A DNA stretch of 64,000 nt, taken from positions 32,560 to 96,559 of the forward strand of contig CAMFCQ010000001.1 in the NCBI GenBank assembly GCA_945948915.1, in the 5' to 3' direction. Position numbers and translations under genes: made by a program. The notes under the pieces were generated by a model. That model did no database searches and had not been told where the DNA came from. It worked only from the letters and a program-made list of their open reading frames with translations. Positions 1-64,000 of the stretch are shown here, piece by piece (the first letter of the stretch is position 1; the number at the start of each line of letters is the position of its first letter). Source of the stretch: an uncultured Clostridia bacterium (GTDB lineage Bacteria > Bacillota > Clostridia > Christensenellales > Aristaeellaceae).

Positions 1-965
1 GCGTACAGCGAGCAGTAAATCGGCAGACGACCGATATAGATGCCGGAGGTCGCCATGCTCACCAGATACAGCGCGGTTGAAACGATGCCCATGTTGCAGG
101 CGATCTGAATGACCCGGTCCCCGGATTTCGCAATCTTCCTGCGGCAGAACAGGGACAGAATGGTCGGCACGGAATACACCAGAACGCGCAGCGGGTTGGT
201 GCCATCGTCGCCAAAGTGACGCCAGTCGCTGACCACATTGCGGTACTGCGTGTCCGCCAGCACGGTATCCAGCGTATCCGTAAATACGCCGCTGGCTGAC
301 ATGATGACCACTGTGCCCAGAATCACCAGTATAGTCTTCCAGTTCCACGGTCTGCCCTGCACGATAAACATAATCGGCAGCATCATCAGGGCCGTTTTGT
401 GAAACAGAGAGGCAATGACGATGATCACGCCGGCTTTGATATACTGCTTTCTGAAAATGGGTTCTGCCGCCGCAAAGGTGATGGCTACCGCAACAAACTG
501 GCGGATTCCGTTCTGCATCCAGGACACAAAGTCCGTCGATGCGACAAAGACAAAGATCGCAAACCAGTAATCCTCCGAAAACTTGCGGTAGGTCTTCATC
601 AGGCAGTAGCCCTGGATGAGCGCGATCACCAGAAAAAAGTAACGGAAGTGCGAACCGGCAAACACGCTGACCAGCGCGCCAAGCGCATAAAACCCCGTAT
701 CCTTGCCATGGGACTGAATATACGTCAGCTTTCCGCTCAATGCACTGGGAATGCTGCGGTAATCCGCAATATAAACGCCGGTATCGCCAACATGATTCGA
801 TCTTGTCGCTGCCAGCAGGATGATGGGCAGAATCACGATCCAGGCATAAAGCTGCGTTGCGCGGCGTTCTTCCCTGCCCAGTACCTTCACGCGGCGGTGC
901 ATGCCGCCCGTATGCCCCATGATCGCGGCAAGGAACAGCCAGAAGAAAATCAGGATATATTGCAT
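1..965 (-). CDS. EpsG-family / Wzy-like polysaccharide polymerase (3' end runs off the window)
   Basis: Not in the ORF track because it is open at the window edge. My reverse-strand translation from ATG 965-963 reads MQYILIFFWLFLAAIMGHTGG...YIADYRSIPSAL...FRYFFLVIALIQGYCLM...FHKTALMMLPIMFIV, with many hydrophobic spans. It starts 7 nt downstream of the GT4 gene stop inside an EPS locus. The family call is from recalled EpsG-like features. Confidence 0.55.
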   Translation of the reverse strand, partial: MQYILIFFWLFLAAIMGHTGGMHRRVKVLGREERRATQLYAWIVILPIILLAATRSNHVGDTGVYIADYRSIPSALSGKLTYIQSHGKDTGFYALGALVSVFAGSHFRYFFLVIALIQGYCLMKTYRKFSEDYWFAIFVFVASTDFVSWMQNGIRQFVAVAITFAAAEPIFRKQYIKAGVIIVIASLFHKTALMMLPIMFIVQGRPWNWKTILVILGTVVIMSASGVFTDTLDTVLADTQYRNVVSDWRHFGDDGTNPLRVLVYSVPTILSLFCRRKIAKSGDRVIQIACNMGIVSTALYLVSMATSGIYIGRLPIYCSLY

Positions 966-972
966 ATAACCA

Positions 973-2106
973 CTATACCTCGCTGAGAATCTCGCAGAGC
1001 CGGGCGGTCACGGCCTCCGCGCTGTAACGGCTCACGTTGCCGTGCGTCAGGCGCGCGCGCAGCTGCGGATCATCCGCAATCTCGATCACGCGCCGCGCCA
1101 TGGCGTCGCTGTCGCCGATGTGCACCAGGAAGCCGTTCTCGCCGTCGCGGATGATCGGCACATGGCCGCGGTTGTCCGTCGCCACGACGGGCAGGCCGCA
1201 GTACATCGCTTCCACAATGTTCAGCGCCAGCCCCTCGCGCAGGCTCGACGCCACCGCGATGTCCGCCGCGCGCAGGCACGCGCCAATGTCGCTGCGCCAA
1301 AGCGTAAATACAACAGAATCCGCCACGCCCATCTGCTGTGCCAGCCGCTGGAAGGAACCGTCTGCATGGTCCGGCCCAACGAGCACCAGATACGTGTCGG
1401 GATGTTTTTCTTTGATTTTCTGAAGCGCTTCAAAGAGCATCCTCTGGTTCTTGTTGCGGATCAGCTCCGCGACGTAGATCAGCACCAGCGCGTCCTGCGG
1501 GATCCCCCATTCGCTGCGAAGCCGCTTTCTTGCTTCTGCGGCGTCCCCCACCTCAAGGCGCGAGAAATCCACGCCGACGCCGTTCACCCTGACCACCGGA
1601 AGCCGCTTGGGGAACAGGCGCCTGGCCCGCTCCTCGTCCTCGTCATTGAGGGTGATCAGCAGATCGGTGACATGGGCAAGCAGCCATTCGATCGGGAAGA
1701 ACAGCAGCCAGTTCACCAGCGGCGCGCCGGTGAAGAAGTGAAAGCCGTGCGCAAAATAGACGACCTTGGTCCCCCGCTTGCGTGCGCCCAGCGCAGCGAG
1801 GCGGGCCACCAGCGCGCCCACCGGCGTATGGCAATACACGATGTCGTAATGCTCATCATTAAGAAGCCGATGCAGCTGGCGCACGCCGCGCAGCGTGTCC
1901 GGCGTGAACGGCGAGCGCTTCCATACGCCGCGGATCTGGCGGTCGCAGTACGGCACGTCCTCCTCGCCGGAGGCCGCCACGTCGACCGTCCAGCCCTGCG
2001 CCTTCAGCGCTTTGATCGTGGGCACGTGAAACTTGAGCACGTGCTCCTTGACCACGTTGGCCACCAGCAGCAGCTTCTTAGGCGGAGTTCTTTCCTTCGT
2101 AGGCAT
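973..2106 (-). CDS. Glycosyltransferase, GT4 family
   Basis: 377-aa ORF. The C-terminal half has the GT4 signature region (ASSLREGLALNIVEAMYCGLPVVATDNRG, an E-x7-E type). It overlaps the upstream sugar transferase gene by 29 nt, which suggests operon coupling. Confidence 0.8.
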   Translation of the reverse strand: MPTKERTPPKKLLLVANVVKEHVLKFHVPTIKALKAQGWTVDVAASGEEDVPYCDRQIRGVWKRSPFTPDTLRGVRQLHRLLNDEHYDIVYCHTPVGALVARLAALGARKRGTKVVYFAHGFHFFTGAPLVNWLLFFPIEWLLAHVTDLLITLNDEDEERARRLFPKRLPVVRVNGVGVDFSRLEVGDAAEARKRLRSEWGIPQDALVLIYVAELIRNKNQRMLFEALQKIKEKHPDTYLVLVGPDHADGSFQRLAQQMGVADSVVFTLWRSDIGACLRAADIAVASSLREGLALNIVEAMYCGLPVVATDNRGHVPIIRDGENGFLVHIGDSDAMARRVIEIADDPQLRARLTHGNVSRYSAEAVTARLCEILSEV

Positions 2107-2758
2107 GTTCCAGCTCTTCCTTATGCTCTCGGATTTCGTTTCTGCGCGCCTCGATGTGCGGTGTCAGCGTGCCGGTGCCGCCCTCTACGACGCCCTTCTG
2201 GCGCAGCACGCTGCCGACCGTCATCAGCACGCAGGTAGCGTCCATCTTGAACGTCAGCTGACGCACATATTCACCGTCCAGCCGCGCCTTTTCCTCGATC
2301 TCCAGCTCATCGCGGCCGTTCACCTGTGCCCAGCCCGTCAGGCCCGGCGTCACGTCGTTGGCGCCGTATCGGTCGCGCTCGGCAATCAGGTCATCCTGGT
2401 TCCACAGCGCCGGCCTCGGGCCGACAATGCTCATCTCACCCTTGAGGATGTTGATGATCTGCGGCAGCTCATCCAGGCTCGTCTTGCGCAGGAAGGCGCC
2501 GCTTCTGGTGATAAACGCCTCCGGGTTCTCAAGCAGATGCGTCGGCATGTCATGCGGCGCATCCGTCCTCATCGTACGGAATTTGAGAATATTGAAATAC
2601 GTTTTGTTCTTTCCCACACGCTTCTGCTTAAAGAATACCGGCCCGGGCGAATCCAGCTTGATCCACACGGCCAGCAGCAGAAGCATCGGAGAGAGAATCA
2701 CGAGGCCGCACAGCGAAAGGATGACATCCAGCATCCGCTTGACAAATCGCTGATACAT
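2078..2758 (-). CDS. Initiating undecaprenyl-phosphate sugar phosphotransferase (small bacterial sugar transferase, PglC/EpsL type)
   Basis: 226 aa with a single N-terminal TM segment (VILSLCGLVILSPMLLLLAVWI). Bac_transf motifs are present: GPVFFKQKRVGKN, FNILKFRTM, DELPQIINILKGEMSIVGPRP. Confidence 0.85.
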   Translation of the reverse strand: MYQRFVKRMLDVILSLCGLVILSPMLLLLAVWIKLDSPGPVFFKQKRVGKNKTYFNILKFRTMRTDAPHDMPTHLLENPEAFITRSGAFLRKTSLDELPQIINILKGEMSIVGPRPALWNQDDLIAERDRYGANDVTPGLTGWAQVNGRDELEIEEKARLDGEYVRQLTFKMDATCVLMTVGSVLRQKGVVEGGTGTLTPHIEARRNEIREHKEELEHAYEGKNSA

Positions 2759-2801
2759 AAGCGCTTTTCCTCCTCAAATTTCTCCGTCTTCCCCGGAACA
2801 A

Positions 2802-4808
2802 TCAGCCGGCGCAGTCTTCTCTGCCGTCTGCCATCTGCATTTCATCCGCCTGAACCGCCGCAGAGTTCACCTCTTCCGGCGCGTGATACGTCGGCACGAC
2901 GCGCTTCATCGCCGCGCGCACCGTCTCATCATCCCCCGTAGCCGTCGCACTTCGAAGAATCGCAAGCTTCTCCTCAATCTCCGCGCGGCTGAGCGGCTTG
3001 TCCCGCTCGATGAAGATCATGCGGTTGTCGGTCTTGGTCAGCTCTTCCGTCTTGATGAGCAGCTCCTCATAGAGCTTCTCGCCCGGGCGCAGACCCGTCT
3101 CCACAATGTTGATGTCCCTGTATGGCTCGTAGCCGGACAGGCGGATCATGCTCTCCGCCAGCTCCTGAATCCGCACCGGACGGCCCATGTCCAGCACATA
3201 CAGCTCACCGTCTTTGGCCATCGCGCCGGACTCCAGCACCAGCTGGCTCGCCTCCGGGATGGTCATGAAATAGCGGATGATGCGCCTGTCCGTCAGCGTC
3301 ACCGGGCCGCCGGCCGCGATCTGCCGCCTGAACAGCGGGATGACCGAGCCGTTGCTGCCCAGCACGTTGCCAAAGCGCGTCGCGCTGAAGTTGGTGCTGC
3401 TGCCGCCGGCGCGGCTGAGCACGATCATCTCGCACATGCGCTTGGTCGCGCCCATCACGTTGGTGGGGTTGACCGCCTTGTCCGTGGAGATCATCGTGAA
3501 CTTCTTCACGCCGTGCTTTTCGGAGATCTCGACGATGTTCAGCGTGCCGAACACGTTGTTCTTGACCGCCTCGCAGCAGTTGTGCTCCATCAGCGGCACA
3601 TGCTTGTGCGCAGCCGCGTGCAGCACAATGTCCGGTCTGTAATGAGCAAAGACCCGATCAAGCGCCGCCCTGTCGCACACGGAGATGATCTCCACCTGCA
3701 CGTCGAGCGTCACGCCGTAGGCAATGCGCAGCTCCTGCTGGATATCGTACGCGCCGTTTTCATATTCGTCCAGGATCACTAGCTGCCTGGGCTTCATCTT
3801 GGCAATCTGCCTGCACAGCTCGCTGCCAATGGAACCGCCGCCGCCGGAGATGAGCACCGTCTTTCCGCGGTAATATGCGGACGTGCGCTCGTTGGTAAAC
3901 TCCATCGGCTGGCGGAAGAGCAGCTCCTCGATGTCAAACTCGCGCACACTGCGCCGGCCGTTTTCAACCGTCTGCGTCAGCGGATAGTCGTACACCTTGA
4001 GCTTGCAGCCCGTGGTCTTGTACTGATCGTACAGTTCCTTCTTGCGCTCCGCCTTCATTTCGGGCAGAGCAAACACGATCTCCTGAACCGGGTAGCTCAT
4101 CAGGCGCTCCTGCGTCGCTTCGCTTTCCGGGAGAACGGGAATGCCGTTGATCGTGCGGCCAATCTTCTCGCGGTCGATGTCGATGAAGCAGCACGGCCTG
4201 TATGCTGAACGCGGATTGTTGGCCAGCTCCTCCGCGAGCATGACGCCCACGCGCCCCGCGCCGACGACGGCAATGTTGATCTTCGGGGTCATGCCGCGGG
4301 CGCCGCTGTCGCGCTGCCCCGGCTGGTCGCTCAAGCCGGTAAAGCCCGCCGTCAGTCTGCGCAGCAGATTTGCCGCGCGGTTGTCGCCGTACTCATAGAG
4401 ATACTGGTACACAAAGCGGATCGTCATGCCAAACAGCAGATTCAGCGCAACAATGCACAGCGCGCGCACAAACGAGATCTTGAAGCGCACGGGCATCAGC
4501 AGGCCCTGCGCCGCAAAATAGGTGATGCCCGCAAGCAGATCCATCAGTATCATCTGCATGTAGGCCATCGTCCCGCCGTAGCGCCAGATCTGCCGATATA
4601 CGCCGCCGGCGATGCGCCAGCCAAAGATGCTCGCCGCGCCCAGCAGAATCTGCCCCACGATGGCGGCCGCCGCCAGGTGCTCGTCCTCACTGGGGTAGAT
4701 CACCAGCATCAGCACATCTACAAATAACAGCAGCGCCAGATCGCACAGCATCAGCTTGATCTTATGGTTCTGGCGGCTCTGCTCTGTCTGCCTGTTCCCC
4801 TGATTCAT
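2802..4808 (-). CDS. CapD/PglF-type membrane-anchored NDP-sugar 4,6-dehydratase (polysaccharide biosynthesis protein)
   Basis: N-terminal TM bundle followed by two Rossmann-like regions (VVGAGRVG, LISGGGGSIGSEL). The track ORF starts at 4919. I prefer ATG 4808 (MNQGNRQ...), which is preceded by AGGAAG. Confidence 0.8.
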   Translation of the reverse strand: MNQGNRQTEQSRQNHKIKLMLCDLALLLFVDVLMLVIYPSEDEHLAAAAIVGQILLGAASIFGWRIAGGVYRQIWRYGGTMAYMQMILMDLLAGITYFAAQGLLMPVRFKISFVRALCIVALNLLFGMTIRFVYQYLYEYGDNRAANLLRRLTAGFTGLSDQPGQRDSGARGMTPKINIAVVGAGRVGVMLAEELANNPRSAYRPCCFIDIDREKIGRTINGIPVLPESEATQERLMSYPVQEIVFALPEMKAERKKELYDQYKTTGCKLKVYDYPLTQTVENGRRSVREFDIEELLFRQPMEFTNERTSAYYRGKTVLISGGGGSIGSELCRQIAKMKPRQLVILDEYENGAYDIQQELRIAYGVTLDVQVEIISVCDRAALDRVFAHYRPDIVLHAAAHKHVPLMEHNCCEAVKNNVFGTLNIVEISEKHGVKKFTMISTDKAVNPTNVMGATKRMCEMIVLSRAGGSSTNFSATRFGNVLGSNGSVIPLFRRQIAAGGPVTLTDRRIIRYFMTIPEASQLVLESGAMAKDGELYVLDMGRPVRIQELAESMIRLSGYEPYRDINIVETGLRPGEKLYEELLIKTEELTKTDNRMIFIERDKPLSRAEIEEKLAILRSATATGDDETVRAAMKRVVPTYHAPEEVNSAAVQADEMQMADGREDCAG

Positions 4809-4968
4809 GTCTTCCTGTTCTTTCCCTTCTGCCTCTGTCCGGGAGCAGATACGGCAGTGATCCTTCACAGCTGCAGGAAATCCCCTTTCCCAACGTCTGC
4901 GATTTTCCTCATTATACATCTAGTGTCACATTTTTGCAACTAATCCGTATGTATTTTTTTAAGTTCTC

Positions 4969-5901
4969 TTAATAACTTGTCGAGTTCGGATAAATAATTC
5001 CATGAATCTTATTGATGCCGTAGGCCGGATCGATGATCAGCTTGGACGTGCCGTCTGAGCTGTCATACTTGAATTCGCCCTCTTCGGGATACGCATACAT
5101 CCGGATATCGGAGATGCCGGTGGTCATCATCTTGGTTGCCAGACCGATGATGTCAAACAGCGACATGTTCGTCGAAACATAGTCAAAGCACGTCGTCGCC
5201 AGAGAGATCATCTGCGGAATCGAGCTGTTGACGACCTCCCGGGCCATGGCCATGAGCAGCTTTCGCTGTCTGGCCTGGCGGCCAAAGTCGTTGTCCAGCT
5301 TGCGGATGCGTGCGTAGGCCAGCGCCTGCGCACCGCAGAGCCTCGCCTCCGTCGCATCGCTGGGGATGCGCTGAATCGGCGTGTCGCCGTAATCGCCGTA
5401 GGACTCCTCCACGGTCGTGTTGATCGCCCAGGGCTCGCTCTCCTCCAGCCGGATGGTCACGCCGCCCATCGTATCCACGATGTCGCAGATGCCGTAGAAG
5501 TTAACGGTCACATAGTTCTCGATGTTCAGGTTGTACGTCCGGTTGATCGTCTGCATCAGCAGGTTCGGTCCGCCGAAGGAATGCGCCGCATTGAGCTTGT
5601 TCTCGTGGCCGTTGTCGCCCATGGTCACCCAGGTATCGCGCGCCAGGGAGATGACGTTGACCACGCCCGTCGTCTGGTTGATCGAGCAGATCATCATCGT
5701 GTCGGCGCGGCCGGATGCCATCTCGTTTTCACGCGTGTCCGTACCGATGAGCAGGATGTTCTTCACATTCTTGTCAAGACCCTCGTACACGCTCAGGTCG
5801 CCATCCTTGACCGGCATGCTGTAATCGCCGAGCGCGCATGCCGGCAGCATCAGCGCCAGAAGCAGCGCGCAGAGCATCGCGCATATCCGTTTATTGACCA
5901 T
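4969..5901 (-). CDS. LCP family (LytR-CpsA-Psr) polymer-to-wall ligase
   Basis: Motifs NILLIGTDTRE....GRADTMMICSIN....ISLARDTWV are present. The N-terminus is a hydrophobic anchor with the lipobox-like sequence LMLPAC. Start moved to ATG 5901, which is preceded by AAGGAGAG; the track start is 5937. Confidence 0.8.
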   Translation of the reverse strand: MVNKRICAMLCALLLALMLPACALGDYSMPVKDGDLSVYEGLDKNVKNILLIGTDTRENEMASGRADTMMICSINQTTGVVNVISLARDTWVTMGDNGHENKLNAAHSFGGPNLLMQTINRTYNLNIENYVTVNFYGICDIVDTMGGVTIRLEESEPWAINTTVEESYGDYGDTPIQRIPSDATEARLCGAQALAYARIRKLDNDFGRQARQRKLLMAMAREVVNSSIPQMISLATTCFDYVSTNMSLFDIIGLATKMMTTGISDIRMYAYPEEGEFKYDSSDGTSKLIIDPAYGINKIHGIIYPNSTSY

Positions 5902-6589
5902 CGTTTGCCCTCTCCTTCTTCTGTGCCCGAAGCGCATCCGTCAGCCGGTTGTTCCTGGGCCATTCCCCGCGGAAGATCTTCTGTGCCTTTTCAAAGTCGT
6001 CATAATCCTCCGGCCTGTGCGCGTCCGAGGCGATATAGGCCGCCATACCTTCCTTGACCAGCTTCCTGGCCGTGCGCCGTTCAGCGCTCATCATGGGCGC
6101 CATCAGGCCGCAGGCATCCACCTGCAGCTCGCACCCCAGGTCGCGCATCTCGCTGGCAATGCCCAGATCGCGCTGAATATAGGCATAGCGCTCCGGATGC
6201 GCGATGATGGGCAGATACCCGGCATCCATCAGCTCGCTGAGGACGGCATCCCAGCGCGGCATCAGCTCGCTGCTGGAAAACTCGATCAGGATACAGCGCG
6301 TGCCGCTCAGACAGAACGCGTTCATCGCCTGCAGGCTGACATCATGGAACGCCCGATAGTTGAATTCGCAGCCCATGTTCAGCCCCAGGCCGAACTCATG
6401 CGCGATGCTCCTGGCGATGCGCAGGCTCCCGCGGTTTCTCTGCTGGTCCTCCGCGCGGTACACATGCGGCGTGGCGACGATGAACGTAATGCCCGCATCC
6501 GCCGCGCGCCCGGCCATATCATGCGCCATCTGCACATTTTTTGCGCCGTCATCCACGCCAGGCAGGATATGCACATGCATATCAATCAT
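5891..6589 (-). CDS. cpsB: PHP-family protein-tyrosine phosphatase of capsule loci (CpsB/YwqE type)
   Basis: N-terminus MIDMHVHILPGVDDGA, later VATPH and SDAH metal-binding motifs. It lies adjacent to a BY-kinase gene. Confidence 0.85.
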   Translation of the reverse strand: MIDMHVHILPGVDDGAKNVQMAHDMAGRAADAGITFIVATPHVYRAEDQQRNRGSLRIARSIAHEFGLGLNMGCEFNYRAFHDVSLQAMNAFCLSGTRCILIEFSSSELMPRWDAVLSELMDAGYLPIIAHPERYAYIQRDLGIASEMRDLGCELQVDACGLMAPMMSAERRTARKLVKEGMAAYIASDAHRPEDYDDFEKAQKIFRGEWPRNNRLTDALRAQKKERANDGQ

Positions 6590-6622
6590 CGCTCATTCTC
6601 CTTGCTGCGCATGTCTTCCCCA

Positions 6623-8062
6623 TCACTCCTCGTCATCCTGCTGCTCCCGGCGGCTGCTCAGGCCGCGGGTGCTGCGGCGCTCATGCTTGTGATGATCGCC
6701 ATATTTGTAGTAGCGGTTGTAGTAGTAGCTCTTCTGCTTGTGATTTACGAAGTTGAACACCAGGCCCAGCAGCTTGCCCTGTACCTGCTCCAGCTGAGCG
6801 AGCACCTTCGTCAGCTCCTTGCGCTCCACGCGGCCGTCCGCCACGACGACGATCGTGCCGTCCGTCTTGGCCGCCAGAGACGCCGCGTCGATAAACATGC
6901 CCAGCGGAGACGTGTCAAAGATCACCAGATCAAAGTACTGCTTACACTCCTCCAGGAAGCGGCCGAAGGACTCCAGATTCGCGTTCACTGCCATGCGGTG
7001 GTTGCTGTCCATGAAAAACAGGTTCGGCGTATTCGTGCGGGTGACCACCTCGGTCAGCTTCGCGCTGCCGTTCAGGTAGTCCATGATGTCCTTGCGGTTG
7101 CGCCGTCCCAGGTACCGGCCGATCATCGGGGAGCGATAGTCCATGTCCGCGATCAGCACGTTCTTGCCCTGGCTGGCCATCTCACAGGCCAGCATCAGGG
7201 AGACGGAGCTCTTGCCCTCCTTGGGCGTGGTGGAGGTGACGGTCAGCGTGCGCAGCGGCTCGCCCATCGCGGCGAACTCGATGTTCAGCGCCAGCTTTTT
7301 GATGCTCTCCTGCGTGTACTCGTTCATGCAGGCGAGGAGGTTGCTCTCTTTGGACAGCTGCTTTTTCAGGAACAGATCCATCTCCTTCTTGTAGCTGTAG
7401 ACATTGGAGAGGATGTTGGTCTTGAAGCGCACGTCCGCGTCGCTTTCAGCGCGCACCTTGGTATTGAGGACCTCCAGACCCACCAGCGCAAACGCCACCA
7501 GCGCCAGCGAAGCGAGCGCCGCCATGGGCACCATGGAGCCGCGGCCGCTGTTGGAGGGCCAGGTCGGCAGCGTCGCCTCGACGGCGACATGGAGGCTGTC
7601 CTGGTTCAGCATGTTGCGGATGTACTCAGAGAACACCTGACCCAGCATGTTGGCGGCCTCCATGCACATCTGCGGGTCGCGGCCCGTCACGCTGATGGTG
7701 ATGAAGCGCGTATCCTGCACGGCGCTGACGCCCACGGACATGCCGCCGGGCCAGCCCGGCCAGCCAAGGCGGCTGCAGGTTTCCTGCAGAACCGCCGGGG
7801 TCTGAATGAGCTCCTTGTAGTCGTTGACGAAGTACGCGCTCGAGGACAGGTCGTAGCGCGTGGTGCCGGTGGAATCGACGTAATCAAACAGCGTATACAG
7901 CTTGACCTGCGCCGTATACACATCCACCGTGTAATTGATGACGTACATATTGGCCAGAACGGCCACGACAATCGGGATGATGACCATCAGATACCATCTG
8001 CGCTTGAGCGCTTTGAGCATGTCACCCAGGGACAGTCCCAGTTCTTCTTCCACAGTATCCAC
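6623..8062 (-). CDS. Fused Wzz-like chain-length modulator + BY tyrosine kinase (CpsC-CpsD in one polypeptide)
   Basis: The N-terminal half has two TM segments flanking an extracytoplasmic domain. The C-terminal half has Walker A (TSTTPKEGKSSVS), Walker A'/B-like motifs (VLIADMD, LVIFDTSP) and a Tyr-rich tail (KSYYYNRYYKYG). Confidence 0.8.
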   Translation of the reverse strand: MDTVEEELGLSLGDMLKALKRRWYLMVIIPIVVAVLANMYVINYTVDVYTAQVKLYTLFDYVDSTGTTRYDLSSSAYFVNDYKELIQTPAVLQETCSRLGWPGWPGGMSVGVSAVQDTRFITISVTGRDPQMCMEAANMLGQVFSEYIRNMLNQDSLHVAVEATLPTWPSNSGRGSMVPMAALASLALVAFALVGLEVLNTKVRAESDADVRFKTNILSNVYSYKKEMDLFLKKQLSKESNLLACMNEYTQESIKKLALNIEFAAMGEPLRTLTVTSTTPKEGKSSVSLMLACEMASQGKNVLIADMDYRSPMIGRYLGRRNRKDIMDYLNGSAKLTEVVTRTNTPNLFFMDSNHRMAVNANLESFGRFLEECKQYFDLVIFDTSPLGMFIDAASLAAKTDGTIVVVADGRVERKELTKVLAQLEQVQGKLLGLVFNFVNHKQKSYYYNRYYKYGDHHKHERRSTRGLSSRREQQDDEE

Positions 8063-8107
8063 TCTCCTTTGGTTCAGTTGAATTGCATTGACGTTGTGAC
8101 AAGGCGG

Positions 8108-11100
8108 TTAGTTGATGAGCTTCATGCTCAGGTCGTACTTTTTCTCCCACAGGAGGTTGCCGCGTTCGTCATACTCGCGCTCGATGCGGTTGACGCCGTC
8201 CTTGTCGGCCGCGCCCCAGCCGTTCGCGCCGTAGTACGTGATCTTGACCACATTGCTGTTGCTGTCGTATCCGTAGGCGATTTCACAGTAGCCGTCCGTG
8301 CTGTTCACCTTGGTCTTCAGATCGGCCATGTAGCAGGCCTCGGAGACCACGCGGTCCATCATGTCGCGCGTGTAGCGCTTGGCCTGATAGCCCTTGCTTG
8401 TGGTGACAGGATTGCCCTCCGCGTCCTGATAGTACTCCTCCAGCACGCGGTCAAAGCCGTCGTACACATAGGCGATGCGTGTGTAGCCCTCGCTGGTCAC
8501 GATCTCCTGTCCGTTGCTGTCCTCGTACGTCCTGGTCGCAGGCACGCTGACATCATCGCTGTCGTACGTCATGCGCGCCTGCGCGGCGCCGCTGTACGCC
8601 TGCGTCGGATTGCCATTGGCGTCCAGATACCGCTCCAGCACAGCGCGGCTGAACATATCGACCTGGATTTCCTTCGCCTCATAGCCCTCGCTGCACTTGA
8701 CCGGCGTGCCGTCGTTCAGGTAATACGCCTGATAGATGACCGCACCGTTGGCGTCATAGTCCTGCTCGAGCACTTCATATCCTTCCTCGTTGCGCACCGG
8801 CTGACCGAACTGGTCGTAATACCGGATCTCCACCGGCAGTCCGCGCCAGTCGCACACATAGGACGCGCTGGCGTAGCCCGCCAGGATCTTGACCGGGTTG
8901 CCGTCGCCGTCCAGATAGGTTTCGCCCGTCAGGCAGCCGTTCACGTCGTACTGCGCTGTGCGCGCCGCATAGCCGTAGGTGGTCATGTACAGCCCGCCGT
9001 CCGCCGCCAGGAATGCCTCGCGGATCACGTTGCCATTTTCATCGAACTCGCGCTCCATCGCCGCCGCGCCGATCTCGTTGCGGCCGGGCACGCCGTCGGA
9101 TTCGTAATACTCCATGCGCACCAGGTTGCCAAGTGCATCGTAGGTGTACTTCTGAATGGCGTACATGCGGCCATAGTCGCAGACCTCGCCCTTCTCGTTG
9201 TACGCGCGGCGCTCGGTGATGTTGCCCGCCGCGTCGTAGGTAAAGGTCTGCCGGGCGTAGCCGTAGTTGCTGATGAAGAACTCGCCGTCCGGATTGTAAT
9301 AGCACTCTTCGATCTTGTTGTCGTTCTCGTCGTAGGCATAGGTCACGCGCGCATAGCGTCCGCTGCCGAACGTCGGCTCCCCTTCCGCATTCAGGTTGGT
9401 GATGGAGGTGCGGTTGCCGCGCTCATCGTACGTCATGCGCTGGCCGCTGTATCCCCAGGGCGAAACGACAATCTGCCCGTCCAGGCCGTAGTACCAGAAC
9501 TCGATCAGGTTGTCCCGCTCGTCATAGGTGTAGCGCACGCTCGCCGCCATGCCCGAGCGCGTGATCTGCTGACCGTCTTCACCGACAAACGCCTCATAGA
9601 TCCGGTTGCCGCGCTCGTCATATTCATAGATCAGCGCTGCAAAGCCGCCCACGGTCACGGGATTGTTCTGCTCGTCGTAGTAGGACACGCGGGTCGCGTA
9701 GCCGTTTTCGTCGCGCTCATAGAGGATGTACGCGCAGCCGTTCGGTCCGTTCATCAGTCCGTACCAGGGATTGAGGTACGCCTCGCGGACCAGATTGCCG
9801 CTTTCATCGTAGGTGTGCTCAAGGATCGCGTAGCCCTGGCTGGTGATCATCAGGCTGCCGGTTTCATCATAATAGCGCGTCTGCGTCGTGTTGCCCCAGG
9901 CGTCATAGCTGTACTCGATCGCCGCATAGCCCGCCTTGATGCGCGTGGCCTGGCCGTCCGCGCCGGCAAAGGAGCGGCGCAGCAGGCGGCCCGCGTCGTC
10001 GTAAACCATGTGCATGGACGCATAGCCCAGCGATGTGCGGATCGGATTGCCGTTCAGATCGAAATACGCCACCAGATTCTGCCTGCGCATGCTGTCATAG
10101 CCAAAGCGGATGATCGAATAATCCCCGCTGCCGCGCATCGGATTGCCGTCCTGATCAAGGTACGCCTGCTCGATGAGCATGCCGTCGTCCGAGCTCGTGG
10201 TGCGGATCATCCATGCGCCGTCGGTCTGGCGGCACAGCTCGCCCAGGCGGTTATACACCCGCTTCCACTGGATCAGGCCGTCGTCCGACCAGTCCACCTC
10301 AATCCAGGCATAGCCCGCAGAGATGTTGACCGGCTGACCGGCTGCATCCAGATAGCGCTGCAGGGTCTGCCTGTTCTTCTCATCAAAGGCGAACTCGATC
10401 TGCGCATATCCGTCGCTGATCATCACCGGCTCGTGCGCGCGGTTCAGATAGGTGATGCGCGTCACGTTGCGCGCTGCGTCGTAGCCGTAGCGGATGGCGG
10501 CATAGCCCGCCTTCAGCATGACCGGCTGCTCAAACTCGTCGTAAAACGCTTCCAGGCTCTTGTTTCCGGCCTCGTCGTACGCATAGCCGACGGCCGCATA
10601 GCCGCCGCTGAGGCACACCGGCCGGCCGTCTTCGCCCAGATATCGCTCATAGACCAGCTGGTCAAGCTCATTATAGCGGTATTCCAGCGACGCGTAGCCG
10701 TCCGCAATGCCGGTCAGCTGATTGTCCGTATCCAGATAACGCAGCGCGATGAGAAGGTTATGCGCGTCATAGTCTCGCTCAAGCGCCGCATAGCCGTCCG
10801 GGATGCGCACCAGATTGCCCCAGCCGTCGCCGTAGGCCTCGCGCGTCACATTGCCATGCTCGTCATAGGCGAACATCTTTTCGGCATAGCAGCCGGAAAG
10901 CAGCTTCATGCCGCCGTCCGTGCCATAGTACGTCTCGCGTGTGACCCGGCTGAGCGTGTCGTATTCGTAGCCGATAGCCGCGTAGCCGCTGGAAGTCAGC
11001 ACAAGCTGATCCTGCGGATCCAGATAGCTCATGCGCGTCACGCGGCTGAACACATCGTACTGCACCGCGATCTTCGCATAGCCCATCAGCGTCGTCACCG

Positions 11101-14100
11101 GGCTGCCCTCTGCGTCGTAATAGGTCGTCAGCGTCACACGTCCGCGCGTGTCGTATTCGTAGCCCATCGCCGCATAGCCGCCGCCGCACGTGTACGGCAC
11201 GCCAGAGGCGCTGATGTACGTCTCGCGGATCAGGCGGCTGTACGCATCGTACACCAGATCCACGCCCGCGTAGCCGCGCAGGCAGTTGGTCATCTGCCCC
11301 GCCTTGTCCAGATACCGCACGGCGGTCTGCTGCCCGCGCGCGTCGTAGCTGAACGCAACGCTCGCATATCCTTCGGCGTGCATCGCCGGCAGGCCGTCCG
11401 CATCCAGATAGCTCACCCGAGTGACATTGAGCCGCTCATCATAGGTGTAGGAAACCATCGCGTAGCCGCTGAGCATCATCGGCTGGCCGTCCACGCCCAG
11501 GTACTGCTCGGTGAGCACCTTGCCCTGCGCGCTGTACGTCCTGCGCATACCGGCATAGCCGGAGCTGCCCGCGCAGCGTTCCCCGTTTTCATCCAGGTAA
11601 CTGATCTCGGTGCAGTTGCCCGCCGCGTCATAGGCGTATTCGCACTGCGCATAGCCCATGGACTTGACCATCACCGGCCGGCTGTCCGCGTCCAGATAGG
11701 ACTCTCTCGTCAGCCTGCCCTGTCCGTCGTAGGTATACCGCACGCCGGCGTAGCCCTCGCTCGTCATTGCCGGCTGCCCGTCGAGGCCCACATACGTCAT
11801 GCTCGCCAGGTATCCGCCCGCGGCATAGGTCACATCCACGCCCGCCGCACCGGAGGCGTTCAGCGCCAGGCTGCCGTCCGCGCCGTAGTAGCGCTCACTC
11901 ACCTTTCGGCGCTGCGCATCATAGCCGTAGCTGACCGCCGCATAGCCGTCCGCCGTCACGCTCAGCTGCCCGTATGCATTGGTATAGGACACGCTCAGCA
12001 GGTTGCCCACGCCGTCATAGACATAGCTCTTGGCCGCGTAGCCCGCCTTGTTGTCGCACAGACTGCCCGCCGCGTCATAATACCGCTCATTCAGCGTCCT
12101 GCCCAGCGCGTCATATTCGATGCCGACGGAGGCATAGCCGCCGCTGGTGAGAATCGCCTCGCCCGCCGCGTTCATGTAGGTCTGCCTCGTCACGCGTCCC
12201 AGCCGGTCATAACTCATCAGCCGCTGGGCGTAGCCCTCCAGCGTGTCCACGCATACACCCGCCGCATCGACGTACTGCTCCAGCAGCACATTGCCGTAGC
12301 TGTCGTAGGTGTAGACCACCGCCGCGTAGCCGCTGAGCTGGTAGAACGGCTCGCCGTTCACATCGACATAGCCCATCTGCGTCAGCCTGCCCAGCCGGTC
12401 ATAGACCGTGTTCACGCCCGCATAGCCGGAGCGGCATACCGTCGGCGCGCCGTTCACGTCCAGATAGCGCACGGTGAGCTGCCTGCCCAGCGCGTCATAG
12501 GTGTATTCCTCGCTGGCGTAGCCGTCCGTGCAGAAGGCCGTCTGATCCTCGCCGTTCAGGAAATCCTTTCGGATCAGGTTCTGCTTCGTGTCATAGGTGT
12601 AGCGCACCGCCGCGTAGCCGTCAGACAGCTGCACCGGCACGCCCGCCGCGCTCATGTACCGCTCATAGGTCAGCTTGCCCGCAGGGCTGTATGCCTGCTC
12701 GACATAGGCATAGCCCTCTGAGCCGGTCGTCAGCTGGCCGTTTGCATCCAGATAGCGTGTGGAGGTTTTGCGGCCCAGGTTGTCATAGGTGTATTCCACC
12801 TGTGCAAAGCCGCCGGTGCCGGTCATCATCTGCCCGTTCGCATCCAGATACGTCTCGCGGATCACGCGGTCCAAGCTGTCGTAGGTGTACGTCAGCGCCG
12901 CATAGCCGCCCGCGGAGATCATCGGCTGGCCGCTGGCGTCCACATAGGTGGTGCCCAGCAGATTGCCGCGCGTGTCGTAGGCCATGTTTGCGCCGGCTGC
13001 GCCTATGGCCGAAATCGTCAGGCTGCCGGACGCGTCGTAATACCGCTCGGCAATCAGCCTGCCGCGCGCATCGTAGGTATAGGACGCCATGGCGTAGCCG
13101 TCCGGCGTCACGCAGCGCTGGCCGTTTTCATCCAGGTATTCTATCTGCGTGCAGTTGCCGTCCGCATCAAACGTCCGGTTCACCGACGCATAGCCGCCGG
13201 CCATCATGCGCAGCGCGCCGTCCGTACCGTAATAGCGCTCCTGCGTGCAGTTGCCGTCCCCGTCATAGGTGAAGCTGACGGCGGCATAGCCCGCGCTGCC
13301 TTCGCAGAGCTGAGCGTCCGCACCGTAAAAGCTCTGCTGTGTAATCCGATCCTCCTTGTCGTAGGCCACCGTCACACACGCGTAACCTTCAGAGCCCACA
13401 GTCAGGCCGCCGTAGCCGTCCTCATAGGCCGTCTGAATCAGCCTGTCCTCCTCGTCATAGGCGAAGGAGACCGCGCAGTAGCCTTCCGCGCCCGGCGTAG
13501 GATCGCCCTGCACATCCAGATACGCCGTGCGAATCAGGCGCTCGTCCTCGTCGTAGTCCTCGCGAACCTGCGCATAGCCCATACCGGTGAGCACCAGCTC
13601 GCCCTGCGCATTCATGTACTGCGTGGAGACGATGTTGCCGTTGTCGTCAAGCTCATAGCGGCACATCGCGTAGCCGTCCGCGTTCACGATGCTCTGTCCC
13701 TGCGCGTCCAGATACCGCTCCTCGGTCACCTCGCCGTGTGCGTTGTAGCTGTACGCCACAGCTTCATAGCCGGCTTTTGTCGCTGTCGCCTGGCCGTTTT
13801 CATCGAACCAGGAAATGCCGCTGACATTGCCCATCGCGTCGTACGCGTATTTGGCCTGCGCATAGCCCTCGCTGCCGCAGACCGGGCTGCCCTCAAGATC
13901 CAGCAGCGTCGCCGTTGCCATGAGACCCACATCGTTGTAGGTATAAGCCGTGGAGGCGCCGCCGTTTTTGCCGAAGGTCGCCTGGCCGTCCTCATCGTAG
14001 TAGCTTTCCTTCAGGACGTTGCCGCGCACATCGTTTTCAAAGCTGCGCGACGCGTAGCCCTCCGCGCTGCGGATCGGCTCTCCGTCCTTGCCGAAGTAAG

Positions 14101-17017
14101 ACTCGCGCACAACGAGGTTCTGACCGTCGTATTCATAGGCCTTCTCGCTGAATCCCTCGTCTGTCAGCACGCGCTCGCCGCCCGCGTCGAGGTAGCGCTC
14201 GCGGGTCACGTTGCCCATCGAATCATAGTCACGCTCGACCGCTGCATAGCCGCCCTCCAGCTCGATGGGATTCCCATCGGCATCCAGATACGTCTCCCGC
14301 AGCACCTTGCCGCCCGTGCCGTTGATGCGCACGACCACCGCGTAACCGTCGTCGCACATCACGGTTTCGCCGTTCAGGCCCAGAAACGTCATCCGGCAGA
14401 CCGCGCCATAGTCGTCGTATTCGTAAGCCACCGCCGCGTAGCCGTCCTCGCAGAGGATGGGCTGGCCGCTTTCGTCGAGATAGCTGTCCTTTACCTTTTT
14501 GTCGGTGCGCTCGTCATACGCGTAGGCGATCGAGGCATAGCCCTGCTCCACCACAGTCGTTTGCCCATCCGCCCCCAGGAAGGTGTCCATCACCTTGCTG
14601 CCGGTGCGGTCGTCATAGGCGGAAACCACCGCCGCATAGCCCTCGCCCTTCAGCTCCGCCATCTGATCATCCGCATTCAGGTATTCCGTGCGCGTCAGGC
14701 GGCGCCTGCCGTCATAGGTGTATTGAATAGAAGCGTAGCCTGCATCCAGCTCATACGGCTTTCCGTCCGCATCCAGGTAATTGACGCGGGTATTCTGCCT
14801 GAACTGATCATATTCATAGGTGACCTGCGTGTAGCCTTCTTCCGTCCTGGCAGGCTCGCCGTCAGCGTTCACCTGCACGCTGGAGACGACATTGCCGTAT
14901 ACATCGTAGGTGTTTCGCGTGCCTGCATTGCCGCGGGAGACCTCCTGCACCTCGCCGTACACGTTGTAATAGGTCGAGGAAAGCATGTTGCCGCGCTGAT
15001 CGTAGGTGTAGCTGGCAGACGCATAGCCGCCGCTGCCCAGCACCGCGTTGCCGTTCAGATCGTAAAACGCTTCAGAAAGCGTCTTGCCCTGCAGGTTCTC
15101 ATACGTCACGCGCACGGCGTAGCCGTCCGAGGACATCACAGGATTGCCGTCCATGTCGCAGAAGGTGGCCGTGATGGTTTCGCCCAGCACGTCGCGCTCG
15201 TATTCGTACTGAATCTGCGCATAGCCGGCCGGCAGCGTCATGTGCTCGCCGTCCGCATTGCAGTACCACTCGCGAATCACGTTGCGCATCGCATCGTATT
15301 CGCACTCGGTGTAGGCCGCGCCGCCGCCGCTGACGATCAGCGTCCCGTCGACGTCGTAGCTCTGCGTGCTCACCTCGTCGCCGAACACCGTATTGGTCTT
15401 CACCGTTTTGAACACGCCGTCATTGTTGCGCACGGGGTTTCCGTTCTCGTCGTAGTACGCCTCGCCCGCGTCAAAGCCGTTCTCGTCGTAGCTGCGGCGC
15501 ACCTCCTGGTAGCCGTCGTTGCTCAGCGCGCCGTTGTCTTCCGTGTCAAAGTACTGCTCGCTGATGACCTGGTTCTCCGCAGAGTAATCCATGGTCTTGT
15601 AGCTGTAGCCGTTGCTGGTAATCATCGGCTTGCCGTTCTCATCGAGGTAGTTCTCGCGGATCACGTTGTCCAGATCGTCGTACTCGTAGCTGATCTGCGC
15701 GCAGCCCTCCTTGATTGCGTAAACCGCGTGGCCTTTCGGATCCTTGAACTCCTTGAGAACGAGGATGCGCTTGTATTTCTGCGGGATCAGCTCGTAGGTG
15801 TACTCGATGCGGCTGTAGCCGCCCGCGGCAATCACCTCGTCGCCGTTCTCGTCGTAGTAAATCTCCTTGGAGAGGTATTTCTTGTTCTCGTAGATATACT
15901 CCACCGATGCATAGCCCTTGTCCGGCATCATCATCAGCTTGTTGTTCGTGTCGTAATAGCGCTCATAGCCCTGCTGTTCATGCATGGTATAGGCCGTCTT
16001 GTAGCGCCAGTAGCCCGCTGCGCAGGCAACGGGGTCGCCGTTCATGTCGTAGTAGCGCGTTTCGATCATGCGGTCGTTGGCATCGTAATCATACTCCACG
16101 CGCGCATAGCCCTTGCTGCAGTTCACCCGCTCCCCGTTCGCGTCGTAGTACTCCTCGCTGATGGGCTGTGCGGCCGGGCGGTCATCCTTTCTGTCGTAGG
16201 TCTTCACCATGCGCGCATAGCCGTCGCTCATGTTGATGAGCGCATCGCTCTCGTCGAAGTACGCGATCTCGGTGATGCGGTCAAAACCGTCCATCTTGAC
16301 CTCATAGCGCGCATAGCCGGCGCTCTCCACATAGACCTGATTGCCATCGGTGTCATAGTAGACTTCCTTGACCAGCTGCTTGCGCTTGTACTCGCGCTCC
16401 ACATACGCCCAGCCCTCTTCGCACAGGGCATAATTGCCGTATTCGTCAAAGTATTCCACCTTGGTGGTGTAGCCCGTCTCGGTATCGATGGTGTTGACCA
16501 TCTGTGCCCAGTAGCCGCGCTGCTTGCAGAGTCTGCCCTCCGTGTCGTAGTAGCTGACCGACTTGAGGTGCACGCCCTGATAGGTGCGCTTCTGCTCCGC
16601 GTAGCCGTTTTCACACAGCACCAGATTGCCGTCCAGATCCTTATAGCGCTCCTCCAGGAACCATCCGAAGCCGGACCACTTGTATTCGATGGTCGCATAA
16701 CCGTACGCCGTGTTCACATGGTTGCCGTTCACGTCGTGGAAGGTTGTGCGGATGCGCGCCGGATGCCGGTTGTATTCGTGCTCGGCATAGCAGTAGAGCA
16801 TGTCGTCCGCCATCACCGGATTGCCGTTCCGGTCAACGAACGTCTCCTTTGTGTACAGGCCGTGCCGGTTCTTGACGCGTTCCACCTCCAGGCTGGTCGA
16901 TGTTTCCGCCAGCGCGGGCACAGCCGCAGCCGCCAGAGCCACGCCCAGCAGCACCGGCGCAGTCATGCCCGCCAGCCGACGCAAAAAACAAGCCTTTGTC
17001 AGGTTTCGAAGATCCAT
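8108..17017 (-). CDS. Giant secreted protein (2,969 aa) made of tandem ~36-38-aa YD-like repeats; function unknown
   Basis: Sec-type signal peptide (...GVALAAAAVPALA/ETS). From residue ~45 to the last residue there are degenerate repeats with approximate consensus GYA-x-h-x-Y-x-YD-x-x-G-x(6)-Y-h-D-x-x-G-x-P. Length divided by period suggests roughly 70-80 units; this was not counted exactly. I see no catalytic, toxin, LPXTG, SLH or choline-binding module. Confidence 0.85.
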   Translation of the reverse strand: MDLRNLTKACFLRRLAGMTAPVLLGVALAAAAVPALAETSTSLEVERVKNRHGLYTKETFVDRNGNPVMADDMLYCYAEHEYNRHPARIRTTFHDVNGNHVNTAYGYATIEYKWSGFGWFLEERYKDLDGNLVLCENGYAEQKRTYQGVHLKSVSYYDTEGRLCKQRGYWAQMVNTIDTETGYTTKVEYFDEYGNYALCEEGWAYVEREYKRKQLVKEVYYDTDGNQVYVESAGYARYEVKMDGFDRITEIAYFDESDALINMSDGYARMVKTYDRKDDRPAAQPISEEYYDANGERVNCSKGYARVEYDYDANDRMIETRYYDMNGDPVACAAGYWRYKTAYTMHEQQGYERYYDTNNKLMMMPDKGYASVEYIYENKKYLSKEIYYDENGDEVIAAGGYSRIEYTYELIPQKYKRILVLKEFKDPKGHAVYAIKEGCAQISYEYDDLDNVIRENYLDENGKPMITSNGYSYKTMDYSAENQVISEQYFDTEDNGALSNDGYQEVRRSYDENGFDAGEAYYDENGNPVRNNDGVFKTVKTNTVFGDEVSTQSYDVDGTLIVSGGGAAYTECEYDAMRNVIREWYCNADGEHMTLPAGYAQIQYEYERDVLGETITATFCDMDGNPVMSSDGYAVRVTYENLQGKTLSEAFYDLNGNAVLGSGGYASASYTYDQRGNMLSSTYYNVYGEVQEVSRGNAGTRNTYDVYGNVVSSVQVNADGEPARTEEGYTQVTYEYDQFRQNTRVNYLDADGKPYELDAGYASIQYTYDGRRRLTRTEYLNADDQMAELKGEGYAAVVSAYDDRTGSKVMDTFLGADGQTTVVEQGYASIAYAYDERTDKKVKDSYLDESGQPILCEDGYAAVAYEYDDYGAVCRMTFLGLNGETVMCDDGYAVVVRINGTGGKVLRETYLDADGNPIELEGGYAAVERDYDSMGNVTRERYLDAGGERVLTDEGFSEKAYEYDGQNLVVRESYFGKDGEPIRSAEGYASRSFENDVRGNVLKESYYDEDGQATFGKNGGASTAYTYNDVGLMATATLLDLEGSPVCGSEGYAQAKYAYDAMGNVSGISWFDENGQATATKAGYEAVAYSYNAHGEVTEERYLDAQGQSIVNADGYAMCRYELDDNGNIVSTQYMNAQGELVLTGMGYAQVREDYDEDERLIRTAYLDVQGDPTPGAEGYCAVSFAYDEEDRLIQTAYEDGYGGLTVGSEGYACVTVAYDKEDRITQQSFYGADAQLCEGSAGYAAVSFTYDGDGNCTQERYYGTDGALRMMAGGYASVNRTFDADGNCTQIEYLDENGQRCVTPDGYAMASYTYDARGRLIAERYYDASGSLTISAIGAAGANMAYDTRGNLLGTTYVDASGQPMISAGGYAALTYTYDSLDRVIRETYLDANGQMMTGTGGFAQVEYTYDNLGRKTSTRYLDANGQLTTGSEGYAYVEQAYSPAGKLTYERYMSAAGVPVQLSDGYAAVRYTYDTKQNLIRKDFLNGEDQTAFCTDGYASEEYTYDALGRQLTVRYLDVNGAPTVCRSGYAGVNTVYDRLGRLTQMGYVDVNGEPFYQLSGYAAVVYTYDSYGNVLLEQYVDAAGVCVDTLEGYAQRLMSYDRLGRVTRQTYMNAAGEAILTSGGYASVGIEYDALGRTLNERYYDAAGSLCDNKAGYAAKSYVYDGVGNLLSVSYTNAYGQLSVTADGYAAVSYGYDAQRRKVSERYYGADGSLALNASGAAGVDVTYAAGGYLASMTYVGLDGQPAMTSEGYAGVRYTYDGQGRLTRESYLDADSRPVMVKSMGYAQCEYAYDAAGNCTEISYLDENGERCAGSSGYAGMRRTYSAQGKVLTEQYLGVDGQPMMLSGYAMVSYTYDERLNVTRVSYLDADGLPAMHAEGYASVAFSYDARGQQTAVRYLDKAGQMTNCLRGYAGVDLVYDAYSRLIRETYISASGVPYTCGGGYAAMGYEYDTRGRVTLTTYYDAEGSPVTTLMGYAKIAVQYDVFSRVTRMSYLDPQDQLVLTSSGYAAIGYEYDTLSRVTRETYYGTDGGMKLLSGCYAEKMFAYDEHGNVTREAYGDGWGNLVRIPDGYAALERDYDAHNLLIALRYLDTDNQLTGIADGYASLEYRYNELDQLVYERYLGEDGRPVCLSGGYAAVGYAYDEAGNKSLEAFYDEFEQPVMLKAGYAAIRYGYDAARNVTRITYLNRAHEPVMISDGYAQIEFAFDEKNRQTLQRYLDAAGQPVNISAGYAWIEVDWSDDGLIQWKRVYNRLGELCRQTDGAWMIRTTSSDDGMLIEQAYLDQDGNPMRGSGDYSIIRFGYDSMRRQNLVAYFDLNGNPIRTSLGYASMHMVYDDAGRLLRRSFAGADGQATRIKAGYAAIEYSYDAWGNTTQTRYYDETGSLMITSQGYAILEHTYDESGNLVREAYLNPWYGLMNGPNGCAYILYERDENGYATRVSYYDEQNNPVTVGGFAALIYEYDERGNRIYEAFVGEDGQQITRSGMAASVRYTYDERDNLIEFWYYGLDGQIVVSPWGYSGQRMTYDERGNRTSITNLNAEGEPTFGSGRYARVTYAYDENDNKIEECYYNPDGEFFISNYGYARQTFTYDAAGNITERRAYNEKGEVCDYGRMYAIQKYTYDALGNLVRMEYYESDGVPGRNEIGAAAMEREFDENGNVIREAFLAADGGLYMTTYGYAARTAQYDVNGCLTGETYLDGDGNPVKILAGYASASYVCDWRGLPVEIRYYDQFGQPVRNEEGYEVLEQDYDANGAVIYQAYYLNDGTPVKCSEGYEAKEIQVDMFSRAVLERYLDANGNPTQAYSGAAQARMTYDSDDVSVPATRTYEDSNGQEIVTSEGYTRIAYVYDGFDRVLEEYYQDAEGNPVTTSKGYQAKRYTRDMMDRVVSEACYMADLKTKVNSTDGYCEIAYGYDSNSNVVKITYYGANGWGAADKDGVNRIEREYDERGNLLWEKKYDLSMKLIN

Positions 17018-17115
17018 GTATTGTACACCTCAAACAATCGCGCAGGTTGTCCCGTGTTTCTGTAACGATTTCGCAATGAATTACCCATATAATATTTCAT
17101 ATGGCTATTCACTTT

Positions 17116-17144
17116 ATTATATCACAGTGCCAATCACGATTCAA
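17116..17144 (-). promoter_or_regulatory. Sigma-A type promoter of the giant repeat gene / EPS operon
   Basis: Reverse strand reads TTGAAT (17144-17139), a 17-nt spacer, then TATAAT (17121-17116). It sits ~95 nt upstream of the start codon in an AT-rich patch. Confidence 0.6.
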
Positions 17145-17145
17145 C

Positions 17146-17183
17146 AAAAAATCCCTTTCTGTCATCAGATGACAAAAAGGGAT
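17146..17183 (-). terminator. Intrinsic terminator after the S24/S26 peptidase gene
   Basis: Reverse strand has TCCCTTTTTGTCAT-CTG-ATGACAGAAAGGGA (13 bp, 1 mismatch) followed by TTTTTTG, 7 nt after the stop codon. Confidence 0.8.
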
Positions 17184-17189
17184 CACAAA

Positions 17190-17651
17190 TCAGCGGATAA
17201 AATGTGCATATGCCTGGGCAATCAGCGGGCGAAGCGGGATGAGCTTTGTCCATACGCGCGCAAAGAACGTCCACCAGAAATCCCCGGGCTCGATGAGCCT
17301 GCCCTTGCGCCTGACGCGCGTGATGATCGCAAAGATCTGATCTCGGCGCACGCCGCGCTCGATTTCCGTCTGCGCGTCGCCGATGATGTCGTAGACCTCA
17401 CCGCGCGCGCGCAGGATGCGGTGCATGACGTATTGCCCATTGTCCCGCTGGTAAAACACGATATCGCCTGCGCGCAGCGGGCGATCCGGCTTCCGGAAAT
17501 AAATCGTATCGCGCAGGTGGATGAGGAACGGACTCATGCTGCTGCCCGAGACCAGCATGCTGACCTCGTGCCCCTCCTCCACCAGACCGCGCAGCACACC
17601 GACGTATTCCGCCGTATTGACCCGCCGCACAGCTGGCTTCTTCTGTTCCAT
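17190..17651 (-). CDS. S24/S26-family serine peptidase, Ser/His (SipW/ER-like) type, without an N-terminal membrane anchor
   Basis: SGSSMSPFL provides the nucleophile Ser, GDIVFY the beta-strand, and YVMHRIL a His where bacterial type I SPases have Lys. The N-terminus (MEQKKPAVRRVNTAEYVG) is not hydrophobic. ATG 17651 lies 2 nt after the stop of the upstream gene; the track start is 17687. Confidence 0.65.
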   Translation of the reverse strand: MEQKKPAVRRVNTAEYVGVLRGLVEEGHEVSMLVSGSSMSPFLIHLRDTIYFRKPDRPLRAGDIVFYQRDNGQYVMHRILRARGEVYDIIGDAQTEIERGVRRDQIFAIITRVRRKGRLIEPGDFWWTFFARVWTKLIPLRPLIAQAYAHFIR

Positions 17652-17653
17652 CG

Positions 17654-18523
17654 TCACTTCGCCTTTCTGAGCTCGTTTTCCAGACACGCGACCGCTTCCT
17701 CCGAGATCGTGCAGCTCAAATGGTAGACCGGCACCTGCGTAGCCAGCTGCTCAATCAGGTCCATCGCCCGCCGCTGCGCGTCCCGGTTCCAGAAATTGAC
17801 GGTGATCTGGCTGTAAATCTGCGTAAACGCCGCAAACGGCTCAAGCCGGCTGACGGTGTTTTCCTTGCCCTGACTGAGCATCACGATTGCGCGGATGGGC
17901 ATGGCCTCGTCATGGCACACGCCCGAGGAGCCGCACACCGGCCAGCCGCCTGCCGTCCACACGCCGTCCACCGCGCGCAGCAGCCCCCTGTCGCCGTTGA
18001 CGACGCGCGTGCCGCGGTGCTTCTCCCAGAGCGTCGCCTGCGTCGTCTTGCCCGTGCCGCTGGGCGCGGAAAAGAGGATCGCCTTCCCTTCCCATTCCAT
18101 GTAGGCGCAGTGCAGCACAAGGGCGTCCCTGCGCATCATGTGCCGCTCCATGGCGAACATCGCCAGAAACATGGGATCCGGCCATGTCGCGCCGGCTGCC
18201 GCGCTGACCATCAGGATCGTCGCGCGGCAAGCGTCCTCCTCGCGGTAGCAGGCGTAAAACCCGGGCGTGCCCATCACGCCGATATAGCGCATCTCCAGCC
18301 CATCCTGCTCAAACACCGCCAGATCGGGCCGCTGCGCAATCAATCTGCCGCGCGGCTGGGGGAAGCTGTCTGTCAGCTCCAGCGTATAGGTATAGGAAGG
18401 CTCGCCCGCGTCCCGGGCAAACAGCATGAAGTTCTCCGGCGGCGTCACGCTGTCCGGGCAAATCAGCCGAAAACAGAAATCCCCGATTGCAAATGTCCTG
18501 TCCACGGCGCGCACCTCCTGCAT
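17654..18523 (-). CDS. Uncharacterised P-loop protein resembling the HPr-kinase C-terminal domain (HprK-like)
   Basis: 289 aa. Walker A is FSAPSGTGKTTQATLW, followed by VVNGDRGLL. The N-terminal half has no motifs I recognise. An alternative start is GVG-free GTG 18505, 8 nt after AGGAGG. The family call is tentative. Confidence 0.45.
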   Translation of the reverse strand: MQEVRAVDRTFAIGDFCFRLICPDSVTPPENFMLFARDAGEPSYTYTLELTDSFPQPRGRLIAQRPDLAVFEQDGLEMRYIGVMGTPGFYACYREEDACRATILMVSAAAGATWPDPMFLAMFAMERHMMRRDALVLHCAYMEWEGKAILFSAPSGTGKTTQATLWEKHRGTRVVNGDRGLLRAVDGVWTAGGWPVCGSSGVCHDEAMPIRAIVMLSQGKENTVSRLEPFAAFTQIYSQITVNFWNRDAQRRAMDLIEQLATQVPVYHLSCTISEEAVACLENELRKAK

Positions 18524-18585
18524 ACGGCAGCGAATTGTTCGTCTGTAAGCGTATCACGTTTCGCCCCAGCCGTCAAGCGCCGTCC

Positions 18586-19797
18586 TCATGCTTCCTCGTC
18601 CAGCAGCGCCGCCGCGCCCGGGAGCATCGCGATGCTGCGCCCCAGCACGCCGTGCATCAGCGCGATGGCCACCCCGTAGTTGACCACGGGCACGCCCGCC
18701 TGTTTGGCGCGCGCGACGCGCGTCTTCATCACCTGCTCGGTGAGCATGCAGCCGCCGCAGTGCACGATGAGCGCATAGCCGCTCAGATCCTCCGGGAACT
18801 CATTGCCCGAGCAGAACGCAAACGCCGGCTTCTTTCCCGTATAGCCCTCGATCCAGCGCGGGAGCTTCACGCTGCCGATGTCGTTGCACTGGCGGTGATG
18901 CGTGCAGCCCTCGGCGATGAGCACCCTGTCGCCGTCCCGCAGACGCCTCAGCGCCGCCGCACCGCGCAGCTGTGTCTCAAGACCGCCCTTGTAGCGGGCC
19001 ATGAGGATCGAAAACGACGTGAGCGCGATCTCCTCCGGCACGTCCTCTGATACCTGGCCAAACGCCTGCGAGTCTGTGATCACCAGCTTCGGCTTCACCG
19101 CCAGCATATTGAGCGTCGCGCTGACCTCCGTGTCCTGGCAGACGACGGCCGTCATGTGGTGATCCAGCAGCTCGCGCAGCGTCTGCTGCTGGGGCAGAAT
19201 CAGCCGGCCCTTGGGCGCGGCCTCGTCCACCGGCACGACCAGCAGCGCCAGATCCCCGGGCGAAAGCAGGTCCGCGACAATACAGCGTTCCTGCTTCATC
19301 GGGCCGGCCAGGCGGCCGAGCATCTCCTTGAGCGCATGCACACCCTCGCCCGTCTCCGCGCTGACGTACAGCTCGTTTTCGGAAAGCGGCGTGCGCTCGC
19401 CCAGCAGGTCGCACTTGCTGAAGCAGACGATGTGCGGCAGCTTCCGCTCCTCAAAGATCGCTCGCAGCGCGCGGTCCTCCTCGCGCATGCCCGCTTCTCC
19501 GTCCACCACCAGCACGGCGATGTTCACCGTATCCAGCGTCTGACGTGCGCGCGCGGCGCGCATCTCGCCCAGCTTGCCCTCGTCATCCAGGCCGGGCGTG
19601 TCGATGATGACCACCGGCCCCAGCGGCAGCAGCTCCATCGCCTTCTTGACCGGATCGGTCGTCGTACCCTTCACCTCGGAGACCAGCGACAGCGCCTGTC
19701 CGGTCACCGCATTGACGAGGCTCGATTTGCCCGCATTGCGCATGCCGAAAAAGCCGATGTGCAGCCGCTCAGAAGACGGAACATGGGTCAGGCTCAT
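18586..19797 (-). CDS. hydF: [FeFe]-hydrogenase H-cluster maturation GTPase HydF
   Basis: N-terminal GTPase motifs (GMRNAGKSSLVNA, DTPGLDD, SKCD). C-terminal Cys motifs are CTHH and HCGGC. It is adjacent to hydG and hydE. Confidence 0.9.
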   Translation of the reverse strand: MSLTHVPSSERLHIGFFGMRNAGKSSLVNAVTGQALSLVSEVKGTTTDPVKKAMELLPLGPVVIIDTPGLDDEGKLGEMRAARARQTLDTVNIAVLVVDGEAGMREEDRALRAIFEERKLPHIVCFSKCDLLGERTPLSENELYVSAETGEGVHALKEMLGRLAGPMKQERCIVADLLSPGDLALLVVPVDEAAPKGRLILPQQQTLRELLDHHMTAVVCQDTEVSATLNMLAVKPKLVITDSQAFGQVSEDVPEEIALTSFSILMARYKGGLETQLRGAAALRRLRDGDRVLIAEGCTHHRQCNDIGSVKLPRWIEGYTGKKPAFAFCSGNEFPEDLSGYALIVHCGGCMLTEQVMKTRVARAKQAGVPVVNYGVAIALMHGVLGRSIAMLPGAAALLDEEA

Positions 19798-19809
19798 GTT
19801 GATTCCTCC

Positions 19810-21258
19810 TTAGAATCTGAAGTCGCGACGGTTGGAGCTGCGGATCGCCTCGATGTTCTCCCTGGCAATCGCGCGCACCTTGTCCTTGGGAATGCGCGCA
19901 AGCTCCCGCTCGATCATCTCAAAGCCGACCTTCTTCGTCTCCTCGCTCGCATAGTCCGTCAGAAACTCGGTCAGCGTCATCAGCGCGTTGGGATGGCAGC
20001 AGTTGAGAATCTGGCCGCTCTTGCACAGGCTCATGAACCGGTCGCCCGTGCGGCCCTCGCGGTAGCAGGCCGTGCAGAAGGACGGCACATGGCCGTTTTC
20101 CATCAGCCAGCGCACCACCTCATCCAGCGAGCGCTGATCGGAGACGTCGAACTGCTCCGTGTCGTGCGGGCGCTCCGCCTCAGCGTAGCCGCCCACGCTC
20201 GTGCGGGACGCGCCGCTGACCTGGGACACGCCCAGGTGAAGCAGCCTGCCGCGCACCTCCTCGCTCTCGCGGGTGGAGACGATGATGCCGGTGTACGGCA
20301 CGGCCAGGCGGATGCAGGCGGTGATCTTCTCAAAGATCTCGTCGGAGATACCGTTGTCGAACTGATCCGGATCGATGTCCGACGCGCGCTTGAGCCGCGG
20401 CACGCTGATGGTGTGCGGGCCGACGCCGTGCACGGCCTCCAGGTGCTCCGCGTGCATGATGAGCCCGGCGAACTCGTACTTGTACAGCTCCAGGCCGAAG
20501 AGCACGCCCAGGCCCACGTCGTCGATGCCGCCCTCCATGGCGCGGTCCATCGCCTCGGTGTGGTAGTCGTAGTCGTGCTTGGGGCCGGTGGGATGCAGCT
20601 GCAGGTAGCTTTCCTTGTGGTACGTCTCCTGGAAGAGGATGTAGGTGCCGATGCCCGCGTCCTTGAGTTTGCGGTAGTTTTCCACCGTCGTCGCGGCGAT
20701 GTTCACGTTCACGCGGCGGATCGCGCCGTTTTTGTGGTTGACGGAGTAGATCGTTTTGATGCACTCCAGGATGTACTCGATCGGGTTGTTCTTCGGGTCC
20801 TCGCCCGCCTCGATCGCCAGGCGCTTGTGGCCCATGTCCTGCAGCGCGATGACTTCCTTCCTGACCTCCTCCTGCGTCAGCTTGCGGCGCGGGATGGTCT
20901 TGTTCTTCATGTGGTACGGGCAGTAGACGCAGCCGTTCACGCAGTAATTGGACAGGTACAGCGGCGCGAAGATGACGATGCGGTTGCCGTAGAACGCCTG
21001 CTTGATCTCGCCCGCGATCTCGTAGATTTTCTGCACCTTTTCAGGGATCTCGCAGGCCAGCAGCACGCTCGCCTCCCGGTGCGTCAGGCCCGCGCAGGTG
21101 CAGCCGGTCGCCGTCTTCCTCGGGCGCGCCTTTTCAAGGATCGCGTCGATCAGCTCGACGTTGTTCTTGTTCGCCTCGGCGTAAGCCAGCGTCTCGCGGA
21201 TCTCGCCGTCGTTGATGAATTCCTCCGCATGGAGGGACTTGGGATTGTAGCTTGCCAT
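19810..21258 (-). CDS. hydG: [FeFe]-hydrogenase maturase HydG (radical SAM, tyrosine lyase)
   Basis: 482 aa with radical-SAM motif CVNGCVYCPY and the C-terminal auxiliary cluster motif CTACYREGRTGDRFMSLCKSGQILNCCHPN. Confidence 0.9.
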   Translation of the reverse strand: MASYNPKSLHAEEFINDGEIRETLAYAEANKNNVELIDAILEKARPRKTATGCTCAGLTHREASVLLACEIPEKVQKIYEIAGEIKQAFYGNRIVIFAPLYLSNYCVNGCVYCPYHMKNKTIPRRKLTQEEVRKEVIALQDMGHKRLAIEAGEDPKNNPIEYILECIKTIYSVNHKNGAIRRVNVNIAATTVENYRKLKDAGIGTYILFQETYHKESYLQLHPTGPKHDYDYHTEAMDRAMEGGIDDVGLGVLFGLELYKYEFAGLIMHAEHLEAVHGVGPHTISVPRLKRASDIDPDQFDNGISDEIFEKITACIRLAVPYTGIIVSTRESEEVRGRLLHLGVSQVSGASRTSVGGYAEAERPHDTEQFDVSDQRSLDEVVRWLMENGHVPSFCTACYREGRTGDRFMSLCKSGQILNCCHPNALMTLTEFLTDYASEETKKVGFEMIERELARIPKDKVRAIARENIEAIRSSNRRDFRF

Positions 21259-21315
21259 GCTTTTTCTTCCTTTCTTGGGGTCAGAAGCTCTTCCCCGTCA
21301 GATGTGTCATTCGTT

Positions 21316-22368
21316 TCAATTGGATGGATAATCGCCGCGGGCCGTCACGATTTCATAGCCGATCGCAGCCATGCTTTGCCGCAGATGCGCAACGCATTGC
21401 GCGGACTCGTCTCCGTCGGAGAGCTTGTTGTTGTACAGCTCGTACTTCTTTCGCACCGCCGCGGGCGACAGGTTGGGCATCACGACGTTCGCCCCGGCGA
21501 GGATCCCCTTTTCCCGGCCCTTGGGATCGATGGAGCCCAGCGCCGTCGTCGCCGGGAGCAGCGCGTTCGGGTGAATCAGCCGGATGACGGACAGCAGATA
21601 ACAGGTCAGCTCCACTGTCCCGGCCGGGTGGCCTGCAAACGGCGTCGCCGCGTGCGGAATGAACGGCCCGATGCCCACCATCTGCGGCGCAAATTCCTCG
21701 ATGAACTTGAGATCCGCCGCCAGCTCCCGTGTCGTCTGATGCGGCGAACCGACCATGAATCCGCAGCCCACCTGATACCCCAGCGCCTTGAGCTCCCGCA
21801 GGCAGCGCATGCGGTTGGCAAAGGACATCTCCGCGGGGTGCAGTCTCGCGTAGTGCGCGGGGCTGGCCGTCTCGTGGCGCAGCAGATAGCGGTCCGCACC
21901 CGCCTCGCGCAGGCGCGCATAGCTCTCATCCCCCCGCTCGCCCAGAGACAGCGTCACTGCGCAGTCCGGATAGCGCGCCTTGATTGCGCGCACGATGTCC
22001 GTCATCACCTCGTCGGTGAAGAAGGCGTCCTCGCCGCCCTGCATCACGAATGTGCGGAAGCCCAGCGCGTAGCCCTCCTCGCAGCAGGTCAGGATATCGT
22101 CCTTCTCAAGCCGGTAGCGCACGCAGCTCCGGTTGCTCCTGCGGATGCCGCAGTACAGGCAGTCGTTTTTGCAGATGTTGCTGATCTCTATCAGCCCGCG
22201 AATGAACACACGATTGCCGTAAACCTCTCGCCGCACCGCGTCCGCCCGGGCTGCAAGCAGCCTCGCCGCTTCCCCGTCCCGCCCGTCGATCAGCTGTGCG
22301 TATTCCTCCACGCTCAGCGCATGGTTTTCGCACAGCCTGTCAATCAGTGCGCGGATCGTCTCAGTCAT
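21316..22368 (-). CDS. hydE: [FeFe]-hydrogenase maturase HydE (radical SAM)
   Basis: 350 aa with CKNDCLYCGIRRSN and BioB-like architecture. It sits between the TM1266-like gene and hydG. Confidence 0.9.
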   Translation of the reverse strand: MTETIRALIDRLCENHALSVEEYAQLIDGRDGEAARLLAARADAVRREVYGNRVFIRGLIEISNICKNDCLYCGIRRSNRSCVRYRLEKDDILTCCEEGYALGFRTFVMQGGEDAFFTDEVMTDIVRAIKARYPDCAVTLSLGERGDESYARLREAGADRYLLRHETASPAHYARLHPAEMSFANRMRCLRELKALGYQVGCGFMVGSPHQTTRELAADLKFIEEFAPQMVGIGPFIPHAATPFAGHPAGTVELTCYLLSVIRLIHPNALLPATTALGSIDPKGREKGILAGANVVMPNLSPAAVRKKYELYNNKLSDGDESAQCVAHLRQSMAAIGYEIVTARGDYPSN

Positions 22369-22618
22369 GGAAGCTCACGCTGGAGAACGAGGTCTTCACG
22401 CTCACGCCTGCCATCTTGCCGATCTTGCCCGAGAGCGCGGAGATCGTATCCTGCGGCGCGTCCAGCGCGATGGAGATGAGGCTGATCTTCCTCTTGCGGT
22501 AGGGGATGCCCATCCGCCCGATGATGTACTCGCCATACTCGTGCAGCACGCCGTTCACCTGCTCCACGGCGTCCATGTCTTCAATGATGATGCTCATCAC
22601 GGCCACGCGGTTGTCCAT
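22361..22618 (-). CDS. TM1266-type small ACT-like protein (putative iron-only hydrogenase system regulator)
   Basis: MDNRVAVMSIIIEDMDAVEQVNGVLHEYGEYIIGRMGIPYRKRKISLISIALDAPQDTISALSGKIGKM. ATG 22618 is preceded by AGGAGG. It overlaps the hydE start by 8 nt. The track start at 22672 lies inside the terminator hairpin. Confidence 0.75.
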   Translation of the reverse strand: MDNRVAVMSIIIEDMDAVEQVNGVLHEYGEYIIGRMGIPYRKRKISLISIALDAPQDTISALSGKIGKMAGVSVKTSFSSVSFHD

Positions 22619-22639
22619 ACAAAATTCCTCCTTGAATAG

Positions 22640-22670
22640 AAAAATGCCGTGCCTCGCAAAAAGGCACGGC
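22640..22670 (-). terminator. Intrinsic terminator inside the 5' leader of the hyd operon (attenuator)
   Basis: Reverse strand has GCCGTGCCT-TTTTGCG-AGGCACGGC followed by ATTTTTC, ending ~20 nt before the RBS of the TM1266-type gene. Upstream AGGTGCGG can pair with CCGTGCCT, the 5' arm, as an antiterminator. Confidence 0.65.
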
Positions 22671-22746
22671 AAAAACGCGGCAGAGCGTCTGTCTTGTCAT
22701 TTCCGCACCTTTCACGCAGAGGCTGTCTTTGTGTCAGGACAGGAAG

Positions 22747-22755
22747 ATTATACCA
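22747..22755 (-). promoter_or_regulatory. Extended -10 promoter (TGGTATAAT) of the hyd operon
   Basis: Reverse strand reads TGGTATAAT. There is no good -35, which is tolerated with a TG extension. It sits ~130 nt upstream of the start codon. Confidence 0.5.
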
Positions 22756-22780
22756 CAGAAAAAAACTTTTGAAAAGGGGG

Positions 22781-22809
22781 TTGACGTATGCGGATGTATC
22801 GGATATAAT
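22781..22809 (+). promoter_or_regulatory. Near-consensus sigma-A promoter, divergent from the hyd promoter
   Basis: TTGACG (22781-22786), an exactly 17-nt spacer, then TATAAT (22804-22809). Confidence 0.6.
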
Positions 22810-22815
22810 ATGATT

Positions 22816-22971
22816 ATGGGTTAGATAAATCTAACAACAATGGGCAGACGTGACGCACCTGCCCGTTCGAGGAATCTGCCCAACCAACTCCCATCCTCCC
22901 TGTTTAACTGATGAAGAAGCATCCCTGCCCGGACGGCTGACGCACCGACCGCGCAGGGATGCGCTTTTATT
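22816..22971 (+). ncRNA. Candidate ~155-nt small RNA (orphan promoter-to-terminator unit)
   Basis: It starts just after the promoter above. It ends at hairpin GCATCCCTGC...GCAGGGATGC (22919-22962) plus GCTTTTATT. It holds only a 4-codon ORF (ATG ATT ATG GGT TAG). Internal hairpins are TTAGA-TAAA-TCTAA and GGGCAG...CTGCCC, and there is an unpaired C/U-rich stretch AACTCCCATCCTCCCTG. The next gene is convergent. Confidence 0.35.
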
Positions 22972-23012
22972 CTCTGTACAGGGAAGCCGCCGCAATCTCT
23001 CGTCCCCTTCGG

Positions 23013-24413
23013 TCATGCTTCCTGCTTCTTCTGCGCAACCACGCTGCGCTCCTTCCACTTGCCGCGGCGATAGCAGATGGCGGTCAGCACCGCGCCCATG
23101 ATCCAGGAGATGAGCAGGGAGATAAAGATGCAGTCAGGGGAACCGCCCGGCAGCGCCTCGCTGCGGGTCAGATAGGCGATGCCGTATGCCAGCGGCATGC
23201 GGATGATAAACGTAGTGATCACGGAAATCCACATCGGGGTGATCGTGTCGCCCGCGCCGCGCATGACGCCGGAAAGGCTCTGCGTGACAGCCATGGCGAT
23301 ATAGCCCACGGCCAGGATATGCAGCATGTGCACGCCAAGGCGCACGACCTCCTCTGTAGAGGTGAACATGCGCATCAGTTTTTCGCCGAACAGCAGGATG
23401 CACGCCACCAGCACGACTGCCACCGCCAGGCCCGCAGCCAGGCCCTTGCGCACGCCCTCGTGCACGCGATCCATTTGGTTCGCGCCCACGTTCTGGCCAA
23501 CGAACGTCGTCATCGCCGTGCCGAAGGTGAAGTTGGGCATCATCGCAAAGCCGTCCACGCGCATCACGACGATGGCGCACGCGATGACGCTGGTGCCGAA
23601 CGAGTTGGTCAGCGCCTGCACGACGATGGCCGCCATGGAGAAGATCGCCTGCGTCAGGCCGGAGGGCAGGCCCAGCCGGACAATCCGGCCCGTCATGGGC
23701 CTATCGGGGATCAGGCTGCGCGCGCGGAGCGTCAGCGTCTCCTTCATGTGGCACAGCCGCCAGAGGCACAGCGCCGCGGACACCGCCTGCGCGAGAACCG
23801 TCGCCAGCGCCACGCCGTCCGCCGTCATGCCCAGCTTCGCGACGAACAGCAGATCGAGCACAATGTTGAGCAGGCATGCCACGATCAGGAAGATCAGCGG
23901 CGAGACGGAATCGCCCAGGCCGCGCAGAATGCCGGAGACGATGTTGTAATACGCGCAGCCCACGATGCCCAGGCTGATGATCGTCAGATAATCCACCGCC
24001 ATGTCATACACATCCGGCGGGGTATCCAGCAGCGTCATCAGGGGTCTGACCACCAGCGGCCCGGCCGCCATGATGATCAGGCTGGCGGCGAAGGTGAGCG
24101 TCAGGCAGGTGCCCACGCTCTTTTCCAGCTCCTCCTGTCTGCGCGCGCCGAAGTATTGCGAGACAAGGATGCCCGCACCGGTGGAAATGCCCATGAACAG
24201 CAGCAGCATCAGGTTGAGGATCGGCCCGCTGGTGCCCACGGCAGCCAGCGCGCTGTCGCCGACGTACCGGCCGACGATGATCGAGTCCGCTGTATTGTAC
24301 ATCTGCTGTGCCAGGTTGCCGATGAGCAGCGGCACCGAGAAGGCGATCAGGCAGCTGAGCGGCTTGCCCACCGTCATGTCCTGCGCGCCGAAGAATTTCT
24401 TGAATCGGTTCAT
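23013..24413 (-). CDS. MATE family efflux transporter
   Basis: About 12 TM segments. The N-terminus is the MATE-typical FFGAQDMTVGKPLSCLIAFSVPLLIGNLAQQMYNTADSIIVGRYVG. ATG 24413 is preferred over the track start 24449. Confidence 0.85.
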   Translation of the reverse strand: MNRFKKFFGAQDMTVGKPLSCLIAFSVPLLIGNLAQQMYNTADSIIVGRYVGDSALAAVGTSGPILNLMLLLFMGISTGAGILVSQYFGARRQEELEKSVGTCLTLTFAASLIIMAAGPLVVRPLMTLLDTPPDVYDMAVDYLTIISLGIVGCAYYNIVSGILRGLGDSVSPLIFLIVACLLNIVLDLLFVAKLGMTADGVALATVLAQAVSAALCLWRLCHMKETLTLRARSLIPDRPMTGRIVRLGLPSGLTQAIFSMAAIVVQALTNSFGTSVIACAIVVMRVDGFAMMPNFTFGTAMTTFVGQNVGANQMDRVHEGVRKGLAAGLAVAVVLVACILLFGEKLMRMFTSTEEVVRLGVHMLHILAVGYIAMAVTQSLSGVMRGAGDTITPMWISVITTFIIRMPLAYGIAYLTRSEALPGGSPDCIFISLLISWIMGAVLTAICYRRGKWKERSVVAQKKQEA

Positions 24414-24735
24414 CTTTCGTCTCTTTCCCCTGTCCGTCAGGTCTTTCATCTATATCATCTTTCTTTAGTATAATCTTCTGCAAATTTTATGTCAATATCA
24501 AAGAAACGGACGGCCAAAGCCGTCCGCTCAGATTATCAGCAAAGTATGGAATGATCTCTGGGGATGCATGAAGGGGCCGCAGCCCCTTCATATGAAATCC
24601 GCAGCGGCGACTGCGCGGCGCGAGGAGCAGCTGCAAGCCGCTTCCTTGATCTTCTGGCCGTGCGCGCAGCGCACAAGAAAATGATGTTCTGCCCGCTGCA
24701 AGGATGCCTTGGCAGACTTGCAGCGACAGATTCGC

Positions 24736-26877
24736 TTACAGTCTGAACGCCGCCTCGAGCAGATCCTCGTCCCGGCTGGAATGACCGATCCTCAGCACAA
24801 AGTCGCCCGGCTCGGTCACGCGCTGCTCCTGCCGGTTGACCAGCGAGAAGTCCTCGCGCGCAAACCGGAAGCTCACCTTCTTCGTCTCTCCCGGCGCGAG
24901 CGTCACCTGCCTGAAGGCAATCAGCTGCTTGACCGGCGTGATCACGGAGGAAACCACGTCGCTGAAGTACGCCTGTACGGTCTCCGTGCCGGTCATGCTG
25001 CCGGTGTTGGTCACGTTCACGCTCGCCTCGAGCGTCTTTTCGTCGAGCGTCAGGCCGTCATAGGCAAACGCGCTGTACCCGATGCCCTCGCCGAACGCAT
25101 ACAGCGGCGTGCGCGGCAGGTCGCAATAGCCCCTGCCCGGCAGCGCATGCCAGCCCGGCAGGCTGTTGTAATACACCGGTACCTGGCCGCTGCTGCGCGG
25201 GAAGGAGATGGGCAGGCGTCCGCTCGGATTGATCTCGCCGAAGAGCGCCTTCGCCACGGCCTCGCCGCCGAACATGCCGCCGTTGAACGCGCACAGGAAC
25301 GCGTCCGCGTCCGTCGCCGCGCGGCCCACGGCCAGCGGCTTGGAGGCGACCAGCACCGTGACCAGCGGAATGCCGAGCGCGCGCAGCGCGTCAAACAGCT
25401 CCATCTGCCTGCCGGAGAGCTCCAGCACCGCGCGGTCCTTCTCCTCGCCGATCTGCGGGATCACGTCGCCCACGACCAGCACGATGACGTCCGCGTCCTT
25501 CGCCGCGCTGACCGCACCCGCGATGTCCTCGTATTCTCCGTCCAGCACCGAGCAGCCGCGGTGATACACGCACGCAGCGCCGATCGCCTTGCACGCCGCC
25601 TCCACGCCCTCCTTCACCGTCACATACGGGCGCACCGGCTCGTGCGCAAGATTCGGCTTCGGATGGGTGAAGTACGTCCAGTCGCCGTACTGTGCGCGGA
25701 TATCGTCCGCGTTCGGACCGATGACCGCAACCTTTTTGACCGACGGCTGAAGCGGCAGCACGCCGTTGTTCGCCAGCAGCACAAGGCTCTTGTCAGCGGC
25801 GTCCTTCGCCTTGGCCAGGTGCTCCGCGCAGCCAAAGCAGCCGGGCCTTCCGGCCTTCTCCGGCTTTTCAAACAGATTCATGCGCAGCTTGATCGTCAGA
25901 ATGTGGCGCACCGCTTCGTCCAGCACGCTTTCCTCCAGCTTGCCCGCGCGCACGGCCTCAATCACCGCGTCGTAGAACGCCGTGGTAGTCATGATCATGT
26001 CGTTGCCCGCCCTGGCGGCCATCACGGAAGCCTCCTGCACCGTGCCCGCGACGTGCTGGCGGTGCACCAGGGAGGTCACGTTGTCCCAGTCGGTGACGAC
26101 AAAGCCGTCAAAGCCCAGCTCGCCGCGCAGGATGTCCTTGAGCGTAGTCCTGTCGCTGGTGAACGGCGTGCCGTCGATGGAGCCGTAGGCTGTCATGATG
26201 CTGGCCACGCCCGCGTCCACCGCTTTCTTGAACGGCGGCAGGAACACCTCGCGCAGCTTGCGGTAGGTCATCTCCGTATCGCAGGCGTCGCGCGCGCCGA
26301 CCGCCTCGCCGTAGCCAATGTAGTGCTTGGCGCAGGCCAGGATGTGCTCGCCGTCGGACAGGTCGTCGCCCTGATAGCCGCGGACGATCGCCGCGCCCAT
26401 CTCGCCTGCCAGGTACGGATCCTCGCCGAACGTCTCGTCCACGCGGCCCCAGCGGGTATCGCGTCCCAGGCACAGCACCGGCGAGAACGTCCAGTGCAGG
26501 CCGTCTGTGGCCACCTCGCGCGCCGTCACCTGGCCCATCGTATAGGCCACTTCAGGATTCCAGGAGCAGGCTGCGGCCAGCTGCGACGGGAAGATGGTCG
26601 CATGGTCGTTGAGCCCGTGGCCGTGAATCGCGTCGATGCCGAAGATCACCGGAATGCCCAGACGGGTTTCCTCGATCGCGGCCTTCTGAAGCTCGCGCGC
26701 TTCGTCGCCCAGCACATGCAGGAACGAGCCTGCGCCCAGGCGCGCCCAGCGCAGTGCCTCCTCGTGCCCCACGTACGCAACGGGCACCTGCACCATCTGC
26801 GCAGCCTTCTCCTCCAGCGTCATCTCTGCCAGCAGCGCCTGAACGCGCGCGGCAATCGTCTTGTTGTCCATGTACAT
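24736..26877 (-). CDS. Glycoside hydrolase family 3 beta-glucosidase (BglX-like)
   Basis: Motifs GIDAIHGH, KHYIGYGE and GFVVTDW (nucleophile Asp region), plus a C-terminal FnIII-like domain. Start moved to ATG 26877 (AGGAGG upstream). The track's 56-aa N-terminal extension overlaps ecfT. Confidence 0.85.
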   Translation of the reverse strand: MYMDNKTIAARVQALLAEMTLEEKAAQMVQVPVAYVGHEEALRWARLGAGSFLHVLGDEARELQKAAIEETRLGIPVIFGIDAIHGHGLNDHATIFPSQLAAACSWNPEVAYTMGQVTAREVATDGLHWTFSPVLCLGRDTRWGRVDETFGEDPYLAGEMGAAIVRGYQGDDLSDGEHILACAKHYIGYGEAVGARDACDTEMTYRKLREVFLPPFKKAVDAGVASIMTAYGSIDGTPFTSDRTTLKDILRGELGFDGFVVTDWDNVTSLVHRQHVAGTVQEASVMAARAGNDMIMTTTAFYDAVIEAVRAGKLEESVLDEAVRHILTIKLRMNLFEKPEKAGRPGCFGCAEHLAKAKDAADKSLVLLANNGVLPLQPSVKKVAVIGPNADDIRAQYGDWTYFTHPKPNLAHEPVRPYVTVKEGVEAACKAIGAACVYHRGCSVLDGEYEDIAGAVSAAKDADVIVLVVGDVIPQIGEEKDRAVLELSGRQMELFDALRALGIPLVTVLVASKPLAVGRAATDADAFLCAFNGGMFGGEAVAKALFGEINPSGRLPISFPRSSGQVPVYYNSLPGWHALPGRGYCDLPRTPLYAFGEGIGYSAFAYDGLTLDEKTLEASVNVTNTGSMTGTETVQAYFSDVVSSVITPVKQLIAFRQVTLAPGETKKVSFRFAREDFSLVNRQEQRVTEPGDFVLRIGHSSRDEDLLEAAFRL

Positions 26878-26896
26878 CCTCCTTCGTCTTGCCTGT

Positions 26897-27730
26897 TTAA
26901 ATGAACGGGTTGTAGAAACGGTTCCCGTCGTGAAACGTGATGACGATGCTCCCCGCCAGAAGCGCCGCGCCCAGCGCGAGGACCAGATAATCGTTTTTTT
27001 CAAACGGGCGGCGGCGGTACCAGGTGCGCGTTTTGTCCTTGCCAAAGCCGCGCAGCTCCATGGCGTTGGAGATCACATCGATGCGCGCCAGGCTGGAGAG
27101 AATCAGCGGCAGCAGGATGCCAGCCGCGTTTTTCAGGCGTGTAAGCAGCGGCTCCTTTTTGCCCAGCTCCACGCCGCGCGCCTGCTGCGCCTGGCTGATG
27201 CTGTGGTAATCGCGCTGGATATCCGGGATGTAGCGCAGCGCGATGGCCACCGAGTAGCCCACGCGATAGGACACGCCGATGCCGCTTAAGCTCGCGGCGA
27301 ACTCGCTCGGGTCCGTCGCGGAGATGAACAGGATGGCCACCGGCAGCGCGATGAAATACTTGAGCGTGATGTTGAAGAGATAGAAGACCTCCTCCGCCGT
27401 CACGGCGAACCGCCCGGGCAGATGCAGCAGCACGTGCCGCGTGCCGTAAATCTCCGTGCCCTGATTGGGGTTGAAGAGGAAGACGAAGAAGTTGTTCATC
27501 AGCAGAAAGACCAGCATGAACACGAGCATGAACCGGATCTCCTTCACCCGGATGCGGCTGGCCCTGAACGCCAGCAGGCTGACGCCCAGCAGGCCCAGCA
27601 GCACGCGCGTGTCATAGGTCAGCATGCCGGCAAACGTGAAGAGCAGGAAGAACGCCAGCTTCGTCGTGCCGGTGAGGTCATGCACGAAGCTCCTTCTGGG
27701 CAGATAGTTCAGCACCGTCTTAGCCGCCAT
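26897..27730 (-). CDS. ecfT: ECF transporter transmembrane (T) component, CbiQ family
   Basis: Polytopic protein with the conserved T-component Ala-Arg-Gly region (SQAQQARGVELG; RLKNAAGILLPLILSSLARIDVISNAMELRGF). ATG 27730 overlaps the stop of the ATPase gene. Confidence 0.8.
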   Translation of the reverse strand: MAAKTVLNYLPRRSFVHDLTGTTKLAFFLLFTFAGMLTYDTRVLLGLLGVSLLAFRASRIRVKEIRFMLVFMLVFLLMNNFFVFLFNPNQGTEIYGTRHVLLHLPGRFAVTAEEVFYLFNITLKYFIALPVAILFISATDPSEFAASLSGIGVSYRVGYSVAIALRYIPDIQRDYHSISQAQQARGVELGKKEPLLTRLKNAAGILLPLILSSLARIDVISNAMELRGFGKDKTRTWYRRRPFEKNDYLVLALGAALLAGSIVITFHDGNRFYNPFI

Positions 27731-29435
27731 GCGTACGCACCTCCCTGTCCGCATCGATAAAGCGCTCCACAAACGCCTCCGGCGCGTCCACACCGCAGGA
27801 TTTCGCCAGCGCAAAGAGGCTCGTCTCCTTGAGCGCGGCGCGGCGCACCAGAATGCCGTCGCAGAGCACCTGTGCGGCGCTCCTGTCCGCGATCATCTCG
27901 CCCTCGCTGAAGACCAGCGCGCGCGGCGTGTACTCGAGCATCAGGTGCATGTCGTGGGTGATCATCACGACCGTCACGCCCTGTGCGTTGAGCTCGCGAA
28001 GAAACTCCATGATCTCGGTGTAGTGCTGAAAGTCCTGTCCGGCGGTCGGCTCGTCGAGGATGATCATCTGCGGGCCCATGACCAGCACGCTGGCGATGGT
28101 CACGCGCTTCTTCTGGCCGAAGGAAAGCGCGGAGATGGGCCAGTTGCGGAAGGGATACAGGCCGCAGATGCGCAGCGTCTGCTCCACCTTCTCGCGAATC
28201 TGTTCCTCTGTATAGCCCCTGCGGCGAATGCCCAGCGCCACCTCGTCGTAGATCATGGTCTTGGAGATCATCTGGTTCGGGTTCTGCAGCACATAGCCGA
28301 TGCGCGAAGCGCGCTCGCGGATGGACATGTCCGCCATATCCTCGCCGTCAAAGCACATTGTGCCGTCGTCCGGCGTCTCAAAGCCGCAAATCAGCTTGGA
28401 GAGCGTCGATTTGCCCGCGCCATTGCGGCCAACGATGGCGACCATCTCGCCTTTGCCGATGGAAAAGCTCACGTCGCGCAGCGTCGGCCTGTCCGGCGCA
28501 TAGCCAAAGCTCAGATGGCGCACCTCCAGCAGCGGCTTCTGCGGCGCAGCCTTCTCTCCGGCCGCCGCAGCCTGAAACCACGCGCGCACCTTTTCCTTCT
28601 GCGCCTCGCAGAGCGCCAGCGTGCAGATTTGCGCCGGACGCAGCGCCGGGGTCACATCCACGCCCGCGTAGCGCAGCGCCGTCAGGTACAGCGGCTCGCG
28701 GATACCGTGGGCCTTAAGCAGGTCGGTGGAGAGCAGCTCGTCCGGGCGCATGTCCGCCGCGATGCGGCCCTCGCTCATCAGCACGATGCGATCGACGCTG
28801 CGCCAGAGCACGTCCTCGAGCCGGTGCTCGATGATGATGACCGTCGTACCCGTCTTCCTCTGAATCTCGTCGATCAACTCAATCGCCTGCTTGCCAGCCG
28901 CAGGATCGAGATTGGCCAGCGGCTCGTCAAACAGCAGCACCTTCACCTGATCGACCATCACGCCCGCCAGGCTCACGCGCTGCTTCTGCCCGCCGGATAG
29001 CTCGTGCGGCGCAGACTCCAGACGATCCTCGATCTCCACCAGCTTCGCCGTACGCGCCACGATCTCCTTCATTTCGTCCTGCGGCGTGCACGCGTTTTCC
29101 AGCGCGAAGGCGATGTCCTCGCCCACCGTCAGCCCGATGAACTGGCCGTCCGGATCCTGCAGCACCGTGCCCACATGCGCCGACAACTCAAAGATACCCG
29201 CCCTGGGCGCGTCCACGCCGTCCACCGTCAGTTCGCCCTTTACCTCGCCGGGGAAGGAGAACGGGATCAGGCCGTTAATGCAGCTGCCCAGCGTGCTCTT
29301 GCCGCTGCCGGAGGGCCCGGCAATCAGGATGCGTTCGCCCGGCATGATCGCAAGGTTGATCTCCTGCAGCGTCGGGCGCTTCTGCGCGCGGTACTGAAAC
29401 GAGAAATCCTTAAAGGAAATGATCGGCGTGGTCAT
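27720..29435 (-). CDS. Fused ECF ATPase (two ABC nucleotide-binding domains, EcfA-EcfA')
   Basis: Two Walker A motifs (GPSGSGKST and GRNGAGKST), two LSGGQ-type signatures (LSGGQKQR and LSFGQKKR) and two Walker B motifs (LLFDEP and IILDEP). ATG 29435 is preferred over the track start 29471. Confidence 0.85.
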   Translation of the reverse strand: MTTPIISFKDFSFQYRAQKRPTLQEINLAIMPGERILIAGPSGSGKSTLGSCINGLIPFSFPGEVKGELTVDGVDAPRAGIFELSAHVGTVLQDPDGQFIGLTVGEDIAFALENACTPQDEMKEIVARTAKLVEIEDRLESAPHELSGGQKQRVSLAGVMVDQVKVLLFDEPLANLDPAAGKQAIELIDEIQRKTGTTVIIIEHRLEDVLWRSVDRIVLMSEGRIAADMRPDELLSTDLLKAHGIREPLYLTALRYAGVDVTPALRPAQICTLALCEAQKEKVRAWFQAAAAGEKAAPQKPLLEVRHLSFGYAPDRPTLRDVSFSIGKGEMVAIVGRNGAGKSTLSKLICGFETPDDGTMCFDGEDMADMSIRERASRIGYVLQNPNQMISKTMIYDEVALGIRRRGYTEEQIREKVEQTLRICGLYPFRNWPISALSFGQKKRVTIASVLVMGPQMIILDEPTAGQDFQHYTEIMEFLRELNAQGVTVVMITHDMHLMLEYTPRALVFSEGEMIADRSAAQVLCDGILVRRAALKETSLFALAKSCGVDAPEAFVERFIDADREVRTHGG

Positions 29436-29565
29436 GGTATCGTCCTCTCTGCGCGCGCCCTTTTCCGACAAGCTTCACAGGCAGGCCATGCCCGCTGCAC
29501 GATTCCTGGCGCAATTCCCTGCTGCAAAAAAGGCAGGGTTACCCCTGCCTATCATAAACGATGGA

Positions 29566-30114
29566 TTATTCCGCGTCAAGGGTTCCCTTGCCCGCGATGG
29601 TCTTGCTGTACGCGGCGCACAGCAGCGCGCCGATCACGACGGCAGTGATGGAGTTCGCGACGGCGGCCATCGCACCCTGCGCGAAGACCTTAGCGGCCGG
29701 CTCGGCGTAGATCGCGATATCCAGCACCGGAGCGATCACCAGCCAGGCGATGACGTTGGCGATCACGTTGATCACGGCGAAGGCAATGATCTCCTTCTTG
29801 CCGAAGACGCCCTCGCTGATGGGCAGCTTGCGGCCCATGAAGCCCACGGCCGCGCCCACGGCGGTGGACGCCAGCACCCAGCTCCACCACGGCGCGCCGC
29901 CCCAGGACAGGTCAATCAGCGTGTGGCCGATGAAGCCGATGAGCGCGCCCGCAACCGGGCCGTACATCGTGGCAAGCATGCCCAGAATGGCGTACTGCAC
30001 GGAGATGTTGGTATTCGGAATGCCGCTGGGAATATTCACAAAGCGGCCCAGGACAAAGAACAGCGCCGCGCCGATGCCAACGGCCACGACGGTCTTGATG
30101 GAGTTCTTCTTCAT
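29566..30114 (-). CDS. ECF transporter substrate-specific (S) component, UPF0397-like; substrate unknown
   Basis: MKKNSIKTVVAVGIGAALFFVLGRFVNIP..., ~6 TM segments over ~180 aa. ATG 30114 is preceded by GAGAGG. It lies directly upstream of the fused A-A' and T genes, the dedicated group-I ECF layout. Confidence 0.7.
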   Translation of the reverse strand: MKKNSIKTVVAVGIGAALFFVLGRFVNIPSGIPNTNISVQYAILGMLATMYGPVAGALIGFIGHTLIDLSWGGAPWWSWVLASTAVGAAVGFMGRKLPISEGVFGKKEIIAFAVINVIANVIAWLVIAPVLDIAIYAEPAAKVFAQGAMAAVANSITAVVIGALLCAAYSKTIAGKGTLDAE

Positions 30115-30301
30115 TGTGCTTGCGTACCTCTCTATATCGTCGGTGGGAAAAGGTTTACTCAGCAAGTATAAGGCTTTACGCGTTTTTTGTCAACCATTTC
30201 AGCAGTCGCGCAGGATTTACAAAGCGTCAAGCATCGTGTATACTGTTATCGGCATTTCCCGTTTGATATATTTTGATCACAACTGAGGAGAAATTTACAT
30301 C

Positions 30302-31720
<1,419 letters not shown>

Positions 31721-31728
31721 GCAGACAA

Positions 31729-31754
31729 AAGCGGCGGCCGGATGGCCGCCGCTT
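31729..31754. terminator. Bidirectional terminator between convergent genes
   Basis: AAGCGGCGGCC-GGAT-GGCCGCCGCTT. TTTTG follows on the minus strand and TTGA on the plus strand. Confidence 0.7.
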
Positions 31755-31766
31755 TGATCATGCTGA

Positions 31767-32339
31767 TTACGTCCTCTTTTTCCTCTTTTCCCCCGAGCCG
31801 CCCCTGGCCAGCTCCAGAATCGTCTTCAGGTTGAACGTGGTCAGCTTGTACGGCTTCGTCCAGGAAAGCCCCGTCGCCTTCTCCATGAACGTCCTGAACG
31901 GGTTCAGCTCCGTGCCCAGGGACGCCTTCTCCAGCATATACGCTGCCTGGGCGCTGACGAACAGATAGCAGTAGCCGTCGTCCTCAACCAGCCGCATGAT
32001 CTTTCCGTAATCCACCACGTCCTGATTCTGCGCCAGCAGCACAAAATGCTTGTCGTAGAATTCGTAGCGGTTGGTCGGGTATTCGCCGTGAAGCGCCTCC
32101 ATGATACTCTGAGCGCGGTTCTTCGCCGGGAAATTGAGGCTCACCAGCAGCCAGCAGCCCACCAGCGCGAAGACGAGCCCTGCCACGCTGCTGAGATTCC
32201 ACGCGCCCAGCACCGTCAGCGCCAGGCCAAGCAGCGCCATCAGCACCTTGCGCCCAAAGCAAAAGGTGTCGTCCTGCACCCTGCACATGCGCACGATGGT
32301 GTCGTAGCTGTGACGAATCTGCGCGGTAAATCGCTTCAT
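31767..32339 (-). CDS. Small membrane protein, YcxB-like (tentative)
   Basis: 190 aa with two central TM segments (LMALLGLALTVLGAW..GLVFALVGCWLLV) followed by a soluble C-terminal domain and a Lys/Arg tail. Confidence 0.35.
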   Translation of the reverse strand: MKRFTAQIRHSYDTIVRMCRVQDDTFCFGRKVLMALLGLALTVLGAWNLSSVAGLVFALVGCWLLVSLNFPAKNRAQSIMEALHGEYPTNRYEFYDKHFVLLAQNQDVVDYGKIMRLVEDDGYCYLFVSAQAAYMLEKASLGTELNPFRTFMEKATGLSWTKPYKLTTFNLKTILELARGGSGEKRKKRT

Positions 32340-33343
32340 GCCTCTTCCCTCTTTGCTTTGCTTTCAAATCGTGCGCCGCACGCATACATCACGGCGCACG
32401 CCGCCGCCATCACGCCATACAGCAGCACATTGCTCACCGGCGTCTTGTCCAGCGCCCACTCGATGCCGCCCACCAGCGCCGCGCACACGCACAATCCCGC
32501 CGCGCGGCGAATGACCAGCGGTCTGCCGCCCGCGCGACCAGCGCGCAGCACCGTCACGCCGAGAATCACCACGGCGGAAATCACTTGGCTCACGCGCACA
32601 AAGCCGATCTTGGGGCAGCTGTCCATGCGCAGGCTCTCCAGCACTACCTGACAGCAGGCATACATCAGCAGCGCGGTCGTGATGCGCCTGCCCGCGCCGG
32701 CCTCGACGCGCAGCACGGCCAGCAGCATCAGCAGCGCCGCAGCCGCCTCCAGCACAAAGACCGCCAGCTGCCACTCCCCGAATTCATTCTGTACGGCGAA
32801 CGGGAAGTGCATCAGCGCAGGGCTTTCCACCCACGCGCCCACGCCCTCACCGGTCAGCCCTTCGCCCAGGCGGCAGACCGCCACAGCCAGAAGCCCCGGC
32901 GCGGCCATCTCGTCAAGCACGGACGCCGCCCTGACCCCGCGCCGCCTGGCCAGCAGCCCTGCCGCCAGCAGCGCGCCCAGCGCCGCGCCGTAGAGCATGA
33001 AGCCGCCGTCCCAGGTGCGCAGCACGCTCAGCGGGCCCATTTCCAGAAAATAGAAGCTTAACCGCGCCAGACAGTACGCCAGCCGTGCGCCCACGAACGC
33101 TGCCGGTATGCACCAAAGTGCCAGATCCAGCGCATCCACCTCACCGTTGGCAGCATCCAGGCCGCCGCTGCGATGCGCCGTCGCCGCACGCAGCTGCCGC
33201 AGCATCAGGACAGCCAGCAGCGCAGCCAGCGCCACGCACGCGCCGTACATCGAGTGCTGCATCGCCAGCGCGGGCGACGGCACGAGAAAGACAAGCGCGG
33301 CGAGCATGAGCGTCAGCAGTGCGATTTTGATACCCTTATTCAT
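32336..33343 (-). CDS. Polytopic membrane protein related to prolipoprotein diacylglyceryl transferase (Lgt-like, tentative)
   Basis: 335 aa with 7-8 TM segments. The motif WDGGFMLYGAALGALLA resembles the Lgt W-x-GG-x-x-x-GG region. It overlaps the downstream gene by 4 nt. Confidence 0.4.
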   Translation of the reverse strand: MNKGIKIALLTLMLAALVFLVPSPALAMQHSMYGACVALAALLAVLMLRQLRAATAHRSGGLDAANGEVDALDLALWCIPAAFVGARLAYCLARLSFYFLEMGPLSVLRTWDGGFMLYGAALGALLAAGLLARRRGVRAASVLDEMAAPGLLAVAVCRLGEGLTGEGVGAWVESPALMHFPFAVQNEFGEWQLAVFVLEAAAALLMLLAVLRVEAGAGRRITTALLMYACCQVVLESLRMDSCPKIGFVRVSQVISAVVILGVTVLRAGRAGGRPLVIRRAAGLCVCAALVGGIEWALDKTPVSNVLLYGVMAAACAVMYACGARFESKAKREEA

Positions 33344-33503
33344 GTTTCCCCCAGAGTCCTGTTCACAAATGTTATAACTTCATGATTCTAGCACACTTCG
33401 ATTTTCAGCGCAAGATCATGCGGGCGCGTTTGGGGAAAACCTTGACTTTTCCGTCGAAATGCTTACAATAGATCGTATGTATGCCAAAGGAGCTGTTCAT
33501 ATC

Positions 33504-34316
33504 ATGGTTCAAAAGCTCGCCGGAGTTCTCGCCCTGCTTCTGCTGCTGGCACCCGCCGCGCTCGCACAGGGCACGCCGCTGCTGCACGGCTACGACGAAA
33601 CCACCCAGGAATACGAGTACGCGACATTCGGCGTATATCCCAATGGCAAAGACGGCGAGGATGCGCCGGTGCTCTGGCGCGTGCTGGGCTGGGGCGTGCC
33701 TGCCGAAGACGATGTCATCAGCAAGGGCAACTATCCCAAGCGCACCGACAAGAAATACGCCAACAGGGACGAGCTGACGCAGGAGAACGAAGACGTCTGC
33801 CTGCTGATGACGGAATACATCATCGACACCGTGCTCTATCATCCCGAACGCGACGAGATCGATGAGCCCGGCCTTGACTACGCGGACACCTACATCCGCA
33901 ACGTGCTGTGCACGGACGTGCTGAACACGATCTTCACCAGGGAAGAGCAGGCTGTGCTGGTGGAGATGCCCGGCCGCGGCCTGCTGTCCCTCCCCTCCCG
34001 CCGCGGCGAGCTGTTCTCCCGCAGCTACGGCTTTGTGGAGGAGGACTTCGTCGCGCTCACGAGCCGCTGCACCACCGGTACGCCATATGCGTTCTCCAGG
34101 GGACTGCGCCGCATCTCCGGCAACTCCTGGTACTGGACGACCGACTGGCGCGCCCCCGGCCGCCGCTGGATTGTCGGCGACAACGGGCACATCTCCGTTT
34201 CCGGCCTGGATCGCGAGGGCGGCATCCGCCCAATCTGCTATGTCCGCACGGACATGCTCAGGATCACCGGCGGCGACGGCACGATCGACAATCCCTACCA
34301 GCTTGCAGTCAAATGA
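33504..34316 (+). CDS. Secreted protein of unknown function
   Basis: ATG 33504 is preceded by AAGGAG. Signal peptide MVQKLAGVLALLLLLAPAALA/QG. Ordinary composition, unlike the Arg/Ala-rich antisense ORF 33405..34490. Confidence 0.5.
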   Translation: MVQKLAGVLALLLLLAPAALAQGTPLLHGYDETTQEYEYATFGVYPNGKDGEDAPVLWRVLGWGVPAEDDVISKGNYPKRTDKKYANRDELTQENEDVCLLMTEYIIDTVLYHPERDEIDEPGLDYADTYIRNVLCTDVLNTIFTREEQAVLVEMPGRGLLSLPSRRGELFSRSYGFVEEDFVALTSRCTTGTPYAFSRGLRRISGNSWYWTTDWRAPGRRWIVGDNGHISVSGLDREGGIRPICYVRTDMLRITGGDGTIDNPYQLAVK

Positions 34317-34318
34317 AA

Positions 34319-34352
34319 GCATCCCTTCGGTCTGGCCGAAGGGATGCTTTTT
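34319..34352. terminator. Terminator between convergent genes
   Basis: GCATCCCTTCGG-TCTGG-CCGAAGGGATGC followed by TTTTT on the plus strand. Confidence 0.75.
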
Positions 34353-34356
34353 GCAT

Positions 34357-35232
34357 TTAGCGAATGATGATGCTCCACCGGTTGACATAGGTCTGCCCCG
34401 GCGCAAGAGACATGAGATCCTCCTGCCGCTCGAGCACCGCCGTCTCGCCCCGGCGTGCGGGCAGGGAGCGCCACGGCTCGATGCACACATACGGCGCGTC
34501 CTTCTTCGGCCAGTGCCAGATGCCCAAATACGGCATGTCCGGGAATGATACCGTCACGCTGCGCACACTGCCCGACGCTTCCAGCGTGACCTCCCGCGCC
34601 ATATCCCGCAGCACAATCGCGTCATCGTCAAACAGGCTGTGCGCAAGCGGCAGCACGGTGCCGTCCTCCAGTGGGAAGGGCGCATCCTCGCCGTTGACAA
34701 AGCAATCCGCGGAGAAACCCACACGCACAGGCGCACACGCTGTGCCGAAGCGCAGGCGGTAATCCCCAAACCTCAGCCCCTTTTCCAGCGGCACGTTGAA
34801 GCCTGGATGCCCGCCCAGACCGAAGTACATCGTGCGTGCGTCCCGGTTCTCCACCTCGTAGGCGACGGACAGCGCATTTCCTTCCAGCGCATAGATCACC
34901 CGGAAGGCAAAACGACGCGGGTACTGCGCGTAGGTTTTCTCGTTGCTTTCCAGCACAAACACCATGCGCGTATCCGTCTTTTCCGCAAGCGCGAACTCGC
35001 TTTCCGGCGCAAAGCCATGGATGGGCATGCGGTGCGTCTCGCCGTCCAGCACATACTGCCCCTGCCATAGCCGGGCGACATACGGGAAGATCGTCAGCGC
35101 GCGGTCGCCCCAGTACGCGGGATCGCCCTGCCAGAGGTATTCCGTGCCATCATGTGAGCAGATCGACCACAGCTGCGCGCCCAGGCTATTGACTGAAACC
35201 GTCAGACAGTCGTTTCCAATCGTGCAGATCAT
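34357..35232 (-). CDS. Aldose 1-epimerase family protein (mutarotase-like, LacX type)
   Basis: 291 aa: LTVSVNSLGAQLWSI...GTEYLWQGDP.YW......FPYVARL....Y.LDG....MPIHGFA. Confidence 0.75.
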   Translation of the reverse strand: MICTIGNDCLTVSVNSLGAQLWSICSHDGTEYLWQGDPAYWGDRALTIFPYVARLWQGQYVLDGETHRMPIHGFAPESEFALAEKTDTRMVFVLESNEKTYAQYPRRFAFRVIYALEGNALSVAYEVENRDARTMYFGLGGHPGFNVPLEKGLRFGDYRLRFGTACAPVRVGFSADCFVNGEDAPFPLEDGTVLPLAHSLFDDDAIVLRDMAREVTLEASGSVRSVTVSFPDMPYLGIWHWPKKDAPYVCIEPWRSLPARRGETAVLERQEDLMSLAPGQTYVNRWSIIIR

Positions 35233-36185
35233 GGATGCATGGCCTCCAGCACCTCGCTGAGCTCCGGCACGCTCTGGATGCCGCCATGCTTCGTCGTGGA
35301 CAGGCCCGCCGCCGCGCAGGCAAAGGAGACGATCTCTCTGAGTTCATCTTCCTCGAGCAGTTCAGGCGCCTTGCCGGTCTCCAGCAGCCTGTACACCGCA
35401 CTGCCGCCGAAGATGTCGCCGGCACCGGTCGTATCCACCACCCGAATGCCGCTCATGCCCGGCACATGGCCGCTCGCTTTCGCGTTCATGAAGAAGCAGC
35501 CGTCCGGGCCGCAGGTGACGAACACCAGCTTCACGCCGAATTCCTTCAGGATATGCTCCGCGCCGTCCTGCACGTTCAGGCCGAAGAGGAACGCCACCTC
35601 CTCGTCGCTGATCTTGACCACGTCCGCCTGACGAAGGCCCCAAATCATCTGTTCCTTCGCTGTGTCCAGATCCTTCCACAGCGGCTTGCGCAGGTTCGGA
35701 TCGTAGGTGATCAGCTTGCCGTGCGCCCTGGCGTAGGCGACGGCCTGCTGCGTCGCGCTGCGCGCCGGCTCGTCCGTCAGCGACAGCGTGCCGAAGTGGA
35801 ACGCCTTCGACTCGTCGATCAGAGACAGGTCGATCTCCTCAAACCGCAGGCAGGTGTCTGCACCCGGCTTGCGGGAGAAGGAAAACTCGCGGTCGCCGGA
35901 GGCGTCCAGCGTCACAAACGCCAGCGTGGTGAACACGTCGTCCGCCGCCACCAGGCCGCGCGTCTCGATGCCCGCGTCCGCCAGCGTGCCGCCAAGCAGT
36001 CGGCCAAACTTGTCCGTGCCAACCTTGCCCAGAAGCGCGGTCCTCTTGCCGTACTTCGCCAGCGCGGCCAGGAAGTTCGCCGGCGCGCCGCCGGGATGCG
36101 CGGCCATCGTCGGATAGCCCTCGCCGTCCGCGCTGACCATGGTGAAATCGATGAGCAGTTCGCCCAATGCCGTCACGTCGATCAT
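35229..36185 (-). CDS. PfkB-family carbohydrate kinase (fructokinase-like)
   Basis: MIDVTALGELLIDFT..., GGAPANF, and the C-terminal VDTTGAGDIFGG motif. ATG 36185 is preferred over the track start 36224. Confidence 0.8.
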   Translation of the reverse strand: MIDVTALGELLIDFTMVSADGEGYPTMAAHPGGAPANFLAALAKYGKRTALLGKVGTDKFGRLLGGTLADAGIETRGLVAADDVFTTLAFVTLDASGDREFSFSRKPGADTCLRFEEIDLSLIDESKAFHFGTLSLTDEPARSATQQAVAYARAHGKLITYDPNLRKPLWKDLDTAKEQMIWGLRQADVVKISDEEVAFLFGLNVQDGAEHILKEFGVKLVFVTCGPDGCFFMNAKASGHVPGMSGIRVVDTTGAGDIFGGSAVYRLLETGKAPELLEEDELREIVSFACAAAGLSTTKHGGIQSVPELSEVLEAMHP

Positions 36186-36196
36186 GATTTCACCTC

Positions 36197-36883
36197 TCAC
36201 TTGGCCGCAGGGTACTCGTTGCACAGCAGGCGGTACGGCGGTTCATCCTCTTCGATCTTCGGGAAACGGCCCACCGGCGGATTGAAGCGGTTATCCGTGT
36301 TGTCGTCGTTGCACTGGCTCACCTCGCCCAGCAGCACGGGGCCGGTGCCCTCCTCCACGGCGAAGTCGTGGTAGAGGAACTGCTGCACGTGGATGCTCTC
36401 GCCCGGGGTCAGGCGGATCTGCGTGCCGGCGGGCACGGTGTAGGTGCGGCCGTCGGTGTGCACAGTCACGTCGCTCTCATAGTCAATTTCCTCGTTGGGC
36501 AGCGAGTTGTACACGCGGATGAGCACGTTGCCGCCGCCGCGGTTGATGATGTCCTCAGTCTTGTACCAGTGGAAGTGGTTGGGCGCATACTGGCCCTCCT
36601 TGAGGTAGAGCAGCTTCTCGGCGTAGACCTTGGGATACTTGTCCGCCATGGCGCGATTGCCATTGCGGATGGTGATCAGCGAAAAGCCGAACTTGTCGAA
36701 ATTGCCCAGGCCATAATCGGTGATGTCCCAGCCGAGCATGCAGTCGCGCACCTCGTCATATTCGTGGCCGATACCCTGCCACTGCTCGGGGGTGAAATGG
36801 CAGAACGGGGGCAGATAGCAGCAGTACTTCTCGCACATGGCCTCCAGCTCGCGCAGCGCCGCGTTGACTTCAGATCGTTTCAT
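36197..36883 (-). CDS. D-lyxose/D-mannose family sugar isomerase (cupin)
   Basis: 228 aa: MKRSEVNAALRELEAMCEKYCCYLPPFCHFTPEQW...WDITDYGLGNFDKFGFSLITIRNG...HFHWYKTEDIINRGGG. Confidence 0.75.
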   Translation of the reverse strand: MKRSEVNAALRELEAMCEKYCCYLPPFCHFTPEQWQGIGHEYDEVRDCMLGWDITDYGLGNFDKFGFSLITIRNGNRAMADKYPKVYAEKLLYLKEGQYAPNHFHWYKTEDIINRGGGNVLIRVYNSLPNEEIDYESDVTVHTDGRTYTVPAGTQIRLTPGESIHVQQFLYHDFAVEEGTGPVLLGEVSQCNDDNTDNRFNPPVGRFPKIEEDEPPYRLLCNEYPAAK

Positions 36884-37023
36884 CGTTTGTCACTCCTTGA
36901 TGAGCGTTTTGTTTGATTCTATTATACACGATCTTCCCTGTCATGGACAGAGTAGAAATGATGATGAAACAGTTTTCTTCATCAAAAAGGAGCCGCTTCA
37001 CAAGAAAGCGGCTCCTGATGCGT

Positions 37024-38619
37024 TTACTTGGCAAACTCGGTGCAGCGGGTCTCGCGGATGACATTGACCTTGATCTGGCCCGGATACTCCAGCTCATTCT
37101 CGATGCGCTTGGCGATCTCGCGGGCGAGCACGGTCGTGCCCTCGTCGGAAATGTCCTCCGGCTTGACCATGATGCGCACCTCGCGGCCGGACTGGATCGC
37201 AAAGGACTTCTCGACGCCCTGGAAGCTGGAAGCGATCTCCTCGAGCTTCTCCAGACGGCGGATGTAGTTCTCGATCGACTCGCGGCGCGCGCCCGGACGG
37301 GCGGCGGAAATCGCGTCGGCAGCCTGCACCAGCACAGCCTCGACCGTGGTCGGCTCGATGTCGTTGTGGTGCGCGGCGATGCAGTGGATGACCTCCGGGG
37401 ACTCGTGGTAGCGCTTGCACATCTCCACGCCCAGCTCAACGTGCGTGCCCTCGAGCTCGTGGTCAACAGCCTTGCCGATATCGTGCAGCAGGCCGGCGCG
37501 CTTGGCCAGCGTCACGTCGGCGCCCAGCTCAGCGGCCATCAGGCCGGCCAAGTGGGACACCTCGATGGAATGCTTGAGCACGTTCTGGCCGTAGCTCGTG
37601 CGGTAGCGCATGCGGCCCAGAAGCTTGACCAGCTCATGGTGGATGCCGTGCATGTTGGTCTCAAAGATCGCCTGTTCGCCTGTCTCTCGGATCTGGTTGT
37701 CCACCTCGCGGCGGGCCTTTTCGACCATTTCCTCGATGCGGGCCGGATGAATGCGGCCGTCAGCGATGAGCTTTTCCAGCGCGATGCGCGCGATTTCGCG
37801 GCGAACCGGATCAAACGCGGAGACGATGACGGCCTCCGGCGTGTCGTCGATGATCAGATCGACGCCGGTCGCGGTTTCCAGCGTGCGGATGTTGCGGCCC
37901 TCGCGGCCAATGATGCGGCCCTTCATGTCCTCGTTGGGCAGGGAGACCACGGACACGGTCGTCTCCGCCACATGATCGGACGCACAGCGCTGAATCGCCA
38001 TCGCGACGATGTTGCGCGCCTTCTTATCCGCCTCGTTCTTGGCGTTCTGCTCGATCTCGCGAACCATCATGCCGGCATCGTGGAACGCTTCCTTCTGGAT
38101 GCGCTGCACGATCATGTCCTTCGCCTCGTCCTGCGTCATCTTGGCGACGCGCTCCAGCTCCACGCGCTGCTTCTCCTCGAGCTCCCTGACGGCCTGCTCG
38201 GCGGTCTCCGCGGCGGTCTTCTGGCGGGCGGCGTATTCCTGCGCCTCCTGTGTCAGGCGGTCGAGCTCCGCCTGCTTGCGCTCCAGCGTCGTCTCGCGCG
38301 CGTCGAGGTTATCTGCCTTCTTGTCGAGGGTCTCCTCGCGCTGGGTGATGCGGCGCTCGCTGCGCTGCACCTCAGCGCGGCGGCTGTTGATCTCGCGATC
38401 CAGTTCGTTCTTGAGGCGGATGACCTCTTCCTTCGCCTCGATGATCTTTTCCTTCTTCTTCTCCTCTGCACGGCGCTGCGCGTCATCGAGCAGATTGCGG
38501 GCGTACTCCTCCGTACGGCCGATCTTTTTTTCCTGAACGTTCTTGCGGTAGATATAGCCAACTGCCAGGCCGATGACCAGGGCAGCCAGTACGGACAAAA
38601 CGGTCAAAAAAATCGCCAA
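37024..38619 (-). CDS. rny: Ribonuclease Y
   Basis: N-terminal TM segment ([23 protein letters not shown]), a Lys/Glu-rich coiled coil, a KH domain ([12 protein letters not shown]) and an HD domain ([13 protein letters not shown]...LHDIGK). Confidence 0.9.
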
Positions 38620-38882
38620 CCCATCTCACACTCCTTCTTTGACAAACTCTCAAACACAAATTAGTCGGTCAAAAGTGTGAAGGTTGACGCAAGGCCATCA
38701 CATTGGCACACAAAACAAACCGGGAACCGGCCTTCACCTCCTGACGGGCATACTCCCCCTCCCGCAGGCAGGCAAAATGATTCCGTTTTCCGCTTATTGA
38801 ATTGATGTATCGAACGGGAAAAACCCGCTGTATGCTCTGGCGCGCGCATATCCCCGCACACGCTTTCACTTTGACTGTTTCT

Positions 38883-38911
38883 ATTGTAGCGGGGATTTTC
38901 GTGCATGTCAA
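38883..38911 (-). promoter_or_regulatory. Promoter of rny
   Basis: Reverse strand reads TTGACA (38911-38906), a 17-nt spacer, then TACAAT (38888-38883). This implies a ~255-nt 5' leader. Confidence 0.55.
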
Positions 38912-38965
38912 GACCATATGACATTAAGATGAATTTTTTGTGAAATCAGACAACGAATTACCACA

Positions 38966-38997
38966 GAAAAAGGGGCTTTGGATCACGCCAAAGCCCC
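38966..38997 (-). terminator. Intrinsic terminator of the EF-G2 gene
   Basis: Reverse strand has GGGGCTTTGG-CGTGAT-CCAAAGCCCC followed by TTTTTC, 16 nt after the stop codon. Confidence 0.85.
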
Positions 38998-39012
38998 AGA
39001 TATTCAGAAGTC

Positions 39013-41091
39013 TTAATCCTCGTCGTCCGCGAGATCGGCCTTGTGCGCCTCGATGATCTTGGCAGCGATCACCTGCGGCACCTCCTCGTAACGCTCGAAG
39101 GTCATCTTGAAGAAGCCCCTCGCCTGCGTCATGGAGCGCAGATCGGTCGCGTACTTGAACATCTCCGCCTGCGGCACCTCCGCCACGATGAGCTGCTTGC
39201 CGTCGGTCTGCTCCATGCCCAGGATGCGGCCGCGGCGCTTGTTCATATCGCCCATGACGTCGCCCATGTACTCGTCCGGCACGGTGACCTCCACGTGCAT
39301 GATCGGCTCAAGCAGCACAGGAGACGCATTGATGCACTGCTTGTAGGCGATGCGCGCGGCGGTCTTGAACGCCATTTCGGAGGAGTCAACCGGGTGATAG
39401 GAGCCGTCGTAGAGCTTGGCGCGCAGGCCCGTCATCGGGAAGCCCGCCAGCACGCCCTTGACCAGGTTGTCGCGCAGGCCCTTTTCAACCGACGGGATGA
39501 AGTTGCGCGGAACGGCGCCGCCGACGACGGCGTCCACAAACTCAAAGTCCACGCCCGGTTCTGCCGGAGAGAACTCGATCCACACGTCGCCGAACTGGCC
39601 ATGGCCGCCGGACTGCTTCTTGTGGCGGCCCTGCACCTTGATGGTCTTGCGGATGGACTCGCGGTAGGCGATCTTGGGATCCTTGAACACGGCGTCCGCG
39701 CCGAACTTGGTGAGCAGCTTCTGGCGGATGATCTCCAGCTCCAGCTCGCCCTGGCCGCTGATGAGCGTCTCGGTGGTCATCGGGTCCTTCGCCACGACGA
39801 CGTCCGGCATTTCCTCAATCAGGCGCGCCAGGCCGGAGAAGACCTTGTCCTCCTCGCCCGCCTTCTTGGCGTACACGGCCATGGACAGCTGCGGCGCCGG
39901 GAAGTCGATGCTGTCGTACTGGACGACTTTGCCGATCTCGCACAGGCTGTCGCCGGTGGAGGTGTACTGCAGCTTGGAGAGCGCGCCGATGTCGCCCGCG
40001 CACAGCATGCCGACCGGGATCTGCTTCTTGCCGCGGATCATGAACAGGCCGGCCGCCTTCTCAGGCTTGTCAGCGTTCGCGTTGTAGAGCGCGGTCGCCG
40101 GGGTCAGCACGCCGGAGATGACCTTGATGAAGGACAGCTTGCCGACAAACGGGTCGGCGATGGTCTTGAAGACCTGCGCGGTGAAGCTCTCGGACATGTC
40201 CGCGTGGCGGATGTGCATGGACTTGGTCTTCGGGTTGATGCCGTGATAGGTGTGCTCCATCGGGGAGGGCATGTACATCGCCAGCTCGTAGAGCAGCGGG
40301 CGCACGCCGATGCCGTTGAGGGAGGAAACCGGCACGACCGGCACGATGCTGCCGTCGTAGATGCCGGCGGACAGGCCGCGCAGCATGTCGACGTCGGACA
40401 GGGTGCCCTCGTCAAAGAACTTCTCCATCAGCTCCTCGCTGGTGGAAGCGGCGGCCTCGTGGCAGGCCTCAATGGCCTCGTCCACCAGCGCCTGCATCTC
40501 GGCCGGGATCGGAACCTCCTTGCGGTCCTTGCCCGCGCCCATGAAGGCCTTGCCGGTCAGAACGTCCACGACGCCCTTGAAGCTGGTGCCTTCGCCGATG
40601 GGCAGAACGGTCGGGATGATGCAGTGGCCGTAGGTGGCGCGCAGGTCGTCGAGCACCTTGCGGTAGCTGACGTGCTCACGGTCGATCTGCGTGAGGACGA
40701 TCATGCGGGCGACGCCGCGCTTGCCGGTCGCAGTCCATGCCTTTTCAAAGCCGGTGGACAGGCCGGTGGCCGCGCTCATCACCAGAACGGCGCCCTCCAC
40801 GGCGCACAGCGGGCCGGGGATTTCGCCGGCGAAATCGAAATAGCCGGGAACATCGATGATATTGAGCTTTTTGCCGTGGATTTCAATCGGCGCGACGGAC
40901 GCACTGATGGAAATATGGCGCTTGATCTCTTCGGGATCCCAGTCGCTGACAGTGTTGCCATCTTCGACACGGCCCTGGCGGTCAGTGACGCCGGCTGCGT
41001 AGAGCATCGACTCGACCAAAGTGGTCTTGCCCTCAGAGCCGTGTCCCAATACCGCGATGTTGCGGATATCCTTTACCATGTAGTCCTTCAT
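39013..41091 (-). CDS. Elongation factor G paralogue (EF-G2 type)
   Basis: 692 aa with five-domain EF-G architecture. G1 is GHGSEGKTT, G3 is DVPGYFDF (Tyr where canonical EF-G has the catalytic His), and G4 is TQID. It stands alone, outside a str operon. Confidence 0.8.
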   Translation of the reverse strand: MKDYMVKDIRNIAVLGHGSEGKTTLVESMLYAAGVTDRQGRVEDGNTVSDWDPEEIKRHISISASVAPIEIHGKKLNIIDVPGYFDFAGEIPGPLCAVEGAVLVMSAATGLSTGFEKAWTATGKRGVARMIVLTQIDREHVSYRKVLDDLRATYGHCIIPTVLPIGEGTSFKGVVDVLTGKAFMGAGKDRKEVPIPAEMQALVDEAIEACHEAAASTSEELMEKFFDEGTLSDVDMLRGLSAGIYDGSIVPVVPVSSLNGIGVRPLLYELAMYMPSPMEHTYHGINPKTKSMHIRHADMSESFTAQVFKTIADPFVGKLSFIKVISGVLTPATALYNANADKPEKAAGLFMIRGKKQIPVGMLCAGDIGALSKLQYTSTGDSLCEIGKVVQYDSIDFPAPQLSMAVYAKKAGEEDKVFSGLARLIEEMPDVVVAKDPMTTETLISGQGELELEIIRQKLLTKFGADAVFKDPKIAYRESIRKTIKVQGRHKKQSGGHGQFGDVWIEFSPAEPGVDFEFVDAVVGGAVPRNFIPSVEKGLRDNLVKGVLAGFPMTGLRAKLYDGSYHPVDSSEMAFKTAARIAYKQCINASPVLLEPIMHVEVTVPDEYMGDVMGDMNKRRGRILGMEQTDGKQLIVAEVPQAEMFKYATDLRSMTQARGFFKMTFERYEEVPQVIAAKIIEAHKADLADDED

Positions 41092-41386
41092 AAGTTGCGC
41101 CTCCTCGTATACCGCGCGTGCGCGGCGTTATTTGCTTGATCGGCAGCGGATTGTACGTCCTCCGCTCCCACTTGGCATTCATTATACCAGATTGCCTGAA
41201 AATTGAAAAGCCGTTTTGTCAATTTTTCTTCCCGGTCAGGCGTGAATTTGCACTGGATTCACGCCAGGCACGCAGCAAATTCACCTTTTTTTGAAATCCC
41301 AGCCAGTCTTCGGGCCGGCATCCTCATTTTTCTGCAAATGAGAAAGGCGCTCTTCCGGGCAGGAAGAGCGCCTGATGGTATGCTGT

Positions 41387-42355
41387 TTACGTTTCAAACG
41401 GGAACCTCAGGCCATTCTGCGCGCGCACCTGATCCATGATCTCCATCACGGCGACCGTCTGCTCGGGCGTGATGATGTCGCTGTGCATCCTGCCCGCCGC
41501 CGCGCAGGCCATCGCCTCGCGGATCTCGTATTCGAAGCCGTTGACCTCAAACGGGCGTTCAATCGCATACGGCGCTTCGCCGTCGATGCACACCGTCACG
41601 CGCTCCGGGTTCTTGAACTCCGGGATCTCGATGCGGCCCCTGGTGCCGTACACCGCGCCCGCCGTGGGCATCTGCGCGCCGATGGCGCAGGTAAGGCTGG
41701 CGACCGCGCCGCCCCTGCGCAGGATGATCGCGTCCACCGCGTCGGTGCCCGCGCCATTCATCACCAGGCTGCTCTGCACGCTGTCAAAATCATAGCCCAG
41801 CATCATGCAGGCAAAGCCGATCGCGTACACGCCGATGTCCAGCAGCGTGCCGCCTGCCATCTGCGGGTCAAACTTGCGCGCCTCGCGGCCGGTGGTGTAG
41901 CCATACTGCGCCGTCACCGCGCGGATCTCGCCGATCGCACCGGAGGCGAGCACGCGCTCCACCTCGCGGTACACCGGGCACAGCTTCGTCCAGAACGCCT
42001 CCATGACAAAGACGCCCTTCTCCCGGGCCAGCGCGAAGATTTCCCTTGCCTGCTGCGCGTCGGTGGTGAAGCTCTTTTCGCACAGCACATGCTTGCCGTG
42101 CTCGATCATTAGACGCATGCCCTCGGCATGCGCGCTGTGCGGCGTGCCGATGTACACGATGTCCACATTGGGATCTTCGGCCAGCTCCTGCGCGCTGGCA
42201 TAGCGCACGGGAATGCCATACCGATCCGCAAACGCGTCGGCGCTTTCCCGGCTGCGGGAGGCGACGGCATAGAGCGTCACCTCATCGCCCATCCTGCGCG
42301 CGGTTTCAGCAAAGTTTTTGGCAATCACGCCGGTGGAGAGAATCCCCCAGTTCAT
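41387..42355 (-). CDS. Gfo/Idh/MocA family oxidoreductase
   Basis: The N-terminal Rossmann region starts MNWGILSTGVIAKNF. Also present are EKSFT and the typical C-terminal alpha/beta domain. It overlaps the trkH stop by 4 nt. Confidence 0.8.
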   Translation of the reverse strand: MNWGILSTGVIAKNFAETARRMGDEVTLYAVASRSRESADAFADRYGIPVRYASAQELAEDPNVDIVYIGTPHSAHAEGMRLMIEHGKHVLCEKSFTTDAQQAREIFALAREKGVFVMEAFWTKLCPVYREVERVLASGAIGEIRAVTAQYGYTTGREARKFDPQMAGGTLLDIGVYAIGFACMMLGYDFDSVQSSLVMNGAGTDAVDAIILRRGGAVASLTCAIGAQMPTAGAVYGTRGRIEIPEFKNPERVTVCIDGEAPYAIERPFEVNGFEYEIREAMACAAAGRMHSDIITPEQTVAVMEIMDQVRAQNGLRFPFET

Positions 42356-43857
42356 CGCAGATCGCCTCCCACCTGCCGCATCATCTCTTCGCGTCGCTTC
42401 TTGCGCTTGTGCTCATGCCAGGTTTCCTTCCACAGCGGCGGATAGAGCAGCATCAGCATCGGGAAGACCTCCAGACGGCCTGCCAGCATGTCAAAGATGA
42501 GCACGATCTTGGACAGATTGCTCAGGAAACCGAAGTTGCAGGTCGGGCCCACCAGGTTAAGGCCCGGGCCAATGTTGTTGAACGTCGCCGCGACGGCAGT
42601 GAACGTGCTGACCAGATCCATGTTTTCCAGCGTCAGCACGAGCATGGACGCGACAAAGATGAAGAACACGCCCATGAAGTAGACGAAGATCGCATGCAGC
42701 GTGCCGTCATCCACATCCTTGTCCTCAAAGCGCACCTTGCGCACGCCGCGCGGATGCAGGAAGGAGCCGACGTAGCTGCCCATCGCCTTGGCGCTCATCA
42801 CCCAGCGGGAGACCTTCAGGCCGCCGCCGGTGCTGCCCGCGCAGGCGCCGATGAACATCAGCAGCACGATCAGCGCCCTGGAGAGCGTGGGCCAGAGGTC
42901 AAAATTGGCCGTGGCAAAGCCCGTCGTCGTGATGATCGTCGCCACCTGGAAGACGGAGATGCGCAGGTTGTGCTCTGCCGTCAGGCTCGTGTCATAGATG
43001 TTCATGAAGATGAGCAGCGTCGCGCAGGCGATGATGCCCAGATACCAGCGCATCTCCTCGCATGAAAGCGCCTGCCTGAATTTCTTCATGAAGATGAGGA
43101 AGTACACATTGAAGTTCACGCCGAAGATGATCATGAAGATCGCGACGACCCACTGAATGTACGGCGAGAAGCTGGCAAACGAATCGTTTCTGAAGCCGAA
43201 GCCGCCGGTGCCCGCCGTGCCGAACGCCGTGCACAGCGCCTCAAAGGGGATCATGCCGCCGAGCATGAGCAGTAGGAATTCAAGCACCGTGAGCACGATG
43301 TAGAGCATGTACAGGATGCGCGCGGTATAGCGCACCTTGGGCACCAGCTTGCCCACCACGGGGCCGGGGCTCTCCGCCTTCATCAGGTGCATGTTGCTGC
43401 CGCCGACCATCGGCAGCACCGCCAGCAGGAACACCAGCACGCCCATGCCGCCGATCCAGTGCGTAAAGCAGCGCCAGAGCATGCAGCAGTGGCTCATGTG
43501 CTCCACGTCGGAGAGGATGCTTGCGCCGGTGGTCGTAAAGCCCGACACCGTTTCAAACAGCGCGTCGATAAAGCGCGGGATCTCGCCGCCGAGGTAAAAC
43601 GGCAGGCAGCCGAATACGGACATGACAATCCAGCTCAGCGCCGTGGCGACAAAGCCCTCCCGGGCATGAAACTGCGGGCTGCCGCTGCGCCTGCGCGTCA
43701 GCAGCAGACCGATGAGCGCGCACAGCGCCATCGTGGCGGCAAAGGCAATGCCCTGCTTCTCCCCGTAGATGATCGCCGTGACGAGCGGCAGCGCCATCAG
43801 CGCCGCCTCCACGTTGAGGATCCAGCCGAGGATATAGCTGACTGATTTCATATTCAT
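42352..43857 (-). CDS. trkH: TrkH/KtrB family potassium uptake membrane protein
   Basis: 501 aa, polytopic, with repeated selectivity-filter-like motifs (TTTGAS, GTGGFG, TTTGFA, STGGGLK). Confidence 0.85.
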   Translation of the reverse strand: MNMKSVSYILGWILNVEAALMALPLVTAIIYGEKQGIAFAATMALCALIGLLLTRRRSGSPQFHAREGFVATALSWIVMSVFGCLPFYLGGEIPRFIDALFETVSGFTTTGASILSDVEHMSHCCMLWRCFTHWIGGMGVLVFLLAVLPMVGGSNMHLMKAESPGPVVGKLVPKVRYTARILYMLYIVLTVLEFLLLMLGGMIPFEALCTAFGTAGTGGFGFRNDSFASFSPYIQWVVAIFMIIFGVNFNVYFLIFMKKFRQALSCEEMRWYLGIIACATLLIFMNIYDTSLTAEHNLRISVFQVATIITTTGFATANFDLWPTLSRALIVLLMFIGACAGSTGGGLKVSRWVMSAKAMGSYVGSFLHPRGVRKVRFEDKDVDDGTLHAIFVYFMGVFFIFVASMLVLTLENMDLVSTFTAVAATFNNIGPGLNLVGPTCNFGFLSNLSKIVLIFDMLAGRLEVFPMLMLLYPPLWKETWHEHKRKKRREEMMRQVGGDLR

Positions 43858-43868
43858 CGCAATACCTC

Positions 43869-45263
43869 TCAGGCCAGAATATCGCTGATATCGCCGAAGC
43901 CGGAATGCGTGGTGACGACGATCACCGTGTCGCCCGCCTGGATCACGTCCTGGCCGCGCGGGAAGATGACCTTGCCGTTTCTGCCGATGCAGGCGATGAG
44001 CAGGTTGTCCTTCTTCTTGAGCTTCATCAGCGGCACGCCGACGACCGGCGCGTCCTTGTCCACATGGAACTCAAGCGCCTCCGCCTTGGAGTCAAAGAGA
44101 TGATACAGCGTCTCCACGTTGCTGCCGATGCTGTTCTGCTTGGCGCGGACATAGGCGGTGATCGTCTCGGAGGTGACGTACTTGGGATAGACGACGCTGC
44201 CCAGATCCAGGCCGTCGATGACATCCTTGAACGTGATGCGGTTGATCTTGGTGATGGTCTTGAGGCCCGGCATCCGCTTGGCGTAGAGCGTCAGCAGGAT
44301 GTTCTCCTCGTCAAGGCCCGTCAGCGGCACGAGCGCCTCCACCGAGTCGATGCCCTCCTCGCGCAGCAGCTCCTCGTCGCCGCCGTCGCCGCAGATCACC
44401 GTAGCCTCCGGCAGCAGCGCGGAAAGCTCCTCACAGCGCGCGCGGTTCTGCTCGATGATCTTGACATCCATGCGCTGCTCGAGCAGCAGCTGGGCCAGAT
44501 AATAGGAGGACTTGCCGCCGCCGATGATCAGGCAGCTGCCCACCGCATGGCTCTCCATGCCCAGCGCCTCAAACACGCGATGGCCGTCGCGGGCATTGGT
44601 CAGGATCGTGATGTCGTCGCCCTCGCGGAGCATGAAGCCGCCGCTGGGGATGGACACCCAGCCGTCGCGCTCCACCGCGCAGACCAGGTAGCCAAAGTTA
44701 AAAATGCTGTCCAGCTGCATGATGCTCCTGCCGGCCAGAATGCTGCCCGAGGGGATCTTGAAGCTCAGAAGCTCCGCATGTCCCTTGGCAAAGGCACTGA
44801 CCGTCAGCGCCTGCGGCCTGGAGAGGATGCGCGCGATCTGCCGCGCCGCCTCCAGCTCCGGATTGATGATCATCGACAGGCCGAGCTGCTGGCGCAGATA
44901 CACCAGCTCCTCCGCATAGTCGGGATTACGCACGCGTGCGATGGCGGAGATATCGCCGCCCGCCTTTTTGGCAATCGTGCAGCAGAGCAGATTCAGCTCG
45001 TCCGAGCCGGTGACGGCGATGACCATGTCCGCCTGCTCGATGCCGGCCTCACGCAGCACGCTGAGGCTGGCGCCGTTGCCGCGGATGCCCATCACGTCAT
45101 AGACCTCCGTGGTGTTGTGGATCACGCGTTCGCTCGTGTCCACAATGGTGATATCATGTCCCTCGCGCGCCAGCTGTTCCGTCAGCGTATGACCAACCTT
45201 GCCGCAGCCGACGATGATGATGCGCAGCGAGTCCTGTTTCTTCTTCGCAGCTTTCCCCTGCAT
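43869..45263 (-). CDS. trkA: Trk system NAD-binding regulatory protein TrkA (double RCK)
   Basis: Two Rossmann motifs (IVGCGKVG and IIGGGKSS), each followed by an RCK_C region. Confidence 0.85.
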   Translation of the reverse strand: MQGKAAKKKQDSLRIIIVGCGKVGHTLTEQLAREGHDITIVDTSERVIHNTTEVYDVMGIRGNGASLSVLREAGIEQADMVIAVTGSDELNLLCCTIAKKAGGDISAIARVRNPDYAEELVYLRQQLGLSMIINPELEAARQIARILSRPQALTVSAFAKGHAELLSFKIPSGSILAGRSIMQLDSIFNFGYLVCAVERDGWVSIPSGGFMLREGDDITILTNARDGHRVFEALGMESHAVGSCLIIGGGKSSYYLAQLLLEQRMDVKIIEQNRARCEELSALLPEATVICGDGGDEELLREEGIDSVEALVPLTGLDEENILLTLYAKRMPGLKTITKINRITFKDVIDGLDLGSVVYPKYVTSETITAYVRAKQNSIGSNVETLYHLFDSKAEALEFHVDKDAPVVGVPLMKLKKKDNLLIACIGRNGKVIFPRGQDVIQAGDTVIVVTTHSGFGDISDILA

Positions 45264-45515
45264 GATGCCTTCCTCCAGCTATCGTGCGCAATGATGCGCC
45301 GTATCCTCAAGCCGAGCCATGGAGCAGCGGCGGCGGCACAGCCGTCCGGCATTCCTCCATGAGCTCATTCTCCAATTTGATATCTTAACATTCTTTTCCC
45401 TGTTGGTCAATTATTTTGCTTGAACCTGCCGCTTTTCCCTGTTATGATATGCGTGAAAGACTGGGTATTCTATGGAATACCGCAGTCTTCTGATCGAAAG
45501 AAAGGAAGGATTCGT

Positions 45516-46091
45516 ATGAAACATACAAGGAAGTCCTCCGGCGGATTCCGCGTGAGCTTCTCCCTCGCGGCCGTCGTCTATCTCCTGCTGGGCCTGCTCA
45601 TGATCGTCGCGCCCAATACCAGCCGCAGGCTGCTGTGCACGCTGGTCGGCATGGGCATCATGGCGTACGGCCTGCTGAGCATCGTGCCCTTCGTGATGAG
45701 CCGGGGCGAAAAGCGCTTCTCCTTCGACCTGCTCATCGGCGTATGCGCGCTGGCCTTCGGCCTGTTCTCGCTGATCAACCGGACGTTCCTGATGGACTTT
45801 CTGTTCACCGCGCTGGGCGTGGTCGTCTGCGTCACCAGCGTGTGCTCAATCAGCCGCGTGCTGAACCTGCGCTACTTCGGCTTTGCGCGCTGGTGGGCGC
45901 CGCTGTGCGCGAACATCGCCACCCTCGTCATCGCGCTGTGCGTGATCTTCTTCCCCGGCTTTTTCGGCAACATGCTGATGATGGCCATGGGCATCATCCT
46001 CGTGGTGGAGGCTGTCAGCGACCTGATCTCCATCCACTACCTGGGCCGCTTCTCCGACCGCGTCACGGTCACCTACAACGTCGAAGACTGA
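45516..46091 (+). CDS. HdeD/DUF308-like small membrane protein
   Basis: ATG 45516 is preceded by GAAAGGAAGGA. Six regularly spaced TM segments with Gly-rich turns. The track start 45420 adds an unlikely 32 aa. Confidence 0.5.
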   Translation: MKHTRKSSGGFRVSFSLAAVVYLLLGLLMIVAPNTSRRLLCTLVGMGIMAYGLLSIVPFVMSRGEKRFSFDLLIGVCALAFGLFSLINRTFLMDFLFTALGVVVCVTSVCSISRVLNLRYFGFARWWAPLCANIATLVIALCVIFFPGFFGNMLMMAMGIILVVEAVSDLISIHYLGRFSDRVTVTYNVED

Positions 46092-46131
46092 ACGCAAACT
46101 GACAACTTTTTGAAAAAATGACAAAAAGGCA

Positions 46132-46160
46132 TTGACAATCCCGCCATCTGGGGTTATAAT
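46132..46160 (+). promoter_or_regulatory. Consensus promoter of the tRNA pair
   Basis: TTGACA (46132-46137), a 17-nt spacer, then TATAAT (46155-46160), 11 nt before tRNA-Ile. Confidence 0.8.
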
Positions 46161-46171
46161 CCTTTTTGTTC

Positions 46172-46248
46172 GGATTGATAGCTCAGTCGGTTAGAGCACC
46201 CGCCTGATAAGCGGGAGGTCGGTGGTTCGAGTCCACTTCAATCCACCA
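46172..46248 (+). tRNA. tRNA-Ile (anticodon GAT), CCA encoded
   Basis: Cloverleaf folded by hand. The acceptor stem is GGATTGA/TCAATCC, the anticodon arm is CCCGC-CTGATAA-GCGGG, and the T arm is GGTGG-TTCGAGT-CCACT. Confidence 0.9.
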
Positions 46249-46251
46249 TAT

Positions 46252-46326
<75 letters not shown>

Positions 46327-46329
46327 CAG

Positions 46330-46359
46330 CACCTCATGGATTTCCATGGGGTGTTTTTT
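46330..46359 (+). terminator. Terminator of the tRNA operon
   Basis: CACCTCATGG-ATTT-CCATGGGGTG followed by TTTTTT. Confidence 0.8.
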
Positions 46360-46458
46360 CGGTCATCATTTAGTCGCTTCACTTCCGGCCCCCTCTGCCA
46401 TCGGAATGCGCAAGGCGGCCGGAAGTGGGCGCGGGCGCAGCCCGCTTTTGTCCATTCA

Positions 46459-46516
46459 CGCTATTCTCAGATCAAAAAGGCGCAAGCAGATCGTTCATTT
46501 TCATTTGAGAATAGCG
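46459..46516. repeat. 58-nt hairpin whose arms match the terminal inverted repeats of the modular repeat family (mini-element)
   Basis: CGCTATTCTCA (46459-46469) pairs perfectly with TGAGAATAGCG (46506-46516). Compare the ends of the 50029-50227 element: ACTACTCTCAAATA and TATTTGAGAATAGT. Confidence 0.45.
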
Positions 46517-46544
46517 GATCAGCCTGTAACCCGGAGGAAATCCC

Positions 46545-47474
46545 ATGCAGCGCATTGTCACCGTTCTTGAAATCCTCGTCCCCATCTTTGCCGCCATCCT
46601 CCTGGGCATGCTTGCCCGCCGCAGGGGCGCGCTCACCCGCGAGGGCGTGATGGGTCTGCAGCAGTATGTGATGCAGTACGGCCTGCCCTGTGTACTCTTC
46701 AATTCATGTCTGAACGCCAGCATCGGCGCGGAATCCCTGACCTCCATGGCGCTGGTGCTGCCGATGATGCTGCTCAGCGTCACCTGGGCGTTTCGCGCGC
46801 GCAGGACGCTGTTCCCCTATCACAACCTGCCGCAGCTTTTTGCCGCGCAGGAGAGCGGCATGCTCGGCATTCCGCTGTTCATGACGCTCTTTGGCGCCGC
46901 GCAGGCCTATCGCATGGGCGTGCTGGACATGGCGCAGGCCCTGGTCTGCATCACCACCATCGCGCTGCTGACAGCCAAAACCGATGAAGGGACGCGCCCG
47001 GTCGATATTCTCAAGCAGGTCTTCTCCTCTCCGCTGCTGCTCATGAGCCTGCTGGGCCTTCTGCTGAATCTCTCCGGCGTGAAGACCTGGCTGGAAGCTG
47101 CCGGCATCGCATCCATTCTCACGGAAACGACCGGGTTCATCGCCCAGCCCGTCAGCGCCGCCATTCTCTTTGCCGTCGGCTATAATTTCTCCCTGAGCAG
47201 CGGCAACCGCACCCACATCTTCAAGATCTCCGCGATCCATTTCATCTATTTTGCAGTCTTCGGCCTGCTGATTCAGATGGTGCTGTTCCTGCTCCCCGGC
47301 GTGGAAGCGCAGACCCGCTGGGCCATCCTCATCTACACCACACTGCCCTCGAGCTTCCTGAGTCTGGGGCTGGGCAGAAATGAAGAGGAATACGAGATGG
47401 CTGCCGGCGTCTGTTCGCTGCTCACCCTCATCAGCCTCGCCATCTTCTGCGTCATCGCCGTCATCGTCAGCTGA
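46545..47474 (+). CDS. AEC (auxin efflux carrier) family transporter
   Basis: 309 aa, ~10 TM segments, N-terminus MQRIVTVLEILVPIFAAILLGMLARRRG typical of the family. RBS is GGAGGA. Confidence 0.75.
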   Translation: MQRIVTVLEILVPIFAAILLGMLARRRGALTREGVMGLQQYVMQYGLPCVLFNSCLNASIGAESLTSMALVLPMMLLSVTWAFRARRTLFPYHNLPQLFAAQESGMLGIPLFMTLFGAAQAYRMGVLDMAQALVCITTIALLTAKTDEGTRPVDILKQVFSSPLLLMSLLGLLLNLSGVKTWLEAAGIASILTETTGFIAQPVSAAILFAVGYNFSLSSGNRTHIFKISAIHFIYFAVFGLLIQMVLFLLPGVEAQTRWAILIYTTLPSSFLSLGLGRNEEEYEMAAGVCSLLTLISLAIFCVIAVIVS

Positions 47475-47494
47475 TCATCGCTCAGCGAATACGC

Positions 47495-47524
47495 ATCCCG
47501 CCGGACATGCCGGCGGGATTTTTC
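47495..47524 (+). terminator. Terminator of the AEC transporter gene
   Basis: ATCCCGCCGG-ACATG-CCGGCGGGAT followed by TTTTT. Confidence 0.85.
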
Positions 47525-47560
47525 ATAATCCGCGAAAACAATGCAACATATATTTCATTG

Positions 47561-47824
47561 GATGCGTTGGGCTGCCGCCCAAACCCCAGCTTCGCTTCGC
47601 GCATATGATACTGTTTTCAAATAGAAACAGCCAAGTGCTAAGCCCCGTCAGGTAACGCTTCGCTCCCTGACTGCTTTGACCGAATGGCTTCGCCACGTGG
47701 GGATACGTTGGGCTGCCGCCCAAACCTGCCTGAGGGATTTCATCCCTCAGACTCCCTTCTTCGCTTCGCGTTTATTGCTCGTTTCTATCAGAAAAGAGTA
47801 TGAAAGCAGTTGAGAATAATATAT
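47561..47824 (+). repeat. Modular hairpin repeat, copy A (a partial module followed by a full ~200-nt element)
   Basis: The full element runs ~47607-47802 and aligns module by module with 50029-50227. An identical 31-nt block GTCAGGTAACGCTTCGCTCCCTGACTGCTTT is shared. So are ACGTTGGG...CCCAAAC, CCCTTCTTCGCTTCGCG, GCTCGTTTCTAT, and terminal inverted repeats (GATACTGTTTTCAAATAGAAAC / GTTTCTATCAGAAAAGAGTATG). Positions 47561-47601 repeat the CGTTGGGCTGCCGCCCAAACC...CTTCGCTTCGCG part. Confidence 0.7.
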
Positions 47825-47828
47825 CCGT

Positions 47829-47860
47829 ATAAAAGAATCCCGCAGCATTGTGCGGGATTC
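47829..47860 (-). terminator. Terminator of alaS
   Basis: Reverse strand has GAATCCCGCA-CAATGC-TGCGGGATTC followed by TTTTATAC, 22 nt after the stop codon. Confidence 0.8.
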
Positions 47861-47881
47861 TGATATTCAGCTGGGATCCGC

Positions 47882-49687
47882 TTAGTCCTCCGGCTTCGCG
47901 CCGATGACCGCCTTGATGCGGCGCACGCCGGCGGAAGAGGACTCCTCCTTCTGGATCTTGAAGGAGACCAGCTCGCCGGTATGGCTGGCGTGCGGGCCGC
48001 CGCAGATCTCCTTGGAGTACTCGCCCATGGTGTACATGCGCACGCACTCGCCGTACTTGCTCTCGAACAGGCCGATCGCGCCCTCTGCCTTCGCGGCCTC
48101 GACGGTGGTCTCAGTCATCACAACCGGCACGTCCGCAGCGATCCACTCGTTGACCAGCGCCTCCACCTGCGCCAGCTCGTCCTTGGTCACCTTGCGGCCG
48201 AACTTGAAGTCGAAGCGCAGGCGCTCGGCCGTGATGTTGGAGCCCTTCTGCGCGACCTCGTCGCCCAGCACGCGGCGCAGCGCCGCCTGGAGCAGGTGGG
48301 TCGCGGTGTGCAGGCGCGCGGTCTGCGCGCTGTTATCGGCCAGGCCGCCCTTGAAGCGCTGCTCGGCGCCCACCTGGGACAGCTTCTGGTGCGCGGCGAA
48401 GTGATCGGCGAAGCCCTTCTCATCGACGGTGAGGCCCTGCTCAGCCGCCAGCTCGCGGGTCATCTCGATCGGGTAGCCATAGGTGTCATACAGGTGGAAC
48501 GCGTCCACACCGTCGATGACAGTCTTGCCGTCCAGGCGGGAGACGACCTTGGCAAACTCCTTCTCGCCCTGGCGCAGCGTGCGCGCGAAGCGGGTCTCCT
48601 CCAGCTTGAACTGCTCGAGCACGAATGCCTCGTTCTGCTTGAGCTCCGGATAGACCTCGGCGTACTGGTTGATGATGACCTGCGCGATCTCGCTGGTGAA
48701 GCCCTCGCCCATGCCGATGCCCATGCCGTAGCGCACGGCGCGGCGGATCAGGCGGCGCAGGACGTAGCCCTGGTCGACGTTGCTCGGGGACACGCCGCGC
48801 GGATCGCCCATGATGAAGGTAGCGGTGCGCAGGTGATCGGCGACGATGCGGAAGGCCTTGGTGGTCGCCGCGTCATCCTCATAGCCCTTGCCGGACAGCT
48901 CGGAGATCTTGGCGAGGATGCCGGTGAACGCGTCGGTCTCGTAGACGGACTTGCAGCCGTTCAGCGTACAGACGGTGCGCTCCAGGCCCATGCCGGTATC
49001 GACGTTCTTCTTCTCCATCGGGATGTACTGGCCCTCGGCGTTCTTGTTGTACTGCATGAACACGTCGTTCCAGATCTCCATGAAGCGGCCGCAGGAGCAG
49101 GCCGGGGAGCAGTCCGGGCCGCAGGGCTCCTGGTCGCGGATGATGAACATCTCGGTGTCCGGGCCGCACGGACCGGTCTGGCCCGCCGGGCCCCACCAGT
49201 TGTGCTTGCGGTTCAGGAAGTAGATGTTCTCCGGCTTGACGCCCTGCTCCATCCAGTAGCCGGCCGCCTCGTCGTCACGCGGGATATCGTCCTCGCCCTC
49301 AAAGACGGTGAAGGCCAGCTTGTCCTTGTCAAGGCCCAGGTACTCCGGGCTGGTCAGGAACTCCCAGGACCAGGCGATCATGTCCTTCTTGAAGTAATCG
49401 CCCAGGGACCAGTTGCCCAGCATCTCAAAGAAGGTCAGGTGGGAGGCATCGCCGACCTCGTCGATGTCGCCGGTGCGGATGCACTTCTGCACGTCGGTCA
49501 GGCGGGTACCGGCCGGGTGCTTGCTGCCCAGCAGGTACGGGACAAGCGGATGCATGCCCGCGGTGGTGAAGAGCACGGTCGGGTCATTCTCCGGAATGAC
49601 GGAAGCGCTGGGGATGACAGCGTGGCCCTTGCTCTTGAAGAAGTTCAGCCACATGCTGCGCAGCTCGCCGGAAGTCATTTTCTTCAT
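47882..49687 (-). CDS. alaS: Alanine--tRNA ligase, short form (601 aa; no C-Ala domain)
   Basis: The N-terminus is classic AlaRS: FFKSKGHAVIPSASVIPENDPTVLFTTAGM, KCIRTGDIDEVGD..HLTFFEMLGNWSLGDYFK, VDTGMGLER. The editing-domain metal motifs are present (HTATHLLQAAL and CGGPH). The protein ends shortly after GVRRIKAV. Canonical bacterial AlaRS is ~870-880 aa. Confidence 0.85.
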   Translation of the reverse strand: MKKMTSGELRSMWLNFFKSKGHAVIPSASVIPENDPTVLFTTAGMHPLVPYLLGSKHPAGTRLTDVQKCIRTGDIDEVGDASHLTFFEMLGNWSLGDYFKKDMIAWSWEFLTSPEYLGLDKDKLAFTVFEGEDDIPRDDEAAGYWMEQGVKPENIYFLNRKHNWWGPAGQTGPCGPDTEMFIIRDQEPCGPDCSPACSCGRFMEIWNDVFMQYNKNAEGQYIPMEKKNVDTGMGLERTVCTLNGCKSVYETDAFTGILAKISELSGKGYEDDAATTKAFRIVADHLRTATFIMGDPRGVSPSNVDQGYVLRRLIRRAVRYGMGIGMGEGFTSEIAQVIINQYAEVYPELKQNEAFVLEQFKLEETRFARTLRQGEKEFAKVVSRLDGKTVIDGVDAFHLYDTYGYPIEMTRELAAEQGLTVDEKGFADHFAAHQKLSQVGAEQRFKGGLADNSAQTARLHTATHLLQAALRRVLGDEVAQKGSNITAERLRFDFKFGRKVTKDELAQVEALVNEWIAADVPVVMTETTVEAAKAEGAIGLFESKYGECVRMYTMGEYSKEICGGPHASHTGELVSFKIQKEESSSAGVRRIKAVIGAKPED

Positions 49688-49955
49688 AGCTTGATTTCTC
49701 TCCTTAAAACAAAATCGGGAAAATAAAAAACGCCTGCCGTCCGGGGACGAACAGACGCGATTCGCGGTACCACTCCGGTTGACATGCCCTTGGGCACATC
49801 CTCTCTCGCCCTTAACGCAGGCATACGGCCGGCTCCTCGCCGGAAGCTTCCCGGAGGGCTGCGCTTCGGCTCCTGCCGCCGGGCTTGCACCCTCCCCGGC
49901 TCGCTATGACAGGCTCGTCCGATGCGCTCTTTCCGCATCATCGCTTTTCATATCG
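49688..49955 (-). promoter_or_regulatory. T-box leader (tRNA-sensing riboswitch) of alaS
   Basis: The reverse strand holds the T-box sequence GGAGTGGTACCGCG (49763-49776). It overlaps a terminator that ends in TTTTTTATTTT (49725-49760). Stem I elements are AGCGATGATG, AGCGAGCCGGGGAGGGTGCAAGCCCGG (distal loop motif) and a specifier-like GAA-GCG context. RBS AAGGAGAG precedes the ATG. Confidence 0.8.
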
Positions 49956-49961
49956 GAGAAC

Positions 49962-49990
49962 ATTATATTGAATTCAGCAGGGTTTGTCAA
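49962..49990 (-). promoter_or_regulatory. Consensus promoter of the alaS T-box leader
   Basis: Reverse strand reads TTGACA (49990-49985), a 17-nt spacer, then TATAAT (49967-49962). Confidence 0.75.
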
Positions 49991-50028
49991 GCCCTCATGC
50001 AGTCCTTTTGCAGCAGCCGGGGACGGAT

Positions 50029-50227
50029 GATACTACTCTCAAATAAAATCGGCCATGCAATAACCGGCCGTCAGGTAACGCTTCGCTCCCTGACTGCTTT
50101 TCTTTGATCGCTTCGCGATATGGAGACGTTGGGGGATTTCATCCCCCAAACCCCTAGCCTGGGGACCAGTCCCCAGACCCCTTCTTCGCTTCGCGCCTAT
50201 AGCTCGTTTCTATTTGAGAATAGTATG
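50029..50227 (+). repeat. Modular hairpin repeat, copy B (199 nt, terminal inverted repeats)
   Basis: GATACTACTCTCAAATAAAATC ... GTCAGGTAACGCTTCGCTCCCTGAC ... ACGTTGGGGGATTTCATCCCCCAAAC ... CTGGGGACCAGTCCCCAG ... CCCTTCTTCGCTTCGCG ... GCTCGTTTCTATTTGAGAATAGTATG. It has the same orientation and module order as copy A. Confidence 0.7.
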
Positions 50228-50233
50228 AGATCC

Positions 50234-50270
50234 AAAAGTTCAGGGCGGCGCGATTGCTCGCGCCGCCCTG
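50234..50270 (-). terminator. Terminator of the PG-binding wall protein gene
   Basis: Reverse strand has CAGGGCGGCGCG-AGCAAT-CGCGCCGCCCTG followed by AACTTTTGG. Confidence 0.65.
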
Positions 50271-50299
50271 TAAAAGAGGGGATGGGGATGGTCGGTTTA

Positions 50300-53224
50300 T
50301 TACGGATACGTGGTGGAAATATACACAGCCTGTTTGCCGTCGGCGTCCTTGATCTCTTCAAGCTTACCTTCGGCCTTTTCAATGATAGCCTGATGGTTTT
50401 CAGAAGGTTTAACAGAACCGCCATCGCCCGAGTGGATCGTGGAGCCCTTGAAGTGGATACAGAACTGACCATCGAAGCCGTTGCCGGAAATCGTGCTTTT
50501 GCCATGCGGGATCGCATAGATCGAGCCGACAAACTGCTCGCCGTTGCTGTTGGTCAGCACGACAGCCCTTCTCTGGTAACAGTTGTTCTTCTTCAGGTCG
50601 CTGCCCGTCGCGACGCCGTAGAGGCTGCAGAGCACCCTCGTATCGTTCTTCGTCCTCGGCTCCACGTCGGCATGGTTGCCGTGGGCGCCATTCTGGTGCT
50701 TCACCTCAAAGGTGCGGCCAGTCGCAATGTCCGTAACCGTCGCATACGTGCCGGAAACAATCTTGCTGCGATAGGTGAACCAGTCAACGCTGTAAATCTT
50801 GCCGTTGTACTTGGCCGTACCGGCGCCTTCCGCGTTCTTTTCGCTGACCTTCTGCATGATCTTGGCGATCGTCTTCGGGCCGGCCACGCCGTCCGCAGAG
50901 AGACCGTTGTCCTTCTGGAACTTTCTGACGGCCTCCTTCGTCAGGCTGCCGTAGCTGCCGCTGACCGTTCCGGAGTAATACTTCAGCGTCTTGAGGGACT
51001 CCTGAATCCACTCGACCATCGTGCCTGTATCGCCCTCACGATAGCTGTCGCCGGAGTAATCGCCGCTGGCCAGATATTCCTTGACCTCATCGTCGGTCAT
51101 CACGTGCAGATAGTCCTTGTGGATCCAGTAGCCGGACTGGATTCGATACCAGCTGCCGTCCTTGCCCGTGTAGAAGAACACGTCTCCCTTGTCGGCGGAG
51201 CCCATCTTTTCAGAGCTGGAGCTGGCCGTCTCGCGGATGCTGACGCTGTTGGCCGTGACGCGGATCATGCCCAGAATCTCAGCACCGGAAGCGTCCAGAT
51301 CCGTTCTGCCGCCCTTTTCTTCAAACTTGTCCTTGGAAACCTTGTCCAGCACCACGCCGCGGACATAACCATTGTAGATATTGCCGCTGGACTTCTTGTA
51401 CACCGAGATATTGTACCACGTCGTGCCGCCGACGTTGTACTTGCGGATCGCCTGAACCGGTGTATCCTTGTCCATCGTGGTCTTTGCCGCGGAGGACAGG
51501 GAGTACGTGGTGCGCAGGCGCACGCCGTCCTTGTTGATGAGGAAGTAGGAATCGCTTTCCGCCACGGAGGTGCTGGTGATGCTGCCCGAGCCGGAGCTGT
51601 CCGTGGAGCTGCTGCCCGTCTTGCTGCGCAGCAGGTTCAGCGTCTTCCGGCCCGCAATGCCGTCCACGGTCAGGCCGTTGTCATCCTGGAACTTGCGCAC
51701 AGCCGTCTTGGTGAGGCTGCCGAAGTTGCCGGTCAGGCTGCCGTAGTAGTAGCCCAGCGATTTGAGCATCGTCTGCAGCTCAAGCACCGCGGAACCGCTG
51801 CTGCCCTCGCGCAGGGAGGCCGTGCTGGACGAGCTGGAGCTGCCGCCCAGCGCCTTGGCGATCGCGTTGAGCGTCGTCGTGCCGGCAATGCCGTCCTGGG
51901 TGATGCCCTTCGCCTTCTGGAACTTCTTGACAGCAGCCTTGGTCAGAGAGCCGTAGTGGCCGCTGATGTCGCCGTAGTAATAGCCCAGCGCCGTCAGATC
52001 CTGCTGCAGCGCCGTCACCTTGTCGCCGGTGGAGCCGACCTTCAGTCCGGTCGTGCTGCTGCTGGTGGAGCCGCCCGCCGCGTCAATAGCGGCCTTGACC
52101 GCGCTGAGCGTCTTGCTGCCGGCCACGCCGTCCGCGTACAGGCCCTTGGCCTTCTGGAAATCCTTCACGGCGTCTTCGGTCTTATCGCCGAAGTTGCCGG
52201 TGATGCTGCCGTAGTAATAGCCCAGCTGCTTGAGATCGGTCTGCAGCTGCGTCACTGCGGAGCCCTGGCTGTTGAGCCTGAGGGTGGTGCCGCTGGCATA
52301 GCCGCCGGAGCTGCTGGTGCCGCCCTTGCGCTCAACCGCGGAGGCGATGGCGCTGAGCGTCTTGCTGCCGGCCACGCCGTCCGCCGTCAGGTTGTTCTTG
52401 GACTGGAAGTTCTTGACGGCCGCCTCGGTCTTGGAGCCGAAGTTGCCGGTGATCTCCGCCCAGTAATAGCCCAGCGTGGTCAGATCCTGCTGCAGATCGC
52501 GAACCTTGGTGCCGGTAGAACCCAGGCGCAGGCCGGAGCCGGAGGAGGAGGTGCTCGTCGAGCCGCCCTTGTCCGCATAAACTGCCTTCAGGCGCGCCAG
52601 GGTGTTCGGGCCTGCGACGCCGTCGGCCGTCAGGTCATATTCCTTCTGGAACTGCTTGATGGCCGCCTTGGTCTTTGTGCCGATGTTGCCGGTGATCTCT
52701 CCGGTGTAGTAGCCCAGCGCCTTGAGCATGGTCTGCACGCTCTTGACCGTCTCCTTGTCGCTGCTGCTCGCAGTGGATGTCGACGTCGTCATGCCGGCAT
52801 CGGCCTGCGCACTCTTGCGCTCGGAAGCAGAGAACGTGCCCACCTTCCTGCTGGGCAGATTGCCGCCCGTGACGGAGAAGGTCTTCTTTGCCTGCTCGGT
52901 GCTCAGGATCTTGACATAGGTGTTCTTGCCGTCGTTCTGGCAGATCCAGCCGACGTCGATGTCACCGTCGCTGTTGCGGTAGTTCACCTTCACAAAGGTG
53001 CTGCCGCTGCTGGTCTTGGAGCTGGTCACGTACACGCACGCGCCCTTGACAATGTTGTCAATGACGGTTCCGCTTGAAGAAGCGCTCGCGCGCACGCGGA
53101 CTCTGTCCTGCGTCTGGCCATAGACCTTGCTGTAGCTGGCGGCAAAAGCCGGCGTGGCAAAGACCGTGATCAGCACGCACAGAATCGCCAGCATAGCCAT
53201 GCACTTGGTGATCCTGTTTTTCAT
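50300..53224 (-). CDS. Secreted cell-wall protein with six PG_binding_1 modules, SH3b-like segments and an uncharacterised C-terminal domain
   Basis: Signal peptide MKNRITKCMAMLAILCVLITVFATPAFA. There are six copies of L-x-x-LGYY-x-G-x-I/L-TGNFG-x-x-T-x-x-AV-x-x-FQ-x-x-x-GL-x-x-DG-V/I-AG-x-x-TL separated by Ser/Gly/Thr linkers. ATG 53224 is preferred over the track start 53311. Confidence 0.8.
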   Translation of the reverse strand: MKNRITKCMAMLAILCVLITVFATPAFAASYSKVYGQTQDRVRVRASASSSGTVIDNIVKGACVYVTSSKTSSGSTFVKVNYRNSDGDIDVGWICQNDGKNTYVKILSTEQAKKTFSVTGGNLPSRKVGTFSASERKSAQADAGMTTSTSTASSSDKETVKSVQTMLKALGYYTGEITGNIGTKTKAAIKQFQKEYDLTADGVAGPNTLARLKAVYADKGGSTSTSSSGSGLRLGSTGTKVRDLQQDLTTLGYYWAEITGNFGSKTEAAVKNFQSKNNLTADGVAGSKTLSAIASAVERKGGTSSSGGYASGTTLRLNSQGSAVTQLQTDLKQLGYYYGSITGNFGDKTEDAVKDFQKAKGLYADGVAGSKTLSAVKAAIDAAGGSTSSSTTGLKVGSTGDKVTALQQDLTALGYYYGDISGHYGSLTKAAVKKFQKAKGITQDGIAGTTTLNAIAKALGGSSSSSSTASLREGSSGSAVLELQTMLKSLGYYYGSLTGNFGSLTKTAVRKFQDDNGLTVDGIAGRKTLNLLRSKTGSSSTDSSGSGSITSTSVAESDSYFLINKDGVRLRTTYSLSSAAKTTMDKDTPVQAIRKYNVGGTTWYNISVYKKSSGNIYNGYVRGVVLDKVSKDKFEEKGGRTDLDASGAEILGMIRVTANSVSIRETASSSSEKMGSADKGDVFFYTGKDGSWYRIQSGYWIHKDYLHVMTDDEVKEYLASGDYSGDSYREGDTGTMVEWIQESLKTLKYYSGTVSGSYGSLTKEAVRKFQKDNGLSADGVAGPKTIAKIMQKVSEKNAEGAGTAKYNGKIYSVDWFTYRSKIVSGTYATVTDIATGRTFEVKHQNGAHGNHADVEPRTKNDTRVLCSLYGVATGSDLKKNNCYQRRAVVLTNSNGEQFVGSIYAIPHGKSTISGNGFDGQFCIHFKGSTIHSGDGGSVKPSENHQAIIEKAEGKLEEIKDADGKQAVYISTTYP

Positions 53225-53353
53225 GTTGTCTATCCCCTCTTTCGTGTCCGCCTTCCCGGCAGACGGCTTGACAGACGGATATACCCGCCCATCCATATCA
53301 TCATGGAACAATTTTATTACAGAAATGTTAATTTGTCAACGGTAAAACCAGAG

Positions 53354-54316
53354 TTACTTTATGGATTCGTCATCCTTTTTCGTATTTTCTTCATATTCGT
53401 TGTGGCCTTCCGACAGTTTCAGCCGCTTTCTGGGCACAAAACCGGAGAAGACCGTGTCCCCGTCGCGGGATTCCACAGAGATCTTGCCGCCCAACCCGAT
53501 CACCGTCTGGCTGACGATGTACAGTCCCATGCCCTGCCCCGTCGCCTTGGTGGTGAAGCCCGGCTCGAAGATTTTGGCGCGCGTCTTCTCGGGGATGGCC
53601 GGGCCGTTGTTGCGCACGGAGAAGAACCAGCTGCGCAGATCCTCGCCCAGCACCAGCTCTACCGTCGGCATTTCGCCCTCGGGATGCTCAGCCGCGCAGG
53701 CCGCGTCCAGCGCGTTGTCAATCAGGTTGGCCAGCACGCGGCAGATTTCCCAGGCGGGCATCAGCTGATCGTCCCACTTGGCGGCGATGGAGAGCTTGAG
53801 CTGCGCGCCGCGCTCCCCCGCCTCGACCACCTTCGCCTGAATCAGCGCGTTGACCGCCGGGCAGGAGGTGCGCAGCATGCTGCTCACGCGCTGCATGTCG
53901 CCGTAGATTTTGTCCATGTAGGCGATCGCCTCGCCCGGCTCGTCCATTTCAATCAGGCTGTAGACAACCTGCAGGTGGTTCATGAAGTCATGCCGCTGGG
54001 CGCGCATCTCGCGGTTGAGGTCCTCCAGCTGGCCATAGGCCTCCTCCAGCTCCTGCGTCTTGTGCACAAGCTGCAGGCTGGTCAGCGCCGAGCCGATGTC
54101 CGTCACCGCGCCCCAGCCCACGATGGTCACGCACAGGAGCGTCGTCATGCGGGCAAGCGCAGCCTCCACGCCGACGCTGAGCATCCTGTTGACCAAGACG
54201 ATCATGGTCAGGCCCGCGACGATCTCCAGAACGTTGAAGATGATGGAAATCGCCGCCGCCTTCTTCACCTTGACATGGCCGGGCATATCGCCCTTTGCAG
54301 AAATCTTGAGCTTCAT
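53354..54316 (-). CDS. Orphan sensor histidine kinase (SpoOB/DcuS-type phosphoacceptor + GHKL ATPase)
   Basis: Two N-terminal TM segments, the H-box QRHDFMNHLQVVYSLIE, the N-box LANLIDNALDA, and G-boxes FEPGFTTK..GQGMGLY. No response regulator gene is adjacent. Confidence 0.7.
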   Translation of the reverse strand: MKLKISAKGDMPGHVKVKKAAAISIIFNVLEIVAGLTMIVLVNRMLSVGVEAALARMTTLLCVTIVGWGAVTDIGSALTSLQLVHKTQELEEAYGQLEDLNREMRAQRHDFMNHLQVVYSLIEMDEPGEAIAYMDKIYGDMQRVSSMLRTSCPAVNALIQAKVVEAGERGAQLKLSIAAKWDDQLMPAWEICRVLANLIDNALDAACAAEHPEGEMPTVELVLGEDLRSWFFSVRNNGPAIPEKTRAKIFEPGFTTKATGQGMGLYIVSQTVIGLGGKISVESRDGDTVFSGFVPRKRLKLSEGHNEYEENTKKDDESIK

Positions 54317-54484
54317 GAGTCCTCACTCCGGCCGCCTGAGCCGGTATCCAGAGATGTATATGCCGCGCCGAATGAAACCGGCATCGTTTTTCAATCCTTT
54401 TGCTCCGAGGCCGATGCCGGGCAGCACTACTAAATAACAAAATCCCATGCAGAGCCCCTCAAAAGCGCCGCACGGGATGGGAGA

Positions 54485-55393
54485 TTACTCGTGGAGGGAA
54501 GCCGGGTAGACGCCGCCGTCGTGCAGGGCCTTCAGAGAAGCCTGAACGTTGGGCTTGTCCTCCTTGTAGGTGACGCCGAACCACTGCGCGTCCGTGGTGA
54601 GCACGGACACCTTCAGCTCGTTCGCCTTCATGAGGTCGTCCACCATGCGCGGCAGCAGCGCTTCCGCCTTGATCGCGTCCGGAGCCAGACCCTTGAGGAA
54701 GTCGTTGAAGTACGCCTCCAGCTTGGTGAAGAACCACGGGGTGAAGCCCCAGAAGTTCATGCTGGCCGGCGCCTCGGGATCAAGCAGCTTGCCCGGTTCG
54801 CCCTCGTCGATATCACGAATCTCGCCGTTCTCGCACAGCTTGATCTTGAGCGTCTCCACGACCTCGGTCAGATAGCCGTTTGCGTCAGACTTGCACACGC
54901 CGCGGGAGACGGTGCCGTTCTTGGAGACGGTATTCTTGAGCATGTAGCCCACCATGCAGGCCTCGCCTTCGGGCTTCATGGTCTGCAGCCGGTCATACGC
55001 TGCCTTGAATGCGGATACGCCATAGTAGTCGTCCGCGTTGAGCACGCAGAACGGCTGATGGATGACGTCCTTGGCCACGAGCACAGCGTGCACGGTGCCG
55101 AACGGCTTCACGCGCTCGGCCGGGATCTTGTAGAAAGACGGAACACTGGAAAAATCCTGGAAAGCATAATCAACCTTGACCTTCTTGGCAATGCGGTCGC
55201 CGCAGATGCTGGCGATCAGGTCCTGCATGCCCGGCTTGATGACGAACACAACGTGATCGAATCCGGCGCGGATCGCGTCATAGATGGAGTACTCCATCAG
55301 GATCTCGCCGTTCGGGCCGAGACCATCCACCTGCTTGTTGCCGCCGTAACGCGAGCCCATGCCCGCAGCCATGATCAGAAGCGTAGCGCCCAT
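54485..55393 (-). CDS. Sugar-phosphate nucleotidyltransferase family protein
   Basis: ATG 55393 is preceded by GGAGGAGG. The N-terminus LLIMAAGMGSRYGGNKQ is the NTP-transferase G-x-G-x-R loop. Confidence 0.65.
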   Translation of the reverse strand: MGATLLIMAAGMGSRYGGNKQVDGLGPNGEILMEYSIYDAIRAGFDHVVFVIKPGMQDLIASICGDRIAKKVKVDYAFQDFSSVPSFYKIPAERVKPFGTVHAVLVAKDVIHQPFCVLNADDYYGVSAFKAAYDRLQTMKPEGEACMVGYMLKNTVSKNGTVSRGVCKSDANGYLTEVVETLKIKLCENGEIRDIDEGEPGKLLDPEAPASMNFWGFTPWFFTKLEAYFNDFLKGLAPDAIKAEALLPRMVDDLMKANELKVSVLTTDAQWFGVTYKEDKPNVQASLKALHDGGVYPASLHE

Positions 55394-55565
55394 GTGAATA
55401 TCCTCCTCCGTATGTAGAAGCTGTGGTTGTGCCTTCATTATACAGGATTTGGAATCGCGCTTCAAGGCAAATTTCCTTTTTTCACAAAAAGTTCGCCGCT
55501 CTTCACAGGCGTGCCGCTTTCGCGTATAATGGAGGCATCTTCAGCCCCAGAAGGAGGAAATTTCC

Positions 55566-56198
55566 ATGAAGGTTCTTCTTGTCAACGGCAGCCCGCACGC
55601 ACACGGCTGCACCTTCCGCGCACTTGCCGAAATCGAAAAAACGCTGTGCGAAGAGGGCATCGAGACCGAGATCTTCCAGCTCGGCGCAGACCCCATCCGC
55701 GGCTGCACCGGCTGCGGCGCCTGCTCCAAAGTGAAGCAGAACCGCTGTGTGCACGACGACGACGCGGTCAACCGCGTGCTTGAAAGGTGCGCGGACGCGG
55801 ACGGCTTCGTCTTCGGCTCCCCGGTGCACTACGCCGGCGCCTGCGGCGAGATCATCTGCCTGATGGACAGGATGTTCTACGCCGGCTCCCGCCTGCTGCG
55901 CGGCAAGCCCGCCGCGGCCATCGTCAGCGCACGCCGCGCCGGCACGACCGCCGCCATCGACCAGCTCAACAAGTACTTCACCATCTCCGGCATGCCCATT
56001 GTGCCCAGCCAATACTGGCCGATGGTGCACGGCAGCATGCCTGAGGACGTGGAGAAGGACGAGGAAGGTCTGCAGATCATGCGCCAGCTTGCCCGCAACA
56101 TGGCCTTCATGGTCAAAAGCTTCGCCCTCGCCCGCGAGCAGAGCATCCTGCCGCCCGCGCAGGAGAGCGAGAAGAAGCGGACGAACTTCATCCGCTGA
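55566..56198 (+). CDS. Flavodoxin-like NAD(P)H-dependent FMN reductase / iron-sulfur flavoprotein-like protein
   Basis: MKVLLVNGSPHAHGCT..., the Cys cluster CTGCGACSKVKQNRC, and a flavodoxin-like fold pattern. Confidence 0.7.
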   Translation: MKVLLVNGSPHAHGCTFRALAEIEKTLCEEGIETEIFQLGADPIRGCTGCGACSKVKQNRCVHDDDAVNRVLERCADADGFVFGSPVHYAGACGEIICLMDRMFYAGSRLLRGKPAAAIVSARRAGTTAAIDQLNKYFTISGMPIVPSQYWPMVHGSMPEDVEKDEEGLQIMRQLARNMAFMVKSFALAREQSILPPAQESEKKRTNFIR

Positions 56199-56222
56199 CG
56201 CTTTCTTCCAAGAACAATAGAC

Positions 56223-56263
56223 GCCGGAGAACGGGTTTTTCTTCCCGCTCTCCGGCGATTTTT
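56223..56263 (+). terminator. Terminator, left copy of a duplicated 41-nt sequence
   Basis: GCCGGAGAACGGG-TTTTTCTT-CCCGCTCTCCGGC followed by GATTTTT. It differs at 2 positions from the copy at 58101-58141 and has one stem mismatch. Confidence 0.8.
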
Positions 56264-56274
56264 CTTTAGCAAAC

Positions 56275-56304
56275 TTGAAAACAACACCTCTGCATAATAT
56301 AATG
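56275..56304 (+). promoter_or_regulatory. Promoter inside the AT-rich island
   Basis: TTGAAA (56275-56280), an 18-nt spacer, then TATAAT (56299-56304). Confidence 0.5.
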
Positions 56305-56366
56305 TATGTATCCATTTTGGGCTTTGTTGTCAAATGAGAAAGGAGACTTCCAAGATGATACCATTA

Positions 56367-56384
56367 CCCCCCCCCCAAAAAAAA
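56367..56384 (+). repeat. Homopolymeric C10 A8 tract between the RBS/ATG and the ORF body
   Basis: Read directly: CCATTA-CCCCCCCCCC-AAAAAAAA-TCACC. ATG 56355 (AAGGAG lies 9 nt upstream) is 61 nt from TTG 56416, so it is 1 nt out of frame. Confidence 0.8.
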
Positions 56385-56415
56385 TCACCTCCAAAAGAAA
56401 CTTCTTCATCTTCGT

Positions 56416-58080
56416 TTGAAGGTATTGATTCCCGCACTTTTGCTTATTCTTGCTGTCTGCTTCACTGCAAAGAGTACCTATTTCGCAACAGAATTCTATC
56501 TTGACGGCGACGCTTCCAGCGAACTGGTGCTCTCACATCATTTAGCTGAAACCGGACAGATTCTTTCCTCCGACTGGTATTACTCTACTGAGCTGCGCGT
56601 GCTCAATACTCAGCTTATCTATGCACCCCTCTTTCACATTTTTTCAGACTGGCATATGGTTCGTTTCACCGCAGCTCTGATCATGCAGGTCTTACTTGTG
56701 TTGTCCTTTGCTTACCTATGCAAACAATCCTCACTATCACTTGGTGCCTTCTTTCTGGGTGCAGCACTTCTCATTTCTCCGACCAGCATTGCTTATGGGC
56801 GAATTGTCCTGTACCATTGTTACTATATGCCGCACATCATCATCGGTTTTATGATCGTCGGATTGTATCTTTCTTCAATTCATAAGCACCAGCAGAGACA
56901 GCTTTTCTCTTATATTGTTCGTTTCTTTCTTCTCATCACTATCTCTTTCCTGAGCGGATTAGGCGGCATACGTCAGCTTGCCATTACGCACGCTCCATTG
57001 TGCCTGCTTCCCCTCTTTCTTTTCTTTCGTACCGAGTCAGACGCACCCGTCATATCGACAGTTTCAAAGAAACGCGTCTATCTGATTCCGGCTTTCTGTG
57101 CCGCCTTGTTCGCTTTTGTCGGTCTTGTTGTCAATATATCGTTTCTTGCGCAGCAATACACTTTCCGCAACAACACCGCCCTTACATTTGAGCTTATCGA
57201 TTCAAATGGATTGAGCAATCTCTTCTATGCTATCCTGCACCTGTTCGGATTCCAAAAGGGTGCGTCTTTGTTAACAATAGCAGGAATTGCCTCTCTCGGA
57301 AGTGTTTGCATCGCAGTATACTGTATTTTCTTGAGCCTAAGACAATTATTATGCTCCTCAAATTCCGTTCAGGAATACTCTGCCAGCATCACCTCGCACT
57401 TTGGCATCAGCGTTTTCTTGATTCTTCTCGCTATTTTTATTATCGTTGGATCCGGTTTTGCTTTTTTCCATGCACTATACCTGATTCCTGCTACGGTATG
57501 GTTTATCCCTTTCCTCTGCGTTCAATATGACAAATCTCATTTCAGCATTTTGAGTTTCAAAACAGCCGATGCATTGCTGGTATGTGTACTCATCCTTTAT
57601 ATTCCTACCATTGGAACCAACATTCGTTTTTTCACACCGCATCCCGATTCTTACATTCTGCGTTATGAAGGTCTCCCCTATAGAGACAGCAACCTCGTTC
57701 CGCAGTTGGAAAAGTGCGTTCAGACACTGTCAGATTTAGGTTATTCTTTGGGCTATTCAACCCACTGGAATGCCAATACAATCACAGAAATGACTGATGG
57801 CCAAATCAAAATGATCGGCCTTGAATTACAAACCGGCGATACTTCAACCGATAGCAAAGATACGCTTCCATCTCTATCTTATCAAAAATGGCTGTCACTC
57901 AAATCCTATCTTGACACGAAACCTGAGAAGGTCTTCCTTCTGCTGTCTTCCGAAGAAAACGAATCCTATCTGGAAATACCGTTTGATGACAAGGGGCAAG
58001 TGATCTATGAAGACGACGGCAACTTCATCATCTACGGCTTTGATGAGCCCGCTGCACTTTATCGTATGATCGAATGGTAA
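56416..58080 (+). CDS. Polytopic membrane protein with C-terminal extracytoplasmic domain, GT-C-like (putative glycan-modifying glycosyltransferase); N-terminus probably frameshifted
   Basis: 554 aa from a TTG start, visibly AT-rich codon usage, ~11 TM segments, an acidic first loop (YLDGDASSE) and a ~150-aa soluble C-terminus. The in-frame region upstream of the TTG is open back to 56359. The fold and family call is inference from topology only. Confidence 0.55.
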   Translation: MKVLIPALLLILAVCFTAKSTYFATEFYLDGDASSELVLSHHLAETGQILSSDWYYSTELRVLNTQLIYAPLFHIFSDWHMVRFTAALIMQVLLVLSFAYLCKQSSLSLGAFFLGAALLISPTSIAYGRIVLYHCYYMPHIIIGFMIVGLYLSSIHKHQQRQLFSYIVRFFLLITISFLSGLGGIRQLAITHAPLCLLPLFLFFRTESDAPVISTVSKKRVYLIPAFCAALFAFVGLVVNISFLAQQYTFRNNTALTFELIDSNGLSNLFYAILHLFGFQKGASLLTIAGIASLGSVCIAVYCIFLSLRQLLCSSNSVQEYSASITSHFGISVFLILLAIFIIVGSGFAFFHALYLIPATVWFIPFLCVQYDKSHFSILSFKTADALLVCVLILYIPTIGTNIRFFTPHPDSYILRYEGLPYRDSNLVPQLEKCVQTLSDLGYSLGYSTHWNANTITEMTDGQIKMIGLELQTGDTSTDSKDTLPSLSYQKWLSLKSYLDTKPEKVFLLLSSEENESYLEIPFDDKGQVIYEDDGNFIIYGFDEPAALYRMIEW

Positions 58081-58100
58081 TGCATACAAATCTGCAAAAT

Positions 58101-58142
58101 GCCGGAGAGCGGGGTTTTCTTCCCGCTCTCCGGCGATTTTTT
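58101..58142. terminator. Bidirectional terminator, right copy of the duplicated 41-nt sequence
   Basis: GCCGGAGAGCGGG-GTTTTCTT-CCCGCTCTCCGGC is a perfect 13-bp stem. GATTTTTT follows on the plus strand and ATTTTG on the minus strand. It abuts the GH94 stop codon. Confidence 0.85.
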
Positions 58143-60573
58143 AATTGATCACGGCTTCAACCACATGCTTGCAGGGTTTTTCGTCCGGCGCAATCACGTT
58201 GCCGTCGACGCGCTTGCCGTCCACGGTGAGCGTCAGGCTGCCCTTCTCGTCTCCGGCATGGTTCACGATGTGGATCGTGTACTCGCTGCCGCGGAACCTA
58301 CGGGTGATGGTCAGGTCGTCAAGCTCCCCGGGCAGGCACGGGTCGATCCTCAGGCCGTCGTAGTCCGGCTTCACGCCGAGGATGCCCTGGCTCGCCGCGT
58401 AGAACGTCCAGGCCGCGGTGCCGGTCAGCCAGGAATTCTTCGCCTGGCCAAAGCGCGGCGCATACGGGCCGGCGACCATCTGGCTGTACACATACGGCTC
58501 GGTGTGGTGCAGCTTCTGATCGGTGATGTACGCCGGGCAGGTGCGGCGGTAGATGTCAAACGCGCGGCCGCCGTGGCCAAGCGTCGTCTCCGCCAGCACG
58601 ATCCACGGATTGTTGTGGCAGAAGATACCGCCGTTCTCCTTGTATCCCGGCGGATAGGAGCTGATCTCGCCCAGCTCCAGATGGTACGTCGTATACGGCG
58701 GCGTAAGAATCGCCACGCCGTGCTCGCTGAGCAGATGCTCGCGCACGGAGTCGAGCGCCTGCTGCGCATAGCCCTCCTTCACGCCCACGCCGGCCATGAC
58801 CAGGAAGCCCTGCGGCTCGATGTAGATCCGGCCCTCCTCGCATTCGCGGGAGCCGACCTTGTTGCCGAACGCGTCATAGGCGCGCAGGAACCATTCGCCG
58901 TCCCAGCCGTGCGCGAGCACCGCCTTCTCCATCGCTTCCTTATAAGAAGCGACCGTGTCGGCCTCCTCATCCCAGCCGTACAGGCGGCACAGGCGCTCGT
59001 AGTCCGGGCAGACGCCCACGAACATGCCCGCGATGAACAGCGACTCGGCCACGCCGGATTCGTAGTTCGCCGTCGTCTGGAAGCTCTCGCCCGGGGTATT
59101 GGAGAAGCAGTTGAGGTTCAGGCAGTCGTTCCAGTCCGCGCGGCCGATGAGCGGCAGACCGTGCGGGCCGAGATGATCGATCGTGTAGTGGAAGCTGCGG
59201 CGCAGGTGCTCCATCAGCGGCTGCGCGAGGCACTCGTCGTTGTCAAACGGAACGGACTCGGCCAGGATCGACTGATCGCCGGTCTCCTTGATGTACGCCG
59301 CCGCGCCGAAGATCAGCCAGAGCGGATCGTCGTTGAAGCCGGAGCCCACGTCGAAATTGCCGCGCTTGGTCAGCGGCTGATACTGATGATACGCGCTGCC
59401 GTCCGGGAACTGCGTGGCCGCAATGTCCAGGATGCGCTCGCGGGCACGGGCGGGAATCAGATGCACGAAGCCCAACAGATCCTGCGTGGAATCGCGGAAG
59501 CCCATGCCGCGGCCGATGCCGGACTCAAAATAGCTGGCCGAGCGGGACATGTTGAACGTGACCATGCACTGCGCCTGATTCCAGATGTTGATCATGCGGT
59601 CAAACCGTTCGTCGCCGCTGTGCACCTGCCAGGTGGAGAGCAGCCCATCCCAGTACGCTGCCAGGGCCGCAAACGCCGCGTTGAACTTTTTCTCGCTGTC
59701 GTACTTTTCCATCAGCGCATACGCCGGCTCCTTGTTGATCACGCCCGGAGCGGAGAACTTCTTCTCCTGCGCGTTCTCGCAGTAGCCCAGCAGGAACACG
59801 AAGCACACGCGCTCGCCCGGAGCCAGCCTGCCGTGCAGGCGGTGGCTGCCGATGGGCGCCCAGCCGCTGGCCACAGACTGGCGGCTCCTGTCCTCAAACA
59901 CCGCCGCCGGATGATCAAAGCCGTTGTACGCGCCCAGGAACGCGTCGCGGTCCGTGTCAAAGCCGTCGATCGGCGCATTCACGCTGTACACCGCGTAGTG
60001 GTTGCGGCGCTCGCGGTACTCGGTCTTGTGATAGATGGCACTGCCCTCGATCTCGACCTCGCCGGTGGAGAAGTTGCGCTGGAAGTTGGTCGCGTCATCC
60101 TGCGCGTTCCACAGGCAGAACTCCACAAAGCTCGTCAGCGTGATTTCCTTATCATAGGAAGCGCGGTTCTCGATCTCCACCTTGGTCACCAGCGCGTTGT
60201 CCCCGCGCGGCACCATGCTCGTCTGCGCAACGGCCAGGCCGTTCTTCTCCGCGCTGATGCGCGTGTAGCCCAGGCCGTGGCGGCACTCGTAGAAATCCAG
60301 CGGCGTCTTCACCGGCATCCAGCCGGGCGTGAAAACCATGTCGCCGTCCTTGATGTAGAAGTACTGTCCGCCCGCGTCGGTGGGCACGTTGTTGTAGCGG
60401 TAGCGGGTGATGCGCAGCATGCGCGCATCCTTATAGAAGCTGTAGCCGCCGCTGGTGTTGGACATGAGGGTGAAGAACGCCTCGCTGCCCAGGTAATTGA
60501 TCCACGGGGACGGCGTGTCCGGCCGGGTAATGACAAACTCCCGGGCCGCGTCGTCAAAATAGCCGTATTTCAT
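58141..60573 (-). CDS. Glycoside hydrolase family 94 cellobiose (or cellodextrin/chitobiose) phosphorylase
   Basis: [31 protein letters not shown]..., 810 aa, with the RADWND region typical of GH94. ATG 60573 is preceded by GGGAGG; the track start is 60624. Confidence 0.85.
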
Positions 60574-60626
60574 CTCTCTGCTGCCTCCCATATGCCTGGA
60601 TTGCCCAAACGCCTTCCTTGTCACTC

Positions 60627-60640
60627 CGAAAACGTTTTAG
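60627..60640. promoter_or_regulatory. Candidate LacI-family operator in the GH94 5' UTR
   Basis: CGAAAACGTTTTAG contains the perfect palindrome AAAACGTTTT (60629-60638) with a central CG. It lies between the candidate promoter and the RBS. Confidence 0.4.
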
Positions 60641-60672
60641 TAAATCAGCACAGTATTTTCTGTCTTGCTTAC

Positions 60673-60701
60673 AATATATCTGGTTTTGCATGAAAAATCA
60701 A
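60673..60701 (-). promoter_or_regulatory. Candidate promoter of the GH94 gene
   Basis: Reverse strand reads TTGATT (60701-60696), a 17-nt spacer, then TATATT (60678-60673). Confidence 0.4.
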
Positions 60702-60867
60702 GGCTTTTTCTCATTTTCATTTCCGAAAGACCGAAATTGTTTTCGTTTACGCGCGCATACGACCGCTTTTCATTGTCCTGCCGTTGATCGCAGGTCCCAT
60801 GTCTGTCCGCATCTGTTTCAAAATCGATCCTTTCGGGAATCCCATGCGGACATCCGTGAAGAATTCC

Positions 60868-60896
60868 TTGCTTTTGCTTTCGTTCTGTCGTATAAT
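60868..60896 (+). promoter_or_regulatory. Promoter of the LacI-family regulator gene
   Basis: TTGCTT (60868-60873), a 17-nt spacer, then TATAAT (60891-60896). Confidence 0.55.
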
Positions 60897-60942
60897 AAAT
60901 TCTCTAAACCGATTTAGCAATAACGAAAGTGTGGTGCTTCCC

Positions 60943-61959
60943 GTGGCGGTCACAATCAAGGAATTGTCCGCAGCCTGTGGTCTTTCCGTCTCCACGGTCA
61001 GCAAGGCGCTCAACGATTATCCTGACGTCAGTCAGGAGACCCGCGAGTTCGTGCGCGCCACCGCCGCCCGGCTGGGCTACCGTCCCAGCGCCATCGCTCG
61101 CAGCCTCAAGCTCGGCCGCACGTTCAATCTCGGCGTGCTCTACGCCGACGACAGCGGCAGCGGCCTGGCACACAATTACTTCTCGCCGGTGCTGGAAGCC
61201 TTCAAGTCCGAAGCCGAGCGCCGCGGATACGACATCACCTTCATCACCCACCACATGGGCAGCAATCAGATGACCTATCTGGAGCACTGCCTGTACCGCA
61301 ACGTGGACGGCGTGTGCATCGTCTGCTGTGATTTTCAGGATCCCGAGGTGCTCGAGCTGGTGTCCGGCCCGCTTCCGGTGGTGACCATCGACCACGTCTT
61401 CCACGATCACAGCTGCGTCGAATCCGACAACCGCGCCGGCATGGCGGAGCTCACACAATACATCCTCTCCAGGGGACACCGGCGCATCGCCTGCATCGAG
61501 GGCAGCGCCGCATCGGTTACCTCCGTCCGATCGACCAGCTTCCTGCGCACCATGCGTGAGGCCGGCATCGATGTGCCGGAGGAATACCTCGTGCAAAGCG
61601 TCTATCACAATCCCGCCGCTGCCCGTCAGGTCACCGAGCGTCTGCTCGCGCTTGACAGCCGTCCGACCTGCATCATCATGCCCGATGACTACGCGGCGCT
61701 GGGCGGCATGGAATCTATCCGCGCCGCAGGCCTGCGCATCCCGGAGGACATCTCCGTGGCCGGCTACGACGGCGTGCCGCTGCTGCAGATGTGCCGTCCC
61801 CGCCTGACCACCGTGCGTCAGGACACGGTCGCCATCGGCACAGCGGCAGCCCGCAAGCTCGCACACCTCATCGAGCAGCCGCGCATCACCTTCCAGGAGA
61901 CAATCTCCATCCCCTGTCAGCTGATCCCGGGTGAGACTGTCGGGCTGCCGCCCGCGTGA
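60943..61959 (+). CDS. LacI family transcriptional regulator
   Basis: The HTH is VTIKELSAACGLSVSTVSKALNDYPDVSQETREFV, followed by a periplasmic-binding-protein-like sugar-binding core. The start is uncertain: GTG 60943 or GTG 60931. The track start 60784 lies upstream of the promoter. Confidence 0.8.
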   Translation: MAVTIKELSAACGLSVSTVSKALNDYPDVSQETREFVRATAARLGYRPSAIARSLKLGRTFNLGVLYADDSGSGLAHNYFSPVLEAFKSEAERRGYDITFITHHMGSNQMTYLEHCLYRNVDGVCIVCCDFQDPEVLELVSGPLPVVTIDHVFHDHSCVESDNRAGMAELTQYILSRGHRRIACIEGSAASVTSVRSTSFLRTMREAGIDVPEEYLVQSVYHNPAAARQVTERLLALDSRPTCIIMPDDYAALGGMESIRAAGLRIPEDISVAGYDGVPLLQMCRPRLTTVRQDTVAIGTAAARKLAHLIEQPRITFQETISIPCQLIPGETVGLPPA

Positions 61960-62311
61960 GCGGCGCCCTATCATCGAAGCTTCTCCCGCTGCTGTGAGCA
62001 GGGTATCCGTCAAGACCACCGGCTGAACCGGCGGTTTTTTGCGCTAAGGCAGACAATCGATTTCCAAAACAAGTACACCATGCCGATGCCGGTCTCCCTG
62101 CCCAAGAGCGACCACTTGCGCACGGACTGCAGCACGGCGGATCTGGCGCTGCCGCTGACGGTGCTGACGCGGTTCATCTCCTTCGCGCCGAGTGAATACA
62201 TGGGTGTTGCTTTGGGCGGCGTCAAGGAGTAAAATAGAGCTTGACAGGAGAAGGGGTTGGTGCAGGCTCCTTCTTTTCCCCCCGATGCCACAACACGACA
62301 GGAGGAACACC

Positions 62312-63673
62312 ATGAGCTTCCGCAAGGATTTCATCTGGGGCGCGGCTACCGCGTCCTATCAAATCGAGGGCGCAGCCTACGAGGACGGCAAGGGCCTGTC
62401 CGTCTGGGATCGCTTCTCCCACGAGCCGGGCAAGGTGCTCGAGGGGCACACCGGCGACGTCGCCTGCGACCACTATCACCGCTTCAGGGAAGACGTGCAG
62501 CTGATGAAGGCGATGGGCGTCAAAAACTACCGCTTCTCCATCTCCTGGCCTCGCCTTCTCCCGCAGGGCGTGGGCGAGGTGAACGAGCAGGGCGTGGCGT
62601 TTTACGACGCGCTGATCGACGAGCTGCTCGCCGCCGGCATCCGCCCGATCGTCACGTTGTTCCACTGGGATTATCCCTCCGCCTTGCAGGCCAGAGGCAG
62701 CTGGGAAAACCCGGAAAGCCCCGCCTGGTTTCTGGAGTACGCGACGCTGTGCGCCAAGCGCTTCGGCGACCGTGTGAAGGACTTCATCACCTTCAATGAG
62801 CCGCAGTGTTTCATCGGCCTGGGCTACTGCACCGGCGTGCACGCGCCGGGCTATGTGCTCCCGCCGTCCGCCACGATCCCGATGAGCCACCACGTCCTGC
62901 TGGCACACGGCCTGACGGTCAGGATGCTGCGCGAAACCGTCCCCGGCGTGCGCGTGGGCTATGCCCCCTGTGCCGACCCACGCATCCCGGCCAGCAACCG
63001 CGCCGAGGACATCGAGGCCGCGCGCAAGGCATACTTCTCCGTGCCGAATGATGCGAAGGACTGGGCGTTCTCCGTCTCCTGGTGGAGCGATCCAGCGATC
63101 CTGGGCCGCTACCCGGAGGACGGCCTTGAGCACTTTGGCCAGTACCTGCCCGCCGGCTGGGAGAAGGACCTTGAGACGATCTGCCAGCCGCTTGACTTCT
63201 ACTGCCAGAACATCTATACCGGCCGTCTGGTCAAGGCTGCGGACAACGCGCAGGGCTGGGAGCAGCTTCTCCAGCCGGTCGGCCATCCGAAGACGGCCAT
63301 CCAGTGGCCCGTCACGCCGGACGCGCTCTACTGGGGCCCGAAGTTCCTCTACGAGCGCTACAAGGTTCCGTTCATGATCAGCGAGAACGGCATGTCCAGC
63401 CACGACGTGATTTCCCTGGACGGCAAGGTGCACGACCCGCAGCGCCAGGACTACATGCACCGCTATCTACGCGCCTACAAGCGCGCGGCGGAGGACGGCG
63501 TGGACGCCATCGGCTACCTCGCCTGGTCGCTGATGGACAACTACGAGTGGGCCAACGGCTACACCGACCGCTTCGGTCTGGTCTACGTCGATTACGGCAC
63601 GCAGGAGCGCATCGTCAAGGACAGCTTCCATTGGTACAAGACCGTCATGGAGAGCAACGGAGAGAATCTGTAA
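62312..63673 (+). CDS. Glycoside hydrolase family 1 beta-glucosidase
   Basis: MSFRKDFIWGAATASYQIEGA..., TFNEP (acid/base Glu) and ISENGM (nucleophile Glu). ATG 62312 is preceded by GGAGGA; the track start is 62192. Confidence 0.85.
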   Translation: MSFRKDFIWGAATASYQIEGAAYEDGKGLSVWDRFSHEPGKVLEGHTGDVACDHYHRFREDVQLMKAMGVKNYRFSISWPRLLPQGVGEVNEQGVAFYDALIDELLAAGIRPIVTLFHWDYPSALQARGSWENPESPAWFLEYATLCAKRFGDRVKDFITFNEPQCFIGLGYCTGVHAPGYVLPPSATIPMSHHVLLAHGLTVRMLRETVPGVRVGYAPCADPRIPASNRAEDIEAARKAYFSVPNDAKDWAFSVSWWSDPAILGRYPEDGLEHFGQYLPAGWEKDLETICQPLDFYCQNIYTGRLVKAADNAQGWEQLLQPVGHPKTAIQWPVTPDALYWGPKFLYERYKVPFMISENGMSSHDVISLDGKVHDPQRQDYMHRYLRAYKRAAEDGVDAIGYLAWSLMDNYEWANGYTDRFGLVYVDYGTQERIVKDSFHWYKTVMESNGENL

Positions 63674-63689
63674 ACTTCCTTTCGCCTCA

Positions 63690-63945
63690 ATTGCATAAAC
63701 CGCGCGAACCGAAGAAGGGGGCTGGGGACCGGAGCCTGCCGCCGCCTGTGGAGGAAGCAGGCAGGCGGAGCGTCGGGAATCGCAAGGAGCGGCAAGAGGC
63801 CGCGACTATGCGAGTTCCCCGGATCGAAGTCCCCAGGCGGGTCTTAGGGCGGCAGCCCTAACGTCCCCCTATGCGCAGCATGAAACAAGAATCGCAGCGG
63901 AGCCGCAGGCGACAATTGCGATTCCGTGAGCTCTGATTCAATCCA
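63690..63945 (-). repeat. Diverged, longer member of the modular hairpin repeat family (inverted orientation), inside the GH1 3' region
   Basis: The reverse complement contains ACGTTAGGGCTGCCGCCCTAAG (compare copy A ACGTTGGGCTGCCGCCCAAAC) and CCCCTTCTTCGGTTCGCGCGGTTTATGC (compare copy A CCCTTCTTCGCTTCGCGTTTATTGC). Extra hairpins are present, for example GAATCGCA...TGCGATTC. Confidence 0.5.
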
Positions 63946-63948
63946 AAC

Positions 63949-63988
63949 GAAGGGCTTCCCGAAAGACCGGGAAGCTCCTTTTGGTTTT
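63949..63988 (+). terminator. Likely terminator of the GH1 gene, ~275 nt after the stop codon
   Basis: GGGCTTCCCG-AAAGAC-CGGGAAGCTCC followed by TTTTGGTTTT. Confidence 0.55.
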
Positions 63989-64000
63989 CATGGACTCATC

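Follow-up and report, generated by a model that had tools for sequence, protein, structure and literature searches.

A giant secreted array of expanded YD repeats heads a capsule/EPS operon in uncultured gut Clostridia and may be a structural ribbon of the capsule layer

The capsule/exopolysaccharide (EPS) operon of an uncultured Clostridia bacterium opens with a gene for a 2,969-aa secreted protein made of repeats, which raises the question of what such a protein would do at the head of a polysaccharide locus. We analysed the window (the whole stretch of 64,000 nucleotides in which the locus lies), for which an initial annotation had been made from the sequence alone. The open reading frame claimed there proved sound:

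8108..17017, minus strand: coding sequence of the secreted all-repeat protein, 2,969 aa (reading frame and orthologs)

A genome scan with the single giant protein as query showed that the reading frame is unbroken and syntenic in five Candidatus Ventricola-like genomes. The four orthologs are 85-88% identical to the window protein, with full synteny and a dN/dS of ~0.2, and differ from it in length only by two exact 32-aa unit indels and one single-residue gap; the giant gene is under purifying selection. Since the reading frame is intact in five genomes, dN/dS is ~0.2 and the sizeable indels are unit-sized, we dismissed chance or artefact as an explanation of the gene. Neither the window protein nor the four orthologs had an exact entry in the protein collection searched. 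Two long antisense reading frames (5894-12721 and 13736-17065, both plus strand) are not genes, as their ends vary among the orthologs; they are long because TTA, CTA and TCA codons are nearly missing (0, 0 and 1 of 2,970).

The N-terminal signal peptide that had been proposed was confirmed, and it is the protein's one hydrophobic segment:

16904..17017, minus strand: signal peptide, residues 1-38, MDLRNLTKACFLRRLAG-MTAPVLLGVALAAAAVPALA followed by ETS; sole hydrophobic window in the protein

Cleavage by signal peptidase is likely near residue 38, between ALA and ETS, and would release a mature protein of ~328 kDa that is very acidic (pI 4.4) and contains 11% Tyr. Right after the signal peptide the alignment revealed a cap motif, E-T/L-S-T-S/N-L, common to 12 other relatives of the signal-peptide type. 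The S24-like gene upstream was considered as a dedicated SipW-like signal peptidase, a role that found no support: its score was 21 bits where the cutoff is 52, its product lacks a membrane segment, and a terminator lies between it and the giant gene. A motif search found no LPXTG-like motif in the giant protein and Pfam no SLH or CW_binding domain, in agreement with the earlier statement that LPXTG, SLH and choline-binding anchors are absent, and no mechanism for retention is visible in the protein.

The remainder of the protein is repeat, as had been claimed, with a repeat HMM following the units from ~residue 50 to the C-terminus:

8150..16870, minus strand: ~91 diverged 32-aa expanded YD repeats (repeat HMM, autocorrelation, RHS_repeat matches, AlphaFold2)

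The initial annotation had given a repeat of ~36-38 aa composed of alternating half-units, and neither description survived. The period is 32 aa, with an autocorrelation of 0.27 at lag 32 versus a background of ~0.06 and a GYA-to-GYA spacing of 32 in 30 of the 55 intervals; between residues 1051 and 1787 this periodicity is strict. Each 32-residue unit (consensus GYAAVEYTYDARGNVTRERYLDADGQPVMTSx) comprises one YD beta-hairpin and an 11-residue connector, in which positions 4-9 and 15-21 are predicted to form the strands and YDxxG and DxxG the turns. The ~91 units have a mean pairwise identity of 26%. A recent repeat expansion or an assembly artefact could be discarded on the grounds of that low identity, the single DNA repeat (96 nt, 2.1 copies) reported by Tandem Repeats Finder and the concordance of the orthologs.

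The repeats had been described as YD/Rhs-like and, at the same time, as belonging to no characterised family. The likeness was upheld both by HMM and by predicted fold; the second statement was too strong, because the whole protein scored 61.6 bits with Pfam RHS_repeat (PF05593), well above the gathering cutoff of 22, and thus belongs to a known repeat class. When the search was run on slices of ~300 aa, as the annotation had advised, six of ten 297-aa slices passed the cutoff alone with 34-52 bits, and the first 890 aa and the C-terminal 296 aa gave no detectable signal. A repeat profile compared with PDB sequences matched the Rhs protein Tse5 (E = 7.6e-4), and phmmer with the whole giant protein returned no match among PDB sequences. 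We also followed the advice to model a slice with AlphaFold and to search it with Foldseek, using an alignment of non-overlapping slices of the giant protein and slices of its homologues. The AlphaFold2 model of 384 aa (pLDDT 96.1, pTM 0.84) has one hairpin per unit, and that of 1,152 aa, or 39% of the protein, reached a pLDDT of 91.1 and a pTM of 0.41. The top Foldseek matches of both models were all Rhs, Tc or teneurin shells (E = 2.5e-15 for the 384-aa and 1.9e-36 for the 1,152-aa model), with a poor global fit (TM 0.2-0.4; rmsd 33-36 Å for the 1,152-aa model). The conserved tyrosines may be merely the structural ladders of a single-layer sheet.

To our knowledge, every characterised YD/Rhs repeat protein forms a closed shell, inside which the bacterial toxins (Rhs, Tc) package their toxic domain. 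We therefore compared the giant protein with these shells (RhsA, 7q97; Tse5, 8cp6; TcB-TcC, 4igl/4o9x; Bacillus subtilis WapA; teneurin). The YDxxG/DxxG beta-hairpin is common to both, and the predicted local structure of the giant protein is the same antiparallel beta-hairpin ribbon. However, the shell unit has ~20-22 aa and lacks the 11-residue connector that brings the giant protein's unit to 32; the giant protein has no N-terminal plug, Rhs core/aspartyl protease motif, C-terminal toxin or immunity gene; Rhs shells close to a hollow cocoon with an N-terminal plug as its seal, and such closure is not predicted for the giant protein (TM 0.2-0.3, rmsd ~35 Å and pTM 0.41, with 39% modelled); and Rhs/Tc genes sit with T6SS, T7SS or Tc genes, whereas the giant protein is Sec-secreted by a monoderm, and its gene lies in a capsule operon. 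The proposal that the repeats cage and deliver a toxic domain, as in an Rhs-type polymorphic toxin or container, can point to the RHS_repeat HMM matches and to T6SS Rhs effectors and Tc toxins as the top Foldseek matches. Against it, regular expressions for P....DP.GL and DP.GL found no match in the giant protein, and NCBIfam gave zero matches at E ≤ 1, including the Rhs core TIGR03696 and TIGR01643 YD_repeat_2x, which bears out the earlier claim that core and tip motifs are absent. The absence of a toxin with its immunity gene was likewise correctly noted: the repeats fill the C-terminus, leaving no non-repeat domain there, the C-terminus is conserved across the orthologs without polymorphism, and the next gene is a cpsC/D fusion. 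The period is 32 and not ~21, and TM-scores to the cages are 0.2-0.3 at an rmsd of ~35 Å. We rejected the toxin cage because core, toxin and immunity gene are all lacking, and regard it as close to refuted. We read the giant protein instead as an open YD beta-ribbon, a global shape suggested by the pTM and TM-scores of the models.

Other elongated arrays resemble such a ribbon in part. MORN/MORN_2 (YwqK-type) proteins and engineered OspA are likewise elongated single beta-sheets of tandem hairpins; MORN_2 differs in repeat length and motifs, with weak matches in one relative (P0002) and in one slice of the giant protein (18.3 bits vs 29.6) and, for MORN_2 (PF07661) against the whole giant protein, no Pfam match at E ≤ 1. 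Engineered OspA was among the Foldseek matches at a TM of ~0.2. Clostridial CROP and choline-binding repeats, which bind carbohydrates or wall polymers, are also long aromatic-rich beta-hairpin arrays in secreted Firmicutes proteins; the TcsL CROPs stood low in the Foldseek list (probability 0.8; E = 4e-6 vs 2.5e-15 for the Rhs shells), and CW_binding_1, with a motif of GWxxxxGxWYYF as against GYA...YxYDxxG, had no HMM match in the giant protein.

The features at the two ends of the giant gene and those that follow are:

17150..17184, minus strand: intrinsic terminator belonging to the S24-like gene upstream; T-run after a 16-bp stem that is conserved in 4 orthologous loci
17116..17144, minus strand: sigma-70-type promoter TTGAAT-17-TATAAT with extended -10 TG; 10 of 12 consensus positions, hexamers invariant in 5 genomes
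17026..17031, minus strand: ribosome-binding site GAGGTG, 8 nt 5' of the ATG; read from sequence, conserved in orthologs
8063..8107, minus strand: 45-nt intergenic gap with ribosome-binding site AAAGGAGA at 8072-8079; length and site conserved in 5 genomes
6623..8062, minus strand: fused CpsC (Wzz/PCP) and CpsD (BY tyrosine autokinase); Pfam Wzz and AAA_31, TIGR01007 at 129 bits (cutoff 108)
5891..6589, minus strand: CpsB-type PHP tyrosine phosphatase; Pfam CpsB_CapC, E = 1.5e-42
4969..5937, minus strand: LCP (LytR-CpsA-Psr) glycopolymer transferase; Pfam E = 1e-35, TIGR00350 at 105.8 bits
973..4919, minus strand: polysaccharide synthesis genes, three in number
2802-4919, minus strand: CapD-like 4,6-dehydratase
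2078-2758, minus strand: priming phosphoglycosyl transferase
973-2106, minus strand: GT4 glycosyltransferase

The strong terminator that had been claimed upstream was found at 17184-17150 and isolates the transcription unit of the giant gene. The claimed near-consensus promoter was equally recovered (17144-17116), and the 5' leader of ~95 nt ends with the GAGGTG ribosome-binding site. Downstream, the gap described in the annotation leads to the GTG start of the Wzz and tyrosine-kinase fusion; it contains neither a hairpin nor a T-tract, with a folding energy of just -3.1 kcal/mol, which implies read-through from the giant gene into the cpsC/D fusion. The signals of promoter, terminator and gap are all conserved in the four orthologous loci. 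As had been stated, the giant gene comes first in the EPS operon, which is of the Wzy EPS/CPS type, and we infer that the giant gene is co-transcribed with the genes that follow.

In one ortholog locus (L010) the operon goes on to an EpsG-type polymerase and two further glycosyltransferases, and with this polymerase the locus fits the Wzx/Wzy-dependent type of Gram-positive capsule/EPS operon; no flippase was seen within the sequence examined. As in streptococcal-type cpsABCD, the neighbours of the giant gene are a CpsC/CpsD fusion, CpsB and an LCP (CpsA-like) gene and then priming transferase, glycosyltransferases and polymerase. Among described cps/eps loci we know of none that opens with a 9-kb YD-repeat gene or has one inserted between cpsCD and LCP, and in the literature we found neither a YD-repeat protein in a capsule/EPS locus nor an nSTAND-YD fusion described.

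The giant protein is one of a large family, on which we found no paper. The search gave 52 homologues, and giants with 32-aa expanded YD repeats make up at least 2,950 sequence clusters at E ≤ 1e-30. The giant protein fits the family unit, GYAxxxYxYDxxGxxxxxxYxDxxGxP, as a signal-peptide subtype; in most members the N-terminus provides a membrane anchor, and the array is presumably extracellular. The same array also occurs fused to cytoplasmic TIR, nSTAND1-PDZ and kinase domains, and is for this reason better seen as a generic scaffold than as a dedicated lectin. The survey of homologues that the annotation had recommended was positive: relatives in other lineages lie repeatedly beside cpsCD, cpsB, LCP or glycosyltransferase genes. 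Overall, in ~12 of ~20 relatives' loci the giant gene adjoins cpsB, cpsCD, LCP, glycosyltransferase or sugar-nucleotide genes. The order is WzzD, giant, LCP in four loci (L006, L003, L007, L031), CpsD, CpsB, giant in L026, CpsB, giant in L037, giant, LCP in L029 and LCP, giant, CapA-like in L021, and in L018 and L020 the giant gene lies within or heads a glycosyltransferase cluster. The neighbour that recurs most constantly is the LCP gene (window, L003, L006, L021, L029, L031). These linked loci are not fully independent, as several come from related organisms (WzzD proteins 57-60% identical). In ~8 of the ~20 loci the giant gene has no adjoining polysaccharide genes (L001/L030, L016, L024, L027/L039 and L008, with L022 ambiguous), so that the EPS link of giant genes is frequent, not universal. 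A c-di-GMP (GGDEF) gene lies directly upstream of P0012 in L007, where the WzzD and giant pair is ~4 kb off, and ~4 kb upstream of P0007 in the unlinked locus L001.

We considered whether the protein could be a surface fibril or adhesin, that is, a ribbon that projects through or beyond the capsule and binds host mucus, dietary glycans or cells, being co-regulated with the capsule and not a component of it. Many Gram-positive adhesins are giant acidic secreted repeat proteins of this kind, most family members are anchored at the N-terminus with the array presumably outside, and some relatives adjoin glycoside hydrolases or lack EPS genes in their vicinity. Weighed against the missing wall or membrane anchor, the lack of a distinct tip or ligand-binding domain in an array that reaches the last residue and the tight, repeated adjacency specifically to cpsB, cpsCD and LCP, we consider an adhesin unlikely, with an appreciable chance of being correct. 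A protective envelope layer, in which a protein coat alongside the capsule and not binding to it serves as a barrier or decoy towards phage or immune attack, is in our view very improbable. It would agree with co-production with the capsule, with the relatives of the array in TIR and STAND conflict-type proteins and with surface positions that differ among the orthologs; yet a dN/dS of ~0.2 gives no overall diversifying selection, and the protein contains no domain for lattice formation or anchoring.

Our preferred reading, which we hold tentatively and at slightly less than an even chance, is that the giant protein is a structural extracellular ribbon of the capsule/EPS layer, a role for which gene context argues. 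The Sec-secreted, very acidic 328-kDa protein is one unbroken array of ~91 expanded YD repeats, whose units are predicted to join into a continuous antiparallel beta-sheet ribbon; on the local scale it consists of the wall material known from Rhs, Tc and teneurin shells, with no plug, Rhs core/aspartyl protease or cargo toxin and no predicted closure to a cocoon. Its own promoter would drive the gene at the head of a Wzx/Wzy-type capsule/EPS operon, and by this position the ribbon would be made together with the polysaccharide. Outside the cell it may then lie within the capsule or EPS layer as a fibre or ribbon that would bind or tether the operon's glycopolymer or organise it, and the LCP enzyme would attach this polymer to the wall.

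With LCP as the most constant neighbour of its gene, the ribbon could also be the core of a glycoprotein or proteoglycan, an acceptor for the operon's polymer that is loaded by LCP or another transferase; Actinomyces oris GspA is a known case of a protein glycosylated by way of LCP. However, the usual LCP acceptor is peptidoglycan, no oligosaccharyltransferase gene of the Wzy_C/PglL type was seen in the locus and a glycosylation sequon is not definable, and we judge this improbable. There is a similarly small chance that the ribbon is a working part of the capsule assembly or attachment machine and not passive matrix, either as a proteoglycan-like core loaded by LCP or as a coiled beta-ribbon track or sheath that guides or measures the nascent polymer through the thick wall together with Wzz and the BY-kinase. 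If that were true, Gram-positive capsule biogenesis would have a new protein component, and YD repeats their first bacterial function that is neither cage nor toxin.

Overall, the results suggest that the YD hairpin has been stretched to 32 residues and used as an open, very long ribbon across a family of at least ~3,000 clusters, in which the ribbon is secreted or anchored in the membrane and is found joined to TIR or STAND modules as well. Gut Clostridia shape the ecology of the gut surface and their envelopes are almost unstudied; the repeated placement of giant genes in their cpsB-cpsCD-LCP module points to an unrecognised protein partner of capsule/EPS layers.

The open reading frame at 8108-17017 (minus strand) encodes a giant protein of 2,969 aa that, as the initial annotation had it, begins with a signal peptide, here of Sec type (a charged n-region and the hydrophobic stretch MTAPVLLGVALAAAAVPALA, with likely cleavage before ETS), which is the sole hydrophobic window across the whole protein; the mature product has a mass of ~328 kDa, a pI of 4.4 and 11.1% Tyr. 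The repeat length of 36-38 aa in the same annotation proved wrong: residue autocorrelation displays a sharp peak at lag 32 (0.27 versus a background of ~0.06), harmonics appear at 64 and lesser peaks at 12 and 20, and 30 of the 55 intervals from one GYA to the next measure exactly 32. A unit-derived HMM (consensus GYAAVEYTYDARGNVTRERYLDADGQPVMTSx) detected ~90 copies in residues 50-2956, with strict 32-periodicity in residues 1051-1787. The units are old and diverged: their pairwise identity averages 26% (maximum 59%), adjacent units are no closer than units far apart, and the gene contains just one DNA-level repeat (96 nt x2.1).

Scanning GTDB species genomes revealed full-length orthologs in four MAGs (two labelled Candidatus Ventricola sp., two Clostridia or Clostridiales bacterium), with best-segment tblastn identities of 85-86% and complete synteny across the region that runs from the hydrogenase maturase genes to the EPS genes inclusive. 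Over the whole alignment, pairwise identity is 85-88% and dN/dS 0.17-0.25; the giant gene is under purifying selection and, with four syntenic full-length orthologs, we reject the view that it is an artefact. Lengths differ appreciably at just two places, each an indel of exactly one 32-aa unit, and both are in the orthologous locus L010, which has two units more than the window (columns 1252-1283 and 1778-1809 of the protein alignment); the one further difference is a single-residue gap. Array length therefore shifts by whole units, the remainder being collinear. Two antisense ORFs opposite the giant gene and cpsCD, 5894-12721(+) (2,275 aa) and 13736-17065(+) (1,109 aa), were rejected as genes; their ends differ between orthologs, and they are by-products of the near absence of TTA, CTA and TCA codons (0, 0 and 1 of 2,970) from the giant gene.

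The initial annotation had proposed searching slices of the protein with RHS_repeat, and by this measure the repeats are of YD/Rhs type: the whole protein scores 61.6 bits against Pfam RHS_repeat (gathering score 22), and six of ten 297-aa slices pass alone (34-52 bits). A repeat-slice profile matched a single PDB sequence, the Rhs effector Tse5 (E 7.6e-4); from both matches, kinship to canonical Rhs proteins is real but remote. Modelling of a slice followed by Foldseek, likewise proposed, used AlphaFold2 on residues 1051-1434, fed with 16 aligned in-phase slices of the giant protein and its homologues (pLDDT 96.1, pTM 0.84). The predicted unit consists of a strand (4-9), a YDxxG turn, a second strand (15-21), a DxxG turn and an 11-residue connector, so that each 32-aa unit is, in the model, one YD hairpin plus an insertion. 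The top PDB matches were exclusively YD shells of Rhs, Tc, teneurin and SGS1 proteins (E 2.5e-15 to 1e-8, TM-scores ≤0.40), and for a 1,152-aa model of 36 units (pLDDT 91.1, pTM 0.41) the match to Rhs shells reached E 1.9e-36, at TM 0.2-0.3 and an rmsd of 33-36 Å. We read the giant protein as shell-type ribbon material and infer from these models a global shape that is coiled and not closed into a canonical cocoon.

The giant protein is built of the Rhs/YD building block, but lacks most hallmarks of the Rhs toxin-cage family: it has units of another length, neither core nor toxin, and no predicted closure. A motif search found no PxxxxDPxGL, DPxGL or LPXTG-type motif, Pfam no SLH or choline-binding domain, and NCBIfam no match at all, hence no Rhs-associated core and no YD_repeat_2x, all in agreement with the earlier reading that core, tip motif and anchors are missing. 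That reading also stands in that both a C-terminal toxin and an immunity gene are missing; with the core absent too and the global fit poor, an Rhs toxin cage is essentially excluded. A protruding adhesin or fibril is unlikely, though the strongest of the alternatives.

Signals at the giant gene, the first two as initially annotated, and the genes that follow it are:

17144-17116, minus strand: promoter, TTGAAT / 17 nt / TATAAT, with TG extension
17184-17150, minus strand: terminator upstream of the giant gene
downstream, same strand: Wzz + BY-kinase fusion (CpsC/D; TIGR01007, 129 bits versus cutoff 108)
downstream, same strand: CpsB phosphatase
downstream, same strand: LCP transferase
downstream, same strand: CapD-like dehydratase
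downstream, same strand: priming phosphoglycosyl transferase
downstream, same strand: GT4 glycosyltransferase

This is a Wzy-type capsule/EPS locus, and at L010 the operon runs on into an EpsG-type polymerase and two further glycosyltransferases. Between the giant gene and the GTG start codon that follows lie 45 nt, with a ribosome-binding site (AAAGGAGA) and, as first described, no hairpin (fold just -3.1 kcal/mol). Promoter hexamers, terminator stem, gap length and ribosome-binding site are conserved in four orthologous loci, and we infer co-transcription with the downstream gene.

Just upstream, beyond the terminator, 17190-17687(-) encodes an S24/S26-like peptidase (165 aa, GSSMSP motif) that has no membrane segment, is only weakly similar to archaeal-type signal peptidase I (21 bits versus cutoff 52; PDB 4me8, E 0.036) and is kept in synteny in all four orthologous loci. 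The next gene, 17654-18523(-) (289 aa), weakly matches ScmC/HprK-related kinase A and is homologous to a ScmC-like gene at L006:7368-8072 (29% identity, E 1e-18), which belongs to a small-peptide/PqqD/radical-SAM cassette that immediately precedes Wzz-CpsD, giant and LCP in that order; the ScmC-like gene may be a second recurring neighbour. Further upstream, 18586-21258(-) encodes HydF and a radical-SAM/BATS protein (HydE/G-like [FeFe]-hydrogenase maturases), 85-99.8% identical to their orthologs and consistent with an anaerobic Clostridia host. Elsewhere in the window, GC falls to 0.455 at 56001-58000 (versus ~0.61), which may be foreign DNA, and two adjoining tRNA genes at 46172-46323(+) are the sole Rfam matches.

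A word-indexed search returned 52 homologues, all ≤30% identical to the giant protein, and exhaustive profile searching across 1.84 billion cluster representatives gave 2,950 with E≤1e-30 and 5,526 with E≤1e-10. The N-terminal architectures of 189 retrieved sequences were:

transmembrane segments ahead of the array: ~150
signal peptide and array only, as in the giant protein: 19
soluble N-terminal domains (among them TIR; nSTAND1 with C-terminal PDZ; kinase): 9
fragments or unclassifiable: 11

The giant protein is among the longest members retrieved and has the cap A-E-[LT]-S-T-[NS]-L that is conserved directly after the cleavage site across the signal-peptide subtype. At L003:2181-2912, a 243-aa secreted mini-paralog of only ~3 units precedes the 2,098-aa giant P0001. 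In other bacteria the array is fused to TIR (homologues P0010, P0013, P0018, P0042, P0046, P0048), nSTAND1 and PDZ (P0011, P0014, P0015, P0021) or a kinase (P0043); these cytoplasmic-domain fusions suggest a further use of the ribbon, as a sensor or scaffold module of conflict-type proteins.

A survey of homologues for cpsC/D-type neighbours, also proposed initially, found the link to polysaccharide genes recurrent, though not universal. Gene orders at the linked loci of relatives were:

L006, L031: Wzz-CpsD, giant, LCP
L003-L005: giant, PG_binding_1 protein, CpsD-like, second giant, LCP
L007: Wzz-CpsD, giant; another giant 4 kb away, preceded by a GGDEF/HD regulator
L026: CpsD fragment, CpsB, giant
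L037: CpsB, giant
L029: giant, LCP
L035: sugar nucleotidyltransferase, giant
L021: LCP, giant, CapA-like
L018: giant within a GT2/GT4/epimerase/aminotransferase cluster
L020: giant leading an epimerase/GT/DegT/FdtA cluster

Glycopolymer genes were absent beside the giant at L001, L002, L016, L017, L024, L027, L030 and L039, and at L008 and L009, which have a PG_binding_1 neighbour only; L022 is ambiguous. As WzzD identities of 57-60% indicate, several of the linked loci belong to related organisms. The window WzzD is only 24-27% identical to those proteins and the Lachnospiraceae-type membrane-anchored members form a separate subfamily, so the association extends over no fewer than three distinct lineages or subfamilies. 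In the signal-peptide-type subfamilies of P0001 and P0002, a PG_binding_1 gene (~350-380 aa; L004:9058-10209, L005:6329-7480, L008:7645-8688) immediately follows the giant gene; the proteins of the two subfamilies are 28% identical, and may be wall-tethering partners. None adjoins the giant gene in the window.

We tentatively favour an extracellular structural beta-ribbon, which would be made together with capsule or EPS and, within that layer, would bind, tether or organise a glycopolymer that the LCP enzyme would attach. That the giant protein is instead a glycosylated core protein or LCP acceptor seems improbable, and a protective coat more improbable still. Neither YD-repeat proteins of cps or eps loci nor the 32-aa repeat class were described in the literature searched. 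The giant protein, which we would place provisionally in the capsule/EPS layer as such a ribbon, matters as a member of a large, unstudied family that is tied, recurrently if not universally, to the envelope polysaccharide machinery.

Follow-up and report, generated by a model that had tools for sequence, protein, structure and literature searches.

A kinase-like and a peptidase-like gene beside hydF as likely survivors of a radical-SAM/PqqD maturation cassette

Immediately after the hydrogenase maturation genes hydE, hydG and hydF, the window (the whole stretch of 64,000 nucleotides analysed here, from an uncultured Clostridia bacterium) carries a gene for a P-loop protein of the ScmC family, followed by a gene for an S24-like peptidase. 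We consider it likely that this pair is what survives of a widespread, uncharacterised peptide- or protein-maturation cassette, one gene encoding its kinase-like part and the other its leader-peptidase-like part (soluble, S26B-type Ser/His), and that the products of the pair are not hydrogenase factors. That the pair belongs to a radical-SAM (rSAM)/PqqD cassette and has nothing to do with hydrogenase maturation is very probable from the company that its homologues keep.

Gene neighbourhoods and the cassette

Homologues of both genes are numerous: species-representative genomes contain at least 426 confirmed ScmC loci, and metagenomes at least 360 S24-like loci. We counted neighbours within 10 kb in 80 species loci centred on ScmC and in a second set of 80 metagenome loci centred on the S24-like gene, where the neighbour table was drawn from the 57 loci of at least 8 kb. 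ScmC was accompanied by an rSAM gene outside the hyd set in 73/80 loci, by PqqD in 63/80, by a precursor-like ORF in 59/80, by an ABC exporter in about 49/80, by the S24-like gene in 44/80 and by an NTP_transf_5 nucleotidyltransferase in 39/80; BY-kinase and CpsB were present in 37/80 and 31/80, respectively. Near the S24-like gene we found an ABC exporter (48/57), ScmC (46/57), rSAM (40/57), PqqD (36/57), BY-kinase (35/57) and CpsB (35/57). By comparison, hydF lies near ScmC in three of the 80 species loci, all from close relatives (65-86% identity), and within 10 kb of the S24-like gene in none of the 80 metagenome loci, in which no hyd gene of any kind was present. The link to the hydrogenase genes is one of ordinary neighbourhood. 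The earlier note on this DNA had weighed an accessory module of hydrogenase maturation against an unrelated two-gene system riding on the hyd operon and had proposed such a neighbourhood comparison; with the pair found mostly away from hyd genes and the cassette neighbours recurring, the second option is supported and the first is not. The statement in the note that HprK-like proteins recur in peptide-maturation cassettes is also correct.

The full cassette consists of a precursor, a PqqD-type chaperone, an rSAM (SPASM-like) maturase, one or two ScmC paralogues, an ABC exporter and the S24-like peptidase. NTP_transf_5 and a metallophosphoesterase are frequent additional members, and the usual position is at the head of a capsule/EPS locus. 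Carriers were found among Lachnospiraceae, Oscillospiraceae, Prevotella and Bacteroides of the human gut and the rumen, and cultured species with a compact cassette include Sellimonas caecigallum JCM 35759 (L026), Coprococcus catus (L037) and Anaeromassilibacillus senegalensis (L022). The rSAM of the relatives' cassettes aligns over its full length with ScmE, and the precursor, of about 130 aa, combines a lasso-like [YW]xxPx(L/M/V) leader with a NEYVAAC motif, conserved Cys residues and a C-terminal Ser. Among 84 precursor ORFs, 71 carry a [YWF]xxPx(hydrophobic) leader motif, 64 have a NEYVAAC-like motif exactly 13 residues past the Y, and 75 end in Ser. Both the lasso cyclase (Asn-synthetase-like) and the B2 protease are absent from the Pfam gene calls of related loci, and the contiguous order NTP5-PqqD-precursor-rSAM-ScmC-ABC-S24-CpsB (L011 and L026; related loci are numbered with an L) leaves no room for either. 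A search of the window by tBLASTn, with an HMM built from 39 precursors and with a regular expression for the leader detected none of the cassette's precursor, second ScmC, rSAM, PqqD and NTP_transf_5. A literature search for ScmC, SynChlorMet, HprK-related kinase/HPr-rel-A and NTP_transf_5 found nothing, the combination of RiPP, kinase and rSAM returned lasso reviews only, and we found no paper or curated family covering the precursor or the cassette, which appears to be undescribed.

The locus and the two proteins

Both reading frames are intact in the window sequence, on the minus strand, as previously placed (Table 1). The TGA of the P-loop ORF (17656-17654) and the ATG of the peptidase gene (17651-17649) are 2 nt apart, so that the genes, which had been described as translationally coupled, abut without overlapping. 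A peptidase start at GTG 17687 (165 aa) was rejected: the homologues listed are mostly 145-160 aa long, and the closest ones, of 153 aa, start at the ATG. All four genes of the regulator-hydE-hydG-hydF series upstream score above NCBIfam cut-offs, in agreement with their first identification. An Rfam scan over the whole window returned two tRNAs and nothing else, and the hyd leader hairpin is therefore not explained by any known riboswitch. On its other side, the pair is directly followed by genes for an RHS giant, BY-kinase, CpsB, LCP, CapD, a sugar transferase and EpsG, and the minus-strand stretch 3..8107 forms the head of a capsule/EPS locus. Capsule genes (CpsB, BY-kinase) flank about half of the related cassette loci, as they do the pair in the window.

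Table 1. Features of the locus, in window coordinates
Feature	Position	Strand	Basis or detail
P-loop protein gene (ScmC family, predicted HprK/PEPCK fold)	17654..18523	-	Longest ORF, 289 aa
S24/S26-fold peptidase-like gene (soluble product, 153 aa)	17190..17651	-	Predicted Ser38/His77 dyad; aromatic-rich C-terminal helix 125-152
Putative ribosome-binding site AGGAGG	18514..18519	-	8 nt upstream of GTG 18505; read from sequence
Promoter-like element, hydF/ScmC spacer	18548..18576	-	-35 TTGACG 18576-18571; extended -10 TGaTACGCT 18556-18548
Intrinsic terminator closing the pair	17150..17184	-	16-bp stem, then T-run; terminator scan and sequence
TM1266-type regulator	22361-22618	-	TIGR03959, 113 bits, passes NCBIfam cut-off
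hydE	21316-22368	-	Above NCBIfam/Pfam cut-offs
hydG	19810-21258	-	Above NCBIfam/Pfam cut-offs
hydF	18586-19797	-	TIGR03918, 537 bits, passes NCBIfam cut-off
RHS/YD-repeat protein (secreted, 2969 aa), downstream neighbour	8108..17017	-	Pfam RHS_repeat
Wzz/BY-kinase	6626-8107	-	Pfam match
CpsB phosphatase	5894-6592	-	Pfam match
LytR-CpsA-Psr (LCP)	4972-5940	-	Pfam match
CapD-like	2805-4919	-	Pfam match
Sugar transferase	2081-2773	-	Pfam match
GT4	976-2163	-	Pfam match
EpsG	3-1007	-	Pfam match

As modelled by AF2 (pLDDT 92.6), the P-loop protein has an HprK/PEPCK-type kinase fold. Foldseek matches the model to PEPCK (E 3e-8) over both domains and to HprK/P (E 8e-6) over the kinase domain, at probability 1.0, and the N-terminal domain aligns with PEPCK and not with HprK/P. 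The HprK-like fold proposed for this protein is thereby supported. Sequence searches of the PDB with a profile of the protein and with the isolated P-loop domain gave nothing meaningful, so that the relation to HprK and PEPCK is one of fold, and Pfam Hpr_kinase_C (PF07475) had no match at E<=1. The best NCBIfam match is ScmC (TIGR04249), at 36.6 bits with a cut-off of 125, and HprK_rel_A likewise stays below its cut-off, at 28 bits; PF27840 'ScmC' is a precomputed Pfam assignment on the 120 homologues listed. SAPSGTGKTT is essentially invariant in the homologues, and H138, K159 and D178 are invariant, as is an additional Cys/His set (C197, C203, H268 and C271). The His/Lys/Asp assignment is one of motif resemblance. 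The protein has a single Asp (NGD) with a second catalytic Asp not evident in the motif, where HprK/P, by unaligned comparison, carries DD.

The S24-like peptidase scores below every curated cut-off tried (Pfam, NCBIfam), with 21.1 bits for Pfam S24 (PF00717; gathering score 23.3), 21.3 bits for the archaeal/ER-type signal peptidase model TIGR02228 (cut-off 51.85) and 12.8 for the SipW model (cut-off 190). One relative's protein weakly matches a NiSOD maturation protease model. Across 41 homologues, G36, S38, M39 and P41 of the GSSMSP box and H77, R78 and I79 of the MHRI box are invariant. A profile search found a weak match to SEC11A (E 0.046) that places GSSMSP on SGSMEP and MHRI on VHRV. 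In the homologues, His stands in for the Lys of the S24 (LexA/UmuD) Ser/Lys dyad. The AF2 model (pLDDT 86.8) is matched by Foldseek to the LexA C-terminal domain, SipA and SpsB, and no TM segment was detected (maximum 19-residue hydropathy 0.79). Together, the invariant S38 and H77, the SEC11A alignment, the fold and the lack of a membrane segment uphold the view of this protein as an anchor-less Ser/His peptidase of S26 type. PADLOC gave no defence-system match for either member of the pair.

Given its position, the pair might instead be an autonomous two-gene module for the adjacent surface/EPS locus, for example for the RHS giant or a BY-kinase/CpsB circuit. The RHS giant and BY-kinase genes are always found 3' of the S24-like gene in the close clade (L087, L090-L095 and the window), L087 keeps the order ScmC-ABC-S24-giant with no precursor, rSAM or PqqD found in its available sequence, and the pair has a promoter-like element and a terminator of its own. 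We nevertheless consider this reading unlikely, as the RHS giant occurs in 2/80 ScmC loci and 0/80 S24 loci, and the conserved partners are the cassette genes. The giant was also rejected as the pair's substrate: besides being missing from most loci, it has an ordinary signal peptide, for which a soluble cytoplasmic peptidase would be unable to serve as signal peptidase, and its C-terminal residue is not Ser.

Transcription signals and deletion history

The ATG at 18523 is missing in the ScmC orthologues, which begin at GTG (283 aa) and retain a GGAGG-like box ahead of it. The true start of the window gene is probably the GTG at 18505-18503, which would likewise give 283 aa. With this start, the spacer between hydF and ScmC is about 80 nt long, and not 62 nt as previously counted. 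No terminator was found in the spacer, and its folding is unremarkable (z = -0.88). It is not featureless, however, since it contains a promoter-like element with a distance of 17 nt between -35 and -10. The core of this element, GCTTGACGG...AAAC.TG.TAC.CT, is invariant in six sequences, one of which (L007) has a divergent MFS gene, not hydF, upstream. The -10 hexamer (18553-18548) agrees with the consensus at only three of six positions, and the element was therefore missed by a consensus scan. Judged by this conservation, the promoter-like element belongs to the ScmC gene and travels with it, with or without hydF.

A minus-strand terminator scan found none between the leader hairpin (22671-22645) and the stem and T-run at 17184-17150, which is accordingly the first terminator downstream of the hyd leader, as had been stated. 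The prediction that a single transcript extends from the regulator to the peptidase is consistent with the missing terminator after hydF; it is weakened by the promoter-like element linked to ScmC and by a terminator hairpin directly after hydF in sister lineages (L007, L088). Read-through from the hyd genes into the pair is possible and would be an accident of deletion history.

This history can be read from related gene orders. In L088 and L058, hydG-hydF is followed by GDPD and MFS genes on the opposite strand and then by precursor, ScmC', rSAM, PqqD, ScmC, ABC and S24, whereas within the clade the order hydF-ScmC-S24 is conserved in no fewer than five assemblies (the window, L008, L090, L093 and L094). 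As reconstructed from these orders, deletions in the window lineage took the hydF terminator and the two divergent genes, as well as the precursor/ScmC'/rSAM/PqqD block, together with the ABC gene whose usual place is between ScmC and S24. ScmC and S24, with their own promoter-like element, were thereby left abutting hydF.

It is against this background that the reading of the pair as an accessory [FeFe]-hydrogenase maturation module, co-transcribed with hydE, hydG and hydF, has to be judged. The pair is on the same strand as these genes and shortly past hydF, co-transcription is possible, and the arrangement is conserved across the five assemblies. In the next-closest lineages, however, hydF is set apart from the cassette by a terminator hairpin and two genes on the opposite strand, the conserved promoter-like element is assigned to ScmC, and the neighbourhood statistics largely refute a functional link, which makes this reading very improbable. 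To our knowledge, HydE, HydF and HydG are sufficient to assemble the H-cluster, and we know of no proteolytic step in [FeFe] maturation, including that of HydA.

The pair could also be read as a functionless leftover of a decayed cassette heading to loss, given that rSAM, PqqD, precursor and ABC genes have been deleted from around the two genes and from between them. We give this reading hardly any credence, and the dN/dS values led us to reject it as a pseudogene scenario: both genes are under purifying selection (ScmC, 0.20-0.24; S24-like gene, 0.10-0.12) to a degree that matches hydF as the reference (0.20-0.22). Neither ORF is disrupted in any assembly seen, the catalytic Ser/His and P-loop/His/Asp residues are invariant, and promoter-like element, ribosome-binding site and terminator have been kept.

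Proposed roles and comparison with known systems

A second cassette provides a possible setting for the two proteins as surviving cassette parts. On two related contigs, which are not from the window genome, it lies about 38 kb downstream, at the far end of the same EPS locus (L075 on the contig of L094, L077 on that of L008). Its order is Metallophos, NTP_transf_5, precursor, rSAM, ScmC'', PqqD and ABC, so that, within the contig sequence examined, the peptidase alone is missing. The precursor of this cassette is divergent (E about 1e-6), and the L077 copy has no terminal Ser. We propose that the pair acts in trans with such a second cassette. PqqD would bind the precursor leader and the rSAM enzyme would modify the Cys-containing core, ScmC could phosphorylate the C-terminal Ser, a reaction known from PadeK and PsmK of lasso clusters, the S24-like enzyme might cut off the leader near the junction of NEYVAA and C, and the ABC transporter would export the matured product. 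The biochemical roles of the pair and the trans relationship are put forward tentatively, at close to, and if anything just short of, even chances.

The model for these roles comes from lasso peptides. In lasso precursors, the C-terminal Ser is phosphorylated by the HPr-kinase homologues PadeK, ThcoK and PsmK, which are reported to require a His-Lys-Asp-Asp set, and is decorated by the nucleotidyltransferase homologue PsmN (PMC9266682). Lasso leaders carry YxxPxL at -17 to -12 (PMC10368454). Similar to the combination of these kinases with the B1 (PqqD) chaperone and PsmN, the cassette of related loci has a P-loop protein of the HPr-kinase superfamily with a PqqD RRE and an NTP_transf-type enzyme nearby, and its precursors share the YxxPx(L)-type leader and the conserved C-terminal Ser. 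In contrast to lasso clusters, rSAM and the S24/S26-like peptidase replace the lasso cyclase and B2 protease, the precursor greatly exceeds the approximately 40 aa of lasso precursors, and the P-loop protein, in which Pfam Hpr_kinase_C is not detected, apparently keeps one of the two catalytic Asp residues.

Other known systems are related in part. SynChlorMet (SCM) comprises ScmC, ScmD (PqqD) and ScmE/ScmF (radical SAM/SPASM; TIGR04249-04251, PF27840). The best NCBIfam match of the P-loop protein, the PF27840 assignment of its homologues, and the PqqD and ScmE-alignable rSAM genes of related loci all point to this system. The bit score, however, is far below the ScmC cut-off, the hosts are gut Clostridia and Bacteroidota, and the window copy is without rSAM and PqqD. 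The cassette also adds an ABC exporter, the S24-like peptidase, NTP_transf_5 and an identifiable precursor, and is linked to capsule loci. With HprK/P and ATP-PEPCK, the P-loop protein shares the predicted fold and a Walker A GxGK[TS] after a conserved His; it differs from HprK/P in its N-terminal domain, genomic context and extra Cys/His set, and no sequence-level similarity to HprK/P was found. The peptidase resembles S26B enzymes (SipW, Sec11) in its GxSMxP ... HR[IV] Ser/His boxes and its predicted S24/S26 beta-barrel fold. Unlike them, it has no TM anchor, carries a conserved aromatic C-terminal helix and is encoded beside an ABC exporter and ScmC, not beside secreted substrates. SodX, the anchor-less S26 protease of Ni-SOD maturation, sets a precedent here, being soluble and trimming an N-terminal propeptide in the cytoplasm. 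The [NiFe] endopeptidases HybD and HycI share with the peptidase only the idea of a protease beside hydrogenase maturation genes; they are of an unrelated family, the S24/S26 fold sets the peptidase apart, and the neighbourhood data show no hydrogenase link.

For hydrogenase biology, the outcome is a useful negative: here the canonical HydE/HydF/HydG set does without an additional kinase or protease, and a deletion accounts for the adjacency. The gene family itself joins radical-SAM chemistry on an unusually long substrate to leader recognition and C-terminal-Ser tailoring in the lasso style, and an S26-type peptidase takes the place of the other proteases that are usual in RiPP clusters. If the proposed roles are true, a cytoplasmic S26-type Ser/His peptidase would represent a new kind of RiPP leader peptidase. 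The systematic attachment to capsule loci suggests a broader, rather speculative and on balance doubtful reading, in which the cassette would define an undescribed capsule-locus-linked maturation class of gut Clostridia and Bacteroidota. Its substrate would be the lasso-leader protein, which would undergo rSAM cross-linking, tailoring of the C-terminal Ser by the HprK-like kinase and NTP_transf_5 (phosphorylation with or without glycosylation or nucleotidylation), S26-type trimming and ABC export. The mature protein would then work on, or together with, the capsule machinery, for instance by signalling to the BY-kinase/CpsB circuit or by carrying polysaccharide, and the system would here be divided between two sites on either side of the EPS locus. 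Should the cassette influence capsule production, it could be relevant to how gut commensals control their surface.

Neighbourhoods of the ScmC and S24-like genes

The P-loop (ScmC-family) gene and the S24-like peptidase gene located 3' of hydF represent a reduced member of an apparently undescribed variant of radical SAM (rSAM)/PqqD/HprK-like cassettes, on which our literature searches found no publications. Scanning one genome per GTDB species yielded at least 426 confirmed ScmC loci, and the 80 most similar of these were analysed with 10-kb flanks. Among these 80, the genes found within 10 kb of ScmC are a non-hyd radical-SAM gene (73/80), PqqD (63/80), a precursor-like ORF (59/80), an ABC exporter (~49/80), the S24-like gene (44/80) and NTP_transf_5 (39/80). 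A reciprocal scan, centred on the S24-like protein, covered 80 metagenome loci; the 57 that span 8 kb or more carry an ABC exporter (48), ScmC (46), rSAM (40), PqqD (36) and NTP_transf_5 (35) as neighbours. hydF accompanies ScmC in only 3/80 loci, all of them the closest relatives of the window (65-86% identity), and hyd genes occur near the S24-like gene in 0/80. The earlier note had proposed an accessory role in hydrogenase maturation, to be refuted if the pair were found mostly away from hyd genes; given that this is the observed distribution, that role is unsupported. Its other suggestion, an unrelated system riding on the operon, is supported by the rSAM/PqqD/ABC/ScmC neighbourhoods. The main interest lies in the cassette exposed by the pair, above the hydrogenase finding as first stated, which is modest.

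The canonical order is (NTP_transf_5)-PqqD-precursor-rSAM-ScmC-ABC-S24, with the exporter gene normally flanked by the ScmC and peptidase genes. Over its full length, the rSAM protein can be aligned with peptide maturases of the SPASM type (ScmE, PapB, mycofactocin maturase), all under cut-off. In 14 of the 80 most similar ScmC loci, a calcineurin-like metallophosphoesterase gene adjoins NTP_transf_5 and PqqD; its product could reverse or remodel the phospho-Ser modification proposed below.

In the window, the pair is followed by an RHS-repeat protein, Wzz/BY-kinase, CpsB, LytR-CpsA-Psr, CapD, a sugar transferase, GT4 and EpsG. Of the 80 ScmC loci, 37 have a BY-kinase homologue and 31 a CpsB homologue no more than 10 kb from ScmC, and such homologues occur near the S24-like gene in 35/57 long metagenome loci. 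This association, seen in about half of the ScmC and S24-like loci, is too frequent for chance. The pair is therefore at its usual site, the head of the capsule/exopolysaccharide (EPS) locus, and the hyd operon is merely the next upstream neighbour. In the related contigs L087, L090 and L094, the S24-like gene is likewise followed by a giant RHS homologue (2840-3015 aa), and L091-L093 and L095 have truncated copies; hardly any other cassette locus carries such a gene.

Signals and proteins of the locus

Features of the window and of related loci (L numbers)
Feature	Locus	Coordinates	Strand	Remarks
TM1266-type regulator	window	22361-22618	-	score well over NCBIfam cut-off
hydE	window	21316-22368	-	score well over NCBIfam cut-off
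hydG	window	19810-21258	-	score well over NCBIfam cut-off
hydF	window	18586-19797	-	score well over NCBIfam cut-off
P-loop ORF (ScmC-family)	window	17654-18523	-	ORF; TGA 17656-17654
Codons of C197, C203, H268, C271	window	about 17711-17935	-	
S24-like peptidase, 153 aa	window	17190-17651	-	ORF; ATG 17651
Terminator of pair	window	17184-17150	-	16-bp stem + T-run; consensus terminator scan
hyd leader hairpin, terminator-like	window	22645-22671	-	11-bp stem + T-run; terminator scan
Promoter-like site 5' of leader hairpin	window	22775-22747	-	
Promoter-like element, hydF/ScmC spacer	window	18576-18548	-	TTGACG, 17-nt spacer, TGaTACGCT
Secreted RHS/YD-repeat protein, 2969 aa	window	8108-17017	-	between pair and BY-kinase gene
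Start of capsule/EPS locus	window	3-8107	-	Wzz/BY-kinase to EpsG
ORF of atypical composition	window	56359-58077	+	GC3 0.47 vs about 0.8-0.9 in neighbouring genes; may be horizontally acquired
Adjacent tRNA gene pair	window	46172-46323	+	Rfam RF00005
Precursor-like ORFs (examples of many)	L001	8392-8781		
	L011	8349-8810		
	L026	8347-8772		
	L075	8194-8799		
Calcineurin-like metallophosphoesterase (examples)	L001	1102-1971		
	L075	5931-6818		

The physical description of the locus in the earlier note agrees with ORF positions, terminator scan and spacer folding: the two genes abut with a 2-nt gap, the consensus scan found no minus-strand terminator between the leader hairpin and the terminator of the pair, and the spacer 3' of hydF shows no unusual folding (z -0.88). 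Two details change. The P-loop ORF does extend to the ATG at 18523, but this is probably not the real start, considering that orthologues have 283 aa and begin with GTG, and that the equivalent GTG at 18505 is preceded by AGGAGG 8 nt upstream. The spacer, described as free of hairpins and T-tracts, indeed lacks a terminator but contains the promoter-like element, which the scan did not call because its -10 hexamer matches just 3/6 positions. The leader hairpin, which is strong and matches no Rfam family, sits between the upstream promoter-like site and the start of the TM1266-type gene (~22618), suggesting attenuation or riboswitch-type control of the hyd operon.

Homologues of the P-loop protein carry Pfam PF27840 'ScmC', and NCBIfam places it closest to ScmC (SynChlorMet cassette) and HprK-related kinase A, at scores that fall well short of either cut-off. 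No PDB entry matches at the sequence level; the AlphaFold model (pLDDT 92.6) matches ATP-PEPCK across its two domains and HprK/P in the kinase domain (probability 1.0), as expected for the HprK-like protein first proposed. Residues that never vary across 46 ScmC sequences include H138, the Walker-A lysine K159 and D178, together with C197, C203, H268 and C271 (GWPVCGxSxxC ... HLxCTIS). The last four may bind a metal or an Fe-S cluster; to our knowledge, HprK/P and PEPCK have no equivalent of these three Cys and one His. Two divergent ScmC paralogues share a 10-kb neighbourhood in about 8 of the 80 most similar loci (L016, L024, L048, L058/L088, L067, L070, L081), and a ninth listed locus resembles a single gene broken by a frameshift. 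The second copy in L088, which is the one orthologous to the window gene, has a gene call of just 147 aa, which may reflect truncation or misassembly.

The 153-aa protein, whose homologues are named 'S24/S26 family peptidase' by PGAP, narrowly misses the Pfam S24 threshold and obtains a weak score with the archaeal/ER-type signal-peptidase model; in a profile search, its Ser and His boxes align weakly with those of human SEC11A. The predicted structure (pLDDT 86.8) matches the LexA C-terminal domain, SipA and SpsB. G36, S38, M39, P41, H77, R78 and I79 are invariant among homologues, an aromatic C-terminal helix is conserved and no transmembrane segment is present; invariant S38/H77 and the missing anchor uphold its reading as an anchor-less Ser/His peptidase.

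A precursor family with lasso-peptide parallels

An ORF of ~125-150 aa, named solely 'hypothetical' and matching no Pfam or NCBIfam model, lies between PqqD and rSAM, often in 2-3 copies per locus. These ORFs form an unannotated family of ~130 aa with the leader [YW]xxPx(hydrophobic)x4FxxNEYVAAC, four conserved Cys, 'THEA' and a near-invariant C-terminal Ser, often within WETAKS. Of 84 such ORFs, 71 start with [YWF]xxPx(L/M/I/V/T/F), 64 carry the NEYVAAC-like motif exactly 13 residues past the leader Y and 75 end in Ser. Lasso-peptide leaders contain YxxPxL at -17 to -12, bound by PqqD-type B1 proteins (PMC10368454), and in lasso clusters a conserved precursor C-terminal Ser is phosphorylated by the HPr-kinase homologues PadeK, ThcoK and PsmK and then decorated by the nucleotidyltransferase homologue PsmN (PMC9266682). 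Leader motif, C-terminal Ser and the kinase/nucleotidyltransferase parallels thus indicate that the cassette reuses the recognition and tailoring trio of lasso clusters, whereas rSAM and an S26-like peptidase take the place of cyclase and B2 protease. The conserved V-A-A right before the first Cys appears to resemble an AXA-type S26 cleavage site.

Origin and possible function of the reduced pair

In L088/L058 (about 65-68% identity), hydG-hydF is followed by a terminator hairpin, GDPD(-), MFS(-) and a cassette of precursor, ScmC', rSAM, PqqD, ScmC, ABC and S24. L007 has a bidirectional hairpin directly 3' of hydF, and L087 carries MFS(-), then ScmC, ABC, S24 and the giant protein. The genes between hydF and ScmC are gone in the window, L008, L090, L093 and L094, as is the ABC gene. 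Six sequences share the promoter-like core GCTTGACGG...AAAC.TG.TAC.CT without variation, among them L007, where the gene upstream is a divergent MFS, and the sequence immediately 3' varies freely; this pattern argues that the element belongs to ScmC. Read-through from hydF into ScmC would be possible as a by-product of the deletion. The single transcript predicted earlier is therefore uncertain: no terminator follows hydF, but ScmC has its own conserved promoter-like element.

A decaying remnant is ruled out for the pair by low dN/dS (ScmC 0.20-0.24 and peptidase 0.10-0.12, window vs L008, L090 and L093; hydF 0.20-0.22, window vs L008 and L090).

The window contains no precursor, rSAM, PqqD, NTP_transf_5 or second ScmC. 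In two related contigs with hydF-ScmC-S24, a second cassette of the same orientation (GT2 x3, DUF6625, FrhB-like, Metallophos, NTP_transf_5, precursor, rSAM, ScmC'', PqqD, ABC) lies ~38-39 kb downstream, at the opposite end of the EPS locus, and lacks an S24-like gene; the equivalent position falls outside the window, beyond its low end. As the simplest reading, we infer that the system is split and that the pair would act in trans, contributing its peptidase and an additional kinase paralogue.
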